A stretch of DNA of 64,000 nt from NCBI GenBank assembly GCA_963706595.1, contig OY970166.1, positions 5,280,001 through 5,344,000 of the forward strand. Direction: 5' to 3'. The position numbers and the translations under genes were made by a program. Each line of letters begins with the position of its first letter. Within the stretch, counting starts at the first letter, position 1. The notes beneath the pieces are model-generated. The model saw nothing but the letters and a program-made list of their open reading frames with translations, was not told where the DNA came from and did no database searches. Below are positions 1-64,000 of the stretch, in pieces. This stretch comes from an uncultured cyanobacterium. GTDB lineage: Bacteria > Cyanobacteriota > Cyanobacteriia > Cyanobacteriales > Nostocaceae.

Positions 1-498
1 AAAGATTTAACTACAGTCATTCAACGCCGTTCAACTCCCCAATCTCTGGAACAATTAGTCACACTCACCTCCCAAGAAGAGCAAGTTCGGCAACTACCTA
101 CCTATCCCCGTCCTCATCTTCATGTTCCTTATGTCCCTCCTCGTAACCCAACGGAAACAATTATCGCTGCAACTTGGCAAAGATTTCTGGGAATTGAAAA
201 AGTGGGAATGGATGATGACTTTTTTGAATTAGGTGGTCATTCTCTATTAGCAACGGAAATTATCTCCACATTGCGCGATCAATTTCAACAAGAACTTCCT
301 TTAAATTACTTATTTGAAGTATCTACTGTGGCTGGATTAGCGTCCATGATCACCAAAACAGACAGTACTGGTTTGCAAAATATCCAACCTACCCAAGTAG
401 ATGAGACTCAAAATCTGCTATTGGAACTCAATGAACTATCTACTAATGAAGTAGATTCTCTACTCAACCAAATTTTAACCAGTGATCAACATGACTAA
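1..498 (+). CDS. C-terminal part of NRPS/PKS multienzyme (carrier-protein domain), 5'-truncated by window edge
   Basis: Frame open from position 1: ...PYVPPRNPTETIIAATWQRFLGIEKVGMDDDFFELGGHSLLA; GGHSL phosphopantetheine attachment motif. Confidence 0.88.
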   Translation, partial: KDLTTVIQRRSTPQSLEQLVTLTSQEEQVRQLPTYPRPHLHVPYVPPRNPTETIIAATWQRFLGIEKVGMDDDFFELGGHSLLATEIISTLRDQFQQELPLNYLFEVSTVAGLASMITKTDSTGLQNIQPTQVDETQNLLLELNELSTNEVDSLLNQILTSDQHD

Positions 499-1252
499 CG
501 TTTCTACAGATATTGTTCTAGACCAATGGTTTAAACCATTACCTGCTAATCCCCAAGCTGATCTCCGTTTATTTTGCTTTCCTTATGCTGGGGGAAGCGC
601 ACAAATTTTTCGCCCTTGGTCAAATCAACTATCAAATATGCTGGAGGTTTATCCGATTGAGTTACCTGGACACGGACGGCGACGTAAAGAAACTCCTTTT
701 CGAGATTTCCAGACTCTGCTAAACGCAATAGTCCCTGTGATTATCCCTGATCTGGACAAACCTTTTGCCTTCTTTGGTCACAGCATGGGGGCATTGATTG
801 CCTTTGAACTTGCTTGTAAACTACGTGATCAAGGTCAACCTCTACCTAGTCATCTGTTTGTTTCCGGTCGTCGCGCCCCGCAACTGCAAGACAAAAATCC
901 ACCCACATACAACCTAACTGATGAAGAACTAGTGAAGAAGTTGCACTGGTTAAAAGGAACATCCTCAAGCCTTCTCGATGACCCAGAAATGATGCAACTG
1001 ATGTTGCCGATTTTGCGAGCTGATTTTACTGTGTGTGAAACTTACCAATATATAAAAAAAGCCCCTCTTCCTTGTCCCATCACCGCTTTTGGAGGATGGC
1101 GCGATCCGGCGAGTCGTAGAGGTGGTTTGCAAGGATGGCGAGAACACACAACTGCTAATTTCACGAAGAAAACTTTTCCTGGAAATCATTTTTTCTTACA
1201 CTCCGCCCAAACCCACCTGCTGAAGTTTCTCAATCAGCAATTAATGAAGTGA
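491..1252 (+). CDS. Type II thioesterase (GrsT-like)
   Basis: LFCFPYAGG, GHSMG nucleophile motif, C-terminal GNHFF; ATG at 491 overlaps the upstream gene end. Confidence 0.92.
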   Translation: MTNVSTDIVLDQWFKPLPANPQADLRLFCFPYAGGSAQIFRPWSNQLSNMLEVYPIELPGHGRRRKETPFRDFQTLLNAIVPVIIPDLDKPFAFFGHSMGALIAFELACKLRDQGQPLPSHLFVSGRRAPQLQDKNPPTYNLTDEELVKKLHWLKGTSSSLLDDPEMMQLMLPILRADFTVCETYQYIKKAPLPCPITAFGGWRDPASRRGGLQGWREHTTANFTKKTFPGNHFFLHSAQTHLLKFLNQQLMK

Positions 1253-1574
1253 TGTCTAAAAATACTTGACAGTAGATAGCAATACTGAAATAATGAGATA
1301 TGTAATAGCTAAGAAAAACTATTAATATCTCAAACAGTAATTCCTGCATATCCTAGTTGGGTGTGTTGCTCAATCGTGAAAAAAAATATTGAAGTACCGA
1401 TGAGTGCGATCGCACTAATTTTCTTCGATTTATGCCCATATTCAGAGTATTTTGAGTTAAATATCTCTGATATTGGGGTTAACGGATACCCATTTCTAGA
1501 TTTAGTTCTGGGGTGTAAATTTCTGCCAATCTTGACTTTTTATTGAGATTATATCTTGATAATGTGTTTATTGG

Positions 1575-1591
1575 TTGATAAATATTTTCAA
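1575..1591. promoter_or_regulatory. Probable Fur (iron) box upstream of TonB receptor
   Basis: Imperfect palindrome TTGATAAATATTTTCAA ~30 nt before an iron-uptake gene; a second box-like ATTGAGATTATATCTTGAT at ~1542-1560. Confidence 0.55.
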
Positions 1592-1622
1592 TTTATAAAA
1601 AACTAAGCATTCAGTAACTTTG

Positions 1623-4208
1623 ATGAACAAACACTTTTTTTTGTACCCTATTATCCCAATAACAACAATCTTGATGACAACTGTGGTTCAGGCCGCACCG
1701 TCTTCTGTAACTGATGTGCAACTAAATAGTATCGATGATGATAGTCTGCAACTGATCATCGTCTCGCCTAATTCTGCCGAAATAGAAGTTATAGAAAGCT
1801 TTTCAGGGGATAGAACGGTTGTAATTGACCTTCTGCAAACACAACTACAATTACCAGGACAAGAAAGCCTTCTTTGGTCTGATCCGTCTGTGGACATTAA
1901 AGAAATCACCGTTTTTCAGGAATCTCCTGAGCGGATTCAGTTAAGAATTGAGGGAGCAAGCACATTTCCAGATGTCAATATTGAATCAACTGTTGAAGGA
2001 CTTATTTTCAACTTACCCAAGCCAGGAAGTTTAGCAGAAACAACTCCTGAAGCACCAGCAGAAACAACTTCTACAGAAGAAGCAACTGAACCAATTGAAT
2101 TATTTGTTACCGCAACTCGTACAGAAGAAAATATACTTAATATTCCTCGCTCGATAACTGTGATTCGCCGAGAAGCAATTGAACAACAATCACAACTATC
2201 TAATAATCTTGCAGATATTTTAGGGAACACTGTACCTGGTTTTGGTCCACCCAGCCAAAGTGCTTCTAACCGCGCTCAATCCTTACGTGGTCGTCAACCT
2301 TCAGTCTTAATTGATGGTGTACCTTTATCTAGCAACCTGAGCGTTTTTCAAGATTTACGTAGTATTTCTCCTGATGCAGTTGAACGAGTAGAAGTTGTTC
2401 GAGGTCCCACATCAATCTACGGTGCAGAAGCACGGGGTGGCGTAATCAATATTATTACTCGTCAACCTACAGAAGAAGCATTTACTGCTAGTACCAACTT
2501 CAAAATTGGTCCAAGAATTTCCTTGTCTAATTTTTCTCAGAGTTTCGGCGCAGGAATTGAACAACTATTTTCTGGTCGTGTAGGAAATTTTGATTATATT
2601 CTCAATACTTCCTACGAAGGAACTGGTAACATTTTTGATGCTCAAGGAGATATTATTCCCGTAGGTAGGTCACAAGGTTTAGATAACTTAGAGACTTTTA
2701 ACATCTTAGCCAAAGCAGGTTTAAATATTACTCCTGACCAACGGTTACAGCTAACAGTTAATTATTTTGACGATAAACAAAATCCACCAACATTACCAGA
2801 TCCTAGCGTTGATCAAATTAATGAGCGAGTTAAATCAAGACCATTAAACCTTGACAGGGGATTAGAATTAGAAAACTTACCTGGTCGAGAAAACTTAACC
2901 ATTAATTTGAATTATTCTCATGAAAATTTTTTAAATAGTGATTTAAATGTACAAGCATTCTTTAATGAATCTAGTGTTGTAACTATTCCCCAAGATAATC
3001 GCCGGACAATTTTTCAGTCTGTTTCTCGTAGTATTACCGAATCAAATAAATATGGCGCACGCCTTGGTATTAATACACCCTTGGCAACAAATTTAAAGTT
3101 GCTTTGGGGAGCAGATTATTCTAAGGAATCTATTGAACAGCCCTTAGATATTTTTAATCCTAATGTCTTTGATCAAAGTGGTGGTACAAGATTTGAAAAA
3201 ATTGATGAAGCCTTCTTTTCTCCGCCTTATGATTTAGAAACATTAGGTTTATTTAGTCAATTAAATTGGCAAGCTAATGAGCGATTATCTTTGACTGGAG
3301 GACTAAGATTTGAACGTTTTAATATGTCAGTTGATAATTTTAATGTCCTTGGCTCTATTAATGTCCCTCAGCTTCCAGATGCAGCAGAAGAAGTTACTGG
3401 TGGTCAAGTAAGTTTTAATGATGTTGTATTTAACATCGGGGCAAATTATGATGTAAGCGATACTGTGAGCGTTTATGCTAATTTTGCTCAAGGATTTTCT
3501 GCACCAGATTTTCGTCGTTTCTTGAGATTTCTGCCATTATTTGTGAGTAATTTACCAGCACGAGTGAGTGAAGATATTCAAGTCACTCAACCAATTATTG
3601 TTGATAATTATGAAATTGGTGTCAGAGGCAACTGGGATAAATTACAAGCCTCTCTTGCTGGATTTTTTACTTACTCAGAATTAGGACAAAATGAACGTCG
3701 CAGCCAAGATGGCTCTTTTTTAGAATCTAGTCGAGAACCTACACGCACTTATGGAATAGAGGCAACGGTTGATTATCAAATTGATAATAACTGGCAGTTG
3801 GGAGGCAATTTTACTTGGGTTGAGGGAGACAGTAATCCTGCAACAGTGGATAATTTTCTTCCTTTAAGTACTGTGGATATTCAGCCAATAAAAATTGGTT
3901 TATATGCCCAAAATCAAACTACTCCTACTTGGGCAAATCGCTTACAATTGCTGATGGTTGGAAGTCGCAATCGTGCTTTTGAAAACACAATCAATAATAA
4001 TCCTATTGACCCTTTCCCTATTAATAGCTACACCACTCTAGACTGGATTAGTCAGTTACAAATAGGAAGAGGAAACTTAACCTTAGCAGTTCAAAATCTT
4101 CTCAATAATCAATATTTCCCCATTGACTCCCAAACTCAGAGGAGAAACCAAGAAAATGCAGCTGCGCTAGGACGTACCATTAGTTTGCAATATCAGTTTA
4201 GGTGGTAA
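1623..4208 (+). CDS. TonB-dependent siderophore receptor with N-terminal AMIN domain
   Basis: Signal peptide, AMIN-like region, TonB box ELFVTATRTE, plug motif ERVEVVRGPTSIYG, aromatic C-terminus QYQFRW. Confidence 0.93.
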   Translation: MNKHFFLYPIIPITTILMTTVVQAAPSSVTDVQLNSIDDDSLQLIIVSPNSAEIEVIESFSGDRTVVIDLLQTQLQLPGQESLLWSDPSVDIKEITVFQESPERIQLRIEGASTFPDVNIESTVEGLIFNLPKPGSLAETTPEAPAETTSTEEATEPIELFVTATRTEENILNIPRSITVIRREAIEQQSQLSNNLADILGNTVPGFGPPSQSASNRAQSLRGRQPSVLIDGVPLSSNLSVFQDLRSISPDAVERVEVVRGPTSIYGAEARGGVINIITRQPTEEAFTASTNFKIGPRISLSNFSQSFGAGIEQLFSGRVGNFDYILNTSYEGTGNIFDAQGDIIPVGRSQGLDNLETFNILAKAGLNITPDQRLQLTVNYFDDKQNPPTLPDPSVDQINERVKSRPLNLDRGLELENLPGRENLTINLNYSHENFLNSDLNVQAFFNESSVVTIPQDNRRTIFQSVSRSITESNKYGARLGINTPLATNLKLLWGADYSKESIEQPLDIFNPNVFDQSGGTRFEKIDEAFFSPPYDLETLGLFSQLNWQANERLSLTGGLRFERFNMSVDNFNVLGSINVPQLPDAAEEVTGGQVSFNDVVFNIGANYDVSDTVSVYANFAQGFSAPDFRRFLRFLPLFVSNLPARVSEDIQVTQPIIVDNYEIGVRGNWDKLQASLAGFFTYSELGQNERRSQDGSFLESSREPTRTYGIEATVDYQIDNNWQLGGNFTWVEGDSNPATVDNFLPLSTVDIQPIKIGLYAQNQTTPTWANRLQLLMVGSRNRAFENTINNNPIDPFPINSYTTLDWISQLQIGRGNLTLAVQNLLNNQYFPIDSQTQRRNQENAAALGRTISLQYQFRW

Positions 4209-4269
4209 TACCAACTTGAAAACTTTGATATAGAAGGCGATCGCCAATCCAAAATCCCCAATTGTATTT

Positions 4270-5199
4270 ATGTTACAGCGTTTTTCCTTATCCCTTTTTC
4301 TTTTAGGATTACTCACTCTCATTAGTTGTCAAAGCAATGAAACTGTCTCCCGGCCTATTCCTGATCCTGCTAATTTAATTACTCATACTAGAGGAGAAAC
4401 TGCTGTTCCAATTAATCCTGAGCGTGTAGTAGCTTTAGATAATATTGCTCTGGATAGTGTACTCACTCTAGGAGTACAGCCAATAGCAGCCCTTATTGAC
4501 CAAAGTACACGGGAATTTCCAGTACATCTGCGCGATCAGATTACAGATAGGACGGAAAAACTGTCTTCTAACCAGCCAAATTTAGAAAGAATTATTCAAC
4601 TAAAGCCAGATTTAATTATTGGTGGAAAAAATGTCGAGCCAGTTTATGGTCAACTTAATCAAATTGCACCAACCATTTTGTTAGAACAGGGTGGAAGCAA
4701 TGACTGGAAAAGTGGATTTTTACTGACAGCTAAAGCACTGGGAAAATTGAAGCAGGGAGAAACTTTGTTAGATAACTATAATCAGCGTGTAGAACAGTTG
4801 CGATCGCGCTTAAAAAATCCTGAAGAAATCGAGGTGTCAGTAGTACGAATTTTTCCACAAGGACTACGGCTTTATCAAAATGATACTTTTATTGGAGGTA
4901 TACTAAAAGATATTGGATTATCTCGTCCTGCCAGTCAAAATGAAAATAATTCATGGTTACAAATTTCACGGGAAAGATTAGAGGAAGCAGATGGAGATGT
5001 CATATTTGTCTGGAATTTAGGGGAGGAAGCACAAAATAATTTAGCACAATTAAAAAAAGATCCGTTATGGTCTAAATTGAATGCTGTGCAGGCAGGGAAA
5101 GTTTATGAAGTTCCCGCTTATTGGATAGGTAGTGGTTCTATTGCTGCTAACAAAGTCTTGAATGACCTGACAACTTACTTGTTAGACAAAGAAGATTAA
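4270..5199 (+). CDS. Iron-siderophore ABC transporter substrate-binding lipoprotein (FhuD/FecB-like)
   Basis: Lipobox LISC, PERVVALD, PNLERIIQLKPDLII, W..L.AV..GKVY motifs. Confidence 0.9.
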   Translation: MLQRFSLSLFLLGLLTLISCQSNETVSRPIPDPANLITHTRGETAVPINPERVVALDNIALDSVLTLGVQPIAALIDQSTREFPVHLRDQITDRTEKLSSNQPNLERIIQLKPDLIIGGKNVEPVYGQLNQIAPTILLEQGGSNDWKSGFLLTAKALGKLKQGETLLDNYNQRVEQLRSRLKNPEEIEVSVVRIFPQGLRLYQNDTFIGGILKDIGLSRPASQNENNSWLQISRERLEEADGDVIFVWNLGEEAQNNLAQLKKDPLWSKLNAVQAGKVYEVPAYWIGSGSIAANKVLNDLTTYLLDKED

Positions 5200-5380
5200 G
5201 CTAAACTTACCCCAGCGCAAATTTACTAAGGAGACATCAAAAGTTAGTAGTTTGAAGAATGCAGGCTTTTGAAAATTTATACAAGTATTTTCCAAGTTAA
5301 ACCAGATTTTCAAATTTAAAACTATTGATTATCTAGGTTCTCTTTTAGTCGTGTTATGTATCATTTAAATAATCTGTAAT

Positions 5381-6358
5381 ATGTCAATATCAGAAATAGA
5401 TTTTCAGCAATGTCGATTTTGCTCGGATATATCACAAGCTGTAGGAGAAAGCCCAACTGGAACAGCAGGTTATTATGATTATTGGTTAGTAGTTGAATTA
5501 CCTCAACCGTGGTCAGAAACTGCTTTTGAACAAAGTCAAGTTTTAAAACCTTATTTAGAAATAATCAAATTCTTGATTTATAAAAAAGGTATGAAAATTC
5601 GACCACTGGCAATCGCATCTGATCCTGAATATTCTCAGCCCGGTTATACAAGAGTTTTATTTTATCGTCGTCCTCAATATTTGTTTGCTCGTTATCAGCA
5701 AGAAGAATATTTAATTCCTGATGTGGAGTTAGGTAACTTAGTTTCAGCACTCCTTGTTGAACCTGAAAGACTGATTGACTTTAATCAATATCAACAAGAT
5801 AATACCCATCAGTATGATATTTTAATTTGTACTCATGGAAATATTGATGTCGCTTGTTCCCGTTATGGCTATCCTCTCTATGAAAATTGGCGAAAGCAGG
5901 CTAATTCCCAGTTTCGAGTTTGGCGGTGTAGTCATTTTGGTGGACATCGGTTTGCTCCAACTGCGATTAGTCTTCCAGATGGACGTTACTGGGGACATTT
6001 AGTGCCAGAAGCATTGAGTTTAATAATTAAACAAAAAGGAAATCTGAATGATATCAAGTCCTATTATCGTGGTTGGGCTGGCGTAAACCAATGGGTGCAA
6101 ATCGCTGAAGGAGAAATTTGGTTAAATCATGGTTGGGATTGGTGTAATTATCTGAAAGCAGGAGAAGTCTTAGAAGCAGACAAAAACAAAGAATGGGCAA
6201 CAGTTCGCATTCATTATTCCTCTGTTAATGGAGAAGATAATGGTACATACAATGCAAAAATCGAGAGTATTAAAGAATTAACAACAGCAGGAGACTCTGG
6301 TTCTCCTCCTAGTAGTGCTGTAGTTAAACAGTATCAAGCTACTATTCTATACCGATAA
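5381..6358 (+). CDS. Sucrase/ferredoxin-like (Apd1/Aim32-type) 2Fe-2S protein
   Basis: CTHGNIDVAC and CSHFGGHRFAP motifs. Confidence 0.85.
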   Translation: MSISEIDFQQCRFCSDISQAVGESPTGTAGYYDYWLVVELPQPWSETAFEQSQVLKPYLEIIKFLIYKKGMKIRPLAIASDPEYSQPGYTRVLFYRRPQYLFARYQQEEYLIPDVELGNLVSALLVEPERLIDFNQYQQDNTHQYDILICTHGNIDVACSRYGYPLYENWRKQANSQFRVWRCSHFGGHRFAPTAISLPDGRYWGHLVPEALSLIIKQKGNLNDIKSYYRGWAGVNQWVQIAEGEIWLNHGWDWCNYLKAGEVLEADKNKEWATVRIHYSSVNGEDNGTYNAKIESIKELTTAGDSGSPPSSAVVKQYQATILYR

Positions 6359-6498
6359 TTAACCCTTGCTGAGTGCGTTGCCTAATTAGTAAAATAGAAA
6401 TATTGCGATTGCTCATAGCAGAAAGCGCAGATCAAGAAATAATGGTCTTACGCCAATACAGAGACGAAGAAGAATATATAAATTTGAGAAGGTAAACA

Positions 6499-7362
6499 AT
6501 GAAACAAAATTCATTATTTACTAACCGCATAGCCGTGCTAGCAACAATGCACCAAAAAGAAAAAGCGATCGCTCCGATTTTAGAATCAGAATTAGGCATT
6601 TATATTACCGTACCTAAACATTTTAATACAGATAGTTTTGGTACATTTACGAGAAAAATTAACCGGATAAATACTCAAATTGCCACGGCTAGATTAAAAG
6701 CGGAAAAAGCATTAGAATTGACAGGTGAAACTCTAGTAATAGCGAGCGAAGGTAGTTTTGCACCTCACCCTAGTACACCTTTTCTGGCTAGTAATAGAGA
6801 AATTGTGATTATTTTAGATAAAAAACATAATTTAGAAATAATTGGAGAAGAATTTTCCCTAGAAACTAATCATAATCATATAGTTGTGGAAAGTGTAGAA
6901 CAGGCATTTGAGTTTGCTGAAAAAATAGGCTTTCCTGAACATGGTTTGGTAGTTATGTTTAGTGAATATCCGCCATCTAGCCAACAAATTATTCAAGGCA
7001 TTATTACACCAGAACAACTTGTAGAATCTGTAAATTATGTTCTAGAAAATTCACCAACAGGTAAAGCACATCTGGAAACAGATATGCGGGCAATGTATAA
7101 CCCTACACGCATGAATAATATCGCCAAAGCTACTCAAGATTTGGTCAGAAAAATTAACAGTCTTTGTCCAAAATGTTCCGCCCCTGGTTTTGCAATTACC
7201 CAAAAAATTCCGGGTTTACCTTGTGCAATCTGCCACTCTCCAACTCTTGTAACGCTAACTGTGATTTATCAATGTCAAAAATGCGGTTTTAGTCAAAAAA
7301 AACCATTTCCCCAAACAAGTCAATATGCTGACCCAGCACAATGTCTGTATTGCAATCCTTAA
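6499..7362 (+). CDS. DUF6671-like protein with Cys-rich C-terminus
   Basis: LATMHQKE, ASEGSF.PHP, ETDMRAMYNPTRM; CxxC clusters at the C-terminus. Confidence 0.7.
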   Translation: MKQNSLFTNRIAVLATMHQKEKAIAPILESELGIYITVPKHFNTDSFGTFTRKINRINTQIATARLKAEKALELTGETLVIASEGSFAPHPSTPFLASNREIVIILDKKHNLEIIGEEFSLETNHNHIVVESVEQAFEFAEKIGFPEHGLVVMFSEYPPSSQQIIQGIITPEQLVESVNYVLENSPTGKAHLETDMRAMYNPTRMNNIAKATQDLVRKINSLCPKCSAPGFAITQKIPGLPCAICHSPTLVTLTVIYQCQKCGFSQKKPFPQTSQYADPAQCLYCNP

Positions 7363-7373
7363 TGATACAGTAC

Positions 7374-7403
7374 GCGATACCTGACGGTAAGCTTCGCTAA
7401 CGC
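7374..7403. repeat. Small element inserted in a HIP1 site (SDR5-like)
   Basis: GCGAT-[22 nt acctgacggtaagcttcgctaa]-CGC. Confidence 0.5.
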
Positions 7404-7723
7404 GCCGGAATTATCAGCGAGCGATGGCTTCGGGGTGGGGAACTTGAGCGCACAAAATTACTTCAATTGTTTAGAATTAAATTCATACCATTCGTGATGC
7501 TGTGGAAGAACTAGGAAGCGTGATGAATACAAGTTAAGTATTTATTGGGTTTATAAAGTATTTATATTTACATAAAATATCATCTTGATGGGGCAGAGCA
7601 ATCCCATTCAACGGTCTACTTTTAGAGTACCTCGCAAATGTTGGGGATAAATTAGCATAAATCCTGATGGTGCGATTGGTTTGTAATGGATATATTAGGC
7701 GGATAAAACTTTAAGTGAATAAG

Positions 7724-8707
7724 ATGAAAAATATACACAATACCCAAAGGCTATTACTAGTATTGCTGCTTGTGCTATCTCCTCTGAAAATCAGGGAAGC
7801 AGTAGCTCAAACAACACCTTTAACATCAGCAGTTGAAGAACAGAACATACCATTCGATTTAGCCCCCAAGGAGAATCCACAATTAGATAATCAACCTGAT
7901 ACACAATTGCCTCAAGCCGCAAAAAATCCTCGCCAGAAGTCTAATATTGATGTTATTGTGCAACTTCAAGCTGATGATGAAATATGGCAACAGATGCGCG
8001 CTGGTAAGCCATGCTTAGAAAACTCAGCGACTTGTTTACAGCAGCTGCAAGATCAAGCGATCGCTCAGTCACCTTTACTCAAAGAAATTGATCATCGTAT
8101 TGCTGAGGCTAATGAAACTATAAACCAAGCTAGAGCTAAGAATCAAAAATCTATTCAGCTTGCGGCTTTAACGCCAGCACTGCAATATATTCTAGGACCA
8201 GCACCACAACCAGAACAACCACAACAACGAGAAAATAGGCTTATTGATCATGTTTTGGGCATTATTCGTGGTGATACAGGATTGATTCAGGGGCTATTCC
8301 GAGTAGTTAGCATACCATTTTTTAATAGAAATCGAAGTATAAATACTGAGGCTCAACGTCAGGCACTACCTATTACGGATGTTCAAGTAAAAGTAGATGA
8401 GTTGCAACGAGGAAGAGCAAAGTTAGTAGATGAAATTAGGGAAAATGTAGCTTTATCTTTGAGTAATTTTGATACAGCAAGAACAGATTTTCAAACTGCT
8501 CAATCTTCAGCTAATCGGGCTATTGACGAGTTTAAAGATATTGAAAGTAGATTTGTTCAGGGTAATTATGATTCTGAAACTTATCTTTTACGTCATAATC
8601 AACTTGAGAATACAAAAGTTCAAACTTATCGCTCTTGGATAAATATGCGAAGGGCTTTATTTGATTTAAAATTGCTTGTTCTCAATATTAAAGATGTAGA
8701 AATTTAA
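7724..8707 (+). CDS. Exported helical hypothetical protein (TolC-like helical region possible)
   Basis: Signal peptide, coiled-coil/helical composition; no firm family motif. Confidence 0.6.
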   Translation: MKNIHNTQRLLLVLLLVLSPLKIREAVAQTTPLTSAVEEQNIPFDLAPKENPQLDNQPDTQLPQAAKNPRQKSNIDVIVQLQADDEIWQQMRAGKPCLENSATCLQQLQDQAIAQSPLLKEIDHRIAEANETINQARAKNQKSIQLAALTPALQYILGPAPQPEQPQQRENRLIDHVLGIIRGDTGLIQGLFRVVSIPFFNRNRSINTEAQRQALPITDVQVKVDELQRGRAKLVDEIRENVALSLSNFDTARTDFQTAQSSANRAIDEFKDIESRFVQGNYDSETYLLRHNQLENTKVQTYRSWINMRRALFDLKLLVLNIKDVEI

Positions 8708-8905
8708 TTAACAGGCAACAGGGAACAGAAAAATTTTCATCCCTACTCTAACAGGGATAAAATTTGCGCTAACCTAACAACATCAATCCCCGCAACATTA
8801 GCCCAAGCCTCTAACTGCTAGGGAAGACAGCATTGGTCGGGGCTTGTTACCCCTTTCTTTGTTGGATCTGTCTCGAACCTGCAACCCCGTTGGTGCGGGG
8901 TTTGG

Positions 8906-9934
8906 TCATACCATTTGCCATGTCATTTCCTGCCCCGCCCCCAAAGGTACAAGCCCAGATTCCATAAATGAAACTTGATTAGGAACGCGCCAAGTCGTTT
9001 TGGACAAGGTAATTCGCTCGGTATTACGTGGCAGTTGATAAAAATCTGGGCCATAGAAGCTAGCGAACGCCTCCAGTTTATCCAGGGCTTTCACGCTTTC
9101 AAATGCTGCGGCATACAACTCAAGGGCGTGCAGAGCCGAAAAGCATCCCGCGCAGCCACAGGAACTTTCTTTGCTGGTGCGGGTATGGGGAGCGCTATCG
9201 GTACCTAGAAAAAACTTCGGATTCCCCGATGTTGCCGCTTGCAACAAAGCCTGACGATGCTCCTCTCGTTTCAAAATGGGCAGGCAATAAAAATGGGGGC
9301 GAAGGCCGCCTTTGAACATGGCATTACGGTTAAACAACAAATGTTGTGGCGTAATTGTGGCCGCGATGGTGTTGGCAGACAGGACATACTGCACCGCATC
9401 GGAGGTGGTGATATGCTCAAGCACCACCCGCAGGTTGGGAAAACGCTGCTTGAGGGGGATTAGATGTCGCTCGATAAAAACCTTCTCGCGATCAAACGTA
9501 TCAACATCGTTATCGGTCACTTCCCCGTGCAGTAATAATGGCATTTCCACCTGCTGCATCACTTCAAAGACGCGATCGCACTTCCGAATATCTGTCACAC
9601 CGGAGTCTGAGTTGGTCGTTGCACCAGCTGGGTAGTATTTGACCGCTTTGATAAACTGGGATGCTTTCGCCCGGAGAATGTCGTCGGGGCTGGTGTTGTC
9701 GGTGAGGTAGAGCGTCATCAATGGCTCAAATTGTTGCCCCTCTGGAATGGCGGCGAGGATGCGATCGCGATAAGCAGCCGCATCTGCCACCGAGCGGATA
9801 GGGGGCTTCAAGTTCGGCATGATGATCGCGCGGGCAAACTGACGCACCGTGTAGGGCAGAACCGCTTTCAGTGCTGCACCGTCGCGGAGATGCAGATGCC
9901 AATCGTCAGGTCGGGTAATGGTAAGCTTTTGCAT
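8906..9934 (-). CDS. pyrC: Dihydroorotase (E. coli-type)
   Basis: [37 protein letters not shown]. Confidence 0.97.
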
Positions 9935-10011
9935 CCTTATCCAGGTAACTTATATGACATTTTTTTATTAAACTCAGCAAATCGCGTTGCTCCCCGTTGG
10001 ACTTGTCTCAC

Positions 10012-10422
10012 TCAATTAAGATCGTTACGATTAGGTGTCGGCAATTGCATTACCTCAGAAAAACGTGAATACTTAACTTCATCTGTAGGAGGATAATCTG
10101 CTGATACAGCAATTAAGCCCATTTTTATATCCTCGAAATAAATTACACCCCCAATACGTCTTTCAACTTGGAAAGGGGCATGAAAAAAATGATACTCTGC
10201 AATGTAAATCGGGAGAAAGTCAGTAATTTTTATAGACCTACCAAACATTTGCTGACAAGTGTTGTGCAGGACAGCATCTAGGTATTTATTATAGGCAGGC
10301 TTACCCAGATCAGTAAATTCGGCATGATCCGCAAAATGATCCATATAAAATAACCAGATATTGGATAAGTCTGCTTCAATAGTCAGTTTTTGCTTAAGTT
10401 CCTGCAATCGGTCGATGTTCAT
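10012..10422 (-). CDS. Conserved hypothetical protein
   Basis: 136-aa ORF with ATG start and ordinary composition; no motif recognised. Confidence 0.65.
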   Translation of the reverse strand: MNIDRLQELKQKLTIEADLSNIWLFYMDHFADHAEFTDLGKPAYNKYLDAVLHNTCQQMFGRSIKITDFLPIYIAEYHFFHAPFQVERRIGGVIYFEDIKMGLIAVSADYPPTDEVKYSRFSEVMQLPTPNRNDLN

Positions 10423-10891
10423 GTTCGGATATTGATGAAGTGGGACGAGCAGACAGCACTGTTAAAATCTAACATGAGCATAACTTGATTCGGAATTATT
10501 GCATATTTTGGCGATGAAGCAGAGTTGTTGCGTGAAATCCGGATTTTTGGTAAGGGAAAAGTTGGGAGACAGGCGATCGCTTCCTCCTGCTGCGCTCCGC
10601 GCCATCGCTGCTGGCTGGTGCTGTTTTAAGAAAAACGGGTGAAGTTTGGGAATTTGCATCAGTTGCCACACTATAAAATCTTATTTGGGATAAAATCTAC
10701 AGCAGTTATTACGATTTACCACCCTAAAGCAACAGTAATCTGTTAAAGGTGAAGTCTGCGATATTCTAGCTGTTAATTAACCCTAAGCAATCGCCTTCAA
10801 TATCCTAGCCAAAATCTGTAAGTTGGCGGCTTTAATTAAACCCACTTATCCACAAGCGAATTCGCTTCAAACATAACACGGAGACAAAAAA

Positions 10892-10990
10892 GTGCAAATT
10901 ACGAAGCGCAATGTCGAGTTAAGAGTAGATGACAGTTTAATGCGTGTTTATGTAGCGGCTCCCAAAGCACCAGGAGTTTACCCAGGTATA
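10892..10990 (+). pseudogene. 5' fragment of dienelactone hydrolase family gene
   Basis: GGAG RBS then MQITKRNVELRVDDSLMRVYVAAPKAPGVYPGI, breaking off at the IS fragment. Confidence 0.7.
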
Positions 10991-11194
10991 GAACCACAAA
11001 AATTATCCCAACTTTTAGCTATCCATTGACAACGCAGATGTAACATAATTTCTGCATTATTTTGTAACCAAAACTTACTGTTGCCTTTCATGCGTAAATT
11101 AACAACTTGACGAATTAAACTTTCAACTGCACCACTACCGAGAGGTAATTTTCGAGATGCCACCTCGTTATATTTTAAAAGCCTCCTTCTATGG
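10991..11194 (-). mobile_element. Transposase C-terminal fragment (ISLre2/ISKra4-like, IS256 superfamily)
   Basis: LPLGSGAVESLIRQVVNLRMKGNSKFW motif (GSG.VE). Confidence 0.75.
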
Positions 11195-11444
11195 CAGGGT
11201 AAGAGCATCTCAATTAGGCTTGATATAAGGGCTGAGATGAATCTATTGTAGAGTCAATGAAACAAGAACTGAGAACTCGAATCATATAATCATTGTCCAT
11301 ACCAGTGCGTTTCATTTTTTGACGCATCCTACGTTTGTAAGTGTGTTCACGATTGAGAGCATTGAGAGCAATGCGTCGTAAAAGAGCAAAATTACGGGGA
11401 CTATTCCAAGAGCGAATACGGCAAGCATCCTCAGCAAAAGTACA
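11195..11444 (-). mobile_element. ISAs1-family transposase 3' fragment with terminal inverted repeat
   Basis: Minus-strand translation TFAEDACRIRSWNSPRNFALLRRIALNALN...LYQA*; end CAGGGTAAGAGCATCTC at 11195. Confidence 0.8.
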
Positions 11445-11509
11445 ATTCCCGTGTCCAATGAGAAAGAGAAATGTTCACATCTTATTTAGGATCGCTATAT
11501 TATCCAATT

Positions 11510-11776
11510 TTAAGGACCAGAAAAAACAGCTTGTTCTATATCTTCCCGGCTGAGAGAATACAAAAACGAGCGTTGGATTTCTTGGTTATTTTCTTCAGAT
11601 TTGATATATCTAACTGTAATTTGCTCAGTATCAAGCCACAGTTGAGCTTCCCAATTAGGTCGCTGTACACGCCAACAATGTAGCTCATTTTCATCTTGTT
11701 GACAGCCTTGCTCTTTTAACCACTTTTCAATTTGTGGTAAGGGATGACTATATAAAGGTGTATCGGGAGTAAGCAT
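11510..11776 (-). CDS. DUF3143 family protein
   Basis: TPLYSHPLPQIEKWL...YSLSREDIEQAVFSGP. Confidence 0.85.
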   Translation of the reverse strand: MLTPDTPLYSHPLPQIEKWLKEQGCQQDENELHCWRVQRPNWEAQLWLDTEQITVRYIKSEENNQEIQRSFLYSLSREDIEQAVFSGP

Positions 11777-11802
11777 ATAAAATTACAAAAAACTACTAAA
11801 AA

Positions 11803-12333
11803 TTAAATAATCTTCACTTGTTCAGGGGTGGAGACTTGAGAAATATGGGTAATTTGTGGTTGTGTAACTTGGGTGGGGATGCTGCTTTCACCACGAATCA
11901 CAGCCACAGCGATCGCCACTAATACACAACCTGCCAAAGTTAAGCCTAACACAAATAATACAAAGAGTTCGCCGGCGGATAAAGGGCGATCGCTCGCATC
12001 CAGATACATTGATTTAGAAAAATCGTAGGGTTGACGCACCGGATGGTTTAAATCCGTTGGGGCTTGAATTACCCCAAAGCGAGAATAGCCAATTTTCGCA
12101 TCATAACTTAAACGCCGTTCTGGACTGCTCAGAGTGGCGTAAGCTTCATTAATTTGCTGAAATTTCGTAGTCGCAACCGTAGCAGGTAATTCCGTAGTAT
12201 CTGGGTGATACTGTTTACTCAACTCCCAATAAGCCCGACGGATATCAATCACCGACGCTGAAGGATGCAGTCCTAGCAGTCCGTAATATGTTGTATTCTT
12301 GCTGATTTGTCGCTTTATCCCGTTTTCAGTCAC
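11803..12333 (-). CDS. J-domain (DnaJ-like) protein with C-terminal TM helix
   Basis: YYGLLG...YHPDT, INEAYATLS. Confidence 0.9.
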   Translation of the reverse strand: MTENGIKRQISKNTTYYGLLGLHPSASVIDIRRAYWELSKQYHPDTTELPATVATTKFQQINEAYATLSSPERRLSYDAKIGYSRFGVIQAPTDLNHPVRQPYDFSKSMYLDASDRPLSAGELFVLFVLGLTLAGCVLVAIAVAVIRGESSIPTQVTQPQITHISQVSTPEQVKII

Positions 12334-12474
12334 GGCTTTGATTCACTTTGCTCAAATTCAGTTTTTTATATTTTAATTCTTTTATGAATTGACGCGCCGC
12401 AAAACTTCAAACTTTCAACCCCCAGATGAAGCAGGGGGTTTGAATCTAGTTTATATTTGTGCCATGATCGCCAA

Positions 12475-13233
12475 TTATTTATTTGATAAATCAGCAATTT
12501 GACGGCGCAATTCCTGGCGCTCACGATCAAAAATAAAAGCCTGCTCAACCACAAACCAGTTACCACGATCCACAACTTGGGGATATAGTAACACTGCCGC
12601 CGGTATCTTATTTGTCGAAAATTTTATCTCCTTGATAATCTCAGTAGCTTGGGCTGCTGTGAAGTAATTGTGAGGAACCGCCTGAGCTAAGAAATCAAGT
12701 GGTTTAGACCAATTACTGTCCAAACCATTCATGAGTTGCTTAAAAGCAGCATCACTGATCACGGCTTTACTAGACTGAGGGGGCGTACTAATAGGAGACT
12801 CACCGATGTTAGTGACAATAGAATTGAACACAGAATTAAAGTTAGCCGCAGACACACCTTTTGTTCCAGCAACCATCAATACTGCTTCTGATAACTGAGG
12901 ATTAATCCGGCGACAGAAGACGGTAGCAGTGATATCTCTTCCTTGAGCATTAATCGAGTTTTGTCTGGTATTTTGACGCACTAACCCAGAGCTTTTTATA
13001 GCAGCTTCGGCGCGGTTGAGACAAGTAGATAAATTACCATTCACTTCTACAAACTCATAGAGTAGTTGCGGCGATGCTTGAGCGGGTAGACTCCATCCTA
13101 CTATACCTAAACTCAGCAGCATAGTTCCCAGATACTTGCTCCCAAAGGCGTTGGTGTAAATTGGCATAGTGGATACTCTTAAACCAAATTTCCCCAAATC
13201 CCCTGGCTTCGGGACTGATTTTTCTGTTTTCAT
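12475..13233 (-). CDS. Exported hypothetical protein (C-terminal DUF4476-like region); true start probably downstream of 13233
   Basis: Signal-like segment, two Cys, C-terminal YFTAAQA...LYPQVVD. Confidence 0.6.
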   Translation of the reverse strand: MKTEKSVPKPGDLGKFGLRVSTMPIYTNAFGSKYLGTMLLSLGIVGWSLPAQASPQLLYEFVEVNGNLSTCLNRAEAAIKSSGLVRQNTRQNSINAQGRDITATVFCRRINPQLSEAVLMVAGTKGVSAANFNSVFNSIVTNIGESPISTPPQSSKAVISDAAFKQLMNGLDSNWSKPLDFLAQAVPHNYFTAAQATEIIKEIKFSTNKIPAAVLLYPQVVDRGNWFVVEQAFIFDRERQELRRQIADLSNK

Positions 13234-13293
13234 TTTATAGTGCAGAATGTAGGTAACTTATATTACCCAATTTTCTCAAATAACAACATCCTT

Positions 13294-14079
13294 ATGTTAT
13301 TTTTATCTCGTCAAGCTGTAATCACGCCTTTGGTAGCCTGTTTGTGTTTGTTGGGAGTTAGCTTAATTCAGTTTCCTCAACTACAAACTTTGTTAACCAG
13401 CAAAGAAGATATCTCTTTAGATGTTCTCGAAAGAGACATTAAAACCGAAAGCTTGCGGCTGAATTTGCTGAAAAAAATGCCCAGTTTTGGTTATGGTAAT
13501 TTAATGGCTAATTGGGTTTATCTGGGTTATTTACAATATTTTGGTGATGAAGAAACTCGTGCTAAAACAGGTTATCGCCTCAGTCCAGAATATTTTGAAA
13601 TTGTTTTAGAACAAGACCCACGCTTTTTAGCAGCTTATTTGAGCCTTTCTACCAGTGCTTCTATATACGCTGGGATGCCAGAACGCTCTATAGAAATTAT
13701 GGAGAGGGGTTTACAGTCTTTGTCTCCCTGGGTTCCTCAAAGGTCTTATTATGTGTGGCGTTATAAGGGCATTGATGAGTTATTATTTTTAGGAGACACG
13801 AAATCTGCTCAGGAATCTTTTGCGACTGCGGCAGAATGGGCTAGTAATTTTTCAGATGATGAAAGTCAATCAATTGCTGCGAGTTCTCGGCAAACTTCTA
13901 TATTTTTAAGTCAAAATCCTGATAGTAAAAACGCGCAGATATCCGCCTGGGTTATGGTGTTAAATAATCAAATTGATGACAAGACTCGTGCCAGAGCAAT
14001 TAGCGAAATTGAGGCTTTGGGCGCACAGGTGACTATTACCCCGGAAGGAAATAGAATTTCATTTCCTGAACAAGAATAA
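13294..14079 (+). CDS. Conserved cyanobacterial hypothetical protein
   Basis: N-terminal TM, PSFGYGNLMANW, LQYFGD, DELLFLGD. Confidence 0.75.
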   Translation: MLFLSRQAVITPLVACLCLLGVSLIQFPQLQTLLTSKEDISLDVLERDIKTESLRLNLLKKMPSFGYGNLMANWVYLGYLQYFGDEETRAKTGYRLSPEYFEIVLEQDPRFLAAYLSLSTSASIYAGMPERSIEIMERGLQSLSPWVPQRSYYVWRYKGIDELLFLGDTKSAQESFATAAEWASNFSDDESQSIAASSRQTSIFLSQNPDSKNAQISAWVMVLNNQIDDKTRARAISEIEALGAQVTITPEGNRISFPEQE

Positions 14080-14118
14080 ACCCCACCCCCAGCCCCTCCC
14101 CGCAAGCGAGAAGGAGAG
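14080..14118. repeat. Dispersed GC-rich hairpin repeat (related copies at ~23810-23848 inverted, ~59324-59364, ~25577-25614, ~35447)
   Basis: CCCCACCCCCAGCCCCTCCCCGCAAGCGAG.AGG.G motif recurs at gene ends. Confidence 0.7.
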
Positions 14119-14148
14119 TTTAAGAGTTGTATATAGTAGGTTAGTGTT

Positions 14149-14922
14149 ATTTATTGGTATAAAGGCAAATTTATAGAATCCCAAACTCTGGAGTTAGATA
14201 TTAATGATCCGGGGTTACTTTTTGGGGCTACGGTATTTACAACGGTGCGGGTTTATGGTAATAGCCTCGATAGTAGTTTAACTAATTGGGTGGGACATTG
14301 CGATCGCCTACTTTTCTCTTTACAATCTTTTGGTTGGCGAGAACCAAATTGGCATCTGGTGCGTCAAGGTGCGGAAATTCTGGCGGAACATTTCCCGATT
14401 CTGAGAATTACTCTGTTTGCTGATGGCCGAGAATGGATAACTGGAAGGTTATTACCACCGGATTTAATCGAAAGACAACAACACGGCATTACCACAAATC
14501 TGGCATTATCGAACTTTTATCGCAGTCTGCCTTCTCATAAAACTGGCAACTATCTGAGTGCTTGGTTGGCGAAGACTCACGCCCAACAGTTAAATTCTCA
14601 GGAAGCCATTTTAATCGATGCCACAGGCAATTGGCTAGAAACTACCACAGGAAACCTTTGGGGATGGCAGAATGGTAGTTGGTGGACTCCACCATTAACA
14701 GAGGGCATTTTACCGGGAATCGTGCGATCGCAATTAATCAAGAATCTGTCCACAGTCTTGGAGTCACCTTGGAATGCCGAGTTAGTGCGGGGATTTGAAG
14801 CGATCGCCTACACTAATAGTGTGGTAGAAATTATTCCCATTCACACCGTTGTGCAGCCCACAGGGTCGCTACAATATAATCCCTACCATTCTAGTTTTCT
14901 ACAAATCAGGGAGCTTTTTTAA
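14149..14922 (+). CDS. Aminotransferase class IV / 4-amino-4-deoxychorismate lyase
   Basis: Frame extends upstream of 14245: IYWYKGKFIESQTLELDINDPGLLFGATVFTTVRVY; HKTGNY, ETTTGNL, GILPGIVR motifs. Confidence 0.85.
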   Translation: MYWYKGKFIESQTLELDINDPGLLFGATVFTTVRVYGNSLDSSLTNWVGHCDRLLFSLQSFGWREPNWHLVRQGAEILAEHFPILRITLFADGREWITGRLLPPDLIERQQHGITTNLALSNFYRSLPSHKTGNYLSAWLAKTHAQQLNSQEAILIDATGNWLETTTGNLWGWQNGSWWTPPLTEGILPGIVRSQLIKNLSTVLESPWNAELVRGFEAIAYTNSVVEIIPIHTVVQPTGSLQYNPYHSSFLQIRELF

Positions 14923-15039
14923 CATGACAGCCGCACCGTTATGTTATACCTTAAGATAAGTTAACATAATTCTTAATAATGCCCTCTCATATCAGAGAAG
15001 CTACGCTAACTCACAAAAAATACAGGAGGATAGACCTCA

Positions 15040-16878
15040 GTGAATAAAAGATGGAGAAATGCGGGGCTGTATGCGCTGCTATTTATAGTTGTCATTGCTC
15101 TAGGAACAGCATTCTTTGACAAACAACCTCAAACTAGAGAAACATGGCGATACAGTCAATTTATTCAAGAAGTTGACAAAGGCAGTGTAGATAGAGTCAG
15201 TCTGAGTGCAGACCGCTCTACAGCACTTGTTACCTCCAGAGATGGTGACAAAAAGGTAGTAACTTTAGTCAATGACCCTGATTTAATCAATAATTTGACT
15301 GAAAAGGGCGTTGATATCGCTGTTATGCCCCAAACTGACGAAGGATTTTGGTTTAAAGCACTGAGCAGTTTATTTTTCCCTGTATTGCTTCTGGTGGGTT
15401 TATTCTTCTTACTACGTCGCGCTCAAAGTGGTCCTGGAAACCAAGCCATGAACTTTGGTAAATCCAAAGCCAGAGTGCAAATGGAACCACAAACACAGGT
15501 AACATTTGGCGATGTCGCTGGTATTGACCAAGCCAAGCTGGAATTAAACGAAGTAGTAGACTTTCTGAAAAACGCCGACCGCTTTACCGCAGTTGGAGCC
15601 AAAATTCCTAAAGGTGTATTATTAGTTGGACCTCCTGGTACAGGTAAAACCCTCCTCGCTCGTGCTGTAGCTGGTGAAGCTGGTGTACCCTTCTTTTCCA
15701 TCTCTGGTTCTGAATTTGTGGAAATGTTCGTTGGTGTGGGTGCTTCCCGCGTCCGCGATTTGTTTGAACAAGCTAAAACCAACGCTCCTTGTATCGTATT
15801 TATCGATGAAATTGACGCTGTAGGTCGTCAACGGGGTGCAGGTTTAGGCGGTGGTAACGATGAACGGGAGCAAACCCTCAACCAGTTACTCACCGAAATG
15901 GATGGTTTTGAAGGTAATACAGGCATTATTATAATTGCTGCTACCAACCGTCCTGATGTCTTAGATGCAGCCTTATTGCGTCCTGGTCGTTTTGACCGTC
16001 AAGTAGTTGTAGACCGTCCTGACTATGCTGGACGTAGCGAAATTCTCAAAGTTCACGCCCGTGGTAAGACCTTAGCCAAGGATGTAGACTTAGATAAAAT
16101 TGCTCGTCGGACTCCTGGTTTTACCGGCGCAGACTTATCCAACTTGCTCAACGAAGCGGCAATTTTGGCAGCACGGCGCAACTTGACTGAAATTTCCATG
16201 GATGAAATCAATGATGCCATTGATCGCGTCTTAGCTGGACCAGAGAAGAAAGACCGGGTAATGAGCGAGAAGCGCAAAACCCTAGTAGCTTATCACGAAG
16301 CTGGTCACGCTTTAGTTGGTGCTTTGATGCCCGACTATGACCCAGTACAAAAAATCAGCATTATTCCTCGCGGTCGTGCTGGTGGTTTAACTTGGTTTAC
16401 TCCTAGTGAAGACCGGATGGACACAGGCTTGTATAGCCGTTCTTATCTGGAAAATCAAATGGCTGTAGCTTTAGGCGGTCGTTTAGCTGAAGAATTAATC
16501 TTTGGTGATGAAGAAGTTACCACTGGTGCTTCTAATGACTTGCAACAAGTAGCCCGTGTAGCGCGTCAGATGATTACTCGCTTTGGAATGAGCGATCGCT
16601 TGGGACCAGTCGCTCTTGGTCGTCAGCAAGGTAATATGTTCTTAGGCAGAGATATCATGTCAGAGCGTGATTTCTCCGAAGAAACTGCTGCTGCGATTGA
16701 TGAAGAAGTTCGTAAACTGGTGGATGTAGCTTATACACGAGCTAAAGAAGTATTAGTTAACAATCGCCACATTCTTGATTTGATTGCGAAAATGCTGGTG
16801 GAAAAAGAAACAGTAGATTCCGACGAACTGCAAGAAATTTTGACAAATAACGATGTCAAAACTGCTGCTTTCGCTTAA
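15040..16878 (+). CDS. ftsH3: ATP-dependent zinc metalloprotease FtsH (FtsH3 type)
   Basis: [11 protein letters not shown]-terminus, [18 protein letters not shown]. Confidence 0.96.
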
Positions 16879-16901
16879 TTAACTTTGGTTGCAGTTTAAC
16901 T

Positions 16902-16945
16902 AAAATTGGGTAGTTCTGGTTTTTCCAGAGTTACCCAATTTTTTT
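16902..16945 (+). terminator. Intrinsic terminator after ftsH3 (probably bidirectional)
   Basis: AAAATTGGGTAGTTCTGG-loop-CCAGAGTTACCCAATTTTTTT. Confidence 0.75.
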
Positions 16946-16959
16946 ATATCGAGAGGCTT

Positions 16960-16992
16960 AGATCCCCGACTTCTTGAAGAAGTCGGGGATCT
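16960..16992. repeat. Palindromic dispersed repeat
   Basis: AGATCCCCGACTTCTTGAAGAAGTCGGGGATCT perfect inverted repeat. Confidence 0.75.
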
Positions 16993-17022
16993 TTCTTTTC
17001 TTTGGGTTAGTAAATAATGCTG

Positions 17023-19497
17023 CTAATTGAAATTTATATATTCAGAAGTATATTCAGCAGGAAGTAAACGAATAAACTGACTTGGAGATTTTTGGTAGTT
17101 TTTAGAATCTCGGAGAAAAGCCGAAATAAACAAACGTTTTTTTGCCCTTGTCATCGCCACATAAAACAGGCGCTTTTCCTCTTCTAGCTTACCATCCCGG
17201 ACACTGAAATAAGTTGGAAACTCATCTTCAGATAAACCTGCGAGAAAAACCGTATCGAATTCCAAACCTTTTGATTGATGAATCGTGATAATCAGAACTT
17301 GATTATTATCCTGAGAAATTTGGTCTAAATTTTTCGCTAATGCAGTATAATCAATAATACTTCGTAGTGCAGTATCTGGATGTAGTTCTAAATCATCCTG
17401 CTTTTGAAAAATCTTGACTAGCCTTTTGAGATTTTCTAGACGTTGTGGTTCCTGCTGTTGATAATAGTCATATAAACGAGACTCAACTAAAATTTTACCC
17501 AACAAATCTGCTGGGCGCAACCTCTGGCTTGCATCTCTCCACGCTTCAATAGTATTAGCTAAAGTTTCAAATTCTTCTCCATAACGATAGACTAAAGCTT
17601 GACGATAGTCAGCACGTACTTTGACTAAAGGTATGAGAATTGCCAATAATTCAACCGTTGTCAGAGTATCATCCATAGCATGATGATTTGGTACTTGATG
17701 CAGGTTTAATTTATTTGCTAAATTTGACAAACTATAGCTATCTGATTTTATAAACCTTTTAGCTAAATCCCAAGTATCCGCCCATTGAAATTTAGGAGTT
17801 GATAAACCTAACTTTTGAGCATGGGCTATGATCATTTTAATATCAAAACCCAGATTATGCCCAACTAAAAAGGCATCTTGAATAAAATCTAAAAATCTCT
17901 CAAATACATCAATTGCATTCTCGCCATTAGTTGCTAAGAACTCATCACTGTAACCATGTATTTGTTCAGAATCTCCCACAGCAACAGTATTTTGAATATA
18001 AGCATGAAATTCTGCTTTCACCTGTCCCTTAACTAATTTTACCGCCGCAATTTCGATGACTTCATCTTGACTCACTGAAAAACCAGTTGTTTCCACATCA
18101 AAAACAACAATTGTGCCATTATTATAAGCAGATATTAAATTACTAAAAGGGTCGCCATCAATAAAGGTTTGAGTAGATACCATATCAGTGAGTTTAAACC
18201 CACAAGCGTCACCCTCTTGGATAACATTTTCAATGGTGACAGAACCTATACCACGACTGGGACGTATTAATAGCCGCCGCATTGAACCTGTATCAAAAGG
18301 GTTTAAAACTAACCGCAGATAAGCCAGAGCATCCTTAACTTCCTGACGCATAAAAAATTGATGCTGCTCGACTGTAACACAGGGAATATTTAACTGTTCT
18401 AGAACTTTAGTAACAATCTCAATTCGTTTGTGATTTCTAGTTAAAACAGCAACACGATTATAGAGCATATCGGGGTCATTATGAGATAATTTTTTAATCT
18501 GCGCCCCAATCCATTGAGCTTCATCGAGTTCATTTTTAGCTGCATAAATGGGAATTAATTCTCCCACTTCACAAACAGGTGCGGGAGTAATTTTTGTATA
18601 TCTTTGTTCAAAAGAATCAGCAAAACCAGAAGCAGCCTTGAGTAATGTTTGAGTCGCGCGGTAGTTCCAAGTGAGAGAGTATTCTTGAGGTTGAAATTCT
18701 TGTTTAAATTGACTAATAACTTTATCAGGTTCGGAACCTCGCCACTCGTAAATAGTTTGGTCTAAATCACCAATCATGGCGATATTACCAGTAGGAGAAG
18801 CTAAACATCTGACAATTTCATATTCAGATAGATGAGTATCTTGGACTTCATCAACTTGGATAAACTCAAAGCGTTGCTTCCATCTTTGTTGAATTTCCGG
18901 ATAATATTGCAGCATGGAACGCACGTAAAATATTAAGTCTGCAAAATCGACAGCATGACGTTCTTGAAGAATGCTTTGATATTTACTCGCTAATTGTGCT
19001 TGACGTATTCCTAGAGATGCAAACAGTTTTTCTAAGGGATAATGGGGTGATAACTGCAACTGACTAGCTTTAACTTTACAATCAGCTAATTTAGAAAATA
19101 TATCTTGAGCTTCTTTGTCCTTTGTGAAACGGAAAATATCTTTAATCAGTCCTAGACAGTCAGCATCATCATAAACTACAAAATCTGCTGGTAAACCAAT
19201 TTGACGAGCTTCAACTCGCAGCATGGAAGTACATAAACTATGAAAGGTTTTTATAGTGATGTAGCGAAATTCTTGAGGACACATTTCTGCTAACCTTTCT
19301 TGCATTTCTTTAGCTGCTCGGTTAGTGAAAGTCAAACACAGAATTTTTTCAGCAGGAATACCGCTTTGAATAGCTTGAACTACTCTTGATGATAAAACGC
19401 GGGTTTTACCAGTTCCCACGGGAGCAAGAACTAAAATTGCTCCGTTGATGTGGTTGATGATTTTTAATTGGTCTGGATTGGGTCGGGTTTGTGACAT
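17023..19497 (-). CDS. UvrD/Rep SF1 helicase with inserted DEDDh (DnaQ-like) 3'-5' exonuclease
   Basis: APVGTGKT, TFTNRAA, VDEVQD, GDLDQTIYEWRG, TIHQSKGLEF, RLFYVAMTRAK; exonuclease motifs VFDVETTG, GHNLGFD, HHAMDD. Confidence 0.93.
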   Translation of the reverse strand: MSQTRPNPDQLKIINHINGAILVLAPVGTGKTRVLSSRVVQAIQSGIPAEKILCLTFTNRAAKEMQERLAEMCPQEFRYITIKTFHSLCTSMLRVEARQIGLPADFVVYDDADCLGLIKDIFRFTKDKEAQDIFSKLADCKVKASQLQLSPHYPLEKLFASLGIRQAQLASKYQSILQERHAVDFADLIFYVRSMLQYYPEIQQRWKQRFEFIQVDEVQDTHLSEYEIVRCLASPTGNIAMIGDLDQTIYEWRGSEPDKVISQFKQEFQPQEYSLTWNYRATQTLLKAASGFADSFEQRYTKITPAPVCEVGELIPIYAAKNELDEAQWIGAQIKKLSHNDPDMLYNRVAVLTRNHKRIEIVTKVLEQLNIPCVTVEQHQFFMRQEVKDALAYLRLVLNPFDTGSMRRLLIRPSRGIGSVTIENVIQEGDACGFKLTDMVSTQTFIDGDPFSNLISAYNNGTIVVFDVETTGFSVSQDEVIEIAAVKLVKGQVKAEFHAYIQNTVAVGDSEQIHGYSDEFLATNGENAIDVFERFLDFIQDAFLVGHNLGFDIKMIIAHAQKLGLSTPKFQWADTWDLAKRFIKSDSYSLSNLANKLNLHQVPNHHAMDDTLTTVELLAILIPLVKVRADYRQALVYRYGEEFETLANTIEAWRDASQRLRPADLLGKILVESRLYDYYQQQEPQRLENLKRLVKIFQKQDDLELHPDTALRSIIDYTALAKNLDQISQDNNQVLIITIHQSKGLEFDTVFLAGLSEDEFPTYFSVRDGKLEEEKRLFYVAMTRAKKRLFISAFLRDSKNYQKSPSQFIRLLPAEYTSEYINFN

Positions 19498-19508
19498 AGA
19501 AAACTTAT

Positions 19509-22500
19509 TTAAATACCGAGAGATTTATAGGGTTTATCTTCTCGAGAACTTGATTGTTTTAGACTGTAATAAGAACGAACTAATGCAGGTTCATCTTGAT
19601 CAAAAAGTACTGAGACTTTTCCATCTAATGCAAGCTTACATGAATCAGAAATGAGATAATCTGTTGCTTTGCATAAATCTTCTAAATTGGAAAGACTAGC
19701 CAACTTTGCTGGGTCATGTAATCCCAAAATTAATATATAGTTTTTCTTTATCCTAGTAATAATTTGAGGAGAACTAGCTAATATGTCGCAAATTGATTGA
19801 ATAGTTTGGTGATCCTCAAACTGTTTAGCAACAGATCCTAGATATAACCATGTTTCAGTTGCTTTGAGGCGTTCAATATCAGATTTACCTTCTATGGCAG
19901 ATTTGAAAATAAATTCCCAATCTTTTACATCAAGATTTGGCAAAAAACGCATGGCTTCCAGAATAACAGCACGCAGGTAATTACTTGTTTCATTTGTTTT
20001 GTTAATATACTCTTCTTGTAGCTGTTTAATAGCTTCAGTATAACCTTGACGTGCCAGACTAAGAATAACATCTAGTAAGTCTCTTATGACAAATAATTCT
20101 TCGTCGCAAATCAGTTTAACAATTTCTATCCATACGTCATCAAACTCTTGCCATGCGTCATAAAACTCTTTATTAAAACCTAAAATTGATAATTTATTGA
20201 TAGCAAATCTTAAGTGGGTTTCCTCCTTTCTTTGTTTAATTTTAAGTTTACGTTTTTCTTCATTTGTACTGGGTGTGCGACTTTTTCTTTGTGCAATAAC
20301 TTCTCTCAATGAAGCAAGGCTATTATAAAACAACTGAAGAATTTTTTGTTTTAAATCTTTTTTATCTTTTAGCCATAGACATTCTAAATTATCAAAGCTT
20401 CTTGTCCAGTTGGAAATGATATTAAAATTACTGCCATTAGGAAAATGTGGTAATTTTAATTCGTTAATTGTATTCTCGCTCTGCTGGAATAAAATCTGAT
20501 AAATTTTTCTGCTTAGATAAGTATCGCTAACATATATATTAATTGAAAAAAGACACTGCTGATATATTTTTATTAACTGCCACCAAAGAATTTCTTTTTC
20601 ACTATTATGAGCAAATCTAAATTTTGTACGGTAGTTCGAGTTCATTAACCATAATTTATACATTAAAAAGTTAAATTCTTTGCCTAATTTTTCTAACGCA
20701 TCATCGTCAGCAAAAACTTCTAAAAACAAATTTATATTTTTATAAACATCAGTTTTATCATTATTAATTGCAAGTCCAAGCTTTTCTAACTCGTCATACA
20801 ATACAGATTTAACATTCTCAATATATCTGACATCTGCACTAGGTAGAATCATAATTATATCATCAACATAGCGGTAAAAATCTAGTTGAAATTGCTTATT
20901 ATTTCTCAAATTGTTATCTAAAGAGATTAAATATAAATTTGCATAAAATCCTGATGTATTTGTACCTTGATTCAGCCCTATTTCCTCTCGAATTTTGGCG
21001 GAATTATCATAACTTAAATCTCTATAAATAAGTTTCCTTAATAACCACTCAATACGTTTACTACTTTGTCCATCTTTTTCTAGTTTATACTTAACAATAT
21101 CGAGAAGCTTATTTTGCTTTATTTTGGTATAGTAAGCTTGGATGTCAGTTCTCAGAACTACACCATCTTTATTTTTTTGCCTTTTCGCACTTTTAGTCAC
21201 ATCTTCTCTAAACTTTTTCCAGTCTTCCCACCAGTTTTCATATAAATATTCTGTTTCATTCTCATAGGATTTTTTTTGGGGCTTATAGGTATAAAAATCA
21301 AGCTCCATTTTTTGACCAATTACTTGAATAATTGCATTTGCTAAGATTTCTTCCTCTAGCCTCGAAAGTTGTTTAGGACGACTACTGGTACTTCCTTTGG
21401 GAATATTAGCTGATACTGTTTCTTTACGAGCATCTATGAGATAGCAATAATCTATTAAGCACTGCTGCATTTCTCGAAGATGATGTTCTAGATGTCTTTC
21501 AAACAATAAAATTTCTATGTCATCATATAGGAATTCATCCAATACATTTTTTCTGGCTCTAACCCAGGCTAACTCAAGATTTTTAAGATCGATAACTCCC
21601 GCCCAATTTTTATCTTGTTCTACTTCACGATTAGTAATAGTTAAAAAGCTAACTGGAAAGGTTGAAGAATAATGTGATTTATTATTATCAAACCAATAAC
21701 TATCAATAGGATTATTAAATTCAACTTGCTGTAATTGTTTTAAATTATCATTTTTGCACAGTGCATGACTATCATTAATTACTTTTTCAACAGCTTTAAC
21801 TATTTCTGCCATCCCTTCGTTTAATTGATAATAAGAATAATTTTGGCGAATATGCTTATCCATATCTTTTGTGCCTACAGTCAATAGATGTAAATTTTCT
21901 AGTGGTACTTCTTCTAATAGTTGCTTATATGATAAAGCTTCTTCTTGCCAAATTTCTTTCTCATCTGGCATAATTAAATCAACCTCTACACCTAAATCTT
22001 TGAGCTTTTCATATTGTTGTTTTTTAAAAAGTTCTTCTTGATTTAATGATGAAACAATATCAAGTTGGGTAATTAAAAGATTGGATATAACAGGATGCTC
22101 CCAAAATATGCGTTTCTTTTGAAGATAGCGCATTGTAGTAATAATTCCTTTGGGAACACTCTCACAGATAGGCTGAAACTCTAAATGAATGTTGAATGAT
22201 TTAATATTCTCTTTGATTTCCTGCATTAACTTGCTATATAGTGTAAAACCATAAATACTAGGGTCAATACCTAGACAAATAATTTCCAGTGGATTTGAAA
22301 TTTCTTCATCCTTCTTCCACGCTAAAATTCTCTCAATAAAAGCAGCAGAGGCGGCTCCCATAGCACCTATATCTATTAGACAGATACGTGGGTTATATTT
22401 GAGTCTGTTGAGTAGTTTAGTTGATTGAATAGTTTTTTCTAGAATATGGGCAGCTTCAAAATAGTAACGCGGAAAAAGAGCATAGAATTGAAAAGCTGTA

Positions 22501-23057
22501 TTTTTTAAATCTGCTTTATCTAACGAATACCAAATATCTTGTGCATAATCGAGTTCCTTGTATCCGTTAGCTTCTGGCCTTTCTGATAACCATTGATGTA
22601 CAGCAGAGTAAGCAGATTCAATCACAGGATGAAAAGAGCGATAAATTTTGGCCTCTTTAGCCATAACTAAATTCGTGAGTTGTTTCGACTTTTGCGCGGG
22701 AAGTCCTGATAGTGCTTGTAACAAGAGTTCCTTGGCTATGTCATTAATAGCCTTTCCATCATTTTCGGCTCTCTGTTTTAAAGCTTCTATGGTTTCATCC
22801 TCTAGTCGAATAGTGACTACCCTTCCTGGTTCCCATAAGATAGTTAACTCACCATTGAGAACCTGAACAACATCTTCAATAGTTTCTAGTCTAGATTTAC
22901 CAGGATTTTCTATTGCTTTACTAATAGAACTGTGATATCGCGAAGCAGGGGAAACATCTCCTCCTATGGCTCGATATTCTGCAAATTCCTTGGCTAGTTT
23001 GTACAACGTCCAGTCCAACTTCTTGAGACGTTGCTCGAAATCCTCTTTTTGTATCAT
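19509..23057 (-). CDS. Large multidomain reverse transcriptase (HTH + RHH + methyltransferase-like + RT + helical repeats), UG/Abi/DRT-like
   Basis: RT motifs NLELAW, PKGSTSSRP, RTDIQAYYTKI, GLNQGTNTSGFYANLYL, YRYVDD (20859-20870), GLAINNDKT; N-terminal HTH, VTIRLEDETIEALKQRA (RHH), IDIGAMGAAS. Confidence 0.88.
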   Translation of the reverse strand: MIQKEDFEQRLKKLDWTLYKLAKEFAEYRAIGGDVSPASRYHSSISKAIENPGKSRLETIEDVVQVLNGELTILWEPGRVVTIRLEDETIEALKQRAENDGKAINDIAKELLLQALSGLPAQKSKQLTNLVMAKEAKIYRSFHPVIESAYSAVHQWLSERPEANGYKELDYAQDIWYSLDKADLKNTAFQFYALFPRYYFEAAHILEKTIQSTKLLNRLKYNPRICLIDIGAMGAASAAFIERILAWKKDEEISNPLEIICLGIDPSIYGFTLYSKLMQEIKENIKSFNIHLEFQPICESVPKGIITTMRYLQKKRIFWEHPVISNLLITQLDIVSSLNQEELFKKQQYEKLKDLGVEVDLIMPDEKEIWQEEALSYKQLLEEVPLENLHLLTVGTKDMDKHIRQNYSYYQLNEGMAEIVKAVEKVINDSHALCKNDNLKQLQQVEFNNPIDSYWFDNNKSHYSSTFPVSFLTITNREVEQDKNWAGVIDLKNLELAWVRARKNVLDEFLYDDIEILLFERHLEHHLREMQQCLIDYCYLIDARKETVSANIPKGSTSSRPKQLSRLEEEILANAIIQVIGQKMELDFYTYKPQKKSYENETEYLYENWWEDWKKFREDVTKSAKRQKNKDGVVLRTDIQAYYTKIKQNKLLDIVKYKLEKDGQSSKRIEWLLRKLIYRDLSYDNSAKIREEIGLNQGTNTSGFYANLYLISLDNNLRNNKQFQLDFYRYVDDIIMILPSADVRYIENVKSVLYDELEKLGLAINNDKTDVYKNINLFLEVFADDDALEKLGKEFNFLMYKLWLMNSNYRTKFRFAHNSEKEILWWQLIKIYQQCLFSINIYVSDTYLSRKIYQILFQQSENTINELKLPHFPNGSNFNIISNWTRSFDNLECLWLKDKKDLKQKILQLFYNSLASLREVIAQRKSRTPSTNEEKRKLKIKQRKEETHLRFAINKLSILGFNKEFYDAWQEFDDVWIEIVKLICDEELFVIRDLLDVILSLARQGYTEAIKQLQEEYINKTNETSNYLRAVILEAMRFLPNLDVKDWEFIFKSAIEGKSDIERLKATETWLYLGSVAKQFEDHQTIQSICDILASSPQIITRIKKNYILILGLHDPAKLASLSNLEDLCKATDYLISDSCKLALDGKVSVLFDQDEPALVRSYYSLKQSSSREDKPYKSLGI

Positions 23058-23096
23058 TTTTGTCTGCTCCCCTATGTGTTGGCTGTTGATAAACTC

Positions 23097-23125
23097 AGCT
23101 TATCCCCATTTATGTATTACGTCAA
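23097..23125 (-). promoter_or_regulatory. Sigma70-type promoter of the RT gene
   Basis: Minus strand TTGACG-17 nt-TAAGCT; GGGAG RBS at ~23068-23072. Confidence 0.6.
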
Positions 23126-23164
23126 TGATATAGTTTACTAAAAAAGTTGGCGACAACAAAAATC

Positions 23165-23193
23165 TTGACAGTGTTTAATTTGCGTGTAACAAT
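23165..23193 (+). promoter_or_regulatory. Possible divergent promoter
   Basis: TTGACA-17 nt-AACAAT (imperfect -10). Confidence 0.4.
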
Positions 23194-23349
23194 AGCTGAA
23201 GACGCAAAAAAGAAGGCACTCCAACTTCATTGGAATGCCTTTTGCTCTAGTGAACCTCTCCCAATTGCCTTGGGATGGGCTACTAACTTGCTTCATTTAA
23301 ATTGTTTGTAGAATTCTCAAACTCCGAAATAAAATCAAAGGAACGAAAA

Positions 23350-23682
23350 ATGAGAACTATATCTAACCATGATAACTCATCGGCTGTTGACATAGCACAA
23401 ACACTTGCCCCTCTTCCTGCTCCTCTGCCTGAAAAAATTACATTTATGGAAGTGACGCTGGCTTTAGTCAACGCACAAAACCAACAAATTCAGGAAAAAC
23501 GGGATGATGAGAGACGTGGGTATTTAATGCAAGACATTATGCGGTTAATTGCACAGCTTGGAATTCCCTCTGGTAATCAGCGTGTTCTCAAAGCAATGAC
23601 AACTTCACAACTTGATGCTTATGCAGAGGAGTTGTCTCAGCAGCTAAAAAACCGTCCGATGAAACATCTGTCAGTAGCATAG
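23350..23682 (+). CDS. Small hypothetical protein divergent from the RT
   Basis: 110-aa ORF from ATG 23350, helical; followed by a hairpin at 23698-23728. Confidence 0.6.
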   Translation: MRTISNHDNSSAVDIAQTLAPLPAPLPEKITFMEVTLALVNAQNQQIQEKRDDERRGYLMQDIMRLIAQLGIPSGNQRVLKAMTTSQLDAYAEELSQQLKNRPMKHLSVA

Positions 23683-23847
23683 TACAATGTAATTTGACCA
23701 GGAGGGGCATTTATTATGCCTTTCTTGGGTTGCGAAGTCAGGTAGTGAACTCCAATTTCCCCATTAAGCCCCAAAAACAGCAATATTTTCAAACTTTTCT
23801 ATCATATTTCTCCCCTCCTCGCTTGCGGGGAGGGGCTGGGGGTGGGG

Positions 23848-24858
23848 TTAAACTACAACGACTGGAGTTGTCACCTTTTCCGGTCTTTGGTGGGGAGGAC
23901 GCATTTCTAAGCCCAACAAATTCAGCATTTCTTTGTCAGCGTCATAATCTGGACAGGGAGTAGTGACTGTGAGCATTTGATTATCATCGCTGGAGAAGAT
24001 GGAATTTGCCCCAGCCATAAAGCATAAGGCTTGTTCCACTTGGGAAAGTCTCGCCCTACCAGCACTCAGACGCACGTCAGAATTTGGCATAATTATTCTG
24101 GCTGTGGCGATCATGCGTACTACTTCCCAAATCGGTACATCTGGTTGGTTTTCTAGGGGTGTACCGGGGACTTGGGAAAGAATATTAATGGGGACGGACT
24201 CTGGATGAGGTTGTAAATTTGATAGAGTTTCTAACATCCCCACACGATCTTCGACGCTTTCGCCTAAACCGAGGATACCGCCAGAACAGACGGTGACATT
24301 TGTCTGTCGGACATTATCGATTGTATTCAGGCGATCGCCATAAGTTCTCGTGGTAATAATCGTATTATAATATTCCGCAGAAGTATCCAAGTTATGGTTA
24401 TAAGCATATAGTCCGGCTGCTTCTAAGCGTTTCGCCTGATTTGTGGTCAGCATTCCCAGAGTACAGCAGACTTCTAAACCCATATCGGTGACTTCTTTCA
24501 CCATTTCCAGGACTGTCTCAAATTGCGAGTTATCCCGCACTTCCCGCCAAGCTGCACCCATGCAAACGCGACTTACGCCCGTTGCTTTGGCTTTTTGGGC
24601 AATATTAATCACTGTTTCCTTCTCTAACAGTGCTTGAGGCTTGACTTCGGTTTGATAACGGGAAGACTGGGCGCAGTAGCCGCAATCTTCGGGACAAGCA
24701 CCTGTTTTAATGGAGATTAGCTTACAAACTTGTATTTTTGTTGAATCATGATATTGGCGATGCACGCTAGCAGCTTGATAAATCAGCTCTAGGAATGGAG
24801 TGTTGTATATCGCCTGAATCTCTGCTTTCTGCCAATTATAGCGTATTCCCACCGACAT
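23848..24858 (-). CDS. bioB: Biotin synthase
   Basis: CPEDCGYC radical-SAM motif, YNHNLDT, VRLSAGR, GANSIF. Confidence 0.97.
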
Positions 24859-24981
24859 CACTATCCTTCTTATAAACTGGATTGATCAAGAGCCATGTTT
24901 TGCTGGCTCTTTTAAATATTAGACATCAGCTTACCAAGATTTTGGTGATCTGGCAGATTGATTGTAAAAATTATTACTCTT

Positions 24982-25563
24982 ATGAAATCAGAACTCCCAC
25001 TTATTACGAGCGATCGCCTGACATTAAGAATTGCTATTAAAAAGGATATACCACAACTAATTAAATATTTCTCTGACAATAAAACTTATTTTACACCATT
25101 TTATCCGATTTTATTTAATCAGTTGTATACAGAAGAATATTGGCAATATCAAATTGAAAACAATGTCTTGGAGTTCATCCATGACCAATCATTAAAGCTG
25201 TTTATTTTTCCGCAGAAAAAAGCCACGAAAGTTATTGGAACAATAAATTTTACTAATTTCATCCGAGGCGCAGCGCATTTTTGCTATGTGGGATATAGTT
25301 TGGCAGAATCTGAGCAAGGTCAAGGGTATATGACAGAAGCCTTAAAAGTTGCGACTGATTATGTATTTGAAGAATTAAATTTTCATCGCATCATGGCTAA
25401 TTATATGCCTCACAATCGGCGTAGTGGTAATGTCTTAAAAAGACTCGGTTTTGTGGTGGAAGGATATGCGAGAGATTATTTATTAATTAATGGTAAATGG
25501 GAAGATCATATTCTCACAAGTTTAGTCAATCCCCACTGGAAACCAGAGGATTTGACTTTGTAA
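24982..25563 (+). CDS. rimJ: Ribosomal-protein-alanine N-acetyltransferase (GNAT)
   Basis: GQGYMTEAL, HRIMANYMPHNRRS, YLLINGKWEDH. Confidence 0.9.
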   Translation: MKSELPLITSDRLTLRIAIKKDIPQLIKYFSDNKTYFTPFYPILFNQLYTEEYWQYQIENNVLEFIHDQSLKLFIFPQKKATKVIGTINFTNFIRGAAHFCYVGYSLAESEQGQGYMTEALKVATDYVFEELNFHRIMANYMPHNRRSGNVLKRLGFVVEGYARDYLLINGKWEDHILTSLVNPHWKPEDLTL

Positions 25564-25602
25564 GGGATGAGTAGAACCTCACCCCCAACCCCTCTCCTTA
25601 TT

Positions 25603-25922
25603 AAGGAGAGGGGAGAATTAAGCCGCCGGGAGTCCAAAGTAATTTCCAATCCCCCTGCTCCCTGCTCCCTGCTTCTTTCTCAATCTGGTCTCAAGTTTGT
25701 AGGGTGTGTTGTCGCGTAGCGCAACGCACCATCCTAAATTTCGGTGCGTTAGGACTAAAGTCCATAACGCACCCTACCAAATGAAAGGTTTTTGGACTTG
25801 TGTGTACACCGTAGTTCCTTCCCAAGGAGAGGGGAGAATTAAGCCGCCGGGAGGGAGTCCAAAGTAATTTCCAATCCCCCTGCTCCCTGCTCCCCCGCTT
25901 CTTTTTCAATCTGGTCTCAAGT
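25603..25922. repeat. ~95-bp direct duplication (25603-25696 / 25824-25922) enclosing a REP-like palindrome and a solo MITE end
   Basis: Near-identical copies; GTAGGGTGTGTT...AACGCACCCTAC at 25699-25777; ACTTGTGTGTACACCGTAG at 25796-25814. Confidence 0.85.
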
Positions 25923-28803
25923 CGTTAGATAATTCGATAATTCCTCTAGAGCCATCCATCCGTACCCGTTGCCCATCCTGTAATATCCAGGTGGCATTGT
26001 GAACATCCATGATGGCGGGAATTCCGTACTCACGCGCGATGATTGCACCGTGGGAAAGTCGCCCACCAGCCTCAGCAATTAAGCCGCCAGCCCTGACTAA
26101 CAGAGGGGCCCAGCCGGAATCTGTGTAAGGTACTACCAAAATTGTTTCGCGGTTGATTTCTGGTAAATCTTGTAAATTCCTTACCACCTTGATTCTTCCT
26201 TCGGCTTGTCCGTGACTGGCGGGAATACCCTGTAATGTTTGGTCTGAGTAAAGAGGCGAGGGGGGAAGGGGATGGGGTGGTGTATGCCCGTAAACTAAAA
26301 GGGGGATTTGATTAAACTGACTATCTTGGTCGAATTGCGATCGCCTCAATTGTACTATCTCAGATAAATTTTTCCTGAGTTGAAAATCATCACCCACTAC
26401 TAAGCGCCGCACTTCCGGTAATTCTAGAAAAAAGATATCCCCAGTTTGCTGAAGTAAGCCGGATTTTAACCAAATTTGCTCTAAGGCTACAAATCGCCAG
26501 CGCAATTCAGCCAATAGTCGAGAATACAGTTCGGTAACTCGTCCTTTAATATCTACCCGTCGCTGTACTACCCCTCGTTTGCGCTTGGCTGATAAAATTC
26601 GATTGATGGCATCTCCACCATCTCCATCTGTCTCTGCTCTATTTTGCAATAACTGCACAAACAATTGCTTGATGGGTTGGGGGTTTTCCTTCCAGGTCGG
26701 AACAGCAATATTTGTCCCCACATCACTTAAATAACCGTAATCTTCCAGCAGTTCGTTAAATTCATCGAGAATTTTTTCTCCCTCTGGGGTTTGTGACAAT
26801 TGTTCAAATACTTGATTTGGTTCGCACTCAGGTAATACTTGTTTCGCATCTGCGGCTAAAGCAGTGAGCGATCGCAATGCTGATACTTCTGGAGCTACAC
26901 TGTGATCAATTTCCTCATCTTTGACCCGAAAAATGGCCTGTCTCAAGGCTGCACTCAAGGGCGCTAAGATGCTGTAATAAGTGCCACTGCGGAGCAATTG
27001 CAGAATCAAATCTATTTTTTCTAAGAGCTGGGGCGCTGTCAGTTCTTCTATAGATTCATTTGCTAGTTGTGACAAACCGGGAATAAATTTTCGACTATAA
27101 TCCCGCTTAAAGTCTTTTTCTAAGCTGAGTTCTTGCTTCAGCAGCCGCATTAATCCCGGCAAATTCGCCAAAGTGGACTTTAACGCTGGTTTGCTCATTT
27201 TAGCGCCTCTGGTTAAAAATTCCAGACTTTCCGGTGGTAAGCCCATCCGCAGAAAAATCTGTCCTAAGAGGGATGCGTTAAAATAAGCTCTAGAGTGATG
27301 CAGTGTGGCAGTTTCGGTAAAATCTAATCCCAAGGCGCGATCGCCTAAAACCAAAGTGAAAATATCTCCCCAAACCCCACAAGTTAGGGGGCGATTAATT
27401 GACCAGGTTAAGGGTTGAATGACACCAGGAATAACTTCGGCGGCGATTTTCCTGGTCCAGATAGGTAACAGGGTCGTAATGGGTCGAGATTGCAAAACCC
27501 AGAGATTTTGACTGTCATAGGTCCATTCAATATCTTGGGGCAGACCGTGATATTGTTTTTCTAGTCGCCGGACTAAGTATACTACTTGTTTAATTAATGC
27601 TTGTGGTACTTGCCCTCTGCCCTCTAACTGCACAGAGGAAATATTCTCTGTTTCTACCACAAAAGCGCGATATTGTTCTGGTGTAACTTTGCCGGAAACA
27701 ACTTGAGTGGCGCTACCGGGTAAAGCTTCAATGACAATTGCATCGCCTTGTTGGGTGATGGGGTCGCGACTGAAAGCTACGCCAGAATACACACTCTGAA
27801 TTTGTTGTTGTACCAGTACTGCCATTGCTGTATCTGGTAAACCGCGATCGCGCCGATATTGGACAGCCGATGGATGATTGTATGAAGCTTGGACTTGAGC
27901 GATCGCCACTTTTAATTCCTGTTGGCTGGTAACATTCAAAATTGTTATGTACTGTCCAGCCGCCGAAGCTTGTTCCGAGTCTTCCCCGATAGCCGAGGAA
28001 CGCACCACTAAAGGAGATAAATCAGAAGGCTGAAGCATTGCAATCAAGCCTTCGGGATCATCCGTTGGGGAAATCACCCATCCTTTCGGCACTGGATAGC
28101 CCCAGCGCTTAATTTGAGATAATGTAGCGGCTTTTTGACCGACCACAGCCGGATCTAACTCGTCATCTAGAGAAAGAAGCGAGCGATTACCGCGTAAATA
28201 TGCAAAAGCTGCTTGTGAATCTGTCTCGGCTGCTTGGACTGGCAAATTCAAATCATCGGGAATTTTTGTGTAAATCCACCCCAATACACTAGCTAGGACA
28301 ATAGCCGCCATGACTTTGGGGAAATTGCCAACATTCAGAAGCAAGACAAACACGGGAAACACAAATAAAACTCCGAATTTTACCCGTTGCCGAGATTGCA
28401 GAACTGTAAAACTGATAATTGCCAACAAACCTGTAAATATCGAAACCAGGGGGTCATGGACGATAAATCCCCAAACGACGTTGGTTGTACCTGCCCCTCT
28501 ACCTACCCCATATCTACCTAATACCAAAGTCATCAGGGCGATTAATTCCCAAGCCGATCCTTCGGGAAAAAACACGCGAGACAGGAATACTGCCACAATT
28601 CCTTTGATTGCTTCTGACAAAACAGCCAGAATACCTACTAGTCTGCCGCCATGATAAAAAGCGGCTGAAACGCTGATGTTTTTAGTGCCAATTTGTGATA
28701 ACTGCCTACCTTTGAGGGCGTAGGTAATCCAATCAATAATTGGTAACGCTCCCAAGACTGGACAGGCAATTAAAATAACTAAGGCTCCCCAAAGTTCACT
28801 CAT
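25906..28803 (-). CDS. PlsY-like membrane domain fused to PEP-utilising (PPDK/rifampin-phosphotransferase-like) enzyme
   Basis: N-terminal GTKNISVSAAFYHGG with TM helices; VRSSAIGEDS, DIEW, QSRPIT ATP-grasp; GGRLSHGAIIAREYGIP phospho-His domain. Confidence 0.88.
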   Translation of the reverse strand: MSELWGALVILIACPVLGALPIIDWITYALKGRQLSQIGTKNISVSAAFYHGGRLVGILAVLSEAIKGIVAVFLSRVFFPEGSAWELIALMTLVLGRYGVGRGAGTTNVVWGFIVHDPLVSIFTGLLAIISFTVLQSRQRVKFGVLFVFPVFVLLLNVGNFPKVMAAIVLASVLGWIYTKIPDDLNLPVQAAETDSQAAFAYLRGNRSLLSLDDELDPAVVGQKAATLSQIKRWGYPVPKGWVISPTDDPEGLIAMLQPSDLSPLVVRSSAIGEDSEQASAAGQYITILNVTSQQELKVAIAQVQASYNHPSAVQYRRDRGLPDTAMAVLVQQQIQSVYSGVAFSRDPITQQGDAIVIEALPGSATQVVSGKVTPEQYRAFVVETENISSVQLEGRGQVPQALIKQVVYLVRRLEKQYHGLPQDIEWTYDSQNLWVLQSRPITTLLPIWTRKIAAEVIPGVIQPLTWSINRPLTCGVWGDIFTLVLGDRALGLDFTETATLHHSRAYFNASLLGQIFLRMGLPPESLEFLTRGAKMSKPALKSTLANLPGLMRLLKQELSLEKDFKRDYSRKFIPGLSQLANESIEELTAPQLLEKIDLILQLLRSGTYYSILAPLSAALRQAIFRVKDEEIDHSVAPEVSALRSLTALAADAKQVLPECEPNQVFEQLSQTPEGEKILDEFNELLEDYGYLSDVGTNIAVPTWKENPQPIKQLFVQLLQNRAETDGDGGDAINRILSAKRKRGVVQRRVDIKGRVTELYSRLLAELRWRFVALEQIWLKSGLLQQTGDIFFLELPEVRRLVVGDDFQLRKNLSEIVQLRRSQFDQDSQFNQIPLLVYGHTPPHPLPPSPLYSDQTLQGIPASHGQAEGRIKVVRNLQDLPEINRETILVVPYTDSGWAPLLVRAGGLIAEAGGRLSHGAIIAREYGIPAIMDVHNATWILQDGQRVRMDGSRGIIELSNDLRPD

Positions 28804-28973
28804 TATGGATTTTTAATTTTAGATTTATTTTCCCTCTAAAACCTTAAATCTAAAATTATCAAATTTTTCTGAAATTTTTTGATGGTAGTTAGGGCGCTTT
28901 TTTTACTTGATTGATGGACACTTGGCTCAGGTAGAAACCTTTGTTGCAAGTGTCCCTCTCAATTGTTAATTAC

Positions 28974-29114
28974 TTAGTTTAGCGCATAGGCAGCTTGCAA
29001 CGCCCAAAGAATTAAGGCAGCAATCGATCCCAATAGCAGCACAGTAGAGATGGTAACTACTCTGGGAGAATCTGCACCCTTAAATTTCATAATTCCGCGA
29101 TTTAAATCGGACAT
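28974..29114 (-). CDS. 46-aa single-TM small protein (absent from the ORF track)
   Basis: MSDLNRGIMKFKGADSPRVVTISTVLLLGSIAALILWALQAAYALN*, preceded by AAAGGAGG RBS. Confidence 0.8.
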   Translation of the reverse strand: MSDLNRGIMKFKGADSPRVVTISTVLLLGSIAALILWALQAAYALN

Positions 29115-29606
29115 AGCTTGTAAACCTCCTTTGTTACAGTGCTAATTTGTCCGTTTTGATTGTAGTCTTTCTATTTGCCGATCAAGCTAAATTACAGATA
29201 ATATTTTGTTTAAGCTTTGCAACAATGACCAAAAGAGGCAGGGGAGCAGGGAGCAAGGTGGAATTTTGTTTTTTAACGCAAAGGTACGCGGAGGTTCACG
29301 CAAAGGTACGCGGAGGTTTTTTGCATCTCCGGATTTATGAATAATCTCATAAAAAACCCTTGGCTGCATACCAAGGGCTTGTGTGAAAACTAATGCAATT
29401 GTACTACTCTAGTTCGGTAATTGCCTAGAACTGTGCATCTGCTTGCTGACAAGCAGCTAAACTGCCCTTTTTTGCACTGCTAGAGGCTCTCAATGAGCCT
29501 GCACTGCTGGAGAGTTAATTTCAATGGAGTGAAGTGCTGTTCATTTTTTGCAGAATCGTTATTTGGCAGTTGGGTCAGTTGTTGGTCATTTTAGAGTTAG
29601 CAATTT

Positions 29607-30983
29607 TTAAAATGCTCTAACTGGTACAGAGATAGGCTGTTTTTTACGTTGTATGACAAGTGAAGGTGTAATAATTCTGCGGATTTCATCAACACATTCT
29701 TGAGGAACTTGAAGAATTTTTGCCATGCGGTCGTGAAGTGCTAATTCTTGCTCATCTATTTTGCCATCTGCTTTAGCTATTTCCCAAGTAATAGCTAAAA
29801 TTAATCTGCGTTTGATTTCTCTCTTATCCTGTTTATCTTCATGGAGCAAATTTTTTCTAATAATATCATCAAATTTATCGTTAGAATCTAGTGACACCTG
29901 AACTCTATTTTTATCTTCTTGAGTGATTTGAGGATTATTCAACAGTTGCAGAACTGCCATTTTTTCTTCATCAGAAACTTCTCCATCAGCTTTGAGCATT
30001 GGTAGGGAAGATATAATAATATCAGAGAGAAACTGGCTTAACTTCTTCTCTTCTATCTTGCCAAGAGTAAACATAGTTGCACTGAACACTCCTGTCCCAA
30101 TTGTTAAGCCTAAAGCAATTGGAGCGGCGACTGTACACATACTAAAAGTAGCAGCACTGACAACAGTTTTGCTACCAAATACAAGCGTGTGAAGCGCTCC
30201 TGGGACAAAAGGAGTCCACCAAGCTGCTGGTGCTAAATTAGCAGCTGCCACTGTTGAAGCTAACATTCCACTCCCTGCACCGAATCCAGCACCTAAGACA
30301 AAAGAACCACCCACTTTTTTCCAAGGTTCAAGACTTTCACAAATTGTCTTAATTTCCGATTCATTTATAGTGGTTTTAGCAGAAGTTTTTGGATTTAAAT
30401 ACAAGACTAATTCGTGTATTTGCTTACTGAAGTATTTATTTATCTCTTTTGCTATATCTTCACCTTTTTCAGATATTTTCGGGGCTAGATTATTGAAAAT
30501 GTTTTGAATCTTTTGGGTGATTTCTGCCCATTTCGGACCCAACTGAACTTGTATAGTGAGAATATCATCTTGCATACTTTGCATATCATTAGCATAAATA
30601 GCTTTGAGATTTTCTAGATAAGGTTCGTTAAGTTGTGTGATTAAATCTAAAGTTGTCAAAATAACAACTAAAGAAATTAGTAACGCAATTGGAGTTGTGA
30701 CTGCACCAATAATGGGAACACCTGTAAATGGCACAAAAGAATGAGCCATAAAGGTTAAGATACTCCCTAGAATTAATAGAGCGCTTGTCACATACTTTCT
30801 CGTTTGTGATTCAGGTGCGGCATCTTGATATAAAATAATTAAAGCTTTAATATAATGGGGGATTTGAGCAGATCGCGGAAGTGCAAACCCTAATAAACCT
30901 CCAAGTGAAGCAAAGATAATTGGAATGACAGAGGCAAAAAGACTGGTTACAGCTGGTAAAGCAAGCCCTGTGAATACAAACAT
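29607..30983 (-). CDS. Membrane protein with C-terminal TerB-like domain
   Basis: Multiple TM segments; KADGEVSDEE and IAKADGKIDEQE TerB-type motifs. Confidence 0.75.
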   Translation of the reverse strand: MFVFTGLALPAVTSLFASVIPIIFASLGGLLGFALPRSAQIPHYIKALIILYQDAAPESQTRKYVTSALLILGSILTFMAHSFVPFTGVPIIGAVTTPIALLISLVVILTTLDLITQLNEPYLENLKAIYANDMQSMQDDILTIQVQLGPKWAEITQKIQNIFNNLAPKISEKGEDIAKEINKYFSKQIHELVLYLNPKTSAKTTINESEIKTICESLEPWKKVGGSFVLGAGFGAGSGMLASTVAAANLAPAAWWTPFVPGALHTLVFGSKTVVSAATFSMCTVAAPIALGLTIGTGVFSATMFTLGKIEEKKLSQFLSDIIISSLPMLKADGEVSDEEKMAVLQLLNNPQITQEDKNRVQVSLDSNDKFDDIIRKNLLHEDKQDKREIKRRLILAITWEIAKADGKIDEQELALHDRMAKILQVPQECVDEIRRIITPSLVIQRKKQPISVPVRAF

Positions 30984-31373
30984 TTTTTCTCCAAATTTAA
31001 AATCTAGTTATACAGTCAGGATGAGAAGCAAACTCTTAATCTTTATGGAATGTTAATTGTTTATACTACAAGGAAACATTCCGAAGTTTTGTAAACTCCT
31101 TCACCAGCATCCGTTATTTATATTGCTACCACCACAGTAGTAATAATGATATTTAATTTAAGAGATGATGAAGAGGAGAATTGATAAACCTTTAACTGTG
31201 ATGTTGCGTTGGCCTTACAGTCATAGCGTTTAGCATCATCCATAATATTGGAATACTTCATTAAGTACCTGCAAATCTAGCTAATACTAATCATAGTTGG
31301 GTAGATATACTAGGTAAGCATCCCAATTTTTTAAGTCCAGTCTCATGGAATTCACTACTACACAGAAAAGACG

Positions 31374-31459
31374 TATAGCTTTTGTACCAGAGGGAAGGCT
31401 ACCTACGCGGGTTTCAAGTTCCTGGAGTCCGAGCAGGCTGACTTCGTTTGTATAGCCGC
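31374..31459. repeat. Degenerate copy of the palindromic element at 56582-56722
   Basis: Shared GGGAAGG..CCTACGCGGGTT...AGTCCG.GCAGGC.GACTTCGTTTGT.TAGCCGC. Confidence 0.6.
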
Positions 31460-31516
31460 TTAAACTATGTTAGATCATTGGTTCTTAATAAAAGTTTTAT
31501 CGGAGGGCGTTTATAG

Positions 31517-32473
31517 GTGAAGTTAGCACTAATTATATTTTTGGCGGTTGTGGGGTTATTTGTGGTGCTGGAAGTAGGATTGCGATCGCTCTTGGGTTTT
31601 GGTAATCCTTTGATTTATATTGGTGATCCGCAAATTGGTTATTTATTAGCCCCAAATCAACGCACTCGCCGTTTTGGTAATCGCATTGAAGTTAATCAGT
31701 ATTCTATGCGAAGCGCACCTGTGGAAAAAATACCCGCAGCTTCTACTCTCCGGGTGCTAATTATTGGCGATTCTATTGCTAATGGTGGTTGGTGGACAGA
31801 CCAGGATAATACAATATCCAATTTGATCAGCCTGGCTTTAAAAGCAAAAAATCTTAGTAATTACCAGGATATCGAAGTCTTAAATGCTTCGGCTAATTCT
31901 TGGGGACCGAGAAACGAATTAGCCTATTTACAACGATTTGGTAACTTTCAGGCTCAAGTAGTGGTGTTATTAATTAATACTGATGATTTATTTGGCACTG
32001 CACCGACTTCTTTACCTGTGGGACGCGATCGCAATTACCCAGACAAAAAACCTCCCTTAGCATTAGCAGAGGTATGGCAACGGTATATTATCAAACCAAA
32101 ACCCATCCCCGAAATGAAAGCCGTGCAGAAGGAAACAGGGGATATAGTGGGGATTAATTTAGAAGCCATTAGCCAAATTCAAGCATTCACTCGTCAAAAC
32201 AATAGCGAATTTTTGCTGCTGATGACTCCTTTATTACGAGAAATCGGTGAACCAGGTCCCCGTGACTACGAAATTAAAACTCGTCAAAGACTGATTTCGT
32301 TTACGCAAGCACAGCAAATTACGTATATAGATTTTTTACCTTTACTCAATGCACGTCCAGATCCAAAAGCCTTATATCAAGATCATATTCACTTCAACTT
32401 GCAAGGTAATCAGTTGATCAGTGAAGTTATAGAGCGATCGCTTCTTTTATTCCTGAATCCACAGACACGATAA
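31517..32473 (+). CDS. SGNH/GDSL hydrolase family protein
   Basis: IIGDSI, NTDD, DHIH motifs; N-terminal TM. Confidence 0.88.
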   Translation: MKLALIIFLAVVGLFVVLEVGLRSLLGFGNPLIYIGDPQIGYLLAPNQRTRRFGNRIEVNQYSMRSAPVEKIPAASTLRVLIIGDSIANGGWWTDQDNTISNLISLALKAKNLSNYQDIEVLNASANSWGPRNELAYLQRFGNFQAQVVVLLINTDDLFGTAPTSLPVGRDRNYPDKKPPLALAEVWQRYIIKPKPIPEMKAVQKETGDIVGINLEAISQIQAFTRQNNSEFLLLMTPLLREIGEPGPRDYEIKTRQRLISFTQAQQITYIDFLPLLNARPDPKALYQDHIHFNLQGNQLISEVIERSLLLFLNPQTR

Positions 32474-32712
32474 GTCACGTCTGTATAATTAAGTGCTGAG
32501 TGAGAAGAAGGGTTATTTGTCTCTAAGAGGATGTTTGAGAAGTTTTGGGCGAATATAATATGGCTACCACAGAGGCACAGAGGACACAGAGTCAAGAGGA
32601 TTTGAGAGATTTTTTGCGTTAAGTGGTTGAGTGTTTTTTTATTTGGAAGTCCCTTACTTAACAACCGTTCCTCTTCTCCCCTGCCCCCTGCCCCCTGCAC
32701 CCGTTCCTCTTC

Positions 32713-32747
32713 TCCCCACTCCCCACTCCCCACTCCCCACTCCCCAT
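32713..32747. repeat. STRR heptamer tract (TCCCCAC)n
   Basis: About five tandem units. Confidence 0.85.
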
Positions 32748-33769
32748 TAAAGCGCATCCATAAACTGCTGTACTTTTTGCAAGTGCGGCTGAGATTCGAT
32801 GGCTTTCGCTAAACTTTGAGCATTGTGGTAGTAAGATAGCGCTAACTTTTTGCGTTTAGTTTTAGCGTAAAAGTTACCCATATTCAGCAGCGTGGAAATT
32901 TCTCCCAGACAATCACCAATTTCTTGATAAATAGCGATCGCTTGCTCATAATATTTCATCGCCTGACGATTATTCGCCAACAGACTGTAGGTAAAACCAA
33001 GATTATGTAGGGTTGTCCCTTCACCTGCGCGATCCTTAATCGCCCGACGTGTTAATAAAACTTGATGGTAAAGTAACAGGGCTTTTTTCGGTTCTCCTAA
33101 GTCACCATACACAGAAGCAATATTATTTAAGGTAGTAGCTTCGCCCATCACATTCTTGACAGCTCGTTGAATTGGGAGCGCTGCTTGCAAAAATTCTAAA
33201 GCTTGTTCATACTGCCCTAAAGTGCTGTAAGCATAACCAATACCATTGAGGGTAGTTGCTTCACCAGAAAAATCTCCTAATGAGCGACGCATCGCCAAAA
33301 TTTGGGATTGTAGCAACAGCGATCGCTTGGGTTTGCCCAATTTGGTGTAAATTAGGGCAACATCATTGAGAGTAGAAACTTCGCCTTGAGTATCTTGCAA
33401 ATCTCTGAAGATGCGTAATGCTTGATCAAAATACTCCAGCGATCGCGATAATCGCCCCAAACGGCTGTAAGTAGAACCGAGATTGCTCAGTGCGATCGCT
33501 TCGGCTCGCCTGTTACCAAGTTCCGTCGCTACCAAACGGGCTTGCTGAAAACACTCTAACGCCTGTAAAGGTTGGCAACAACTCAAATGCGCTAAACCAA
33601 TATCATTCAATGTATGGCCTTCTCTGGCTCGGTCTGGAATGGCTCTGGCTAACTGTAAATTCTCACTGGCAAAATTGAGATATTCTTGAAACTGCCCCTG
33701 TTTATAGTAGCGGCTGGCTTCGTTACGGCGTTGTTCCCACTCGTGGACTTGATTAAAAGCTTGCGTCAT
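32747..33769 (-). CDS. Tetratricopeptide repeat protein
   Basis: Repeated GEATTLN.IG..Y..LG units. Confidence 0.9.
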   Translation of the reverse strand: MTQAFNQVHEWEQRRNEASRYYKQGQFQEYLNFASENLQLARAIPDRAREGHTLNDIGLAHLSCCQPLQALECFQQARLVATELGNRRAEAIALSNLGSTYSRLGRLSRSLEYFDQALRIFRDLQDTQGEVSTLNDVALIYTKLGKPKRSLLLQSQILAMRRSLGDFSGEATTLNGIGYAYSTLGQYEQALEFLQAALPIQRAVKNVMGEATTLNNIASVYGDLGEPKKALLLYHQVLLTRRAIKDRAGEGTTLHNLGFTYSLLANNRQAMKYYEQAIAIYQEIGDCLGEISTLLNMGNFYAKTKRKKLALSYYHNAQSLAKAIESQPHLQKVQQFMDAL

Positions 33770-33924
33770 CTGACCCCGGTTACACTCTGCGATGAATTGG
33801 CAAGTGATTTTTGGGAATGTACCCTTTGGAGGATTCCCAAGTTTAAGTTAATTGTTATATTCTACCTTGAGAGATAAAAAGTAAATAGAGTTTTAATAAA
33901 AAAATATATCTATAGATACTTGAC

Positions 33925-33990
33925 TGGGGAGTGGGGAGTAGGGAGTGGGGAGTAGGGAGTGGGGAATGGGGAATGGGGAGTGGGGAATGG
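33925..33990. repeat. STRR heptamer tract (TGGGGAG/TGGGGAA)n
   Basis: About nine tandem units. Confidence 0.85.
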
Positions 33991-34097
33991 TCCGTAAAGA
34001 ATTTTGGATTTGCGTTAGCGAAGCGTACGCAGCGCAGCGAGTATTTTAGATTGCAGTCTAATCCAAAATCTAAAATCTAAAATCTAAAATTGATTGA

Positions 34098-34688
34098 CTA
34101 ATAACGAATCCAGAGAGCTAACCCACCCCCACGACCACGAGCCGCAATAAAATCTTCTGTCACCACAAAGAAAGCAAAAAAAGGTAATTTAGCTATAGGC
34201 TGCTCATAAAAATCCTCAGTTGGAGCCTTACCAGAGCGAATCTGCTTGTTGTAGAGAATACGACCAAACAAACACAAAAGCAGATAATTAAAGTCAAAAG
34301 CCAATATATTTTTCTTGCCTAAATATTGTGCTGGTCCCGTCAGCTGCAACAACAACGGTCCCAATTGTACCTGATTACCAATTTCGCCTTTAGTTGAATC
34401 CTGGTCTAAAGAAGCACTAAAAGAAATCTGGATAGCTACAAATTTTGGCACATACAAACCCTTCCCTAAGATAATTCCACCTCGTTTTCGAGCTTTTTTA
34501 GTTCCAGTAGCAAAGCAAAGTTGCCATTTGCCCAGCAGCGCTTCAAAGGGATAAGTCAGGCGTTCCTGTTTGGCAGCTTTTTCAGCTTCTAATAAGGCAT
34601 TTACAAGTGTTTGGGCTGTGGGACGCGCGCCCCCTTGTCCGCGATATGCAGCCACTGCTTGAGATAGGGTAGATGTGAAATCAGTCAT
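34098..34688 (-). CDS. Conserved hypothetical protein (PAP/fibrillin-like)
   Basis: LLGKWQLCFATG, ARGRGGGLALW. Confidence 0.7.
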   Translation of the reverse strand: MTDFTSTLSQAVAAYRGQGGARPTAQTLVNALLEAEKAAKQERLTYPFEALLGKWQLCFATGTKKARKRGGIILGKGLYVPKFVAIQISFSASLDQDSTKGEIGNQVQLGPLLLQLTGPAQYLGKKNILAFDFNYLLLCLFGRILYNKQIRSGKAPTEDFYEQPIAKLPFFAFFVVTEDFIAARGRGGGLALWIRY

Positions 34689-34866
34689 TTAGTATATTTC
34701 TATGAAGTATTTTTTAAATAGCTTGAAATTATAGCACAATAGAATAACAAGTTTTCTCAAAATCTCGGTTGCTGGTAACTCAACAAGATTGTCTTTGGTG
34801 TGGTTTAAGTAGGGTGCAAAACTTATAACTCAACTGGCTGACCTGTAGACGTTGCGAGGTGACAAT

Positions 34867-35424
34867 ATGGATGCTAACAAAATCCTGAATCTTTATGCAG
34901 CAGGAGAACGCACATTTAATCGAGCCAATTTACATCAAATAAATCTTTCTGCTGTTAACTTGAGCGGTGCTAACTTTACTGAAGCTGACTTGAGTGGTGC
35001 TAACCTGACTCAAGCCGATTTGAGTGGATGTAACTTTAGTCGGGCAAATCTGACTGATGCTGACCTGAGTGGTGCAAACTTGAAGAGTGCAAACTTGAGT
35101 GAAGTCAACTTGATTGGCGCTGACCTGATTAGAGTTAATCTAGAGGAGACTAACTTGAGTCGTGCAGACTTGCGGAGTGCAAATTTAGAAATTGCCAACT
35201 TGGTAGATGCAAACTTGAGTGAAGCCGAAATGAGTGGCGCAAATTTCAGAAATGCTAATCTGAGAAAGGCTAATTTAATTGCTTGCAATATCAATGAAGC
35301 AGAACTCAATGGTGCAGATTTAACAGGAGCAATTATCACTGAGCCAGAAAAATGTGAAGAAATCTTGCATATAGGAATATCTCATAAATGGGTAACATGG
35401 GCTGGCAGTTATTCCTATTCTTAG
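34867..35424 (+). CDS. Pentapeptide repeat protein
   Basis: A(N/D)LxX tandem pentapeptides. Confidence 0.93.
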   Translation: MDANKILNLYAAGERTFNRANLHQINLSAVNLSGANFTEADLSGANLTQADLSGCNFSRANLTDADLSGANLKSANLSEVNLIGADLIRVNLEETNLSRADLRSANLEIANLVDANLSEAEMSGANFRNANLRKANLIACNINEAELNGADLTGAIITEPEKCEEILHIGISHKWVTWAGSYSYS

Positions 35425-35476
35425 CAGTGCGGAATTCATCGAAGAACCTCACCTCCAACCCCTCTCCTTAGCAAGG

Positions 35477-35621
35477 CTATCGTGTACACACAAGTCTTAT
35501 TAATTTGCCTAACAGCGTTTCGATCCCCCCTAACCCCCCTTTATCAGGTGGAAAAATTTCTTAAAGTCCCCCTTTATCAGGGGGATTTAGGGGGATCAGA
35601 TCACTTGTGTGTACACCGTAG
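35477..35621. mobile_element. 145-bp MITE with 19-bp TIRs and 11-bp flanking direct repeat
   Basis: CTATCGTGTACACACAAGT / ACTTGTGTGTACACCGTAG (17 of 19 paired); CCTTAGCAAGG at 35466-35476 and 35622-35632. Confidence 0.85.
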
Positions 35622-35701
35622 CCTTAGCAAGGAGAGGGGAGAATTTTAGATAAGTTCCAGAAGGGGCGAGGTAAAAAACCAGATTTGCAATGCTAGAAAT
35701 C

Positions 35702-36058
35702 CTAATAAACTAACGGTGCTATACCGCGCATTTGACGCAAAGCATTTATACACTGTGGACAGTCACAGTTAAATAACTTAACGGCCATATCACTTTCTTC
35801 AATATTAAAGGCTAGCAAGTTATCTTCATTTTCACCAGCCAACTCAACTCCCGGTTTATACTCAGGAATTTGAGCCAATACGGAAGCTCTAGCACACACT
35901 GGCTTCCATATATGTTGATTCTGGACACAGGTTAGTTTATCTGTATTATTTGCTTCTGTGTCGGCCGCTTGTGCTTGGTTAGCCATTGCTCCCATAGAGA
36001 GAATAGAACTAACTAGCATGGGAGTGGAAAGCAAACTAAGTATCGTTTTTTTGTTCAT
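35702..36058 (-). CDS. Small exported Cys-containing hypothetical protein
   Basis: Signal peptide; FNCDCPQCINALRQMRG C-terminus. Confidence 0.75.
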   Translation of the reverse strand: MNKKTILSLLSTPMLVSSILSMGAMANQAQAADTEANNTDKLTCVQNQHIWKPVCARASVLAQIPEYKPGVELAGENEDNLLAFNIEESDMAVKLFNCDCPQCINALRQMRGIAPLVY

Positions 36059-36130
36059 GAGGTTTCCTTTTAAAACAATCCTGATTGCCCAGATTATCCG
36101 ATTACATCTTACGATTCAAGTAAATGTCAA

Positions 36131-37579
36131 TCAGGAATGCCAACGAGTTGTACCATCTGATTGATCGATTAAAGTAATGCCAAGTTCCTGTAATTCATGG
36201 CGAATGCGATCGCTTGCGGCAAAATTCTTGGTTTTACGGGCTGTTTGTCGCTGCTGAATCAAAGTTTCAATTTCCTCTTCATTTAACCCGCTAGGGTTGA
36301 CGCTGGGGGCTTCTGGTTGAGCTTCCAGTCCTAAGACTTGAGCTAAATTCACCAGAGTTTGCCATTGCTGCTGAATTTGTGCTGGGGGACTGTCTGTTTT
36401 GCCTTCGTGAGTCAATAAATTACTTTGACGGCGTAATTCCTTAGCCAGTTCAAATACAACTGCTAATGCTCCTGGCGTGTTAAAGTCATCATCCATCGCC
36501 GCTTGAAAACTCTCAATGTAAGGACTATTCCCACTCCCCCGGTTACTGAGCGGAGTCGAAGTAACTCCCCACTCCCTAAAACCAAACAGTAAACCTTCTT
36601 TTACAGTCTTCCAAGCGTTTTCTGCCGAGGCGATCGCATCCGATGTAAAATCTAAAGGTCGGCGATAATGTCCTTGTAAAATAAACAATCTCACCACCAT
36701 CGGGTCAATCCCTTGATCCAATAACTCGCGAATTGTGGTAAAATTGCCTAAAGACTTAGACATTTTCTCACCGTTCACAGTTACCATGCCATTGTGTATC
36801 CAGTAACGCGCCAAAGGTTTACCAGTAACCACTTCTGATTGAGCGATTTCATTCTCATGGTGAGGAAAGACCAAATCACCACCACCGCCATGAATATCAA
36901 TAGTATCGCCCAGTATTGATCTGACCATTGCTGAACATTCAATGTGCCATCCTGGACGACCAGCACCCCAAGGCGAATCCCATGCTGGTTCCCCTGGTTT
37001 AGCGGCTTTCCACAAGGCAAAATCCGCCGAGTTTTGTTTTTTCTGTGCTGATGAATCTTCGACATCTACTCGACCACTAGCCCCGGCCTGCATATCTTCT
37101 GCAACGCGCCCGGAGAGTTTGCCATATTCGGAGAAGTTACGCACATTGTAATAAACATCGCCATTGGCGGCGTAGGCGTAACCTCTTTTTTCTAATTCCT
37201 GAATTAATTGATGGATGCTGCTGATATGTTCAGTTACACGGGGATATGCTGACGCATCTATGACATTTAAGCGTCTGATATCCTCAAAATAAGCATCTAT
37301 ATAGCGCTGAGAAACTTCCTGCATCGAAGTTCCTTCTAAATTGGCGCGGTTGAGAATTTTATCGTCAATGTCGGTAAAGTTCTGCACGTATTCAATTTCA
37401 TATCCTAGCCACTGAAAATAGCGCCGGACTACATCCCAACCTATATAAGAACGCGCATGACCCAGATGACAGTAATCGTACACCGTGACACCACAGCAAT
37501 ACATTTTCACCTTACCTGGTTCTTGCGGTTGGAAGGCTTCTTTTCGACGGGTGAGGGTATTGTAGATTGTCAGGGTCAT
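36131..37579 (-). CDS. cysS: Cysteine--tRNA ligase
   Basis: CGVTVYD, HLGH, GRPGWHIECS, FPHHENE, KMSKS. Confidence 0.97.
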   Translation of the reverse strand: MTLTIYNTLTRRKEAFQPQEPGKVKMYCCGVTVYDYCHLGHARSYIGWDVVRRYFQWLGYEIEYVQNFTDIDDKILNRANLEGTSMQEVSQRYIDAYFEDIRRLNVIDASAYPRVTEHISSIHQLIQELEKRGYAYAANGDVYYNVRNFSEYGKLSGRVAEDMQAGASGRVDVEDSSAQKKQNSADFALWKAAKPGEPAWDSPWGAGRPGWHIECSAMVRSILGDTIDIHGGGGDLVFPHHENEIAQSEVVTGKPLARYWIHNGMVTVNGEKMSKSLGNFTTIRELLDQGIDPMVVRLFILQGHYRRPLDFTSDAIASAENAWKTVKEGLLFGFREWGVTSTPLSNRGSGNSPYIESFQAAMDDDFNTPGALAVVFELAKELRRQSNLLTHEGKTDSPPAQIQQQWQTLVNLAQVLGLEAQPEAPSVNPSGLNEEEIETLIQQRQTARKTKNFAASDRIRHELQELGITLIDQSDGTTRWHS

Positions 37580-37631
37580 CAGTTATCAGTTATCAGTTAT
37601 CAGTTATCAGTTATCAGTTATCAGTTATCAG
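37580..37631. repeat. STRR heptamer tract (CAGTTAT)x7 overlapping the hisI 3' end
   Basis: Seven exact tandem copies. Confidence 0.9.
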
Positions 37632-37943
37632 GACGGAATTGAAAAAACAGCTTCTTGCACCAGTATGACAAGCGATGTCGCCAATTTGCTCGACTTTAAT
37701 CAAGATTGTGTCGCCGTCGCAGTCGTAAAATAATTCTTTGACTTTTTGAATGTGTCCAGATGTCGCGCCTTTATGCCACAGTTCGGAACGTGAACGACTC
37801 CAGTAATGGGCTTCCCCGGTGGCTAGGGTTTGTTCGATGGATTGCTGATTCATCCATGCCATCATTAACACTGTGCCATCTTTATGGTCTTGGGCGATCG
37901 CTGGAATCAAACCTTGATGATTAAACTGTAATTCTGAAATCAT
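37614..37943 (-). CDS. hisI: Phosphoribosyl-AMP cyclohydrolase
   Basis: [30 protein letters not shown]. Confidence 0.95.
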
Positions 37944-38115
37944 AATTTCGCTTCTTGTTTAATTTTAAACTCATGCAACACTAGAATTTTTTAGTATATT
38001 TTATGACTTATAGTTAATTTGTAACTTCTAATTTATTTATTAAAGTAGAGACAAGAATTGTCCCATCTCTACATCTAAATCAAGAGCTAGATAGATTTAG
38101 CTCTATGATATCGAT

Positions 38116-38766
38116 TTAATGAAAGTTAGCATTGTGACGGATCAAATTCATAAATTCTGTGCGAGTTTTGGAATCTTCTGCAAAAACTCCACGCATGGCA
38201 CTACTCACAGTCCAAGAACCGGGCTTCTGCACACCACGCATGACCATACACATGTGGGTTGCTTCCACAACGACTGCTACACCTTGGGGTTTGAGTAAAT
38301 TTTGCAATGCGTCAGCAATTTGGGTTGTGAGACGTTCTTGGACTTGCAAACGTCGTCCATACATTTCACAAATCCGGGCAATTTTCGATAAACCGATGAC
38401 TTTACCGTTGGGAATATAGGCAACATGAGCGCGGCCGATAATTGGCAGGATATGATGCTCACAGGAACTGAAAATATCGATGTCCCGAACCAACACCATT
38501 TCATTGGCATCTTCTGTAAACACTGCTCCATTTAGCAGTTCATCCAATGAATCAGTGTATCCCTTTGTGAGAAACTGCAAGGCTTTCATGACTCTTTTGG
38601 GAGTGTCTTTGAGTCCTTCGCGGTCTGGATCTTCTCCTAATCCAATCAACAAAGTCCGCACAGCCTGCATCATTTCTGCTTCTGTTACTTTTGGCTGCTT
38701 TTGAGCAGTTAAAGACGATAGTACCTGATCGGCAGAAGTTAGATCGGGACGAATCGATAAAGTCAT
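38116..38766 (-). CDS. folE: GTP cyclohydrolase I
   Basis: [28 protein letters not shown]. Confidence 0.96.
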
Positions 38767-38884
38767 TTTTTGAGTTTTATTAGGAATGTTTTGCTGAATT
38801 AGTCAGTTGTGAGATTTCGGTGGTCATTGACCTCTGACTACCCCTGACTAATTAATGAGTGTAACATAACTTTACACGTTCTCA

Positions 38885-39931
38885 TCATACCAAACATTTA
38901 TGCAAATGAGTGTGAATTTCACTGGTTTTCAAGTTTCTGCCAATAAAAACTAGCTGATTTTTTGGTGGAGAATACCAATCATCGGCGTGTAAATTGTAAC
39001 GGGGTCCACTAAGTTGAAAGATATGACGCAGATCACTGTCATTAAACCAAAGTATGCCTTTTGCACGAAATACTCCAGCTGGCATTTCTTCGGTGAGGAA
39101 GGCTTCAAACTTGTGGACATCAAAAGGGCGATCGCTTTGAAAGGAAATAGAGATAAAGCCATCATTATCTAAGTGATCTGAGTGATGGTGATGATGTTCG
39201 TGTTCGTGATGGTGTTCATGATCATGATGATGGTCTTCATGCTCCTTCTGGGCATCCGCCTCGGCAATAGAGATATACTCTTGCTGGGGTGTTAGCTGCG
39301 TGTCCAAAATCAATGGTAAAGGAACTTCCCCATATTGGGTGTGCAGAATCTTCGCACCCACTTTCACTTCCTTAATGTAGGTTTCAACTGCTGTGATTTT
39401 TTCTGGAGTAGCAAGATCAACTTTATTCAGGAGAATTATATCTCCATAAGTTATCTGTTTTAAAGCCGATTCACTCTCAAAATGTTCCGCATCAAAAGCT
39501 TCTACATCTACCAAAGTAATAATAGAATCAAGATTGGTTAAATCTCTGAGTTCTGTGCCTAAAAATGTTAAGATAATTGGTAATGGGTCAGCCACACCTG
39601 TAGTTTCAATTACGAGATAATCAATGCGGTCTTCTCTTTCTAATATGCGATAGACAGCATCAACCAAGCCATCATTGATAGTACAACAAATACAACCATT
39701 GCTGAGTTCCATCATGTCTTGGTCTACAGAAACTAGCAATTGGCTATCTATGTTAATATCGCCAAATTCATTAACTAGGACAGCAACTTTTAAATTTTCT
39801 TTGTTTTTCAGTATTTGATTGAGAAGGGTGGTTTTCCCACTTCCTAAAAATCCGGTAATTAGAGTTACTGGCATTCCTCTTTTAGGAATCTCTGGTATGA
39901 TTTCGATTTGTGATGGTGTGAGAGTAGTCAT
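38885..39931 (-). CDS. COG0523/CobW-family zinc metallochaperone GTPase
   Basis: GFLGSGKT, GCICC, ETTG, NKVD, His-rich linker. Confidence 0.93.
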   Translation of the reverse strand: MTTLTPSQIEIIPEIPKRGMPVTLITGFLGSGKTTLLNQILKNKENLKVAVLVNEFGDINIDSQLLVSVDQDMMELSNGCICCTINDGLVDAVYRILEREDRIDYLVIETTGVADPLPIILTFLGTELRDLTNLDSIITLVDVEAFDAEHFESESALKQITYGDIILLNKVDLATPEKITAVETYIKEVKVGAKILHTQYGEVPLPLILDTQLTPQQEYISIAEADAQKEHEDHHHDHEHHHEHEHHHHHSDHLDNDGFISISFQSDRPFDVHKFEAFLTEEMPAGVFRAKGILWFNDSDLRHIFQLSGPRYNLHADDWYSPPKNQLVFIGRNLKTSEIHTHLHKCLV

Positions 39932-40003
39932 ATTACATCCTATTTTTATGAGTGACGAACCGCCAAGTCGCCAAGGTCGCCAAGGAAGAAGAGTTGAGGG
40001 TTT

Positions 40004-41248
40004 TTAGATTGGTTGTTTGGTGGCGATCGCCTCCTGCAAACGTGATAAAATTTCATCGGTGGTTAGTACACCTAAATCACCATTTTGCCGAGTCCGAATA
40101 CTCAAACTTTGGTTCTCCACCTCTTTCTTCCCAATCACAGCGACAACAGGAATCTTTGCTAATTCGGCTGTACGAATTTGTTTACCTAATCGTTCACCAC
40201 TATTATCTACTTCCACCCGAATCCCGGCTTTCTTGAAAATAGCAGATACAGATTTAGCATATTCGCGCACGTCATCACTAACAGGTAATAACCTGATTTG
40301 CACTGGTGCTAACCATAAAGGAAAATCACCTGCATAGTTTTCAATTAAAATGCCAAAAAAGCGCTCTAAAGAACCAAATATCGCCCGATGAATCATAATT
40401 GGTCTTTGGCGATCGCCTTCGGAAGCAACATACTCCATATTAAAGCGTTCCGGCAAGTTAAAATCAACTTGAATAGTGGAACATTGCCAACTCCGACCAA
40501 TAGCATCTTTAATTTTAATGTCGATTTTAGGTCCATAAAAAGCCCCACCACCAGCATCAATAATATAATTCCAACCTTTGGTATTTAATGCTTCTTTAAG
40601 TGCCGCAGTGGCTAACTCCCAAACCTGATCATTTCCCACTGATTTCTCAGGACGAGTAGATAAATTAACTTCGTAATCAGTAAAGCCAAAATCTGACAAA
40701 ATTTGTTCAGTCAGGTTTAAAACACCGAGAATTTCCGGCGCAATTTGTGCGGGTAAACAGAAAATATGAGCATCATCTTGAGTGAAACCCCGCACCCGCA
40801 TCAAACCGTGTAAAGCCCCAGAACGTTCATAGCGGTAAACAGTTCCCAGTTCACACACCCGAATCGGTAACTCTCTATATGAGTGCAGTTCATGCTTATA
40901 GGTGAGAACGTGGAAAGGACAATTCATCGGCTTGAGTTGATACGCTTGTTGTTCCACATCGATGGAATCAAACATATTTTCTCGATAAAAATCAAAGTGT
41001 CCCGATGTTTTCCACAATTCTAAATTAGCAACATGGGGAGTGTATAATAATTGATAATCAGCTTCAAGGTGCGATCGCTTCCAATAGTCTTCAATAATAT
41101 GGCGAATTTGCGCTCCTTTAGGATGCCAAAATACCAAACCACCGCCAGCATCCTCTTGAATACTGAACGCGCAAGTGTGACGAAGCCGTGCAAGCTTTTC
41201 CTCCTGCTGTTGCAAATTCCCCTGGGACTGAATAACAGAACTAACCAT
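40004..41248 (-). CDS. thrS: Threonine--tRNA ligase, low-zinc paralogue, editing domain deleted
   Basis: [32 protein letters not shown] and anticodon-binding domain present; RHTCA joined directly to [10 protein letters not shown]. Confidence 0.9.
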
Positions 41249-41265
41249 AATCAATCATAAAATAA

Positions 41266-41280
41266 TGAGAATCGTTATCA
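41266..41280 (-). promoter_or_regulatory. Zur box
   Basis: TGATAACGATTCTCA vs cyanobacterial Zur consensus TGATAATnATTATCA, directly upstream of the thrS-COG0523 operon. Confidence 0.75.
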
Positions 41281-41394
41281 TAATAGCGCAAAAGAAACCC
41301 ATTGCCAAAAATACCTTTCCTCTTCTTTCCACCTTTGCGTCTTTGCGCCTAACGCACTTCGTGCTTCGCTTCGCTGATGCGTGACACTAATTTC

Positions 41395-42540
41395 TTACAA
41401 ATCTGCATCCTTAAGCGATCGCCTAGCCAACTTAGTGTAAGTTTTAACAGTAGCCACAGGCATTTCCAAATCCTCAGCTATCAGCCTTAAAGACTCGCCC
41501 ATTTCGCGCCGTGCCAAAATTGTAGCCCAAGTTGCCGCTATTTTATCAGTGCGATCGCCCCCCTGGCGTTTGCGTTGAGCCGTAAAAATAGCAGTTAACT
41601 CCTCAATGCGTTCTCCCAGGAGATTTGTGAGTAACTGCGTGGGACTGCTGGCTTCTGGTTCCACCCAACTCAGAGAAGTTTGTCCTAAACCAAAAGTCGT
41701 TTTATGTCCCGTTCCACAATAGGGAGCGAGTTTTACCAAAGCATAAAACAACTGGGTAAACTCAGTATTAGCCAAAGCAGCTTTACTTAACCCGCAGGAA
41801 ATCGCCCCAGTGAAACCTGTTACAGAACCTCGTTTACCAGCAGCAACCTTCACAGATTCCAAGCGGTGTTGATGAATAATCACACTTTCGTCAATCCAAT
41901 CGAGAAAATCAGCTTGTGATATAGGGATTTGGGAAAAATCATTCCAGCGCCGCAGATAGCTATGGAAGAGATTCACAGGTACTGGGAGGGGGAAATGATG
42001 ACCTTTGCGGCGAAAGCTGGTAGGTGAGATAAAGCTGAGATTGACCTGAGAGTATTTTGCTGGTGGTTGTAATAGTTGGGCGTAGGTGGTGGGTGGAAGA
42101 GAGATTCTCACCTGTTTTATCTGTAGAGTAGCATCTCTTAATTTTAGAGTTTGTGGCAATTGGGTTAACCATTGTTGGAGAAACTCAGCCACTTTTGCAG
42201 ATAAAGCGTTGACTTGCCAGTGTAAAATTTGGTTGGCTTCTAGTTGTAATTGTTTACCGGTGGGAAATAGTTGACTTTCTAGGGCTGAGATATTGAAGGG
42301 TTTTTCTGACTCGCCATCATGGAGATAGGCGGAAAGGTCTGGGTCAAGTTGTCGCACTTGGTCAAGAAACCAAGCATGGAGGGCGATGGTGTATTGGGAG
42401 TAGAGGGAACTGGTGGTAAGTGCTTCGAGGTCAAATTCTAATCCCACCAATTCGGTGTTATCTGCCCATGTGGGAGGTGTTGAGGTAGGTGATGATTTGG
42501 GCTTGGGTTGACGATTGGTAGGTTTAGCTGTTCTGAGCAT
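41395..42540 (-). CDS. cas6: CRISPR pre-crRNA endoribonuclease Cas6 with C-terminal HTH extension
   Basis: F.SPTSFR, G-loop GTGHKTTFGLG; C-terminal GESLRLIAEDLEMPVATVKTY. Confidence 0.92.
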   Translation of the reverse strand: MLRTAKPTNRQPKPKSSPTSTPPTWADNTELVGLEFDLEALTTSSLYSQYTIALHAWFLDQVRQLDPDLSAYLHDGESEKPFNISALESQLFPTGKQLQLEANQILHWQVNALSAKVAEFLQQWLTQLPQTLKLRDATLQIKQVRISLPPTTYAQLLQPPAKYSQVNLSFISPTSFRRKGHHFPLPVPVNLFHSYLRRWNDFSQIPISQADFLDWIDESVIIHQHRLESVKVAAGKRGSVTGFTGAISCGLSKAALANTEFTQLFYALVKLAPYCGTGHKTTFGLGQTSLSWVEPEASSPTQLLTNLLGERIEELTAIFTAQRKRQGGDRTDKIAATWATILARREMGESLRLIAEDLEMPVATVKTYTKLARRSLKDADL

Positions 42541-42579
42541 TACCGATTTCTATGCAAGTGTTGTTGAGTATTTTACTCT

Positions 42580-43211
42580 GTTTCCGTCCCCTTGCGGGGA
42601 ATATTTAAGCGGAAATTTGGGGAAACTGTATCTGGGTTAAGATGGTCAAAGGGTTTCCATCCCCTTGCGGGGAATATTTAAGCGGAAAGTCAAAGTTGTT
42701 CCCAACCGTCCTAGACACGCCATACTGTTTCCATCCCCTTGCGGGGAATATATAAGCGGAAAGCACGGTTACGCTGTTCTTAGCGTTTTGGGTTACTCGT
42801 TTCCATCCCCTTGCGGGGAATATATAAGCGGAAAGTATATTTCGCCTCAAAAGAAATTTTTGATAAGTTCTTGCACGCGTTTCCATCCCCTTGCGGGGAA
42901 TATATAAGGGGAAAGTCTACGAAGAGGCGATCGCGGAAGGAAAGATCAAACCACAGTTTCCATCCCCTTGCGGGGAATATTTTAGCGGAAAGTCCTAAAC
43001 AGTTTTGAATCTCTCTACCGTCAATTTGGTTTCCATCCCCTTGCGGGGAATATATAAGCGGAAAGGCATACATCAACTATGGGGGTAAGCTGCTGTTGAA
43101 GATGTTTCCATCCCCTTGCGGGGAATATTTTAGCGGAAAAATGCGAATCATTCCAAGATGCGATCGCAAAAGAAAGTTTCCATCCCCTTGCGGGGAATAT
43201 TTTAGCGGAAA
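42580..43211 (-). CRISPR. CRISPR array 1: 9 repeats, 8 spacers; minus-strand repeat TTTCCGCT(T/A)A(T/A)ATATTCCCCGCAAGGGGATGGAAAC
   Basis: Repeats start at 42580, 42653, 42727, 42799, 42879, 42956, 43029, 43104, 43176; unique 36-44 nt spacers. Confidence 0.97.
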
Positions 43212-43405
43212 AACCGCCATCTGAAACGTAATATCTGAGCAGGTTCTAGAGGCGAAATTGGCAAACCTATTTTAGCTGACCAAGAAATCAACCTGAAACA
43301 CTGCTAACAGAAACAGTGGAAACTCTATAACTATTGAATTATCAAGGTTCTGGCGATTTGGCGAACCCCCCAGGGTTTTTGACCTCACTATAGGTCTGCC
43401 AAAAA
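43212..43405 (-). promoter_or_regulatory. Leader of CRISPR array 1
   Basis: Non-coding, with the internally repeated TTGGCAGACCTA / TTGGCAAACCTA motif seen in cyanobacterial leaders. Confidence 0.6.
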
Positions 43406-43511
43406 TCAAGCTAATAAAAATCATAAACCGATTGTTTGAGCTTGTCCAGTATTTAATCAAACATCACAGCCCAGACATTTCTATACAGCTTGGGGGTAGG
43501 GTGCGATGAAT

Positions 43512-44450
43512 TTATTCAACACCTTCCTGGTTTAATTCCTGCTGAAACTCAGAAATTGACCTTGTAATACTAGCCTTTTTTAACAATGGCTTCAGCCGAG
43601 CATGATCATAAATTTGATTGAGTTGTTCAACCAATTCGGGAGGAACATGATTAAATCGAGCTTCTAAAACTTCAGCTATAGACTGCTGGATGCCTTCAGC
43701 TATACCTATGCGTTCTATGCTTGTTATGTATGTCATCTCTTTTTCAGCCTCAAAACGCTTCAATTCAGTTTTGAAATTCAAGTCTAAATCCGGTGGTAAA
43801 GTCATTAATCTGTCCAGCAACCGGAATAGCTGAGAGATTTTATCTCTACTATAGCCTAACTCATACATTCGTTTAATCAGGCTCAACTTCCAGCGCAATC
43901 GACCTGTTAAATCTTGAGTTGTCGCTTGTGTCCGCAGGTGCGCCATCACCAGTACAGCAAAAGGACTATCACTTTGTTCTAATTCTAACCAACGGGCTTC
44001 ATAGTCCAGTAGTTTGACGATGGGAAATTGCAGACTCAGCCGACATCCCCAGCGTTCATAACTATATTCTTGCGATCGCCAACTTGGTTGATTATCCCCC
44101 AAAATTGCCAAGCTCACAACTTCTTGGTTATAACGGTCAAAAATTCTGTAATGGTACGAAAACATCCGTTTAGCAAAGTTGGGATCAACTTGACTTTGAA
44201 TTTCCAAATGTACCAACAGCCAGGTTTCCTTTCCATCATTTAGCCAAATTTTAATCAGCTTATCGACGACTTGCTTACCAACCTCAGATTCTCTCATCAA
44301 TTGCTGAAGTTCTTTGTCAAGAAACTCATAGCCTCGCGTCCAGTCAATTTCTGCTTGAATTTCTGGAAAAAAGAATGCTAGAAACGCTTCAAAATATTGT
44401 TCTACACCTTCCTTCCAAGCACCATCATAGTCGGCTCGTACTTCACTCAC
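43512..44450 (-). CDS. Rpn/YhgA-like PD-(D/E)XK protein with DUF4351-like C-terminus
   Basis: DYDGAWKE, FLDKEL, HLEIQ, RMFSYHYRI, YITSIER. Confidence 0.8.
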   Translation of the reverse strand: MSEVRADYDGAWKEGVEQYFEAFLAFFFPEIQAEIDWTRGYEFLDKELQQLMRESEVGKQVVDKLIKIWLNDGKETWLLVHLEIQSQVDPNFAKRMFSYHYRIFDRYNQEVVSLAILGDNQPSWRSQEYSYERWGCRLSLQFPIVKLLDYEARWLELEQSDSPFAVLVMAHLRTQATTQDLTGRLRWKLSLIKRMYELGYSRDKISQLFRLLDRLMTLPPDLDLNFKTELKRFEAEKEMTYITSIERIGIAEGIQQSIAEVLEARFNHVPPELVEQLNQIYDHARLKPLLKKASITRSISEFQQELNQEGVE

Positions 44451-44512
44451 AGTTATTTCTAGTCAAAGTAGCAAAAATATCATAACCCCTTTTGTGTACA
44501 GCAACCCATATC

Positions 44513-45154
44513 TCAACAGGCACATTTAACGCTTCTAATACTTCCATCGTCTTTGAGAGAAACGATTTTTACGTTCACTGTTTGTCCTTCCTGAAGCAAA
44601 CTAGCTTTCCTCGGTTCTCTCTCAGTTAATTTAATAGTTCCCAAAATCTCGTAAGTTACCTTATTACCATTGATTTTTGTAACTTTTGCCTCTAAGATTT
44701 GATCAACTTGGAAATTTTGGGATTCAAGCACTTTGGCAATTTCTTGTTGACGTGCTGATTCTACAGTAAATGCTGTGGGTGGGGCGATTTCGCCAATGGG
44801 TACACCTCCATCTTTGTAGTAACGCATCAGCCGAGATACCCAGCCTAATATTTGCAGTATGGTTTGAGCATCGGCTTTTTGCAGATAATCACTACAGGTT
44901 GCTTCTATAGTGCGGTAATATCCGAAAGTTTTACCACTGTGTCCAATTTGTTTACCATCTCTGACGAGGGTTTTAAGGTAGGTGAAAAACTTTACATTGG
45001 CATTGGTTTCATTTACTATACTCCGCAAATAGGCGATCGCCTTTCCTAATTCGTTAACATCGGTGTTTTCTTTTACCAGTGTTTGCGCGATCGCATGGGC
45101 AATTTCCCACTGTGTATTGGTTAAAGATTCCAAATTTAAGTCAGCTATAGTCAT
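44513..45154 (-). CDS. CRISPR-associated hypothetical protein: helical N-terminus plus S1/OB-like C-terminal domain
   Basis: Last gene of the cas operon (2-nt gap); C-terminal FQVDQILEAKVTKI...EGQTVNVKIV beta pattern. Confidence 0.6.
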   Translation of the reverse strand: MTIADLNLESLTNTQWEIAHAIAQTLVKENTDVNELGKAIAYLRSIVNETNANVKFFTYLKTLVRDGKQIGHSGKTFGYYRTIEATCSDYLQKADAQTILQILGWVSRLMRYYKDGGVPIGEIAPPTAFTVESARQQEIAKVLESQNFQVDQILEAKVTKINGNKVTYEILGTIKLTEREPRKASLLQEGQTVNVKIVSLKDDGSIRSVKCAC

Positions 45155-45156
45155 AA

Positions 45157-46161
45157 TTAATACATTCCTGTTGGCGGTTGGCGATCGCTGGGGTAACGTA
45201 GAATAGCGGCGAGTTCTTCTAGTTGCTGTTTCTCAATTAACCGTGAGTAAGCAGCTTGAATATGTTTCTGTTTAAATTGTGCTAACTTTTCCCCCGTTAA
45301 TTCATCAGATGCACTGATTTGATAAGATGAATAACGCTCTTTTAAACTTTGCGGTTGGGCAATTTTATCTATACTCACAGTCATGGTTCCCATACCAATA
45401 GGTTTACCGCCACCAACTTTTAAAGCTATGGGATATTTGGGGTCTTGTCCTAAAGCAATTAACAAAGTTCCTAATTCTTCAGGTAATAAATTTTTAAAGT
45501 GTAATTGGGTGATAAACGTGTATTCTCTTCCGGCTTGCTGTACGGCAATTCCTGAATTTTCACCTTTATCAATTGCCTTATTCGTGTTATAATAAAACTT
45601 CCTACCTGCAACCTTACCTTTGATAAAATATGCTTGATTTTCGTCGGGACGGGGACGATATAAAGAAGGCATAAATCCTGTAGAAAAATCCATATTTGTA
45701 CAGGTTGCATCATTGAAATCAAGTAATCCTTGCCAATTTAATGCCCCAAATACCCGACTAGCTGGACAAAGTTTTTCTTGATTATTACAAGGTAGGCGTT
45801 CTTGGGGAATTTTATCTCTATATCTATTAGTGACAACTGCTAAGGTACTATTAGTAATGGCTTCGTATACTGAGCGAATGCAGCCTTTCAGGGAACTTCC
45901 TTGAATTGAGAGTTTTTGGTCAACTCCCTGTACCATTGTTTTGATTAGGGACACTTTGCTGTCAATGTCGCTACCCATGACGACTAAGCCGGTGGAGACG
46001 TGCAAGGATGTCTGCACTTTGAGTTTAAGATATAAAGTACCATGCAGGCGATCGCTCAAATATTTGTGATGTCCCACGGGACGCTCTAAGGTGGGGCGTT
46101 CTTTGGGGAAGGAGACGAGTTCATAAGGTTTTGGGGGAAGTTCGGGACGAGTTTGTGTCAT
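45157..46161 (-). CDS. cas7: Type III-D Cas7-group RAMP
   Basis: IQGSSLKGCIRSVYE, LCPASRVFG, GRKFY, GGGKPIGMG. Confidence 0.88.
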   Translation of the reverse strand: MTQTRPELPPKPYELVSFPKERPTLERPVGHHKYLSDRLHGTLYLKLKVQTSLHVSTGLVVMGSDIDSKVSLIKTMVQGVDQKLSIQGSSLKGCIRSVYEAITNSTLAVVTNRYRDKIPQERLPCNNQEKLCPASRVFGALNWQGLLDFNDATCTNMDFSTGFMPSLYRPRPDENQAYFIKGKVAGRKFYYNTNKAIDKGENSGIAVQQAGREYTFITQLHFKNLLPEELGTLLIALGQDPKYPIALKVGGGKPIGMGTMTVSIDKIAQPQSLKERYSSYQISASDELTGEKLAQFKQKHIQAAYSRLIEKQQLEELAAILRYPSDRQPPTGMY

Positions 46162-46208
46162 GGATTTATTTCACGCAAAGGCGCAAAGGTTTAGAGGTGG
46201 AGTGTTTA

Positions 46209-46643
46209 TTATTTAATTGTTAAAGCTACAAAGTGTATTGTTGCTGTTTTTTTATCGATAAAATATCTTTGGTCGATATCTGTTTTTTCAGGTGGGATGT
46301 TTTTGGGAAAGCGTCTATCTTTGGGAGAGTTTAAATGAGCTTCTCGTTGTTGAGTTTCCCAATCTTTACCTATTTTAATAAATTCTGGGTCTTCTTCGGC
46401 GATAGTTAAAAGTAGAACTTCATACGTGTTGTTACGTTTCCGTTTCCATCTCAATTCGCAGTCTTCATTAAACATCTGTCCCTCAAGCATGGGGAAATGT
46501 TTTTCTTCGGGTGCTGTTTCCCAATTTTCACTAACTTGATGATTCCAACGTAAAAAATAGTAGCTATTTTCAATTGCTAATTTATCGATTAATGTTAGCA
46601 ATTCGGGAACTGATACAGATTTTTTAACCCCAACAAAAGTCAT
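46209..46643 (-). CDS. csx19: Csx19-like type III-D subunit
   Basis: Position between RAMP genes; EGQMFNEDCELRW motif. Confidence 0.65.
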   Translation of the reverse strand: MTFVGVKKSVSVPELLTLIDKLAIENSYYFLRWNHQVSENWETAPEEKHFPMLEGQMFNEDCELRWKRKRNNTYEVLLLTIAEEDPEFIKIGKDWETQQREAHLNSPKDRRFPKNIPPEKTDIDQRYFIDKKTATIHFVALTIK

Positions 46644-46698
46644 ATTACAACCCAACACATAAATAGTCTAAACTCCAGTCTTAACTACGAATTACGAA

Positions 46699-47640
46699 TT
46701 ACGAATTACGAATTAGTAAACTACTCCAAGACCTAACACCGCGTTCAAATAAATCATGAACAGTTCCTTCTCGCCAAGTGAGTTGTACACCAAAACCTAA
46801 ATCCATTAATTGGGCTGCGACAGGTGTATCTTGATGGTCTGAAGCGGGGAAACCATATAACTGTGCTTCTGCTGGGGCTAAAAATTCTCCAGCGCCTAAA
46901 AGGTAAGTGTGATTCCATTGTTTATCACTACCTAAAGCCAGAATTTGTTTATCTTCTGACAAAATGCAACCGGGATACTGCACCACAGCTTGAGTTAATT
47001 TCACTTTTACAGTACCTAAACCGCGAGATTTGGCGAAACCTAAACCAAACCAACCATCATTTAAGTCACGCAATACTAAGCCAATTAAACCTAACTGTCC
47101 CAAAGTGAAGTTTTTTAAATGTATTTTGGTGTGAAATTCGCCAGATGTGCAGACTTGATAATTAAATGGACCAACTGCTACAGAACCGAATACTCTATCA
47201 ATGGCTACACCGTTTCGTTCTTCAAGTTTTAATGGTATGGATTTATCAGGATAAGCATCTTCTATTCTCAATCTGCTGGCGATAGAAGTATTACCAAATA
47301 TTTGATCTGTGAAGGAAGAAAGTTTATAAATATCATGAGATGATTGTTTTTCTAGATATTTATAGTCATCATTTAATGGGTCGTTAGCCCAAGGTAAACT
47401 TGAGTTAGTTCTGGTTTCTTTACCCACAGTCCTAACTATCCTTTCCGCATGGGCGCGAATTGCACCTTTTAAGCTGCTTCCTGGTAAATATATAGAACGT
47501 CCCCCAGCGTGATAGGTTTCGACAAATTCCATATCTGGCTTTGTGGGGTCGGCTCCTTCTTTGCCTGATTTGATCAGAATTGGTCCATCGGGTATGATGC
47601 TTAAATGAATGGTGCAGTGGTTGACAAATCTTTTGTGCAT
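46699..47640 (-). CDS. csm3: Type III-D Cas7/Csm3-group RAMP
   Basis: LPGSSLKGAIR, NGVAIDR, GFAKSRGLG. Confidence 0.88.
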   Translation of the reverse strand: MHKRFVNHCTIHLSIIPDGPILIKSGKEGADPTKPDMEFVETYHAGGRSIYLPGSSLKGAIRAHAERIVRTVGKETRTNSSLPWANDPLNDDYKYLEKQSSHDIYKLSSFTDQIFGNTSIASRLRIEDAYPDKSIPLKLEERNGVAIDRVFGSVAVGPFNYQVCTSGEFHTKIHLKNFTLGQLGLIGLVLRDLNDGWFGLGFAKSRGLGTVKVKLTQAVVQYPGCILSEDKQILALGSDKQWNHTYLLGAGEFLAPAEAQLYGFPASDHQDTPVAAQLMDLGFGVQLTWREGTVHDLFERGVRSWSSLLIRNS

Positions 47641-47670
47641 GGCTAAATTTTATTAAGTAAATATTTCGGT

Positions 47671-48291
47671 TTATGCTGCTACTAAATTATTTAGTTGTAT
47701 TTCACACTGTTGGAAAATAAAATTTACAGCAGCAAATAATTTATCTAATTCATAAATGGTGTAAGGAGTGATATTTCTGATGAATTTATCTGCTTCTAAT
47801 TTACCAAATTGCCATGTTCCACCATTAGAAACTATACCATAAATAATAATGGGATATTCTTCATTTAGTTTTTGAGCAGCAATCATTTCTGCTAAACATT
47901 GCGCCCAGCCAGCCTCAAAGTTATCTTGCTTGGCTTCTACTAAAATGACATATGGTTTATCAAATACAACTTTTCCTAATGGGGAACGTTTAGCTAGGAT
48001 ATACTCAGGAAACCCGGATAACTTTTCGTCATAGTTGAATGACTGATGACTCCATAAAATAAAGTTACGACGGTAAATTTTCCAAACTTCTTTGAGTACG
48101 GGATAAATCAGATTTTCACAAATAGCAAATTCGGAGTTATCCACAACCCCATCCCGCATAATGGTTTCTAAATCTTCGCGGAAGTAATCAGATACTTTAA
48201 ACTCAACAGCACTGATAAAATTAGCTTCAGTGTAAGTTACTTGAAATGCTTTGAGAACTTCTGCAATGATTTTGTAATTACTAAAAGCCAT
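47671..48291 (-). CDS. Cyanobacterial PD-(D/E)XK-fold hypothetical protein (HsdR_N-like) inside the cas operon
   Basis: LVEAKQ, AQCLAEMIAAQKLN, YGIVSNGGTWQF. Confidence 0.7.
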   Translation of the reverse strand: MAFSNYKIIAEVLKAFQVTYTEANFISAVEFKVSDYFREDLETIMRDGVVDNSEFAICENLIYPVLKEVWKIYRRNFILWSHQSFNYDEKLSGFPEYILAKRSPLGKVVFDKPYVILVEAKQDNFEAGWAQCLAEMIAAQKLNEEYPIIIYGIVSNGGTWQFGKLEADKFIRNITPYTIYELDKLFAAVNFIFQQCEIQLNNLVAA

Positions 48292-48293
48292 AT

Positions 48294-49142
48294 TTACCTC
48301 TTGACTTCAGAATTATTGTTAGGTACTTTGCTTTTGAGATGATCAATTAATTTTTGTACCCAATGGTCTTTAAATTCCCTTGCATCTTCGTAGGCACTTT
48401 TGTCTCCCATGACCATTTTTTTGAGATAATCTAGTAATAACTCTGGTTGATCTGCGGGATAATCAAACCAAAGCATTTCTTTAATATCTAGTTTAACAAC
48501 TCCCAAGCCACGCAATCGCCCCCCACCCAGTGGTATCTGTTCTGTCTCAAATTGGTGTAACCCAATCATTAAAAGTCCCAGTTCCCATTCTGCGGCGTTT
48601 TCCACTACGGCTTTAAATTCAAACTGTGTCCCAGCAGGAACTACTTGGAAGTCATAGAGTTTCCCATCTGCGGCGGTTTCGGTGTCTCTGTCTATGGCTA
48701 CACCGTCTCTTTCTTGGTACTGTCCAAACCAAGTTTCAGGTAATACGGTTAAGTCCCGCACTTGAAATTTACTAGCTATCCAGGGTGAACCAAAAAGCAG
48801 AGAAATTAAATCAGTTTGTTCAATAATTTCCCTAGTTAAAGCCTCGTCATTATCGCAAGTTTCTTTTAATTCTTTCATCTCTTGGGAGGTAATTGACCAT
48901 TCCGCCTCAATTGCGGGATTTGCAGCAAAACTGGAATCAATACCTCTGAGGAAGCTTTCAAGGCGCGATCGCATTGCACCTTTGAAGCTAGATCCTGGGA
49001 TTAATGGTTTACCTAAAGCATCTTTCATCACTGGTAAATCTGAGCCGATGGGTTCTGTGGAACGTCCGGCGCTAATGCGTAAGGCTGTGATTGTGGTGAG
49101 TACGCCTGTTATTTCTAGGCGGTTTTTGAATGTGTCAAACAT
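48294..49142 (-). CDS. csx7: Csx7-type Cas7 RAMP
   Basis: MFDTFKNRL start, IPGSSFKGAMR, RDGVAIDRDT, LGGGRLRGLG. Confidence 0.82.
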   Translation of the reverse strand: MFDTFKNRLEITGVLTTITALRISAGRSTEPIGSDLPVMKDALGKPLIPGSSFKGAMRSRLESFLRGIDSSFAANPAIEAEWSITSQEMKELKETCDNDEALTREIIEQTDLISLLFGSPWIASKFQVRDLTVLPETWFGQYQERDGVAIDRDTETAADGKLYDFQVVPAGTQFEFKAVVENAAEWELGLLMIGLHQFETEQIPLGGGRLRGLGVVKLDIKEMLWFDYPADQPELLLDYLKKMVMGDKSAYEDAREFKDHWVQKLIDHLKSKVPNNNSEVKR

Positions 49143-49208
49143 AAGGTTGAGGGGTAGAAGGGAGGATTCATTCACGCAGAGGCGCAGAGACGCAGAGAGG
49201 AGAGATTT

Positions 49209-50342
49209 TTAGAGTTTTTCACTGCGTTGAACATGGTCGTGGGTTCCGTAGTATCGTAGGGATAAAATACCTCCTTCTAAAACTTTGCAGCTAATTCTGA
49301 GACTCAAATTAACCCGAAAATGATCTATGTTATTAGAATTTTGATATCGGGTATATTTTAGTGGTTGAAAAAGTACGCTAGTATCTCCATGAGATTCTTT
49401 TAATAATCCCGAAACTTTAGCAAGGTCTTGTTGTAGAGTTGCTTTCTCTTTTGGATCTCTAATTCTGTTGTAATCTGCTCTAAATGTATCTGCATATTCC
49501 AATCTAGGGAAGTCTAGTAAGTCTTTTGACAATAAGTTATTTTTAGATTCATCCCAAATTAAGTTTCCCCATGTAGATAAAACTTTCTTTTCATTATATT
49601 CACCAATTAACGCTTCGGGAATTCCTGTGACTTCTGATAAAGAAAGTCCTGCACCTTCAGCCATTAAAGCTAATTGAACGGTATAAGGTTCAATCACTGA
49701 TTCATCTACTTTTATCGGTAATCTCGGAATTGTAATTAAATTAGATTGTTTACCTTCAAATATGTAAATTATTTCGTCAGAATAGAACATCCCAATGGTG
49801 TTCATATAGCCTTGTAAGCTTTTAAAGCTACCAACTAGGTTAAAACAAATTCTGTAGCTATCTTTCAGAGGTAAAACTTCTTTACGCAACCACACAATTA
49901 GGTTGTCTATTCCTTCGGAAAATTCTTGAGTTGTCGCTGTTGACAATCTAGATGGTGTATAAATCTCTGTATTAAATAATCCCTGTTTTCGCAAAAATTC
50001 CTTGACAATTTCCGCAGTTGCTTTACCTTGTGCGGTATCGGTAGAAATTAACCAGTGAATATCTTGTTTTCCATCTGGTAATTTTTCTTGATATAATCCA
50101 TAAATTCCATTTAGTTCTGCACTAGCCAACCTAATCTGAGGAATTGAACATTTTTTCAGTTTTTCAATTGCTCTAGTTTTCAATGATTCAATTATTAATA
50201 TAACTTCTTTAGAAGTATTCTCTAATGTCAGGTTAGCAGAATCTCTCAGTTGGCTATACCAATCTTTTTCCGATTCTTCGGAACGCTTAATTTGATTTGT
50301 TAGTAAGCTAGTTCCAATGGTAGAAATAACAACTCGACGCAT
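49209..50342 (-). CDS. CARF (APE2256/SSO1393-type) + wHTH + RelE-like effector (Cami1-like)
   Basis: ISTIGTSLL, SAELNG, TDTAQG, NLVGSFKS, YIFE CARF motifs; C-terminal FRVNLSLRI...YYGTHD RelE-like domain. Confidence 0.8.
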   Translation of the reverse strand: MRRVVISTIGTSLLTNQIKRSEESEKDWYSQLRDSANLTLENTSKEVILIIESLKTRAIEKLKKCSIPQIRLASAELNGIYGLYQEKLPDGKQDIHWLISTDTAQGKATAEIVKEFLRKQGLFNTEIYTPSRLSTATTQEFSEGIDNLIVWLRKEVLPLKDSYRICFNLVGSFKSLQGYMNTIGMFYSDEIIYIFEGKQSNLITIPRLPIKVDESVIEPYTVQLALMAEGAGLSLSEVTGIPEALIGEYNEKKVLSTWGNLIWDESKNNLLSKDLLDFPRLEYADTFRADYNRIRDPKEKATLQQDLAKVSGLLKESHGDTSVLFQPLKYTRYQNSNNIDHFRVNLSLRISCKVLEGGILSLRYYGTHDHVQRSEKL

Positions 50343-50379
50343 ATTTTTTACTCCTAATTATTTGCTGAAATGTTTAAGC

Positions 50380-50787
50380 TCAATTTCCATCACGTTTATA
50401 TTTCAAATGACGTGCGCCATAGCCTAAGTAGCGGCGAATTAATTCAAGCCAAATGGGTTTAAAATCAGTTTCACAACAATCAGCAATTATTTGAGCAGCT
50501 TTTTTAATGTTGCTATCAATGTCTGAAATAATTCTTTCAGCTAGAGAGTCTTTACCTCTTCCCCATTTTCTATCTCTTCCTACTTGATAGCAGATAAAGT
50601 TTTTAATCACTTCTGCACTATCGGTGGTGTCAGCTACACGAACTAAGTTACGAAATTGCGATTCTTCTAAATCTCCATAGCTGGTTTTATCCAAAGCGGT
50701 TTTAATCCAAATAACTAAATCATCTTCAGTCTGACGTATACCTTTTTGGATTTTAAATTGTTTCTGTGCATCGGTTTCTTCACTCAT
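50380..50787 (-). CDS. Small subunit Cas11/Csm2-like
   Basis: SQFRNLVRVA, NFICYQVGR; helical; position after csx10. Confidence 0.7.
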   Translation of the reverse strand: MSEETDAQKQFKIQKGIRQTEDDLVIWIKTALDKTSYGDLEESQFRNLVRVADTTDSAEVIKNFICYQVGRDRKWGRGKDSLAERIISDIDSNIKKAAQIIADCCETDFKPIWLELIRRYLGYGARHLKYKRDGN

Positions 50788-52085
50788 TTTGCATTCTCCC
50801 TAAAGATGTTATGAAACTCATTACAAATCTGGACTTGTCCAAAACCTTCAGAAGTGCGATCGCCTACTCCTTTCAGTTCCAATTCCTGCAATTTATCTAT
50901 CCAGATATCTGGTTGATTTGTACTAAATAAATATACAGCACCTCTGGTAGTAACTAATTCTATATCTTTCATCAAACCCCAAGCTGAGTTCCAGCCAGAA
51001 CGATAGTTATAACTGCTATAAGCTACTTCTAATTTGAGGAAATCGTCTTTGGCTTCGTTGGGTAGTTGTGCAAATTCATCTTCTAAACCGACAAATTCAC
51101 ATAACATTGATGGTGAAATTACTGTGGTGCGTTGCCAATTTTCCGAAAGAATTGTATCGGCTTGCAGGTCTATGGTAAAATAGGTACGGTTTTCTAAGAG
51201 GTTTTTCTCTGGTTTTCCAAACACTGACCAAAGTTGCCAGCGTGATTCTATTTTATCATTAAAGGTCGCTATTTTACTGTCAACATCTGTTACAGTATCC
51301 TCAATTTTGGCGGTGATTTCAACTTTCCCTAAACCTCTAGAAGTTGCACCACCTAAACGCAAACTGCGAGGATTTTGATTAAGGAAATTTACCAAAGATT
51401 TGGCTAATTCGGCATCCTCAATTAAAATTTCACTGCGATAAATGACAGGTTCCCAATTTTTCTCTTTCGGATTTTTAACAAAGGACTCATTTAAAACTTC
51501 AATGCTGTAAAGGATATCATCCTGTGAGGTGGCGCGTTGACGATTGATTCCTACTCTGGTTAAAAACCGTTTGCTAACAGAATGACTGCGATATTTATTA
51601 TCTTTGCAACTATAGAAACCTGCGAAGGGTTCAACTCGTGCGTCTGTGTTATCTTTTAAAGATTCTGGATCACTCGGATCGAAGGGATAATTATATGCGT
51701 CTGCACAAAAACGGTCAATTAAAGTATCAAAAACTCCGTTACCTTTGGGTAGAAAGCCAGAATTTGTTTTGGAACTGACTGCTGTGGCTGGTAAAACCAT
51801 AACATTATCAGTCACAACGCTAGAAATATTTTCAGATTTAGCTACTGCTGGATAAGCATTATGAAAAATCGCGGATTCCTCACCCAGAAATAATGCTTGA
51901 AAATCACCGCCATCTGTGGTTAAATCTTGTTCTTCAATGCCAGATAGTTGTAATATTTGAGATGCGATCGCCCCTCGAATTACAGAACCTGGAATATAGT
52001 CTTCCGCTTCACTGACAGAACCGGGTTTTTTAGTGGCGATCGCTAAAGGAGATAAAGCTGTTATTGTTAATTTAATTCGCTGCAT
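50784..52085 (-). CDS. csx10: Csx10 (Cas5-group RAMP)
   Basis: YIPGSVIRGA, TRVGINR, GGATSRGLG, GDRTSEGFG (double RAMP). Confidence 0.88.
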   Translation of the reverse strand: MQRIKLTITALSPLAIATKKPGSVSEAEDYIPGSVIRGAIASQILQLSGIEEQDLTTDGGDFQALFLGEESAIFHNAYPAVAKSENISSVVTDNVMVLPATAVSSKTNSGFLPKGNGVFDTLIDRFCADAYNYPFDPSDPESLKDNTDARVEPFAGFYSCKDNKYRSHSVSKRFLTRVGINRQRATSQDDILYSIEVLNESFVKNPKEKNWEPVIYRSEILIEDAELAKSLVNFLNQNPRSLRLGGATSRGLGKVEITAKIEDTVTDVDSKIATFNDKIESRWQLWSVFGKPEKNLLENRTYFTIDLQADTILSENWQRTTVISPSMLCEFVGLEDEFAQLPNEAKDDFLKLEVAYSSYNYRSGWNSAWGLMKDIELVTTRGAVYLFSTNQPDIWIDKLQELELKGVGDRTSEGFGQVQICNEFHNIFRENAK

Positions 52086-52794
52086 ATTTCACCTGGGGTA
52101 ACAACTTCTCCCATCCTTGATCTTCTTTTGGTAATGTGTCCAAATCTTTCCAACTCAACCAACCCAACCCAGCCGATTTACTGCCGCCTAAAGCGTGAAT
52201 ATGACGCAAAGCTGCTAAAATCAAAGCCTCGGCGTATGGTGGACATCCTGTTAATAAATGAATTTCTCCCGAAAATTCCAATTGATTATGGGGTGGAGAA
52301 GTTTCCAGAAAATAGAGTTTTTTCTCTTCTGCGATGCGACGACGGCGATTTATAGTCACACCAGGACGGATAACTTCTGGTAAATCCTCCCGTGATAGCT
52401 GACAAATCAAATCATCTACCACAATTCGAGATGGAAGTATGGGATTACCGAAGATTTGAGAAATTAAACAGTGATAGCCTTTGTAACCTTCCAATTTATA
52501 GTCAGAGTGAAATTGGCTATTTACTTGTTCTTCACTGGGACAAAGAATATCAGCTTTTGGGGATTCAAAAATTTGCCATCCTAAGCCTTTAGCCAGTTTT
52601 TCGCACTCATGGCGCAGTCTTCCTTTGAGTTGAGAACCGGGAATAATCATTCTTCCTTCGGCGTTGCGGACTATGGGTTTATCTGCGAGGGAACCATCGG
52701 AACCGCCAGCACCCACACACAAAGCACTATCAATTATGGCTGTGAGGCGAATATTTTTAACTTCAGTTGGGGGTAAGTTGCGTAAATGTATCAT
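52072..52794 (-). CDS. csm3: Csm3/Cas7 RAMP
   Basis: IPGSQLKGRLRH, PGVTINR, LGGSKSAGLG. Confidence 0.88.
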   Translation of the reverse strand: MIHLRNLPPTEVKNIRLTAIIDSALCVGAGGSDGSLADKPIVRNAEGRMIIPGSQLKGRLRHECEKLAKGLGWQIFESPKADILCPSEEQVNSQFHSDYKLEGYKGYHCLISQIFGNPILPSRIVVDDLICQLSREDLPEVIRPGVTINRRRRIAEEKKLYFLETSPPHNQLEFSGEIHLLTGCPPYAEALILAALRHIHALGGSKSAGLGWLSWKDLDTLPKEDQGWEKLLPQVKYAAN

Positions 52795-55115
52795 GGTTGC
52801 GATGTTTGTGGCTGTGATTTTTTCGGCGCAGAATCATCCTGCTTTTTAGCGATAAAGGGATATAAATCTACGATTTCTCGCCAAATAGTTTCATAGCTAA
52901 CTTTATTTTCTTCCTCTTGTAAAGACATCCACGGCGCAAGATTACCATCATTAGATTTAGCTTGACACCATGCATCCTCAAACTCTTCTTTCAGAAAATT
53001 TTGAGCTTTTTTATCACTCAATCGCACTCGGAAATAACGATAATTCAGGATAGCTGTTTGTTTTCCTTGTTCTAGTAAACTGCGGATTTGGTAAAGTTGC
53101 GATCGCGGAAATTCTGCATTTTTTAAAGCTTTCGCCGTTTCCAACAATCCCCCCAGTTCATGTAAAGTATAAGGTGCTGCATATAACTTGAGTTTTTGCT
53201 GTTTGTTGGTAAATTTAGTTAATCCCTCAGTGCGAAATTCACTAATATTAGAAGAAATCATCGTTACCGATTTCATCACCAAAAAATCTACCGTTCCCCC
53301 ATAATAATGTTTCTTCTTTAATTCCTTGGCTTGTTTTTTCGCAGATTTCAATAACTGTTCTGTCAGCTTTTCTGCATAATATATGGGTGTATCATCAGCC
53401 GTAATTAATACCCCCGTGGACATACTTAATTTACATTGATTATCTCCAGTGATTTCCTTTTCACCTTGATATCGGTGTACTTGTTTTGGGTCATAGTTTT
53501 TATCTTCTTTGTATACTTTTCCTTTACTTAACAGGATTTTTTCAAATTCTTCCCCAATTGTTTTAGCAATAGCTAATGCTTTATCTGCGGGAACAATCAG
53601 CATCACATCATCACCACCAATGGTTAAAATTTCAAAGGGATGAATCCAAACTTCCTTATCACTATTTCTTTCAGCTTGTAAAGTTGGGTTTATTTTATGG
53701 GGTGCGAGATGTTTTGTTAAAGCCGCATAAACTGAATTTTCTGTAGCTTCCCCAATATCACGACTAAAATTTTGGTAATCTTGGGGATTTTTAATTTCTT
53801 TTTGGATGTATCCACCCATATTATTACCATCTGCATAAATATAAGCAATAAAGCCAGGAGTGATACTAGCATCACCAATTTCTCTGACAGAAATAGCTTC
53901 TTTTACTCGTTCAGGATGAATCTTTTCTGAGCGAATTTTACCATAATATTTATGTGGTGTCTGATGCAAGAAAAACTCAAATTTATTCACCCAAGTTTCA
54001 ATTTCATCTCCTGGTTCCCAATTAAAACCAGCTTGCTCATACCAGTTTTTAGAATTATGATATTTTTGCTCTTTTTTAGCTATTTGTCCTACAATGCGCT
54101 TCCGGGCTAAACTTTCAGAAAACCAAGGTGCGCCAGGAAGTTCTTCGGCTTTCATGACTGCGGAACGGCGATCGCTTTCATCTCGAATTAGATAAGGATG
54201 AGTTTCAAACATTGGCGGATAACAGCGCAAAGGTCTATTGTTACCTAGCAAACTATTACCATTACGCCGTTGATTAAATAAAGATGCTAGTTTACCAGCT
54301 AATTCATTAAATGTTTTCCGTTCTTTAAAAGCTTCCTCTGGTAATTTATTCGGCTGCTCAAAGTAAGCTTTTATTAGTGGGTTTTCCTCCCAGTTATTAA
54401 CACATTTTTCTAGCCAAAATGTATCATTATTGATAGTGTTGGGCAATAATCCAAATTTAACTTCCAGGAGCTTAAATTTATCGCCAACTGCACAAGAATT
54501 AGCCGTTAATGTTTCTCCAGTATAACGTTTTTCAATGGCATTTGCCAAATCATCTACGAAAGCAGAAGGACAAAATGCTAGGATGTTTCCACCTGTAGAA
54601 TAAATAATTAATTCTGGAATGAGTGCCTTTGAAAGCCCAGGAAAATTTTCTGATTTATCTAACCATTTTTTTCTGACTTCTTGACAGTAAGTTTGAGCGC
54701 GTTGACACTGCGGATATTCTAGATTATTTTCACAACCAAAAAATGCAGGTAAATCAATTAAATTAATTCTGTCTAATAAAGCCGAAGCACCTCGGATATC
54801 TGGAAGTTTGGAAGCTTCAAATACATATTGTTTGATTTTAGTCGCACCACCATAAACTAAACCGATTTCAGAGTTCCACAGTTGGGGATATTTCTCGGTT
54901 AAATCTTTCAGTTCGGCTACTGTTTGGGGAAAATAAAAGTTTTGTAATTCTTCGACTTGTGCAACTAAATTTTGTAATTCCCCTGGTACTGCTTCCCCAA
55001 GTTTTAAAGCCTGTTGCATTTGCTGTAAAACTGGCAAATCAAACTGAGGTTGTTTCTGATTACCCCAGGCTAAACACCAAGCGATCGCAATTGTAATAGA
55101 ATTTGTATTTGTCAT
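52791..55115 (-). CDS. cas10: Cas10 large subunit, no HD domain
   Basis: KIKQYVF..SKL.DIRGAS, YADGNNMG, IGGDD palm motif. Confidence 0.93.
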   Translation of the reverse strand: MTNTNSITIAIAWCLAWGNQKQPQFDLPVLQQMQQALKLGEAVPGELQNLVAQVEELQNFYFPQTVAELKDLTEKYPQLWNSEIGLVYGGATKIKQYVFEASKLPDIRGASALLDRINLIDLPAFFGCENNLEYPQCQRAQTYCQEVRKKWLDKSENFPGLSKALIPELIIYSTGGNILAFCPSAFVDDLANAIEKRYTGETLTANSCAVGDKFKLLEVKFGLLPNTINNDTFWLEKCVNNWEENPLIKAYFEQPNKLPEEAFKERKTFNELAGKLASLFNQRRNGNSLLGNNRPLRCYPPMFETHPYLIRDESDRRSAVMKAEELPGAPWFSESLARKRIVGQIAKKEQKYHNSKNWYEQAGFNWEPGDEIETWVNKFEFFLHQTPHKYYGKIRSEKIHPERVKEAISVREIGDASITPGFIAYIYADGNNMGGYIQKEIKNPQDYQNFSRDIGEATENSVYAALTKHLAPHKINPTLQAERNSDKEVWIHPFEILTIGGDDVMLIVPADKALAIAKTIGEEFEKILLSKGKVYKEDKNYDPKQVHRYQGEKEITGDNQCKLSMSTGVLITADDTPIYYAEKLTEQLLKSAKKQAKELKKKHYYGGTVDFLVMKSVTMISSNISEFRTEGLTKFTNKQQKLKLYAAPYTLHELGGLLETAKALKNAEFPRSQLYQIRSLLEQGKQTAILNYRYFRVRLSDKKAQNFLKEEFEDAWCQAKSNDGNLAPWMSLQEEENKVSYETIWREIVDLYPFIAKKQDDSAPKKSQPQTSQP

Positions 55116-55268
55116 AGCAACTAAATTCTGCTCTCAATTTTTAAACTTCTGAAATCATCCGTTTTCCAAGTGCGATCGCCAAGGGTTCCGGAGGAATCAC
55201 CTGAGTCATATATTTGCTGTATCATACTATATAAAACACTAGAAATCACAGCAATTACTACAGAGTAT

Positions 55269-56189
55269 TTACCTATTTAAGATAATTAAATCTCTCACCC
55301 GTTTCAAGAAAGCGTGAGGAACAGTAGCAGCGTTTCCACGTAACCACGGACCAGCAGTCATCTCTAAATAAGGTTGTTCCTGATGAATGATTTCTGCTGT
55401 ACTCAGAACACTATTAATTACACCGATGGGTTTTAAATTACCACGCGCGCCACAAAATTCATGCCAAGCATCAATCGCCGCCAGTTGGGAACTGATAATC
55501 ATATAATGGGTGCAAGCCTCTAAAATCGGTAACTTTTCCGGTTGTACCATTCCGCCCACATCTACGATTACCAGAGATTTCTGTCTTCGTAACTGGAGGA
55601 TAACTTGAGAATGGTAGGGGAAAAATCGCTCTGTTAAAGAACCGCGATCGCGCGTTTTAAAAGCTTCAATTTCTGACTCAGTAGTTGTTGCTTCTAATTC
55701 TAAAAGGTAATTACCCTCACCATCCCAATGGGCGCGTTGCAGATATATCTCCGGATTTTCCGCCAACAAAGCCTGAAACAAAGCATGAGAAAACACACTT
55801 TTACCGCTATCTGGTGGTCCCACAATCATTAAAGCCGGACATAATTGTTTTTGGCGGCCATTGGGTGGTTCGATGATAATTACATCACCAATGCCAACTA
55901 AATGAGTGTGAGTAGCCACAACCACCGCACCCAAACGCGGATCATAACAAGCCACCCAAGCAGTAGGATGTAATTCGTGAGTTAAATAAGCATACAACCA
56001 AATGGGGGCGCGTCCAGAAATCACCACACCGCCAGTGGTATCAATCCCAAATGGAAGTTCTAAATTTCTCAAATCTGCTGGTTCAATCAGGCGATCGCTT
56101 TTGGTTAACGCAATTGTTAAAAATTGGTATTTCCAGCGTTGGGAAATCACCGTTTCACTTAATTGTAAACTCAATGCGGGTTCAGTCAT
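55269..56189 (-). CDS. csx3: Csx3 (Crn3) ring nuclease fused to P-loop ATPase
   Basis: GVVISGRAPIWLY, YDPRLGAVVVATH; GPPDSGKS, WDGEG, VDVGG. Confidence 0.88.
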   Translation of the reverse strand: MTEPALSLQLSETVISQRWKYQFLTIALTKSDRLIEPADLRNLELPFGIDTTGGVVISGRAPIWLYAYLTHELHPTAWVACYDPRLGAVVVATHTHLVGIGDVIIIEPPNGRQKQLCPALMIVGPPDSGKSVFSHALFQALLAENPEIYLQRAHWDGEGNYLLELEATTTESEIEAFKTRDRGSLTERFFPYHSQVILQLRRQKSLVIVDVGGMVQPEKLPILEACTHYMIISSQLAAIDAWHEFCGARGNLKPIGVINSVLSTAEIIHQEQPYLEMTAGPWLRGNAATVPHAFLKRVRDLIILNR

Positions 56190-56485
56190 CAGCCTTGGTT
56201 CCTTTGTTCTGGCGTGGGTAAATCTACATAACTGGCAACATCGATGTTTTGCGACTCCCGACTCGCTGACATCACATCACGATAATTGTCTTCTAGCAAC
56301 TTTAATAAAGAGCGTAGACGCAAAGCGGCTTGTCGCAAGACATCGCACACCCAACCCGCCGCTAAACTGCTGATAAATACCCCCACAGTACAAAGAATCA
56401 CAGAAAACAGTCCCAAAGGAGCATTAATCACTGCAACAATCCCACTGCGGTACAGTACCAGCTTTTTCGCCACAAATAAAGACAT
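56189..56485 (-). CDS. csx18: Csx18-like membrane protein, apparently internally deleted and carrying a 27-nt insert
   Basis: VAVIN-APLGL.SVI..T hydrophobic pattern; abuts csx3. Confidence 0.55.
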   Translation of the reverse strand: MSLFVAKKLVLYRSGIVAVINAPLGLFSVILCTVGVFISSLAAGWVCDVLRQAALRLRSLLKLLEDNYRDVMSASRESQNIDVASYVDLPTPEQRNQG

Positions 56486-56581
56486 AAAAACAAATGTGCT
56501 TTTTTTGAATACCCTTATTATGACATCCGTATGGAAGAGGCATCTTCTACCCATCCACCACAATGTAAATATCTTGAACCA

Positions 56582-56722
56582 GGCGACTGGAAGTCACGGC
56601 TATACAGACATGACGCGAAGCGTCTTCCCTACGGGAAGGTCCGCCTACGCGGGTTAAAAACCTTGATTTTCAGTTAGTCCGCGCAGGCGGACTTCGTTTG
56701 TGTAGCCGCGATTTTAATCGCC
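56582..56722. repeat. Palindromic dispersed element (REP/MITE-like)
   Basis: GGCGACTGGAAGTCACGGCTATACAGAC...GTTTGTGTAGCCGCGATTTTAATCGCC inverted ends; second copy at ~31374. Confidence 0.65.
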
Positions 56723-56740
56723 AAGGCTTTTCTACGTTGT

Positions 56741-56815
56741 CAACGGGTGCAATATTCGGTATTTAAGTGTCCCTTAGATGAAAAGGCGTTGACACAACAG
56801 TTAGAAAATCGCTAA
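56741..56815 (+). pseudogene. cas2: cas2 remnant
   Basis: Translation QRVQYSVFKCPLDEKALTQQLENR* matches the Cas2 signature RVQYSVFEC; located just before the array-2 leader. Confidence 0.7.
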
Positions 56816-56829
56816 GTTCTGGTAAAGTT

Positions 56830-57157
56830 CAGTGTATGAATTTTGCGGGAATACAAGTGCTGAAAGTGTTGTTTTTGCAAGCTTTCGGCACTATGTTACA
56901 GAATGTAAAGCAGTGGGAAATTTTGTCGCCGGGAGGTGGGAGGAATTACATTGAGGAACGGTTTGTGAATAAGAGTAATTTTGTGGTTTTTGACTTGACT
57001 CGTTCGTGTTTTGCTGCTAAATTAAATATATTAGCCAATTATGCTGAATTTAATTCTTCAGTTACACTACGGTTAAGGTTAGCTACATAGCGATTTCCGT
57101 AGTCCGGCGGAACAGCACCTTGAAAACTAAATATAACAACGGTTTCCACTCCATAGG
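56830..57157 (+). promoter_or_regulatory. Leader of CRISPR array 2
   Basis: AT-rich, contains CACCTTGAAAACTAAATA just before the first repeat. Confidence 0.6.
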
Positions 57158-57892
57158 GTTTTTCATAACCATTTCCCCGCAAGGGGACGGAAACTTATCC
57201 CAAATTAAGGAAATTATAGCGGGGTCGGTGTAGTGAGTTTTTCATAACCATTTCCCCGCAAGGGGACGGAAACATTCCACTGATCACGGCAATGCCTCTC
57301 CCAGACACGTTATGTTTTTCATAACCATTTCCCCGCAAGGGGATGGAAACGCAGTTACTTTGACTTGGCAAGCTCTACCTCCCATTTGACGTTTTCTATA
57401 ACCATTTCCCCGCAAGGGGACGGAAACTAAGCTTTAGGTAGCTTGGTAGCTTCTACTAAAGTGTTGTTTTTCATAACCATTTCCCCGCAAGGGGACGGAA
57501 ACCCGGGACGATGTTCTAGACAATCGTTAATGTACTCCTTGTTAGAGGTGTTTTTCATAACCATTTCCCCGCAAGGGGACGGAAACAGGTGTGAAACCGA
57601 TGTGATGAGGTATTCGTTGGTTGTCGTTTTTCATAACCATTTACCCGCAAGGGGACGGAAACCCATTCCCATTTTGGAACACGATTACCAGTTCCGCTAC
57701 GGTTTTTCATAACCATTTCCCCGCAAGGGGACGGAAACACGTTTGCATATTCGTAAACCGTTAGTTGGGTTGGTACGGTTTTCTATAACCATTTCCCCGC
57801 AAGGGGACGGAAACTACTGGAAAGCCTCAAACTCTCCAATACCTTTGCCTCTCCAGTTTTCTATAACAATTTCCCCAGAAGGGGACGGAAAC
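57158..57892 (+). CRISPR. CRISPR array 2: 10 repeats (37 nt, GTTTTTCATAACCATTTCCCCGCAAGGGGACGGAAAC), 9 spacers
   Basis: Repeats start at 57158, 57237, 57314, 57391, 57466, 57550, 57626, 57702, 57778, 57856 (last degenerate). Confidence 0.97.
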
Positions 57893-57932
57893 GCTATTTC
57901 CGAGAAGATGTTATATTTTGTTAGTAAGTTAG

Positions 57933-58124
57933 TAGGACTTACGCACTGTACAAATTAATCATGGTATAATGTTGCCAAAATAGCCAATTTCCGGCTTTGA
58001 ACAATGATGATGTTGATAGTAAATATACCCGTGTGGTAGGGGTTTAGCATTGCTAAACCCATACGAAATATGTGCTTTTTAGCGTCATACATATTTAGGG
58101 TTTATTGTCAATAGGTAACTTCTC
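57933..58124. mobile_element. Degenerate MITE-like element
   Basis: Left end TAGGACTTACGCA, decayed right end TAGGTAACTTCTC, internal palindrome GGGTTTAGCATTGCTAAACCC. Confidence 0.45.
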
Positions 58125-58158
58125 GTTAGTTGTAAAAGTACGAAAACAATACAAATTG

Positions 58159-59154
58159 ATGAACAAACATTTTATCTCTAAAAATCTTTCTTTTCTGATT
58201 GTAGGGTTGTTAGGCACTGTGGCGATCGCCTCTAACAACTATCCCGTTAAAGCAAACACTCCTCCTGCCATTATTGCTCAAGCTAGTAGCCAGCAAAAAA
58301 TCAGAATCGCCGTCTTGGATTTTGACTATAGCGCCTTAAGTAACCCTCAATGGTTATTAAATATTTTTGGCGGTAGTGCTAAAGGTGTCAGTGACGTATT
58401 GGTGAATCGTTTAGTAGATTCAGAAAAATATCGAGTAATAGAAAGAAGTCGTCTGGATGCGGTATTAACAGAACAAAACTTAGGTGCTAGTGGCAGAGTT
58501 GATGCTAGCACAGCGGCCGAAATTGGTCGTTTATTAGGAGTTGAGGTAGTTATTATTGGTTCAGTTACTCAATTTGATATTCAAAAAAAAGGATCAAGTT
58601 TTGGTTTATTTGGTGTTAACGTCGGTGGACAAACTACACAAGCTCTTGTCTCTTTAAATGTGCGAGCAGTTAACACCACCACTGGTGAAATCATTATGGG
58701 TGCAGAAGGTAGCGGTGTTGGCACTCAAAAAGATGATCAGGTTTATGTTTTTGGCATGGGAGGCGGTACAACTACCAGTAATGAAGGTAAATTGTTATCT
58801 GTAGCCACTCAAAAAGCCGTAGAACAACTTATTGGCGAGATAGACAATAAAAATGATAAATTAGCCGCAGTTCCCAAAGTATTACCCCGTGTAAATGCAG
58901 TAGTTGCCGACATTAGTGCTGGTACGATTATTCTGAATAAAGGTTCAAGTGACGGCTATCGTGCAGGAATGAAGGTTTCCATCGAAAGAGTAGGTAAGGA
59001 AATAAAAGATCCAGAAACAGGGAAAGTAATCCGTCGTTTAACTACTCCCATTGGAGTTGTGGAATTGCATGATGTGGATGCGTCTTCTAGTGTTGGTAAA
59101 ATTGTTTCTGGTAATGGTTTTCAAGTAGGTGATATGGCTTCTCCCACAGAATAG
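58159..59154 (+). CDS. CsgG/HfaB family protein with FlgT-like C-terminal domain
   Basis: Signal peptide, RIAVLDFD, VIERSRLDAVLTEQ, GSVTQF. Confidence 0.85.
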   Translation: MNKHFISKNLSFLIVGLLGTVAIASNNYPVKANTPPAIIAQASSQQKIRIAVLDFDYSALSNPQWLLNIFGGSAKGVSDVLVNRLVDSEKYRVIERSRLDAVLTEQNLGASGRVDASTAAEIGRLLGVEVVIIGSVTQFDIQKKGSSFGLFGVNVGGQTTQALVSLNVRAVNTTTGEIIMGAEGSGVGTQKDDQVYVFGMGGGTTTSNEGKLLSVATQKAVEQLIGEIDNKNDKLAAVPKVLPRVNAVVADISAGTIILNKGSSDGYRAGMKVSIERVGKEIKDPETGKVIRRLTTPIGVVELHDVDASSSVGKIVSGNGFQVGDMASPTE

Positions 59155-59171
59155 GAAATAAAAATTAAGAG

Positions 59172-59268
59172 GTTTTTCATAACCACTTCCCCGCAAGGGG
59201 ACGAAAACAAATACACTTAAACTTCCCTGTGAAGATTTCTTGAGGTTTTTCATCACCTTCTAAGAAAC
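59172..59268 (+). CRISPR. Mini-array: one array-2-type repeat, a 36-nt spacer and a truncated repeat
   Basis: GTTTTTCATAACCACTTCCCCGCAAGGGGACGAAAAC at 59172-59208; GTTTTTCATCACC...GAAAC at 59245-59268. Confidence 0.8.
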
Positions 59269-59458
59269 GAGATTGTCAAACCGGATTGCTATATAGCACT
59301 TCCCGGTGTTATGAGGTACAAAGACCCCACCCCCAACCCCCTCCCCGCAAGCGAGGAGGGGGCTATGATTTGCACAGAGAGATCCTGTTAAGAACATTGT
59401 TTAATAATATTGTGTAATCTTGTAAACACACCAAACCATATTATCCGCCACATCAGTT

Positions 59459-60901
59459 ATGCTGCAAGCCATCCGTTCGCCCACACCGCAAATTTTACAC
59501 TGGTTAGCAGCCGGACAACTAGCTAACCGCTTCCACCGCGCCATTAGACACTGGTGGATATTAAATCAACTATATGGCGGCGAGACAAAATGGGGGCATG
59601 ATCTACCCAAGTATTTTACCTATTCTCAACTGCGCGATCGCCTGTTTGCCGAAACACACCCCAAAAGCGAAAAACTCGAACCCCCAGAAATCACCGCCAA
59701 ATGTCGCGACTTCACCTGTATTTGCCATCGCACCTGTGTAGAAATTCTGCAAACATCAGGACTGCACATATCTGAAAACCAATGGCAAACAGAAATATTA
59801 CAACTAAGCGGTATAAATCTGCAACACCTCCAAGCACAACTACAGCAAAGACCCTTCGCCACAGTTCACCGTTCCCTCAGAGATGACCTTAAACAGCTAA
59901 CTCATTTAGGATGGTTGCAAAAAGTCAGTCAAGGACAATACCAATGTCTGTCCCAAACAGAACTACCCAAACCCCCAGAAATTTCCACCGCCCAAACCAG
60001 CTTTACTCAACTTTCCATCCCCCAAACCTGGGAACTGCTGCACGTCTTAGAATCAGTCGCCTTTATCCAACCCAACTTAAACCTGATTGTCGAAAACCTG
60101 TGGGAACAAATCACCGATAATTCCGCCTCACCACTAACTCAAGCGCCGCAACAGCGCATATTTCTACACTTAGACTATATCCTCTCTACAGAAACCCAAG
60201 ACCAAGTAGATAACTACCAAGAACAAATAGAACAACTGTGGCGAAAAACTCGCGGTGGCGTAGTGCAATTTGACTACTGGGTGACAGCAGATAAAAAAGT
60301 TCAAATCACAGTGTATCCTGTTTGTCTGCATTACCTCCGCCGTGCCAAATACCTCAGCGCCTATGGTTTAGACCCCCAAAACAATATAGCCTGGCATAAT
60401 TATCGCCTAGACCGCATCGCGTCGCCAAAACTAAAGGTTTTACCCTGGGGAGATCCTGGTGTTCCCAAGCCATTAAAACAAATGTGGTATACAGGCGAAT
60501 TACCCACACCAGACTACATTCAAACCGAATTAGATGCAGCTTGGGGATTTAACTTTTACCTCCAACGAGAATTTCTCATCTTGCGTTTTCCCCCCGCCTT
60601 TGCTAGTCGATATGTGGACAATACTTTTCGCCATCCTTCCTTTAGTGCAATTCCTTACGAAAATTTACCCAAACAGATAGTGCAGAATATCCCAGAAATT
60701 GAACAGCAAAAGGTTTTAGAAATATTGCAACAAAAACCCCATAGTGATGCTTATTATATAGGTTGGATACGCACTGGAGATATTAACGTTTTGATGCGTC
60801 TGCGAGACTGGCGACCAAATGGTGAAGTAATCGCCCCATTATCAATTCGGCAGCAATTACGAAAAGAAGCAATACAAGAATTGTCTAATTATCAAGACTG
60901 A
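59459..60901 (+). CDS. CRISPR-associated WYL-domain protein (TIGR03985-like)
   Basis: VYPVCLHYLRRAKYLSAYG, WHNYRLDRI, AWGFNFY, EVIAPLSIRQ. Confidence 0.87.
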   Translation: MLQAIRSPTPQILHWLAAGQLANRFHRAIRHWWILNQLYGGETKWGHDLPKYFTYSQLRDRLFAETHPKSEKLEPPEITAKCRDFTCICHRTCVEILQTSGLHISENQWQTEILQLSGINLQHLQAQLQQRPFATVHRSLRDDLKQLTHLGWLQKVSQGQYQCLSQTELPKPPEISTAQTSFTQLSIPQTWELLHVLESVAFIQPNLNLIVENLWEQITDNSASPLTQAPQQRIFLHLDYILSTETQDQVDNYQEQIEQLWRKTRGGVVQFDYWVTADKKVQITVYPVCLHYLRRAKYLSAYGLDPQNNIAWHNYRLDRIASPKLKVLPWGDPGVPKPLKQMWYTGELPTPDYIQTELDAAWGFNFYLQREFLILRFPPAFASRYVDNTFRHPSFSAIPYENLPKQIVQNIPEIEQQKVLEILQQKPHSDAYYIGWIRTGDINVLMRLRDWRPNGEVIAPLSIRQQLRKEAIQELSNYQD

Positions 60902-61524
60902 GAGGGTGTTTGAGAAAAATCTATATTTTCAGCAAAATTAACTTTTTTATATAATTGCTTTAAAGACAATTCTAAATTAATTGTTGACAGATTTAACTTA
61001 GCACTTTCTGTGTCATATTCAGTCAAAATCCATTGGTTTTCAGGAGTCTTGACATACTGCATCACATAATATTGAGTTTGGTCAATTAAAATATATTCTT
61101 TAAACTCAGGAATTGAGCGATAATAGAGAAATTTATCCCCCTGGTCATAATCTTTGGTAGATTTGGATAAAACTTCAGCAATTAATAAAGGATTTGTCAC
61201 CGTTGTAGTATTTGTAGTGTAATAAACAGGTTCACCCTCAATTACCATGACATCAGGATAGGTAAACTGCCGATAGCGTGGTATCCACAATTTCACATCA
61301 CCGATATAAACTTCATATTCTAAATCAAATAATGCTAAATTTAAGCTAGTTGCTAGATTTAACGCCAACTTATTATGATTGGTAGTTCCCCCAGTCACAG
61401 GAATAATTTCTCCATCTCGAAATTCATTTTTATCATCAGCTTTTGCTTCTAGTTCTAAATATTCTTCTGGGGTGTAGTAAGCTTTAACTATTTTAATTTC
61501 TTGGGTAGTAGTTTGCAATTTCAT
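60892..61524 (-). CDS. Uma2 family endonuclease
   Basis: YTPEEYLELE, YPDVMV, EVLSKST, EYILIDQ. Confidence 0.9.
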   Translation of the reverse strand: MKLQTTTQEIKIVKAYYTPEEYLELEAKADDKNEFRDGEIIPVTGGTTNHNKLALNLATSLNLALFDLEYEVYIGDVKLWIPRYRQFTYPDVMVIEGEPVYYTTNTTTVTNPLLIAEVLSKSTKDYDQGDKFLYYRSIPEFKEYILIDQTQYYVMQYVKTPENQWILTEYDTESAKLNLSTINLELSLKQLYKKVNFAENIDFSQTPSQS

Positions 61525-61684
61525 AGATTTATTCACTGAAATTATGAATACATTTATATTTTACCTGCTACCTTGCCTCTTTGAGAAATCTATCTTGCAG
61601 TATACCAAAATCTAAACCTAAGAAGGTATTTAATTCTCTGAGTTTTGGCTATCATCAGCAACGACTGCTCAGTGAGGAATCTGG

Positions 61685-62692
61685 ATGAATACAGAGATAG
61701 CGGCACTTTTGGACAGGGTGCAGAAAATGGTTAGCGATTTCATTATTTTGCTACCCAATATTGTGCTAGGGTTGTTTGTTTTTACAATCTTTGTAATTGT
61801 CGGGAGATCAATCAAGCGACTAGTGAGACGCTTAACCAGTCACCGCAGCTATGCTCGCAATTTGGGAATGGTGCTGGGGAGGTTGGCACAAGGAACTACA
61901 GTTTTGGTGGGTTTGTTTATTTCTTTATCCATTGTCTTTCCCTCGCTCAAAGCATCGGATTTGGTGCAATTGCTGGGAATCAGTGGGGTAGCAATCGGTT
62001 TTGCTTTTCGCGATATTTTACAAAACTTTTTAGCTGGAATTCTCATTTTACTCACAGAACCGTTCCAAATCAATGACCAAATTGTGTTTAAGAACTTTGA
62101 AGGTACGGTAGAAAATATTGAAACACGAGCTACTACTATTAGAACTTACGATGGTCGGCGGATTGTGATTCCCAATTCTGAACTATTCACCAATTCGGTA
62201 ACTGTAAATACCGCCTTCGATAATCGGCGTTTAGAATACGATGTCGGCGTTGGCTACGGCGATGACCTGGACTGGACAAAGCAGTTAATGCTGGAAGCGA
62301 TGCATAGTGTAGATGTTGTGTTAAAAGACCCGCCTCCTGATGTCCTGGTGATGGAACTTGCGGATAATAGTGTGAATATCCGGGCGCGATGGTGGATTCA
62401 ACCACCCCGATGGTCAGATGCTCTAGATTCACGCGATCAAGTCATCTCTGCAATCAAGCAAAAGCTTTATGTGGAAAACGGCATCGATTTACCATATCCT
62501 ACCAGACAAATTTTATTCCACGACCAAACCGAAGAAACAGATGGCGATCGCACTCGTCAGCGTGAAGGTTGGCCAGCCGGGAAAAACAAAGTCCCCAAAC
62601 CACGTAGCATTGGCGGTTCACTCAAACGTTTAGCCCAATTGCCGGATCGGAATGGCAAGGTAGATGCTGACAGAAAAAACCACGAATCATGA
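61685..62692 (+). CDS. mscS: Small-conductance mechanosensitive channel
   Basis: Three TM helices, AIGFAFRDILQNFLAG, IPNS. Confidence 0.9.
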   Translation: MNTEIAALLDRVQKMVSDFIILLPNIVLGLFVFTIFVIVGRSIKRLVRRLTSHRSYARNLGMVLGRLAQGTTVLVGLFISLSIVFPSLKASDLVQLLGISGVAIGFAFRDILQNFLAGILILLTEPFQINDQIVFKNFEGTVENIETRATTIRTYDGRRIVIPNSELFTNSVTVNTAFDNRRLEYDVGVGYGDDLDWTKQLMLEAMHSVDVVLKDPPPDVLVMELADNSVNIRARWWIQPPRWSDALDSRDQVISAIKQKLYVENGIDLPYPTRQILFHDQTEETDGDRTRQREGWPAGKNKVPKPRSIGGSLKRLAQLPDRNGKVDADRKNHES

Positions 62693-64000
62693 ATAATGTC
62701 AAGTTATCCAAGTTGTGGGATGCCCTTCATACTAGCTACTGGTTTTTGCCAGGAATTTTGGCAATTTCTGCCGTGATTTTGGCATTTACAATGTTGAGCC
62801 TTGACCGCACAATTGGTTTTGATGATTGGGATTGGATCTACACAGGTGGACCCGATGGGGCTAGAGAAGTGCTATCTGCGATCGCAGGTTCAATGGTGAG
62901 TGTTGCAGCGACAGCCTTTTCCATTACAATTGTCGCCCTACAACTGGCTTCTGCTAACTTCGGACCAAGACTGCTGCGTAACTTTATGCGCGACACAGGC
63001 AATCAAATTGTCCTGGGTACATTCATTGCCACGTTTATTTATTCCTTGCTGGTGCTGCGTGCTATTTATGGAGAGGACTACAATCTATTTATTCCCCATC
63101 TTTCAGTCACAGTCGGTATTGTGCTAGCGATTCTCAGCATTGCCGTCCTGATTTACTTTATTCATCACGCATCAACCATCATTCAAGCATCGCACGTTAT
63201 TAAGAGTGTGAGTGAAGATTTAGACAAAGCTATTGATCGGCTATTTCCCGAAAAAATTGGTGTTAATCCCCCAGCCCATCAACTACATCTAGGGGAAATT
63301 CCACCCGATTTTGAGTTACAGGCTTACCCAATTAAAGCCAATAGTAATGGTTATTTACAAGCCATTAATGATCAAAAACTCATGGAAATTGCTTGTAAAT
63401 ATAATCTCCTGATCCATGTTAAATCTCGACCAGGAAAGTTTGTGATTAAGGGCAATGAATTGGTCATGGTTTGGCCTGGTGAACGAGTCAATCGCAAACT
63501 TAACCATCGATTGCAGAAAACATTTATTTTCGGAAAGGAACGCACTGAACAGCAGGATGTGGAGTTTCCTCTGCAACAGTTAGTAGAAATTGCTCTGCGG
63601 GCTATTTCTCCGGGAATCAACGATCCTTTCACTGCGATTCGATGTATTGACCGTTTGAGTGCTGCACTGTGTCATCTTGTACAAAGACAGTTTCCCTCAC
63701 CTTACCGCTACGATGATCATAACCAATTGCGGGTGATTGCCAAACCAGTAACTTTTGAGGGGATAGTCGATCAAGCTTTTAACCAAATTCGGCAGAACAG
63801 CAGAACTGATGCAGCTGTGACGATTCATTTGCTCAAGGCGATCGCCTTAATCGCCACTTGCACCCATAATGGGCAATATCAGCAAATTCTCAAGCGTCAT
63901 GCTGACATGATCGCGCGAGGAAGCCATGAAGGCTTGCCAGAATCACAAGACCGCCAGGATGTCCAGGATAAATATAACAGCGTGATTCAAGTCTTGGAGC
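62689..64000 (+). CDS. DUF2254 family membrane protein, 3'-truncated by window edge
   Basis: ATGA overlap with mscS; MNNVKLSKLWDALHTSYWFLP, FGPRLLRNF, EIALRAISPGINDPFTA; frame open to the window end. Confidence 0.85.
   Translation, partial: MNNVKLSKLWDALHTSYWFLPGILAISAVILAFTMLSLDRTIGFDDWDWIYTGGPDGAREVLSAIAGSMVSVAATAFSITIVALQLASANFGPRLLRNFMRDTGNQIVLGTFIATFIYSLLVLRAIYGEDYNLFIPHLSVTVGIVLAILSIAVLIYFIHHASTIIQASHVIKSVSEDLDKAIDRLFPEKIGVNPPAHQLHLGEIPPDFELQAYPIKANSNGYLQAINDQKLMEIACKYNLLIHVKSRPGKFVIKGNELVMVWPGERVNRKLNHRLQKTFIFGKERTEQQDVEFPLQQLVEIALRAISPGINDPFTAIRCIDRLSAALCHLVQRQFPSPYRYDDHNQLRVIAKPVTFEGIVDQAFNQIRQNSRTDAAVTIHLLKAIALIATCTHNGQYQQILKRHADMIARGSHEGLPESQDRQDVQDKYNSVIQVLE

Follow-up and report, generated by a model that had tools for sequence, protein, structure and literature searches.

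A candidate anti-phage UG35 reverse transcriptase-helicase block at a variable ftsH-bioB site of a filamentous cyanobacterium

Between the genes for FtsH (15040-16878, + strand) and BioB (23848-24861, − strand), both assigned with Pfam, the cyanobacterial window analysed here (the whole stretch of DNA, 64 kb in length) carries a gene for an exceptionally long reverse transcriptase (RT) and a gene for a helicase. This locus raises the question of whether the two genes form an undescribed defence system, as an earlier note on this DNA proposed, or belong to a known one, and what the individual parts might be doing. The ORF calls and Pfam matches agree with that note on the overall layout: the genes are co-oriented, the helicase starts 11 nt after the RT stop, the helicase has an embedded exonuclease, and a small ORF lies divergently upstream. 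The block between ftsH and bioB is also AT-rich: GC content is 0.309 for the RT body and 0.367 for the helicase, whereas the window as a whole has 0.401, and ftsH and bioB have 0.45-0.46. We rejected low GC as a sign that the window's RT allele was recently imported, because the different allele of a congener is equally AT-rich (0.306 vs 0.309). The features of the locus are as follows.

16902..16992, two strong, terminator-like hairpins (inverted repeats I8 and I9) in the gap where ftsH and the helicase gene converge
17023..19497, − strand, UvrD/PcrA-type SF1 helicase containing a DEDDh exonuclease (PADLOC RTasHel; ORF call of 824 aa)
17644..18108, − strand, DEDDh 3'-5' exonuclease domain (aa 464-618; Pfam RNase_T, E 1.1e-27), inside UvrD_C
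19509..23057, − strand, UG35 Class 1 UG/Abi reverse transcriptase (PADLOC RT_UG35; ORF call of 1182 aa)
19486..22573, − strand, RT "body" segment that differs from a congener's allele (by identity to G003, locus L070)
19512..20636, − strand, C-terminal region (aa 808-1182), predicted alpha-helical repeat domain of the Class 1 type, covered by RT_UG35
20637..21593, − strand, RT fingers/palm region (aa 489-807; Pfam RVT_1 at aa 552-772)
20859..20870, − strand, YVDD motif (aa 730-733)
21624..22649, − strand, domain predicted to have a class I methyltransferase fold (aa 137-478), nearest METTL17/Rsm22 in an AF2 model
22653..23057, − strand, N-terminal extension (aa 1-135), with a possible HTH-like repressor segment ahead of a ribbon-helix-helix
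22707..22823, − strand, ribbon-helix-helix (RHH; aa 79-117), from FitA-like matches and the structure model
23082..23104, conserved overlapping inverted repeats of CTGAG-N8-CTCAG type and GATAA-N7-TTATC, from an alignment of upstream regions
23203..23241, − strand, conserved terminator-like hairpin of 12 bp with a U-run after it, ~150 nt before the RT start
23350..23682, + strand, divergent small gene, ~110 aa, all-alpha, from the homologue alignment

Identity of the reverse transcriptase and its helicase

Both proteins match models of PADLOC-DB v2 end to end. The RT aligns over aa 137-1176 to positions 2-937/938 of RT_UG35 (PDLC03774; 976.3 bits, E 4.5e-294), the next-best UG model being RT_UG25 with 110.9 bits, and the helicase matches RTasHel (PDLC03802; 1039.4 bits, E 0); both models are filed under DRT in that database. 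UG35 was described as a group whose RT bears an N-terminal methyltransferase domain and with which a putative UvrD-like helicase is associated (Mestre et al. 2022, PMC9226505). The window presents the same features, namely a predicted methyltransferase fold that is fused with the RT and the C-terminal region into one protein, an adjacent RTasHel (cluster 22) helicase and an intact YVDD motif. As judged by sequence, these tool results show the RT and the helicase to be members of the UG35 system. Because full-length PADLOC models and a published description exist, the claim that the system is undescribed fails, as does the statement that no named system combines such an RT with a UvrD partner: the pair matches an already described system, and the block is, on its model matches, a member of the catalogued candidate anti-phage system UG35 rather than a new system. 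WP_015225717.1, which is among the 15 UG35 tree labels listed from Mestre FileS1.nex, is one of the relatives of the window's RT that share its long N-terminus (P0058; 46% identity, 99% coverage).

Within the RT core, the residues Y730, D732, D733 and D638 are invariant across 29 aligned RTs. Profile searches against the PDB matched the core to Abi-P2 (7r08, E 4.7e-10) and to UG15 chains (E 1.2e-05); these matches span the RT core alone (positions ~484-790), and neither the RHH nor the methylase-like domain nor the C-terminal region has a sequence match among solved chains. Class 1, to which UG35 has been assigned, comprises RTs with fused alpha-repeat domains (PMC9226505), and one homologue (L088) shows a HEAT_2 match, below threshold (E 7.6e-05).

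The order of domains in the window's RT is the same as in the UG25 system, which combines a methylase-RT with a divergent DUF1848 gene (PMC9226505). Unlike in UG25, no DUF1848 Pfam match was found in the helicase, the small ORF, ftsH or bioB, and UG25 membership was rejected on this ground and on the model scores (110.9 vs 976 bits).

The sequence of the RT core most resembles those of group II intron-type RTs (NCBIfam TIGR04416, E 1.9e-21; PDB profiles), as might be expected if the locus were a mobile retroelement, group II intron-like or retron-like, with an RT that serves its own propagation. We consider this reading scarcely credible. The TIGR04416 score (76.6 bits) lies far below the cut-off of 300, the PADLOC retron model RT_outgroup is matched with E 1.1e-07 only, and Rfam revealed no intron or retron RNA at E ≤ 1 over 16800-24000, so that neither a group II intron RT/maturase nor a retron was accepted. 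Furthermore, a scan around 16850-23900 for direct repeats at the flanks or for att-like sites returned short, chance-like repeats only, the RT-helicase locus occupies the same chromosomal site in two species, and the window's RT is the only full-length UG35 match in its genome. The sole Rfam match in the searched span, to an unrelated sRNA model (E 0.12), falls inside the helicase gene.

In the helicase, Pfam places UvrD-helicase at aa 7-269 and UvrD_C at aa 273-794. The Walker A motif GTGKT (aa 28-32) and the motif DEVQD (aa 216-220) are invariant in 32/32 full-length partner helicases, and so is each of the exonuclease residues D467, E469, D552, H605 and D610. The window's helicase has its catalytic residues intact, in Walker A and B as well as at all five DEDDh positions. 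Among the 120 matches listed for aa 430-680, all relatives contain PF00929, and in the full-length relatives among them (~805-845 aa) this domain lies inside a UvrD frame. A separate UvrD-like frame in the genome, 776 aa long, is 30% identical to the helicase and has no match to aa 448-642, and for this reason we rejected the possibility that the helicase is the housekeeping UvrD.

Gram-positive DinG and WRN have a DEDD exonuclease appended to an SF2 helicase in one polypeptide. The likeness to DinG extends to an NCBIfam match (NF005981, aa 462-622) and to the presence of a DEDDh exonuclease and a helicase in one chain; unlike in DinG and WRN, the exonuclease of the window's protein sits as an insertion within the C-terminal half of an SF1A UvrD core. 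Second to RTasHel, the PADLOC models that fit the helicase best are those of Gabija GajB (E 1.3e-92), which align in two stretches and skip the DEDDh insert. Gabija was rejected as an identity for the locus, since the neighbours of the helicase are the RT and ftsH with no GajA, an OLD-family ATPase/TOPRIM nuclease, and RTasHel outscores GajB by 1039 to 310 bits.

The regulatory head, the methylase-like domain and the small gene

The N-terminal extension is not covered by the RT_UG35 model and is restricted to one "long" clade of 17/47 RTs in the tree. The earlier note had read the head of the protein as an HTH, an RHH and a methyltransferase, and the three parts fared differently. For the RHH, 14 of the 16 homologous N-termini gave FitA-like matches at E ≤ 0.05 (best 5.8e-06; all below the Pfam cut-off), and in the structure model aa 79-117 form a beta-alpha-alpha element. 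Signs of the HTH are weak: Pfam HTH_23 was matched in 1/16 N-termini at E 0.015, phrog_4268, a "transcriptional repressor", was matched at E 0.0044, and pLDDT is below 50 across most of aa 25-58.

The methyltransferase fold is found in an AF2 model built from a 41-sequence alignment (mean pLDDT 73.7). With VIA-align, the modelled domain superposes on METTL17/Rsm22 chains with Z 17.2-19.7 over 240-264 residues (rmsd 3.5-5.6), compared with Z 11-13 for generic SAM-dependent methyltransferases, and Foldseek gives E 2.4e-06. The fold comparison thus supports a methylase-like domain that is predicted to fold like METTL17/Rsm22, and would thereby resemble an RNA-binding (rRNA-binding) assembly factor. 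The glycine-loop residues D229, G231 and G234 are invariant; SAM binding is uncertain, because in the lineage of the window's RT this loop is one residue shorter than in most relatives.

The small gene was confirmed as divergent, with a revised start. The longer ORF runs from a TTG (23302..23682, + strand, 126 aa), and an alignment of 14 homologues points to the ATG at 23350 as the likely start, giving 110 aa. Homologues are present at 14 loci, the window included. In the tree, 14/17 long-N RTs have the gene (L034 starts at a contig edge), and it is always divergently upstream of the RT. In its conserved C-terminal half, differences are distributed over the three codon positions as 1241/783/2020, as expected for coding sequence. 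The protein model (pLDDT 75.9) is all-alpha. Pfam, PADLOC, NCBIfam and PHROGs assign the protein to no family, nothing in the PDB matched its sequence below E 0.9, Foldseek gave nothing below E 1.5, and the ESM Atlas yielded no usable match.

Subclades, a variable site and exchanged parts

The subclade of the window's RT (long-N) is recognizable by three features: the RHH N-terminal extension, a helicase downstream and a conserved divergent helical protein of ~110 aa. Elsewhere among RTs scoring as UG35, the helicase lies upstream or, at 12 loci, a divergent DUF1848 gene takes its place. At helicase-upstream loci the largest ORF cluster that could represent a third gene covers 4/17 loci, all of them Moorena records, and for the DUF1848 partner no PDB sequence match was found at E ≤ 1. 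The helicase adjoins the RT in 14/17 long-N loci (in one case merely as a 227-codon frame) and in 16/18 short-N loci of the helicase type, the remaining 3/17 and 2/18 having an RT without helicase.

The RT was found in 2/61 genomes of relatives (the window's included), in 1/10 other congeners and in 4/401 genomes of a phylum-wide sample, a search that scored two candidates per genome and may undercount. In the same sample, 8/401 genomes have a helicase match, with an RT beside it in two of the eight. Three more of the eight are intact helicases without an RT, two directly after a restriction-modification (R-M) pair, consisting of HindVP-type REase and C5 MTase genes (G155 and G255), and one beside an IS630 transposase (G176). 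The remaining matches are two fragments, of which one likewise follows that R-M pair, and one copy cut by a contig end. Helicases that stand alone or next to an R-M pair cut against an obligate RT-helicase pair. The best reading of the block is an RT-centred, probably defensive module of several genes.

The ftsH-bioB site itself is variable, as a synteny check in related genomes revealed: unrelated cargo of 1.6-4.0 kb is present there in three congeners. We therefore favour, as the best explanation of the setting, that a filamentous cyanobacterium carries the block as accessory cargo at a variable site.

Comparison with the locus at the same site in a congener (G003) revealed that the similarity is strikingly uneven. 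Identity is 91-100% over 22574-23911, which includes the small gene and the RHH module, drops to 52-67% over the RT body and returns to 91-99% in the helicase (17086-19485). Tree incongruence and AU tests agree with a differing RT-body allele; with the window set aside, the trees of RT and helicase are broadly alike in shape. In a sister genus, at the same locus, the slot ahead of the same helicase is filled by a type II R-M pair. The two exchanges, that of the RT body and that of R-M for RT, share a 3' breakpoint at the helicase start; the other boundary of the RT-body exchange is at aa ~160. These alignments show parts of the UG35 block to have been swapped, apparently like cassettes. The exchanges indicate that the regulatory head and the helicase must stay together and that the other parts are replaceable, and they can be regarded as natural experiments that argue for an immune role and for modularity.

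The same observations could be explained if two autonomous units shared the slot, the helicase being a self-sufficient defence or repair gene whose adjacency to the RT reflects a recombination hotspot at the helicase start, and the RT alleles or R-M pairs ahead of it acting on their own. We find this improbable. It would account for the shared breakpoint, for the intact helicases without RT in G155, G255 and G176, and for UG35 RTs that have no helicase or have DUF1848; however, the helicase is adjacent in 30/35 loci across the two helicase-type RT clades, gene order is constant within each clade with 4-nt overlaps or gaps of 11-18 nt, as expected for operons, and the likeness of the two trees outside the window speaks against independent units. 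In addition, the truncated helicase of G217, in an R-M context, fits an orphan that decays once its RT has been lost.

A non-immune cellular role of the RT-helicase pair, for example in DNA repair or nucleic-acid processing, is weighed against the same distribution. Such roles were predicted for some UG groups, UG4 and UG27, and the defence prediction for UG35 was scored as inconclusive (PMC9226505). No defence-type Pfam domain was found among the neighbours from 12475 to 28803, and the modelled likeness of the methylase-like domain to an rRNA-binding assembly factor would also fit a cellular function. We nevertheless regard this role as very unlikely, given the rarity of the RT in the phylum sample and among congeners, the variability of the site with its unrelated cargo, the exchange of alleles, the R-M system found in the RT's place at the same slot, and several decayed or interrupted copies (L018, L029, L048, L051 and L054).

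Proposed function

The overall explanation that we hold with good confidence is that the locus is a UG35 member, carried as accessory cargo at a variable site, and belongs to an RHH/third-gene subclade, with functions that can be proposed by analogy. The block probably acts against phages or other mobile DNA. Full-text literature searches (UG35, DUF1848 and related terms) returned no functional test of UG35 later than Mestre et al. 2022. The window and its relatives offer a sharper starting point for experiments, with a partner helicase that has an intact proofreading-type exonuclease, an antitoxin-like DNA-binding head and a third conserved gene in one subclade, and DUF1848 as an alternative partner used by the same RT family.

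AbiK, Abi-P2 and DRT4 are single-gene systems. Together with DRT7 (UG10), they have RTs of the same class as the window's RT, Class 1 UG/Abi, DRT4 being UG15. Class 1 DRTs have been reported to catalyse untemplated synthesis (PMC13174585), DRT4 to make random ssDNA without a template (PMC12783706), and some Abi/UG RTs to combine protein priming with template-independent synthesis (10.64898/2026.02.16.706125). Because of this shared class, we infer that the window's RT may, with somewhat less than even confidence, make DNA without a nucleic-acid template, possibly in a protein-primed manner.

For the helicase-exonuclease, an action on DNA 3' ends can be suggested only with considerable doubt. 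It might destroy invading DNA that the upstream module has made accessible; alternatively, it might trim the RT's own product as a form of control. A bolder and rather unlikely extension, to which the cassette exchanges give rise, is that the helicase-exonuclease is a constant effector that unwinds and degrades DNA from 3' ends made or exposed by whatever lies upstream. RT bodies, set between a conserved RHH/regulatory module and the helicase, or even a type II R-M pair would be exchanged by recombination in a slot ahead of its start codon. If so, UG35 would represent one form of a modular "sensor/initiator plus shared helicase-nuclease" type of immunity that diversifies by cassette exchange.

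Several of these elements were not found in the main text of Mestre et al. 2022: the invariant DEDDh residues, the RHH subclade, the ~110-aa protein, the predicted METTL17/Rsm22-like fold, the upstream-helicase and DUF1848 partner types, the exchange of RT-body alleles and the replacement of the RT by an R-M pair. The words exonuclease, DEDD, RHH and ribbon are absent from that main text (PMC9226505), and its passages on UG35 name neither a third gene nor a DUF1848 partner; part of this may be contained in its Supplementary Table S2.

The DNA upstream of the RT suggests how the operon could be controlled. The RHH N-terminus is a plausible, if tentative, candidate repressor of the divergent promoter region that would act at the conserved inverted repeats, while the terminator-like hairpin further upstream would insulate the operon from read-through. 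Across 12 loci, 7/12 pairs of this hairpin have both partners changed in one locus or more, and its frequent G-U pairs on the RT strand would be A-C mismatches on the other strand. The inverted repeats lie ~25-45 nt upstream of the RT ATG, and could represent either an operator or a 5'-UTR hairpin. At one locus (L010), the variant CTGG..CCAG is symmetric, so that the inverted repeat is preserved.

A UG35 reverse transcriptase and its helicase partner

The block between ftsH and bioB encodes a reverse transcriptase (RT) of UG35, a group of UG/Abi RTs, together with the partner helicase that PADLOC models as RTasHel. The RT aligns end to end with the PADLOC-DB RT_UG35 model (E 4.5e-294; its aa 137-1176 pair with positions 2-937 of the 938 in the model) and the helicase scores 1039 bits against RTasHel; both models are filed under DRT (defence-associated RT). 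The parts of Mestre et al. 2022 (PMC9226505) that deal with UG35 introduce it as a new Class 1 UG/Abi group, describe its RTs as having a methyltransferase domain at the N-terminus and an association with a putative UvrD-like helicase, list it among the groups with an inconclusive defence prediction, and place it outside the systems tested there. FileS1.nex of that paper carries at least 15 UG35 tree labels, among them WP_015225717.1 (our relative P0058), a protein of 1158 aa whose match extends over 99% of the window's RT, N-terminal extension included. An earlier note had regarded the pair as an undescribed system, a view to be given up if the pair matched one already described; since both proteins match catalogued models and the published group, that claim falls. 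The locus is real and well formed, and what it adds is a fresh member of the catalogued UG35 group, no new type of system. A full-text search on UG35, DUF1848 and related subjects found no later study of UG35 function.

Genes of the locus and its flanks (window positions)
15040-16878: flanking FtsH gene (Pfam)
17023-19497, minus strand: helicase, 824-aa ORF, starting 11 nt past the RT stop (ORF map)
19509-23057, minus strand: RT, 1182-aa ORF (ORF map)
23302-23682, plus strand: small ORF of 126 codons, divergent from the RT (ORF map)
23848-24861: flanking BioB gene (Pfam)

This is the layout and placement that the earlier note had described, and the AT-richness it reported is also borne out: GC content falls from 0.401 for the window to 0.367 for the helicase and 0.309 for the RT body.

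As read from their sequences, the catalytic motifs of both enzymes are intact. Pfam places RVT_1 at aa 552-772 of the RT, and YVDD (aa 730-733) and D638 are invariant in the alignment. The helicase is a complete UvrD protein (UvrD-helicase aa 7-269, UvrD_C aa 273-794) with, embedded in its C-terminal half, the 3'-5' exonuclease that had been noticed there before (RNase_T/DEDDh, aa 464-618, Pfam E 1.1e-27). Walker A GTGKT, DEVQD and the DEDDh residues D467, E469, D552, H605 and D610 occur unchanged in every one of the 32 full-length partner helicases. Searching with aa 430-680 returned 167 clusters at E <= 1e-10; PF00929 was present in all 120 matches listed, and in the full-length relatives among these (~805-845 aa) it lies inside the UvrD frame. 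Because another UvrD-like gene exists elsewhere in the genome (30% identity, without the exonuclease segment), the helicase was ruled out as the housekeeping UvrD.

Solved structures match the RT by sequence in its core alone (group II-like RTs, Abi-P2, Drt2, Drt3a and UG15), and the likeness to Abi-P2, a Class 1 enzyme, is confined to this core (E 4.7e-10, PDB profile search). Residues 137-478 are confidently modelled as a class I methyltransferase fold, whose best structural matches are METTL17/Rsm22 chains (Z 17.2-19.7, 240-264 residues aligned; generic SAM-methyltransferases reach Z 11-13, well below); Foldseek gives E 2.4e-06 for this region. In its glycine loop, D229, G231 and G234 do not vary across 41 sequences; the loop is one residue shorter in the window's RT and in P0004, the relative nearest to it, than in the other aligned sequences. 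The N-terminus (aa 1-135) lies outside the coverage of the PADLOC model, and AF2 models it, at low confidence, as three helices followed by a beta-alpha-alpha element (aa 79-117). Among 16 homologous N-termini, 14 give a match to FitA-like RHH (best E 5.8e-06) and 13 to RHH_1, all under the Pfam cut-off, and a PDB profile search returned weak RHH matches alone (AvtR E 0.12, Mnt E 0.94). HTH signals are weak at best (HTH_23 in 1/16; a PHROGs "transcriptional repressor" family, E 0.0044). Of the HTH-RHH-MTase head proposed previously, the RHH and methyltransferase parts are supported and the HTH part is weakly indicated at best.

Patchy distribution and exchange beside the helicase

The distribution of the module is accessory and patchy. 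Among 61 related genomes RT_UG35 turned up in 2, one of them the window's own, which amounts to one of ten other species of the genus; in a phylum-wide sample it turned up in 4 of 401 genomes, a count that may be too low because two candidates only were scored per genome. The congener G003 carries the locus at the same site, and the ftsH-bioB interval (16949-23800 in the window) measures 6.9 kb with the module in both. In three congeners without UG35 (loci L076, L077 and L078) the interval holds unrelated genes over 1.6-4.0 kb: a Pkinase-RDD protein in G002 (1.6 kb), three ORFs without Pfam matches in G009 (1.9 kb), and DUF6174, a phytochelatin-synthase-like protein and a methyltransferase in G006 (4.0 kb). 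Neither flanking repeats nor an integrase turned up around the locus.

Recombination evidently swaps the RT body, or the entire RT module, beside a conserved helicase, as judged from alignments and trees.

Nucleotide identity of the window to congener G003
22574-23911: bioB-side spacer, small gene, promoter region and RT aa 1 to ~160; 91-100%
19486-22573: remainder of the RT; 52-67%
17086-19485: helicase from the start codon on; 91-99%

At the protein level, the window's RT matches relative P0018 at 96% in aa 1-135 and at 47-51% in three later segments; with P0004 the values are 86% and 67-74%. Among 14 shared loci, the RT-body tree groups the window with locus L031, outside the Nostoc-type clade (SH-aLRT 100), and the helicase tree places it inside that clade (SH-aLRT 99). 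Forcing either tree to the other's arrangement costs ~165 log-likelihood units (p-AU ~1e-66), the groups having been named after the trees were inspected. Low GC as a mark of the newer RT allele was ruled out: the window and G003 alleles are equally AT-rich, so that it is a trait of the RT body and silent on which allele is newer.

A sister genus shows a second exchange. There, G138 has the small gene, RT and helicase. G155 and G255 share with it the left flank (86-87% identity) and the helicase with the right flank (88-90%), and in them a HindVP-type restriction endonuclease and a C5 cytosine methylase replace the RT, 15 nt upstream of the helicase (L083 4617-9205; L084 4802-9435). G217 (L086 5467-8048) also has this R-M pair, with a helicase truncated to 317 aa behind it. 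Helicase matches occur in 8 of the 401 phylum-sample genomes: adjacent to an RT in two, intact directly after the R-M pair in two, intact beside an IS630 transposase in one, as fragments in two (one after the same R-M pair), and cut by a contig end in one.

Partner arrangements and proposed function

We collected 71 RT relatives at E <= 1e-10, nearly all named ones being cyanobacterial, and 63 loci from a one-genome-per-species scan; UG35 was the best PADLOC model for 24 of 24 RTs scored (917-1399 bits, with UG25 no higher than 204). Three partner arrangements emerge when a tree of 47 complete RTs is read alongside a neighbour scan, the RHH head and third gene being specific to one subclade.

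Partner arrangements of UG35 RTs
Long-N RTs (with the N-terminal extension, including the window's; 17 rows, SH-aLRT 100): helicase downstream in 14/17 (L012, a 227-codon frame only), Uma2/DUF4351 or IS genes in its place in L009, L011 and L014; small divergent gene in 14/17 (absent from L007 and L031; L034 begins at a contig edge)
Short RTs (without the extension), helicase-type (18 rows, SH-aLRT 100): helicase upstream with a 4-nt overlap in 16/18; no conserved third ORF found by neighbour ORF comparison
Short RTs, DUF1848-type (7/8 rows of one clade; 12 loci altogether): divergent DUF1848 gene

The relevant part of PMC9226505 attributes the DUF1848 partner to UG25; here it also stands beside RTs that score UG35, not UG25, in PADLOC (L037 5760-6746, L045 5940-6923, L028 1100-2056 and nine further loci). 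DUF1848 had no PDB sequence relative at E <= 1. Copies at L018, L029, L048, L051 and L054 are decayed or interrupted, and in two helicase-upstream loci an insert of ~1.4-1.5 kb splits the RT frame (L048 8455-9814; L054 7267-8768). L030, from a non-cyanobacterial Anaerolineae MAG, has a short UG35 RT between two different UvrD/AddB-like proteins of 737 and 797 aa (4994-7207 and 11118-13511), neither an orthologue of the DEDDh helicase. Four further RT-domain frames of 304-748 aa in the window's genome (G000:C1 4624025, 1214678, 2968478 and 2270625; L002-L005) match the UG35 model in the RT core only (E 2.8e-14 to 2.6e-4; two, both 557 aa, score identically) and are probably RTs of the group II intron type or of some other kind.

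We consider an immune role likely, given the class membership, the patchiness, the variable site and the R-M system that replaces the module in the same slot. By analogy with the Class 1 enzymes treated in parts of PMC13174585, PMC12783706 and 10.64898/2026.02.16.706125, the RT could perform untemplated DNA synthesis, possibly protein-primed. The substrates of the helicase-exonuclease would be DNA 3' ends: it might destroy invading DNA or trim the DNA that the RT makes, and the RHH head may serve autoregulation. The main rival holds that helicase and upstream module have separate functions and lie side by side at a recombination hotspot; we retain it because the helicase stays intact after R-M pairs and RTs occur without a helicase, and judge it rather unlikely. 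The details added here (exonuclease, RHH head, third gene, DUF1848 alternative, METTL17-like fold, and the swapping of cassettes, R-M for RT among them) should open the way to concrete experiments on UG35, the mechanism staying a proposal.

The small gene and its upstream region

Long-N RTs alone were found to have a homologue of the small gene as neighbour. When these homologues are aligned, the ATG at 23350 emerges as the start, giving 110 aa, with a variable N-terminal half and a well conserved C-terminal half. Differences at codon positions 1/2/3 number 1241/783/2020 in the conserved half, which is coding-like, and 1745/1422/1595 in the N-terminal half. The protein is modelled as all-helical (pLDDT 75.9), and searches with Pfam, PADLOC, NCBIfam, PHROGs, PDB, Foldseek and ESM Atlas assigned it to no family and gave no match by fold or language model.

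Intergenic features from alignment of upstream regions
23241-23203, RT strand: conserved 12-bp hairpin, then a U-run
23165-23193, directed at the small gene: promoter-like TTGACA-17-AACAAT
23082-23104: conserved overlapping inverted repeats, immediately upstream of the RT ribosome-binding site

The 12-bp hairpin has both-sided changes in seven pairs among 12 loci, and many G-U pairs, which are mismatches on the opposite strand. We read it as a putative terminator insulating the RT operon; it could also mark the end of a transcript made from the RT strand that runs antisense to the small gene. The inverted repeats are a candidate RHH operator, or else a 5'-UTR hairpin. From the 12-bp hairpin to the small-gene start (23241-23349), long-N loci share a conserved sequence that includes another small hairpin, TCCCA-N7-TGGGA; this stretch could serve as the small gene's 5' leader or belong to an RT-strand transcript.
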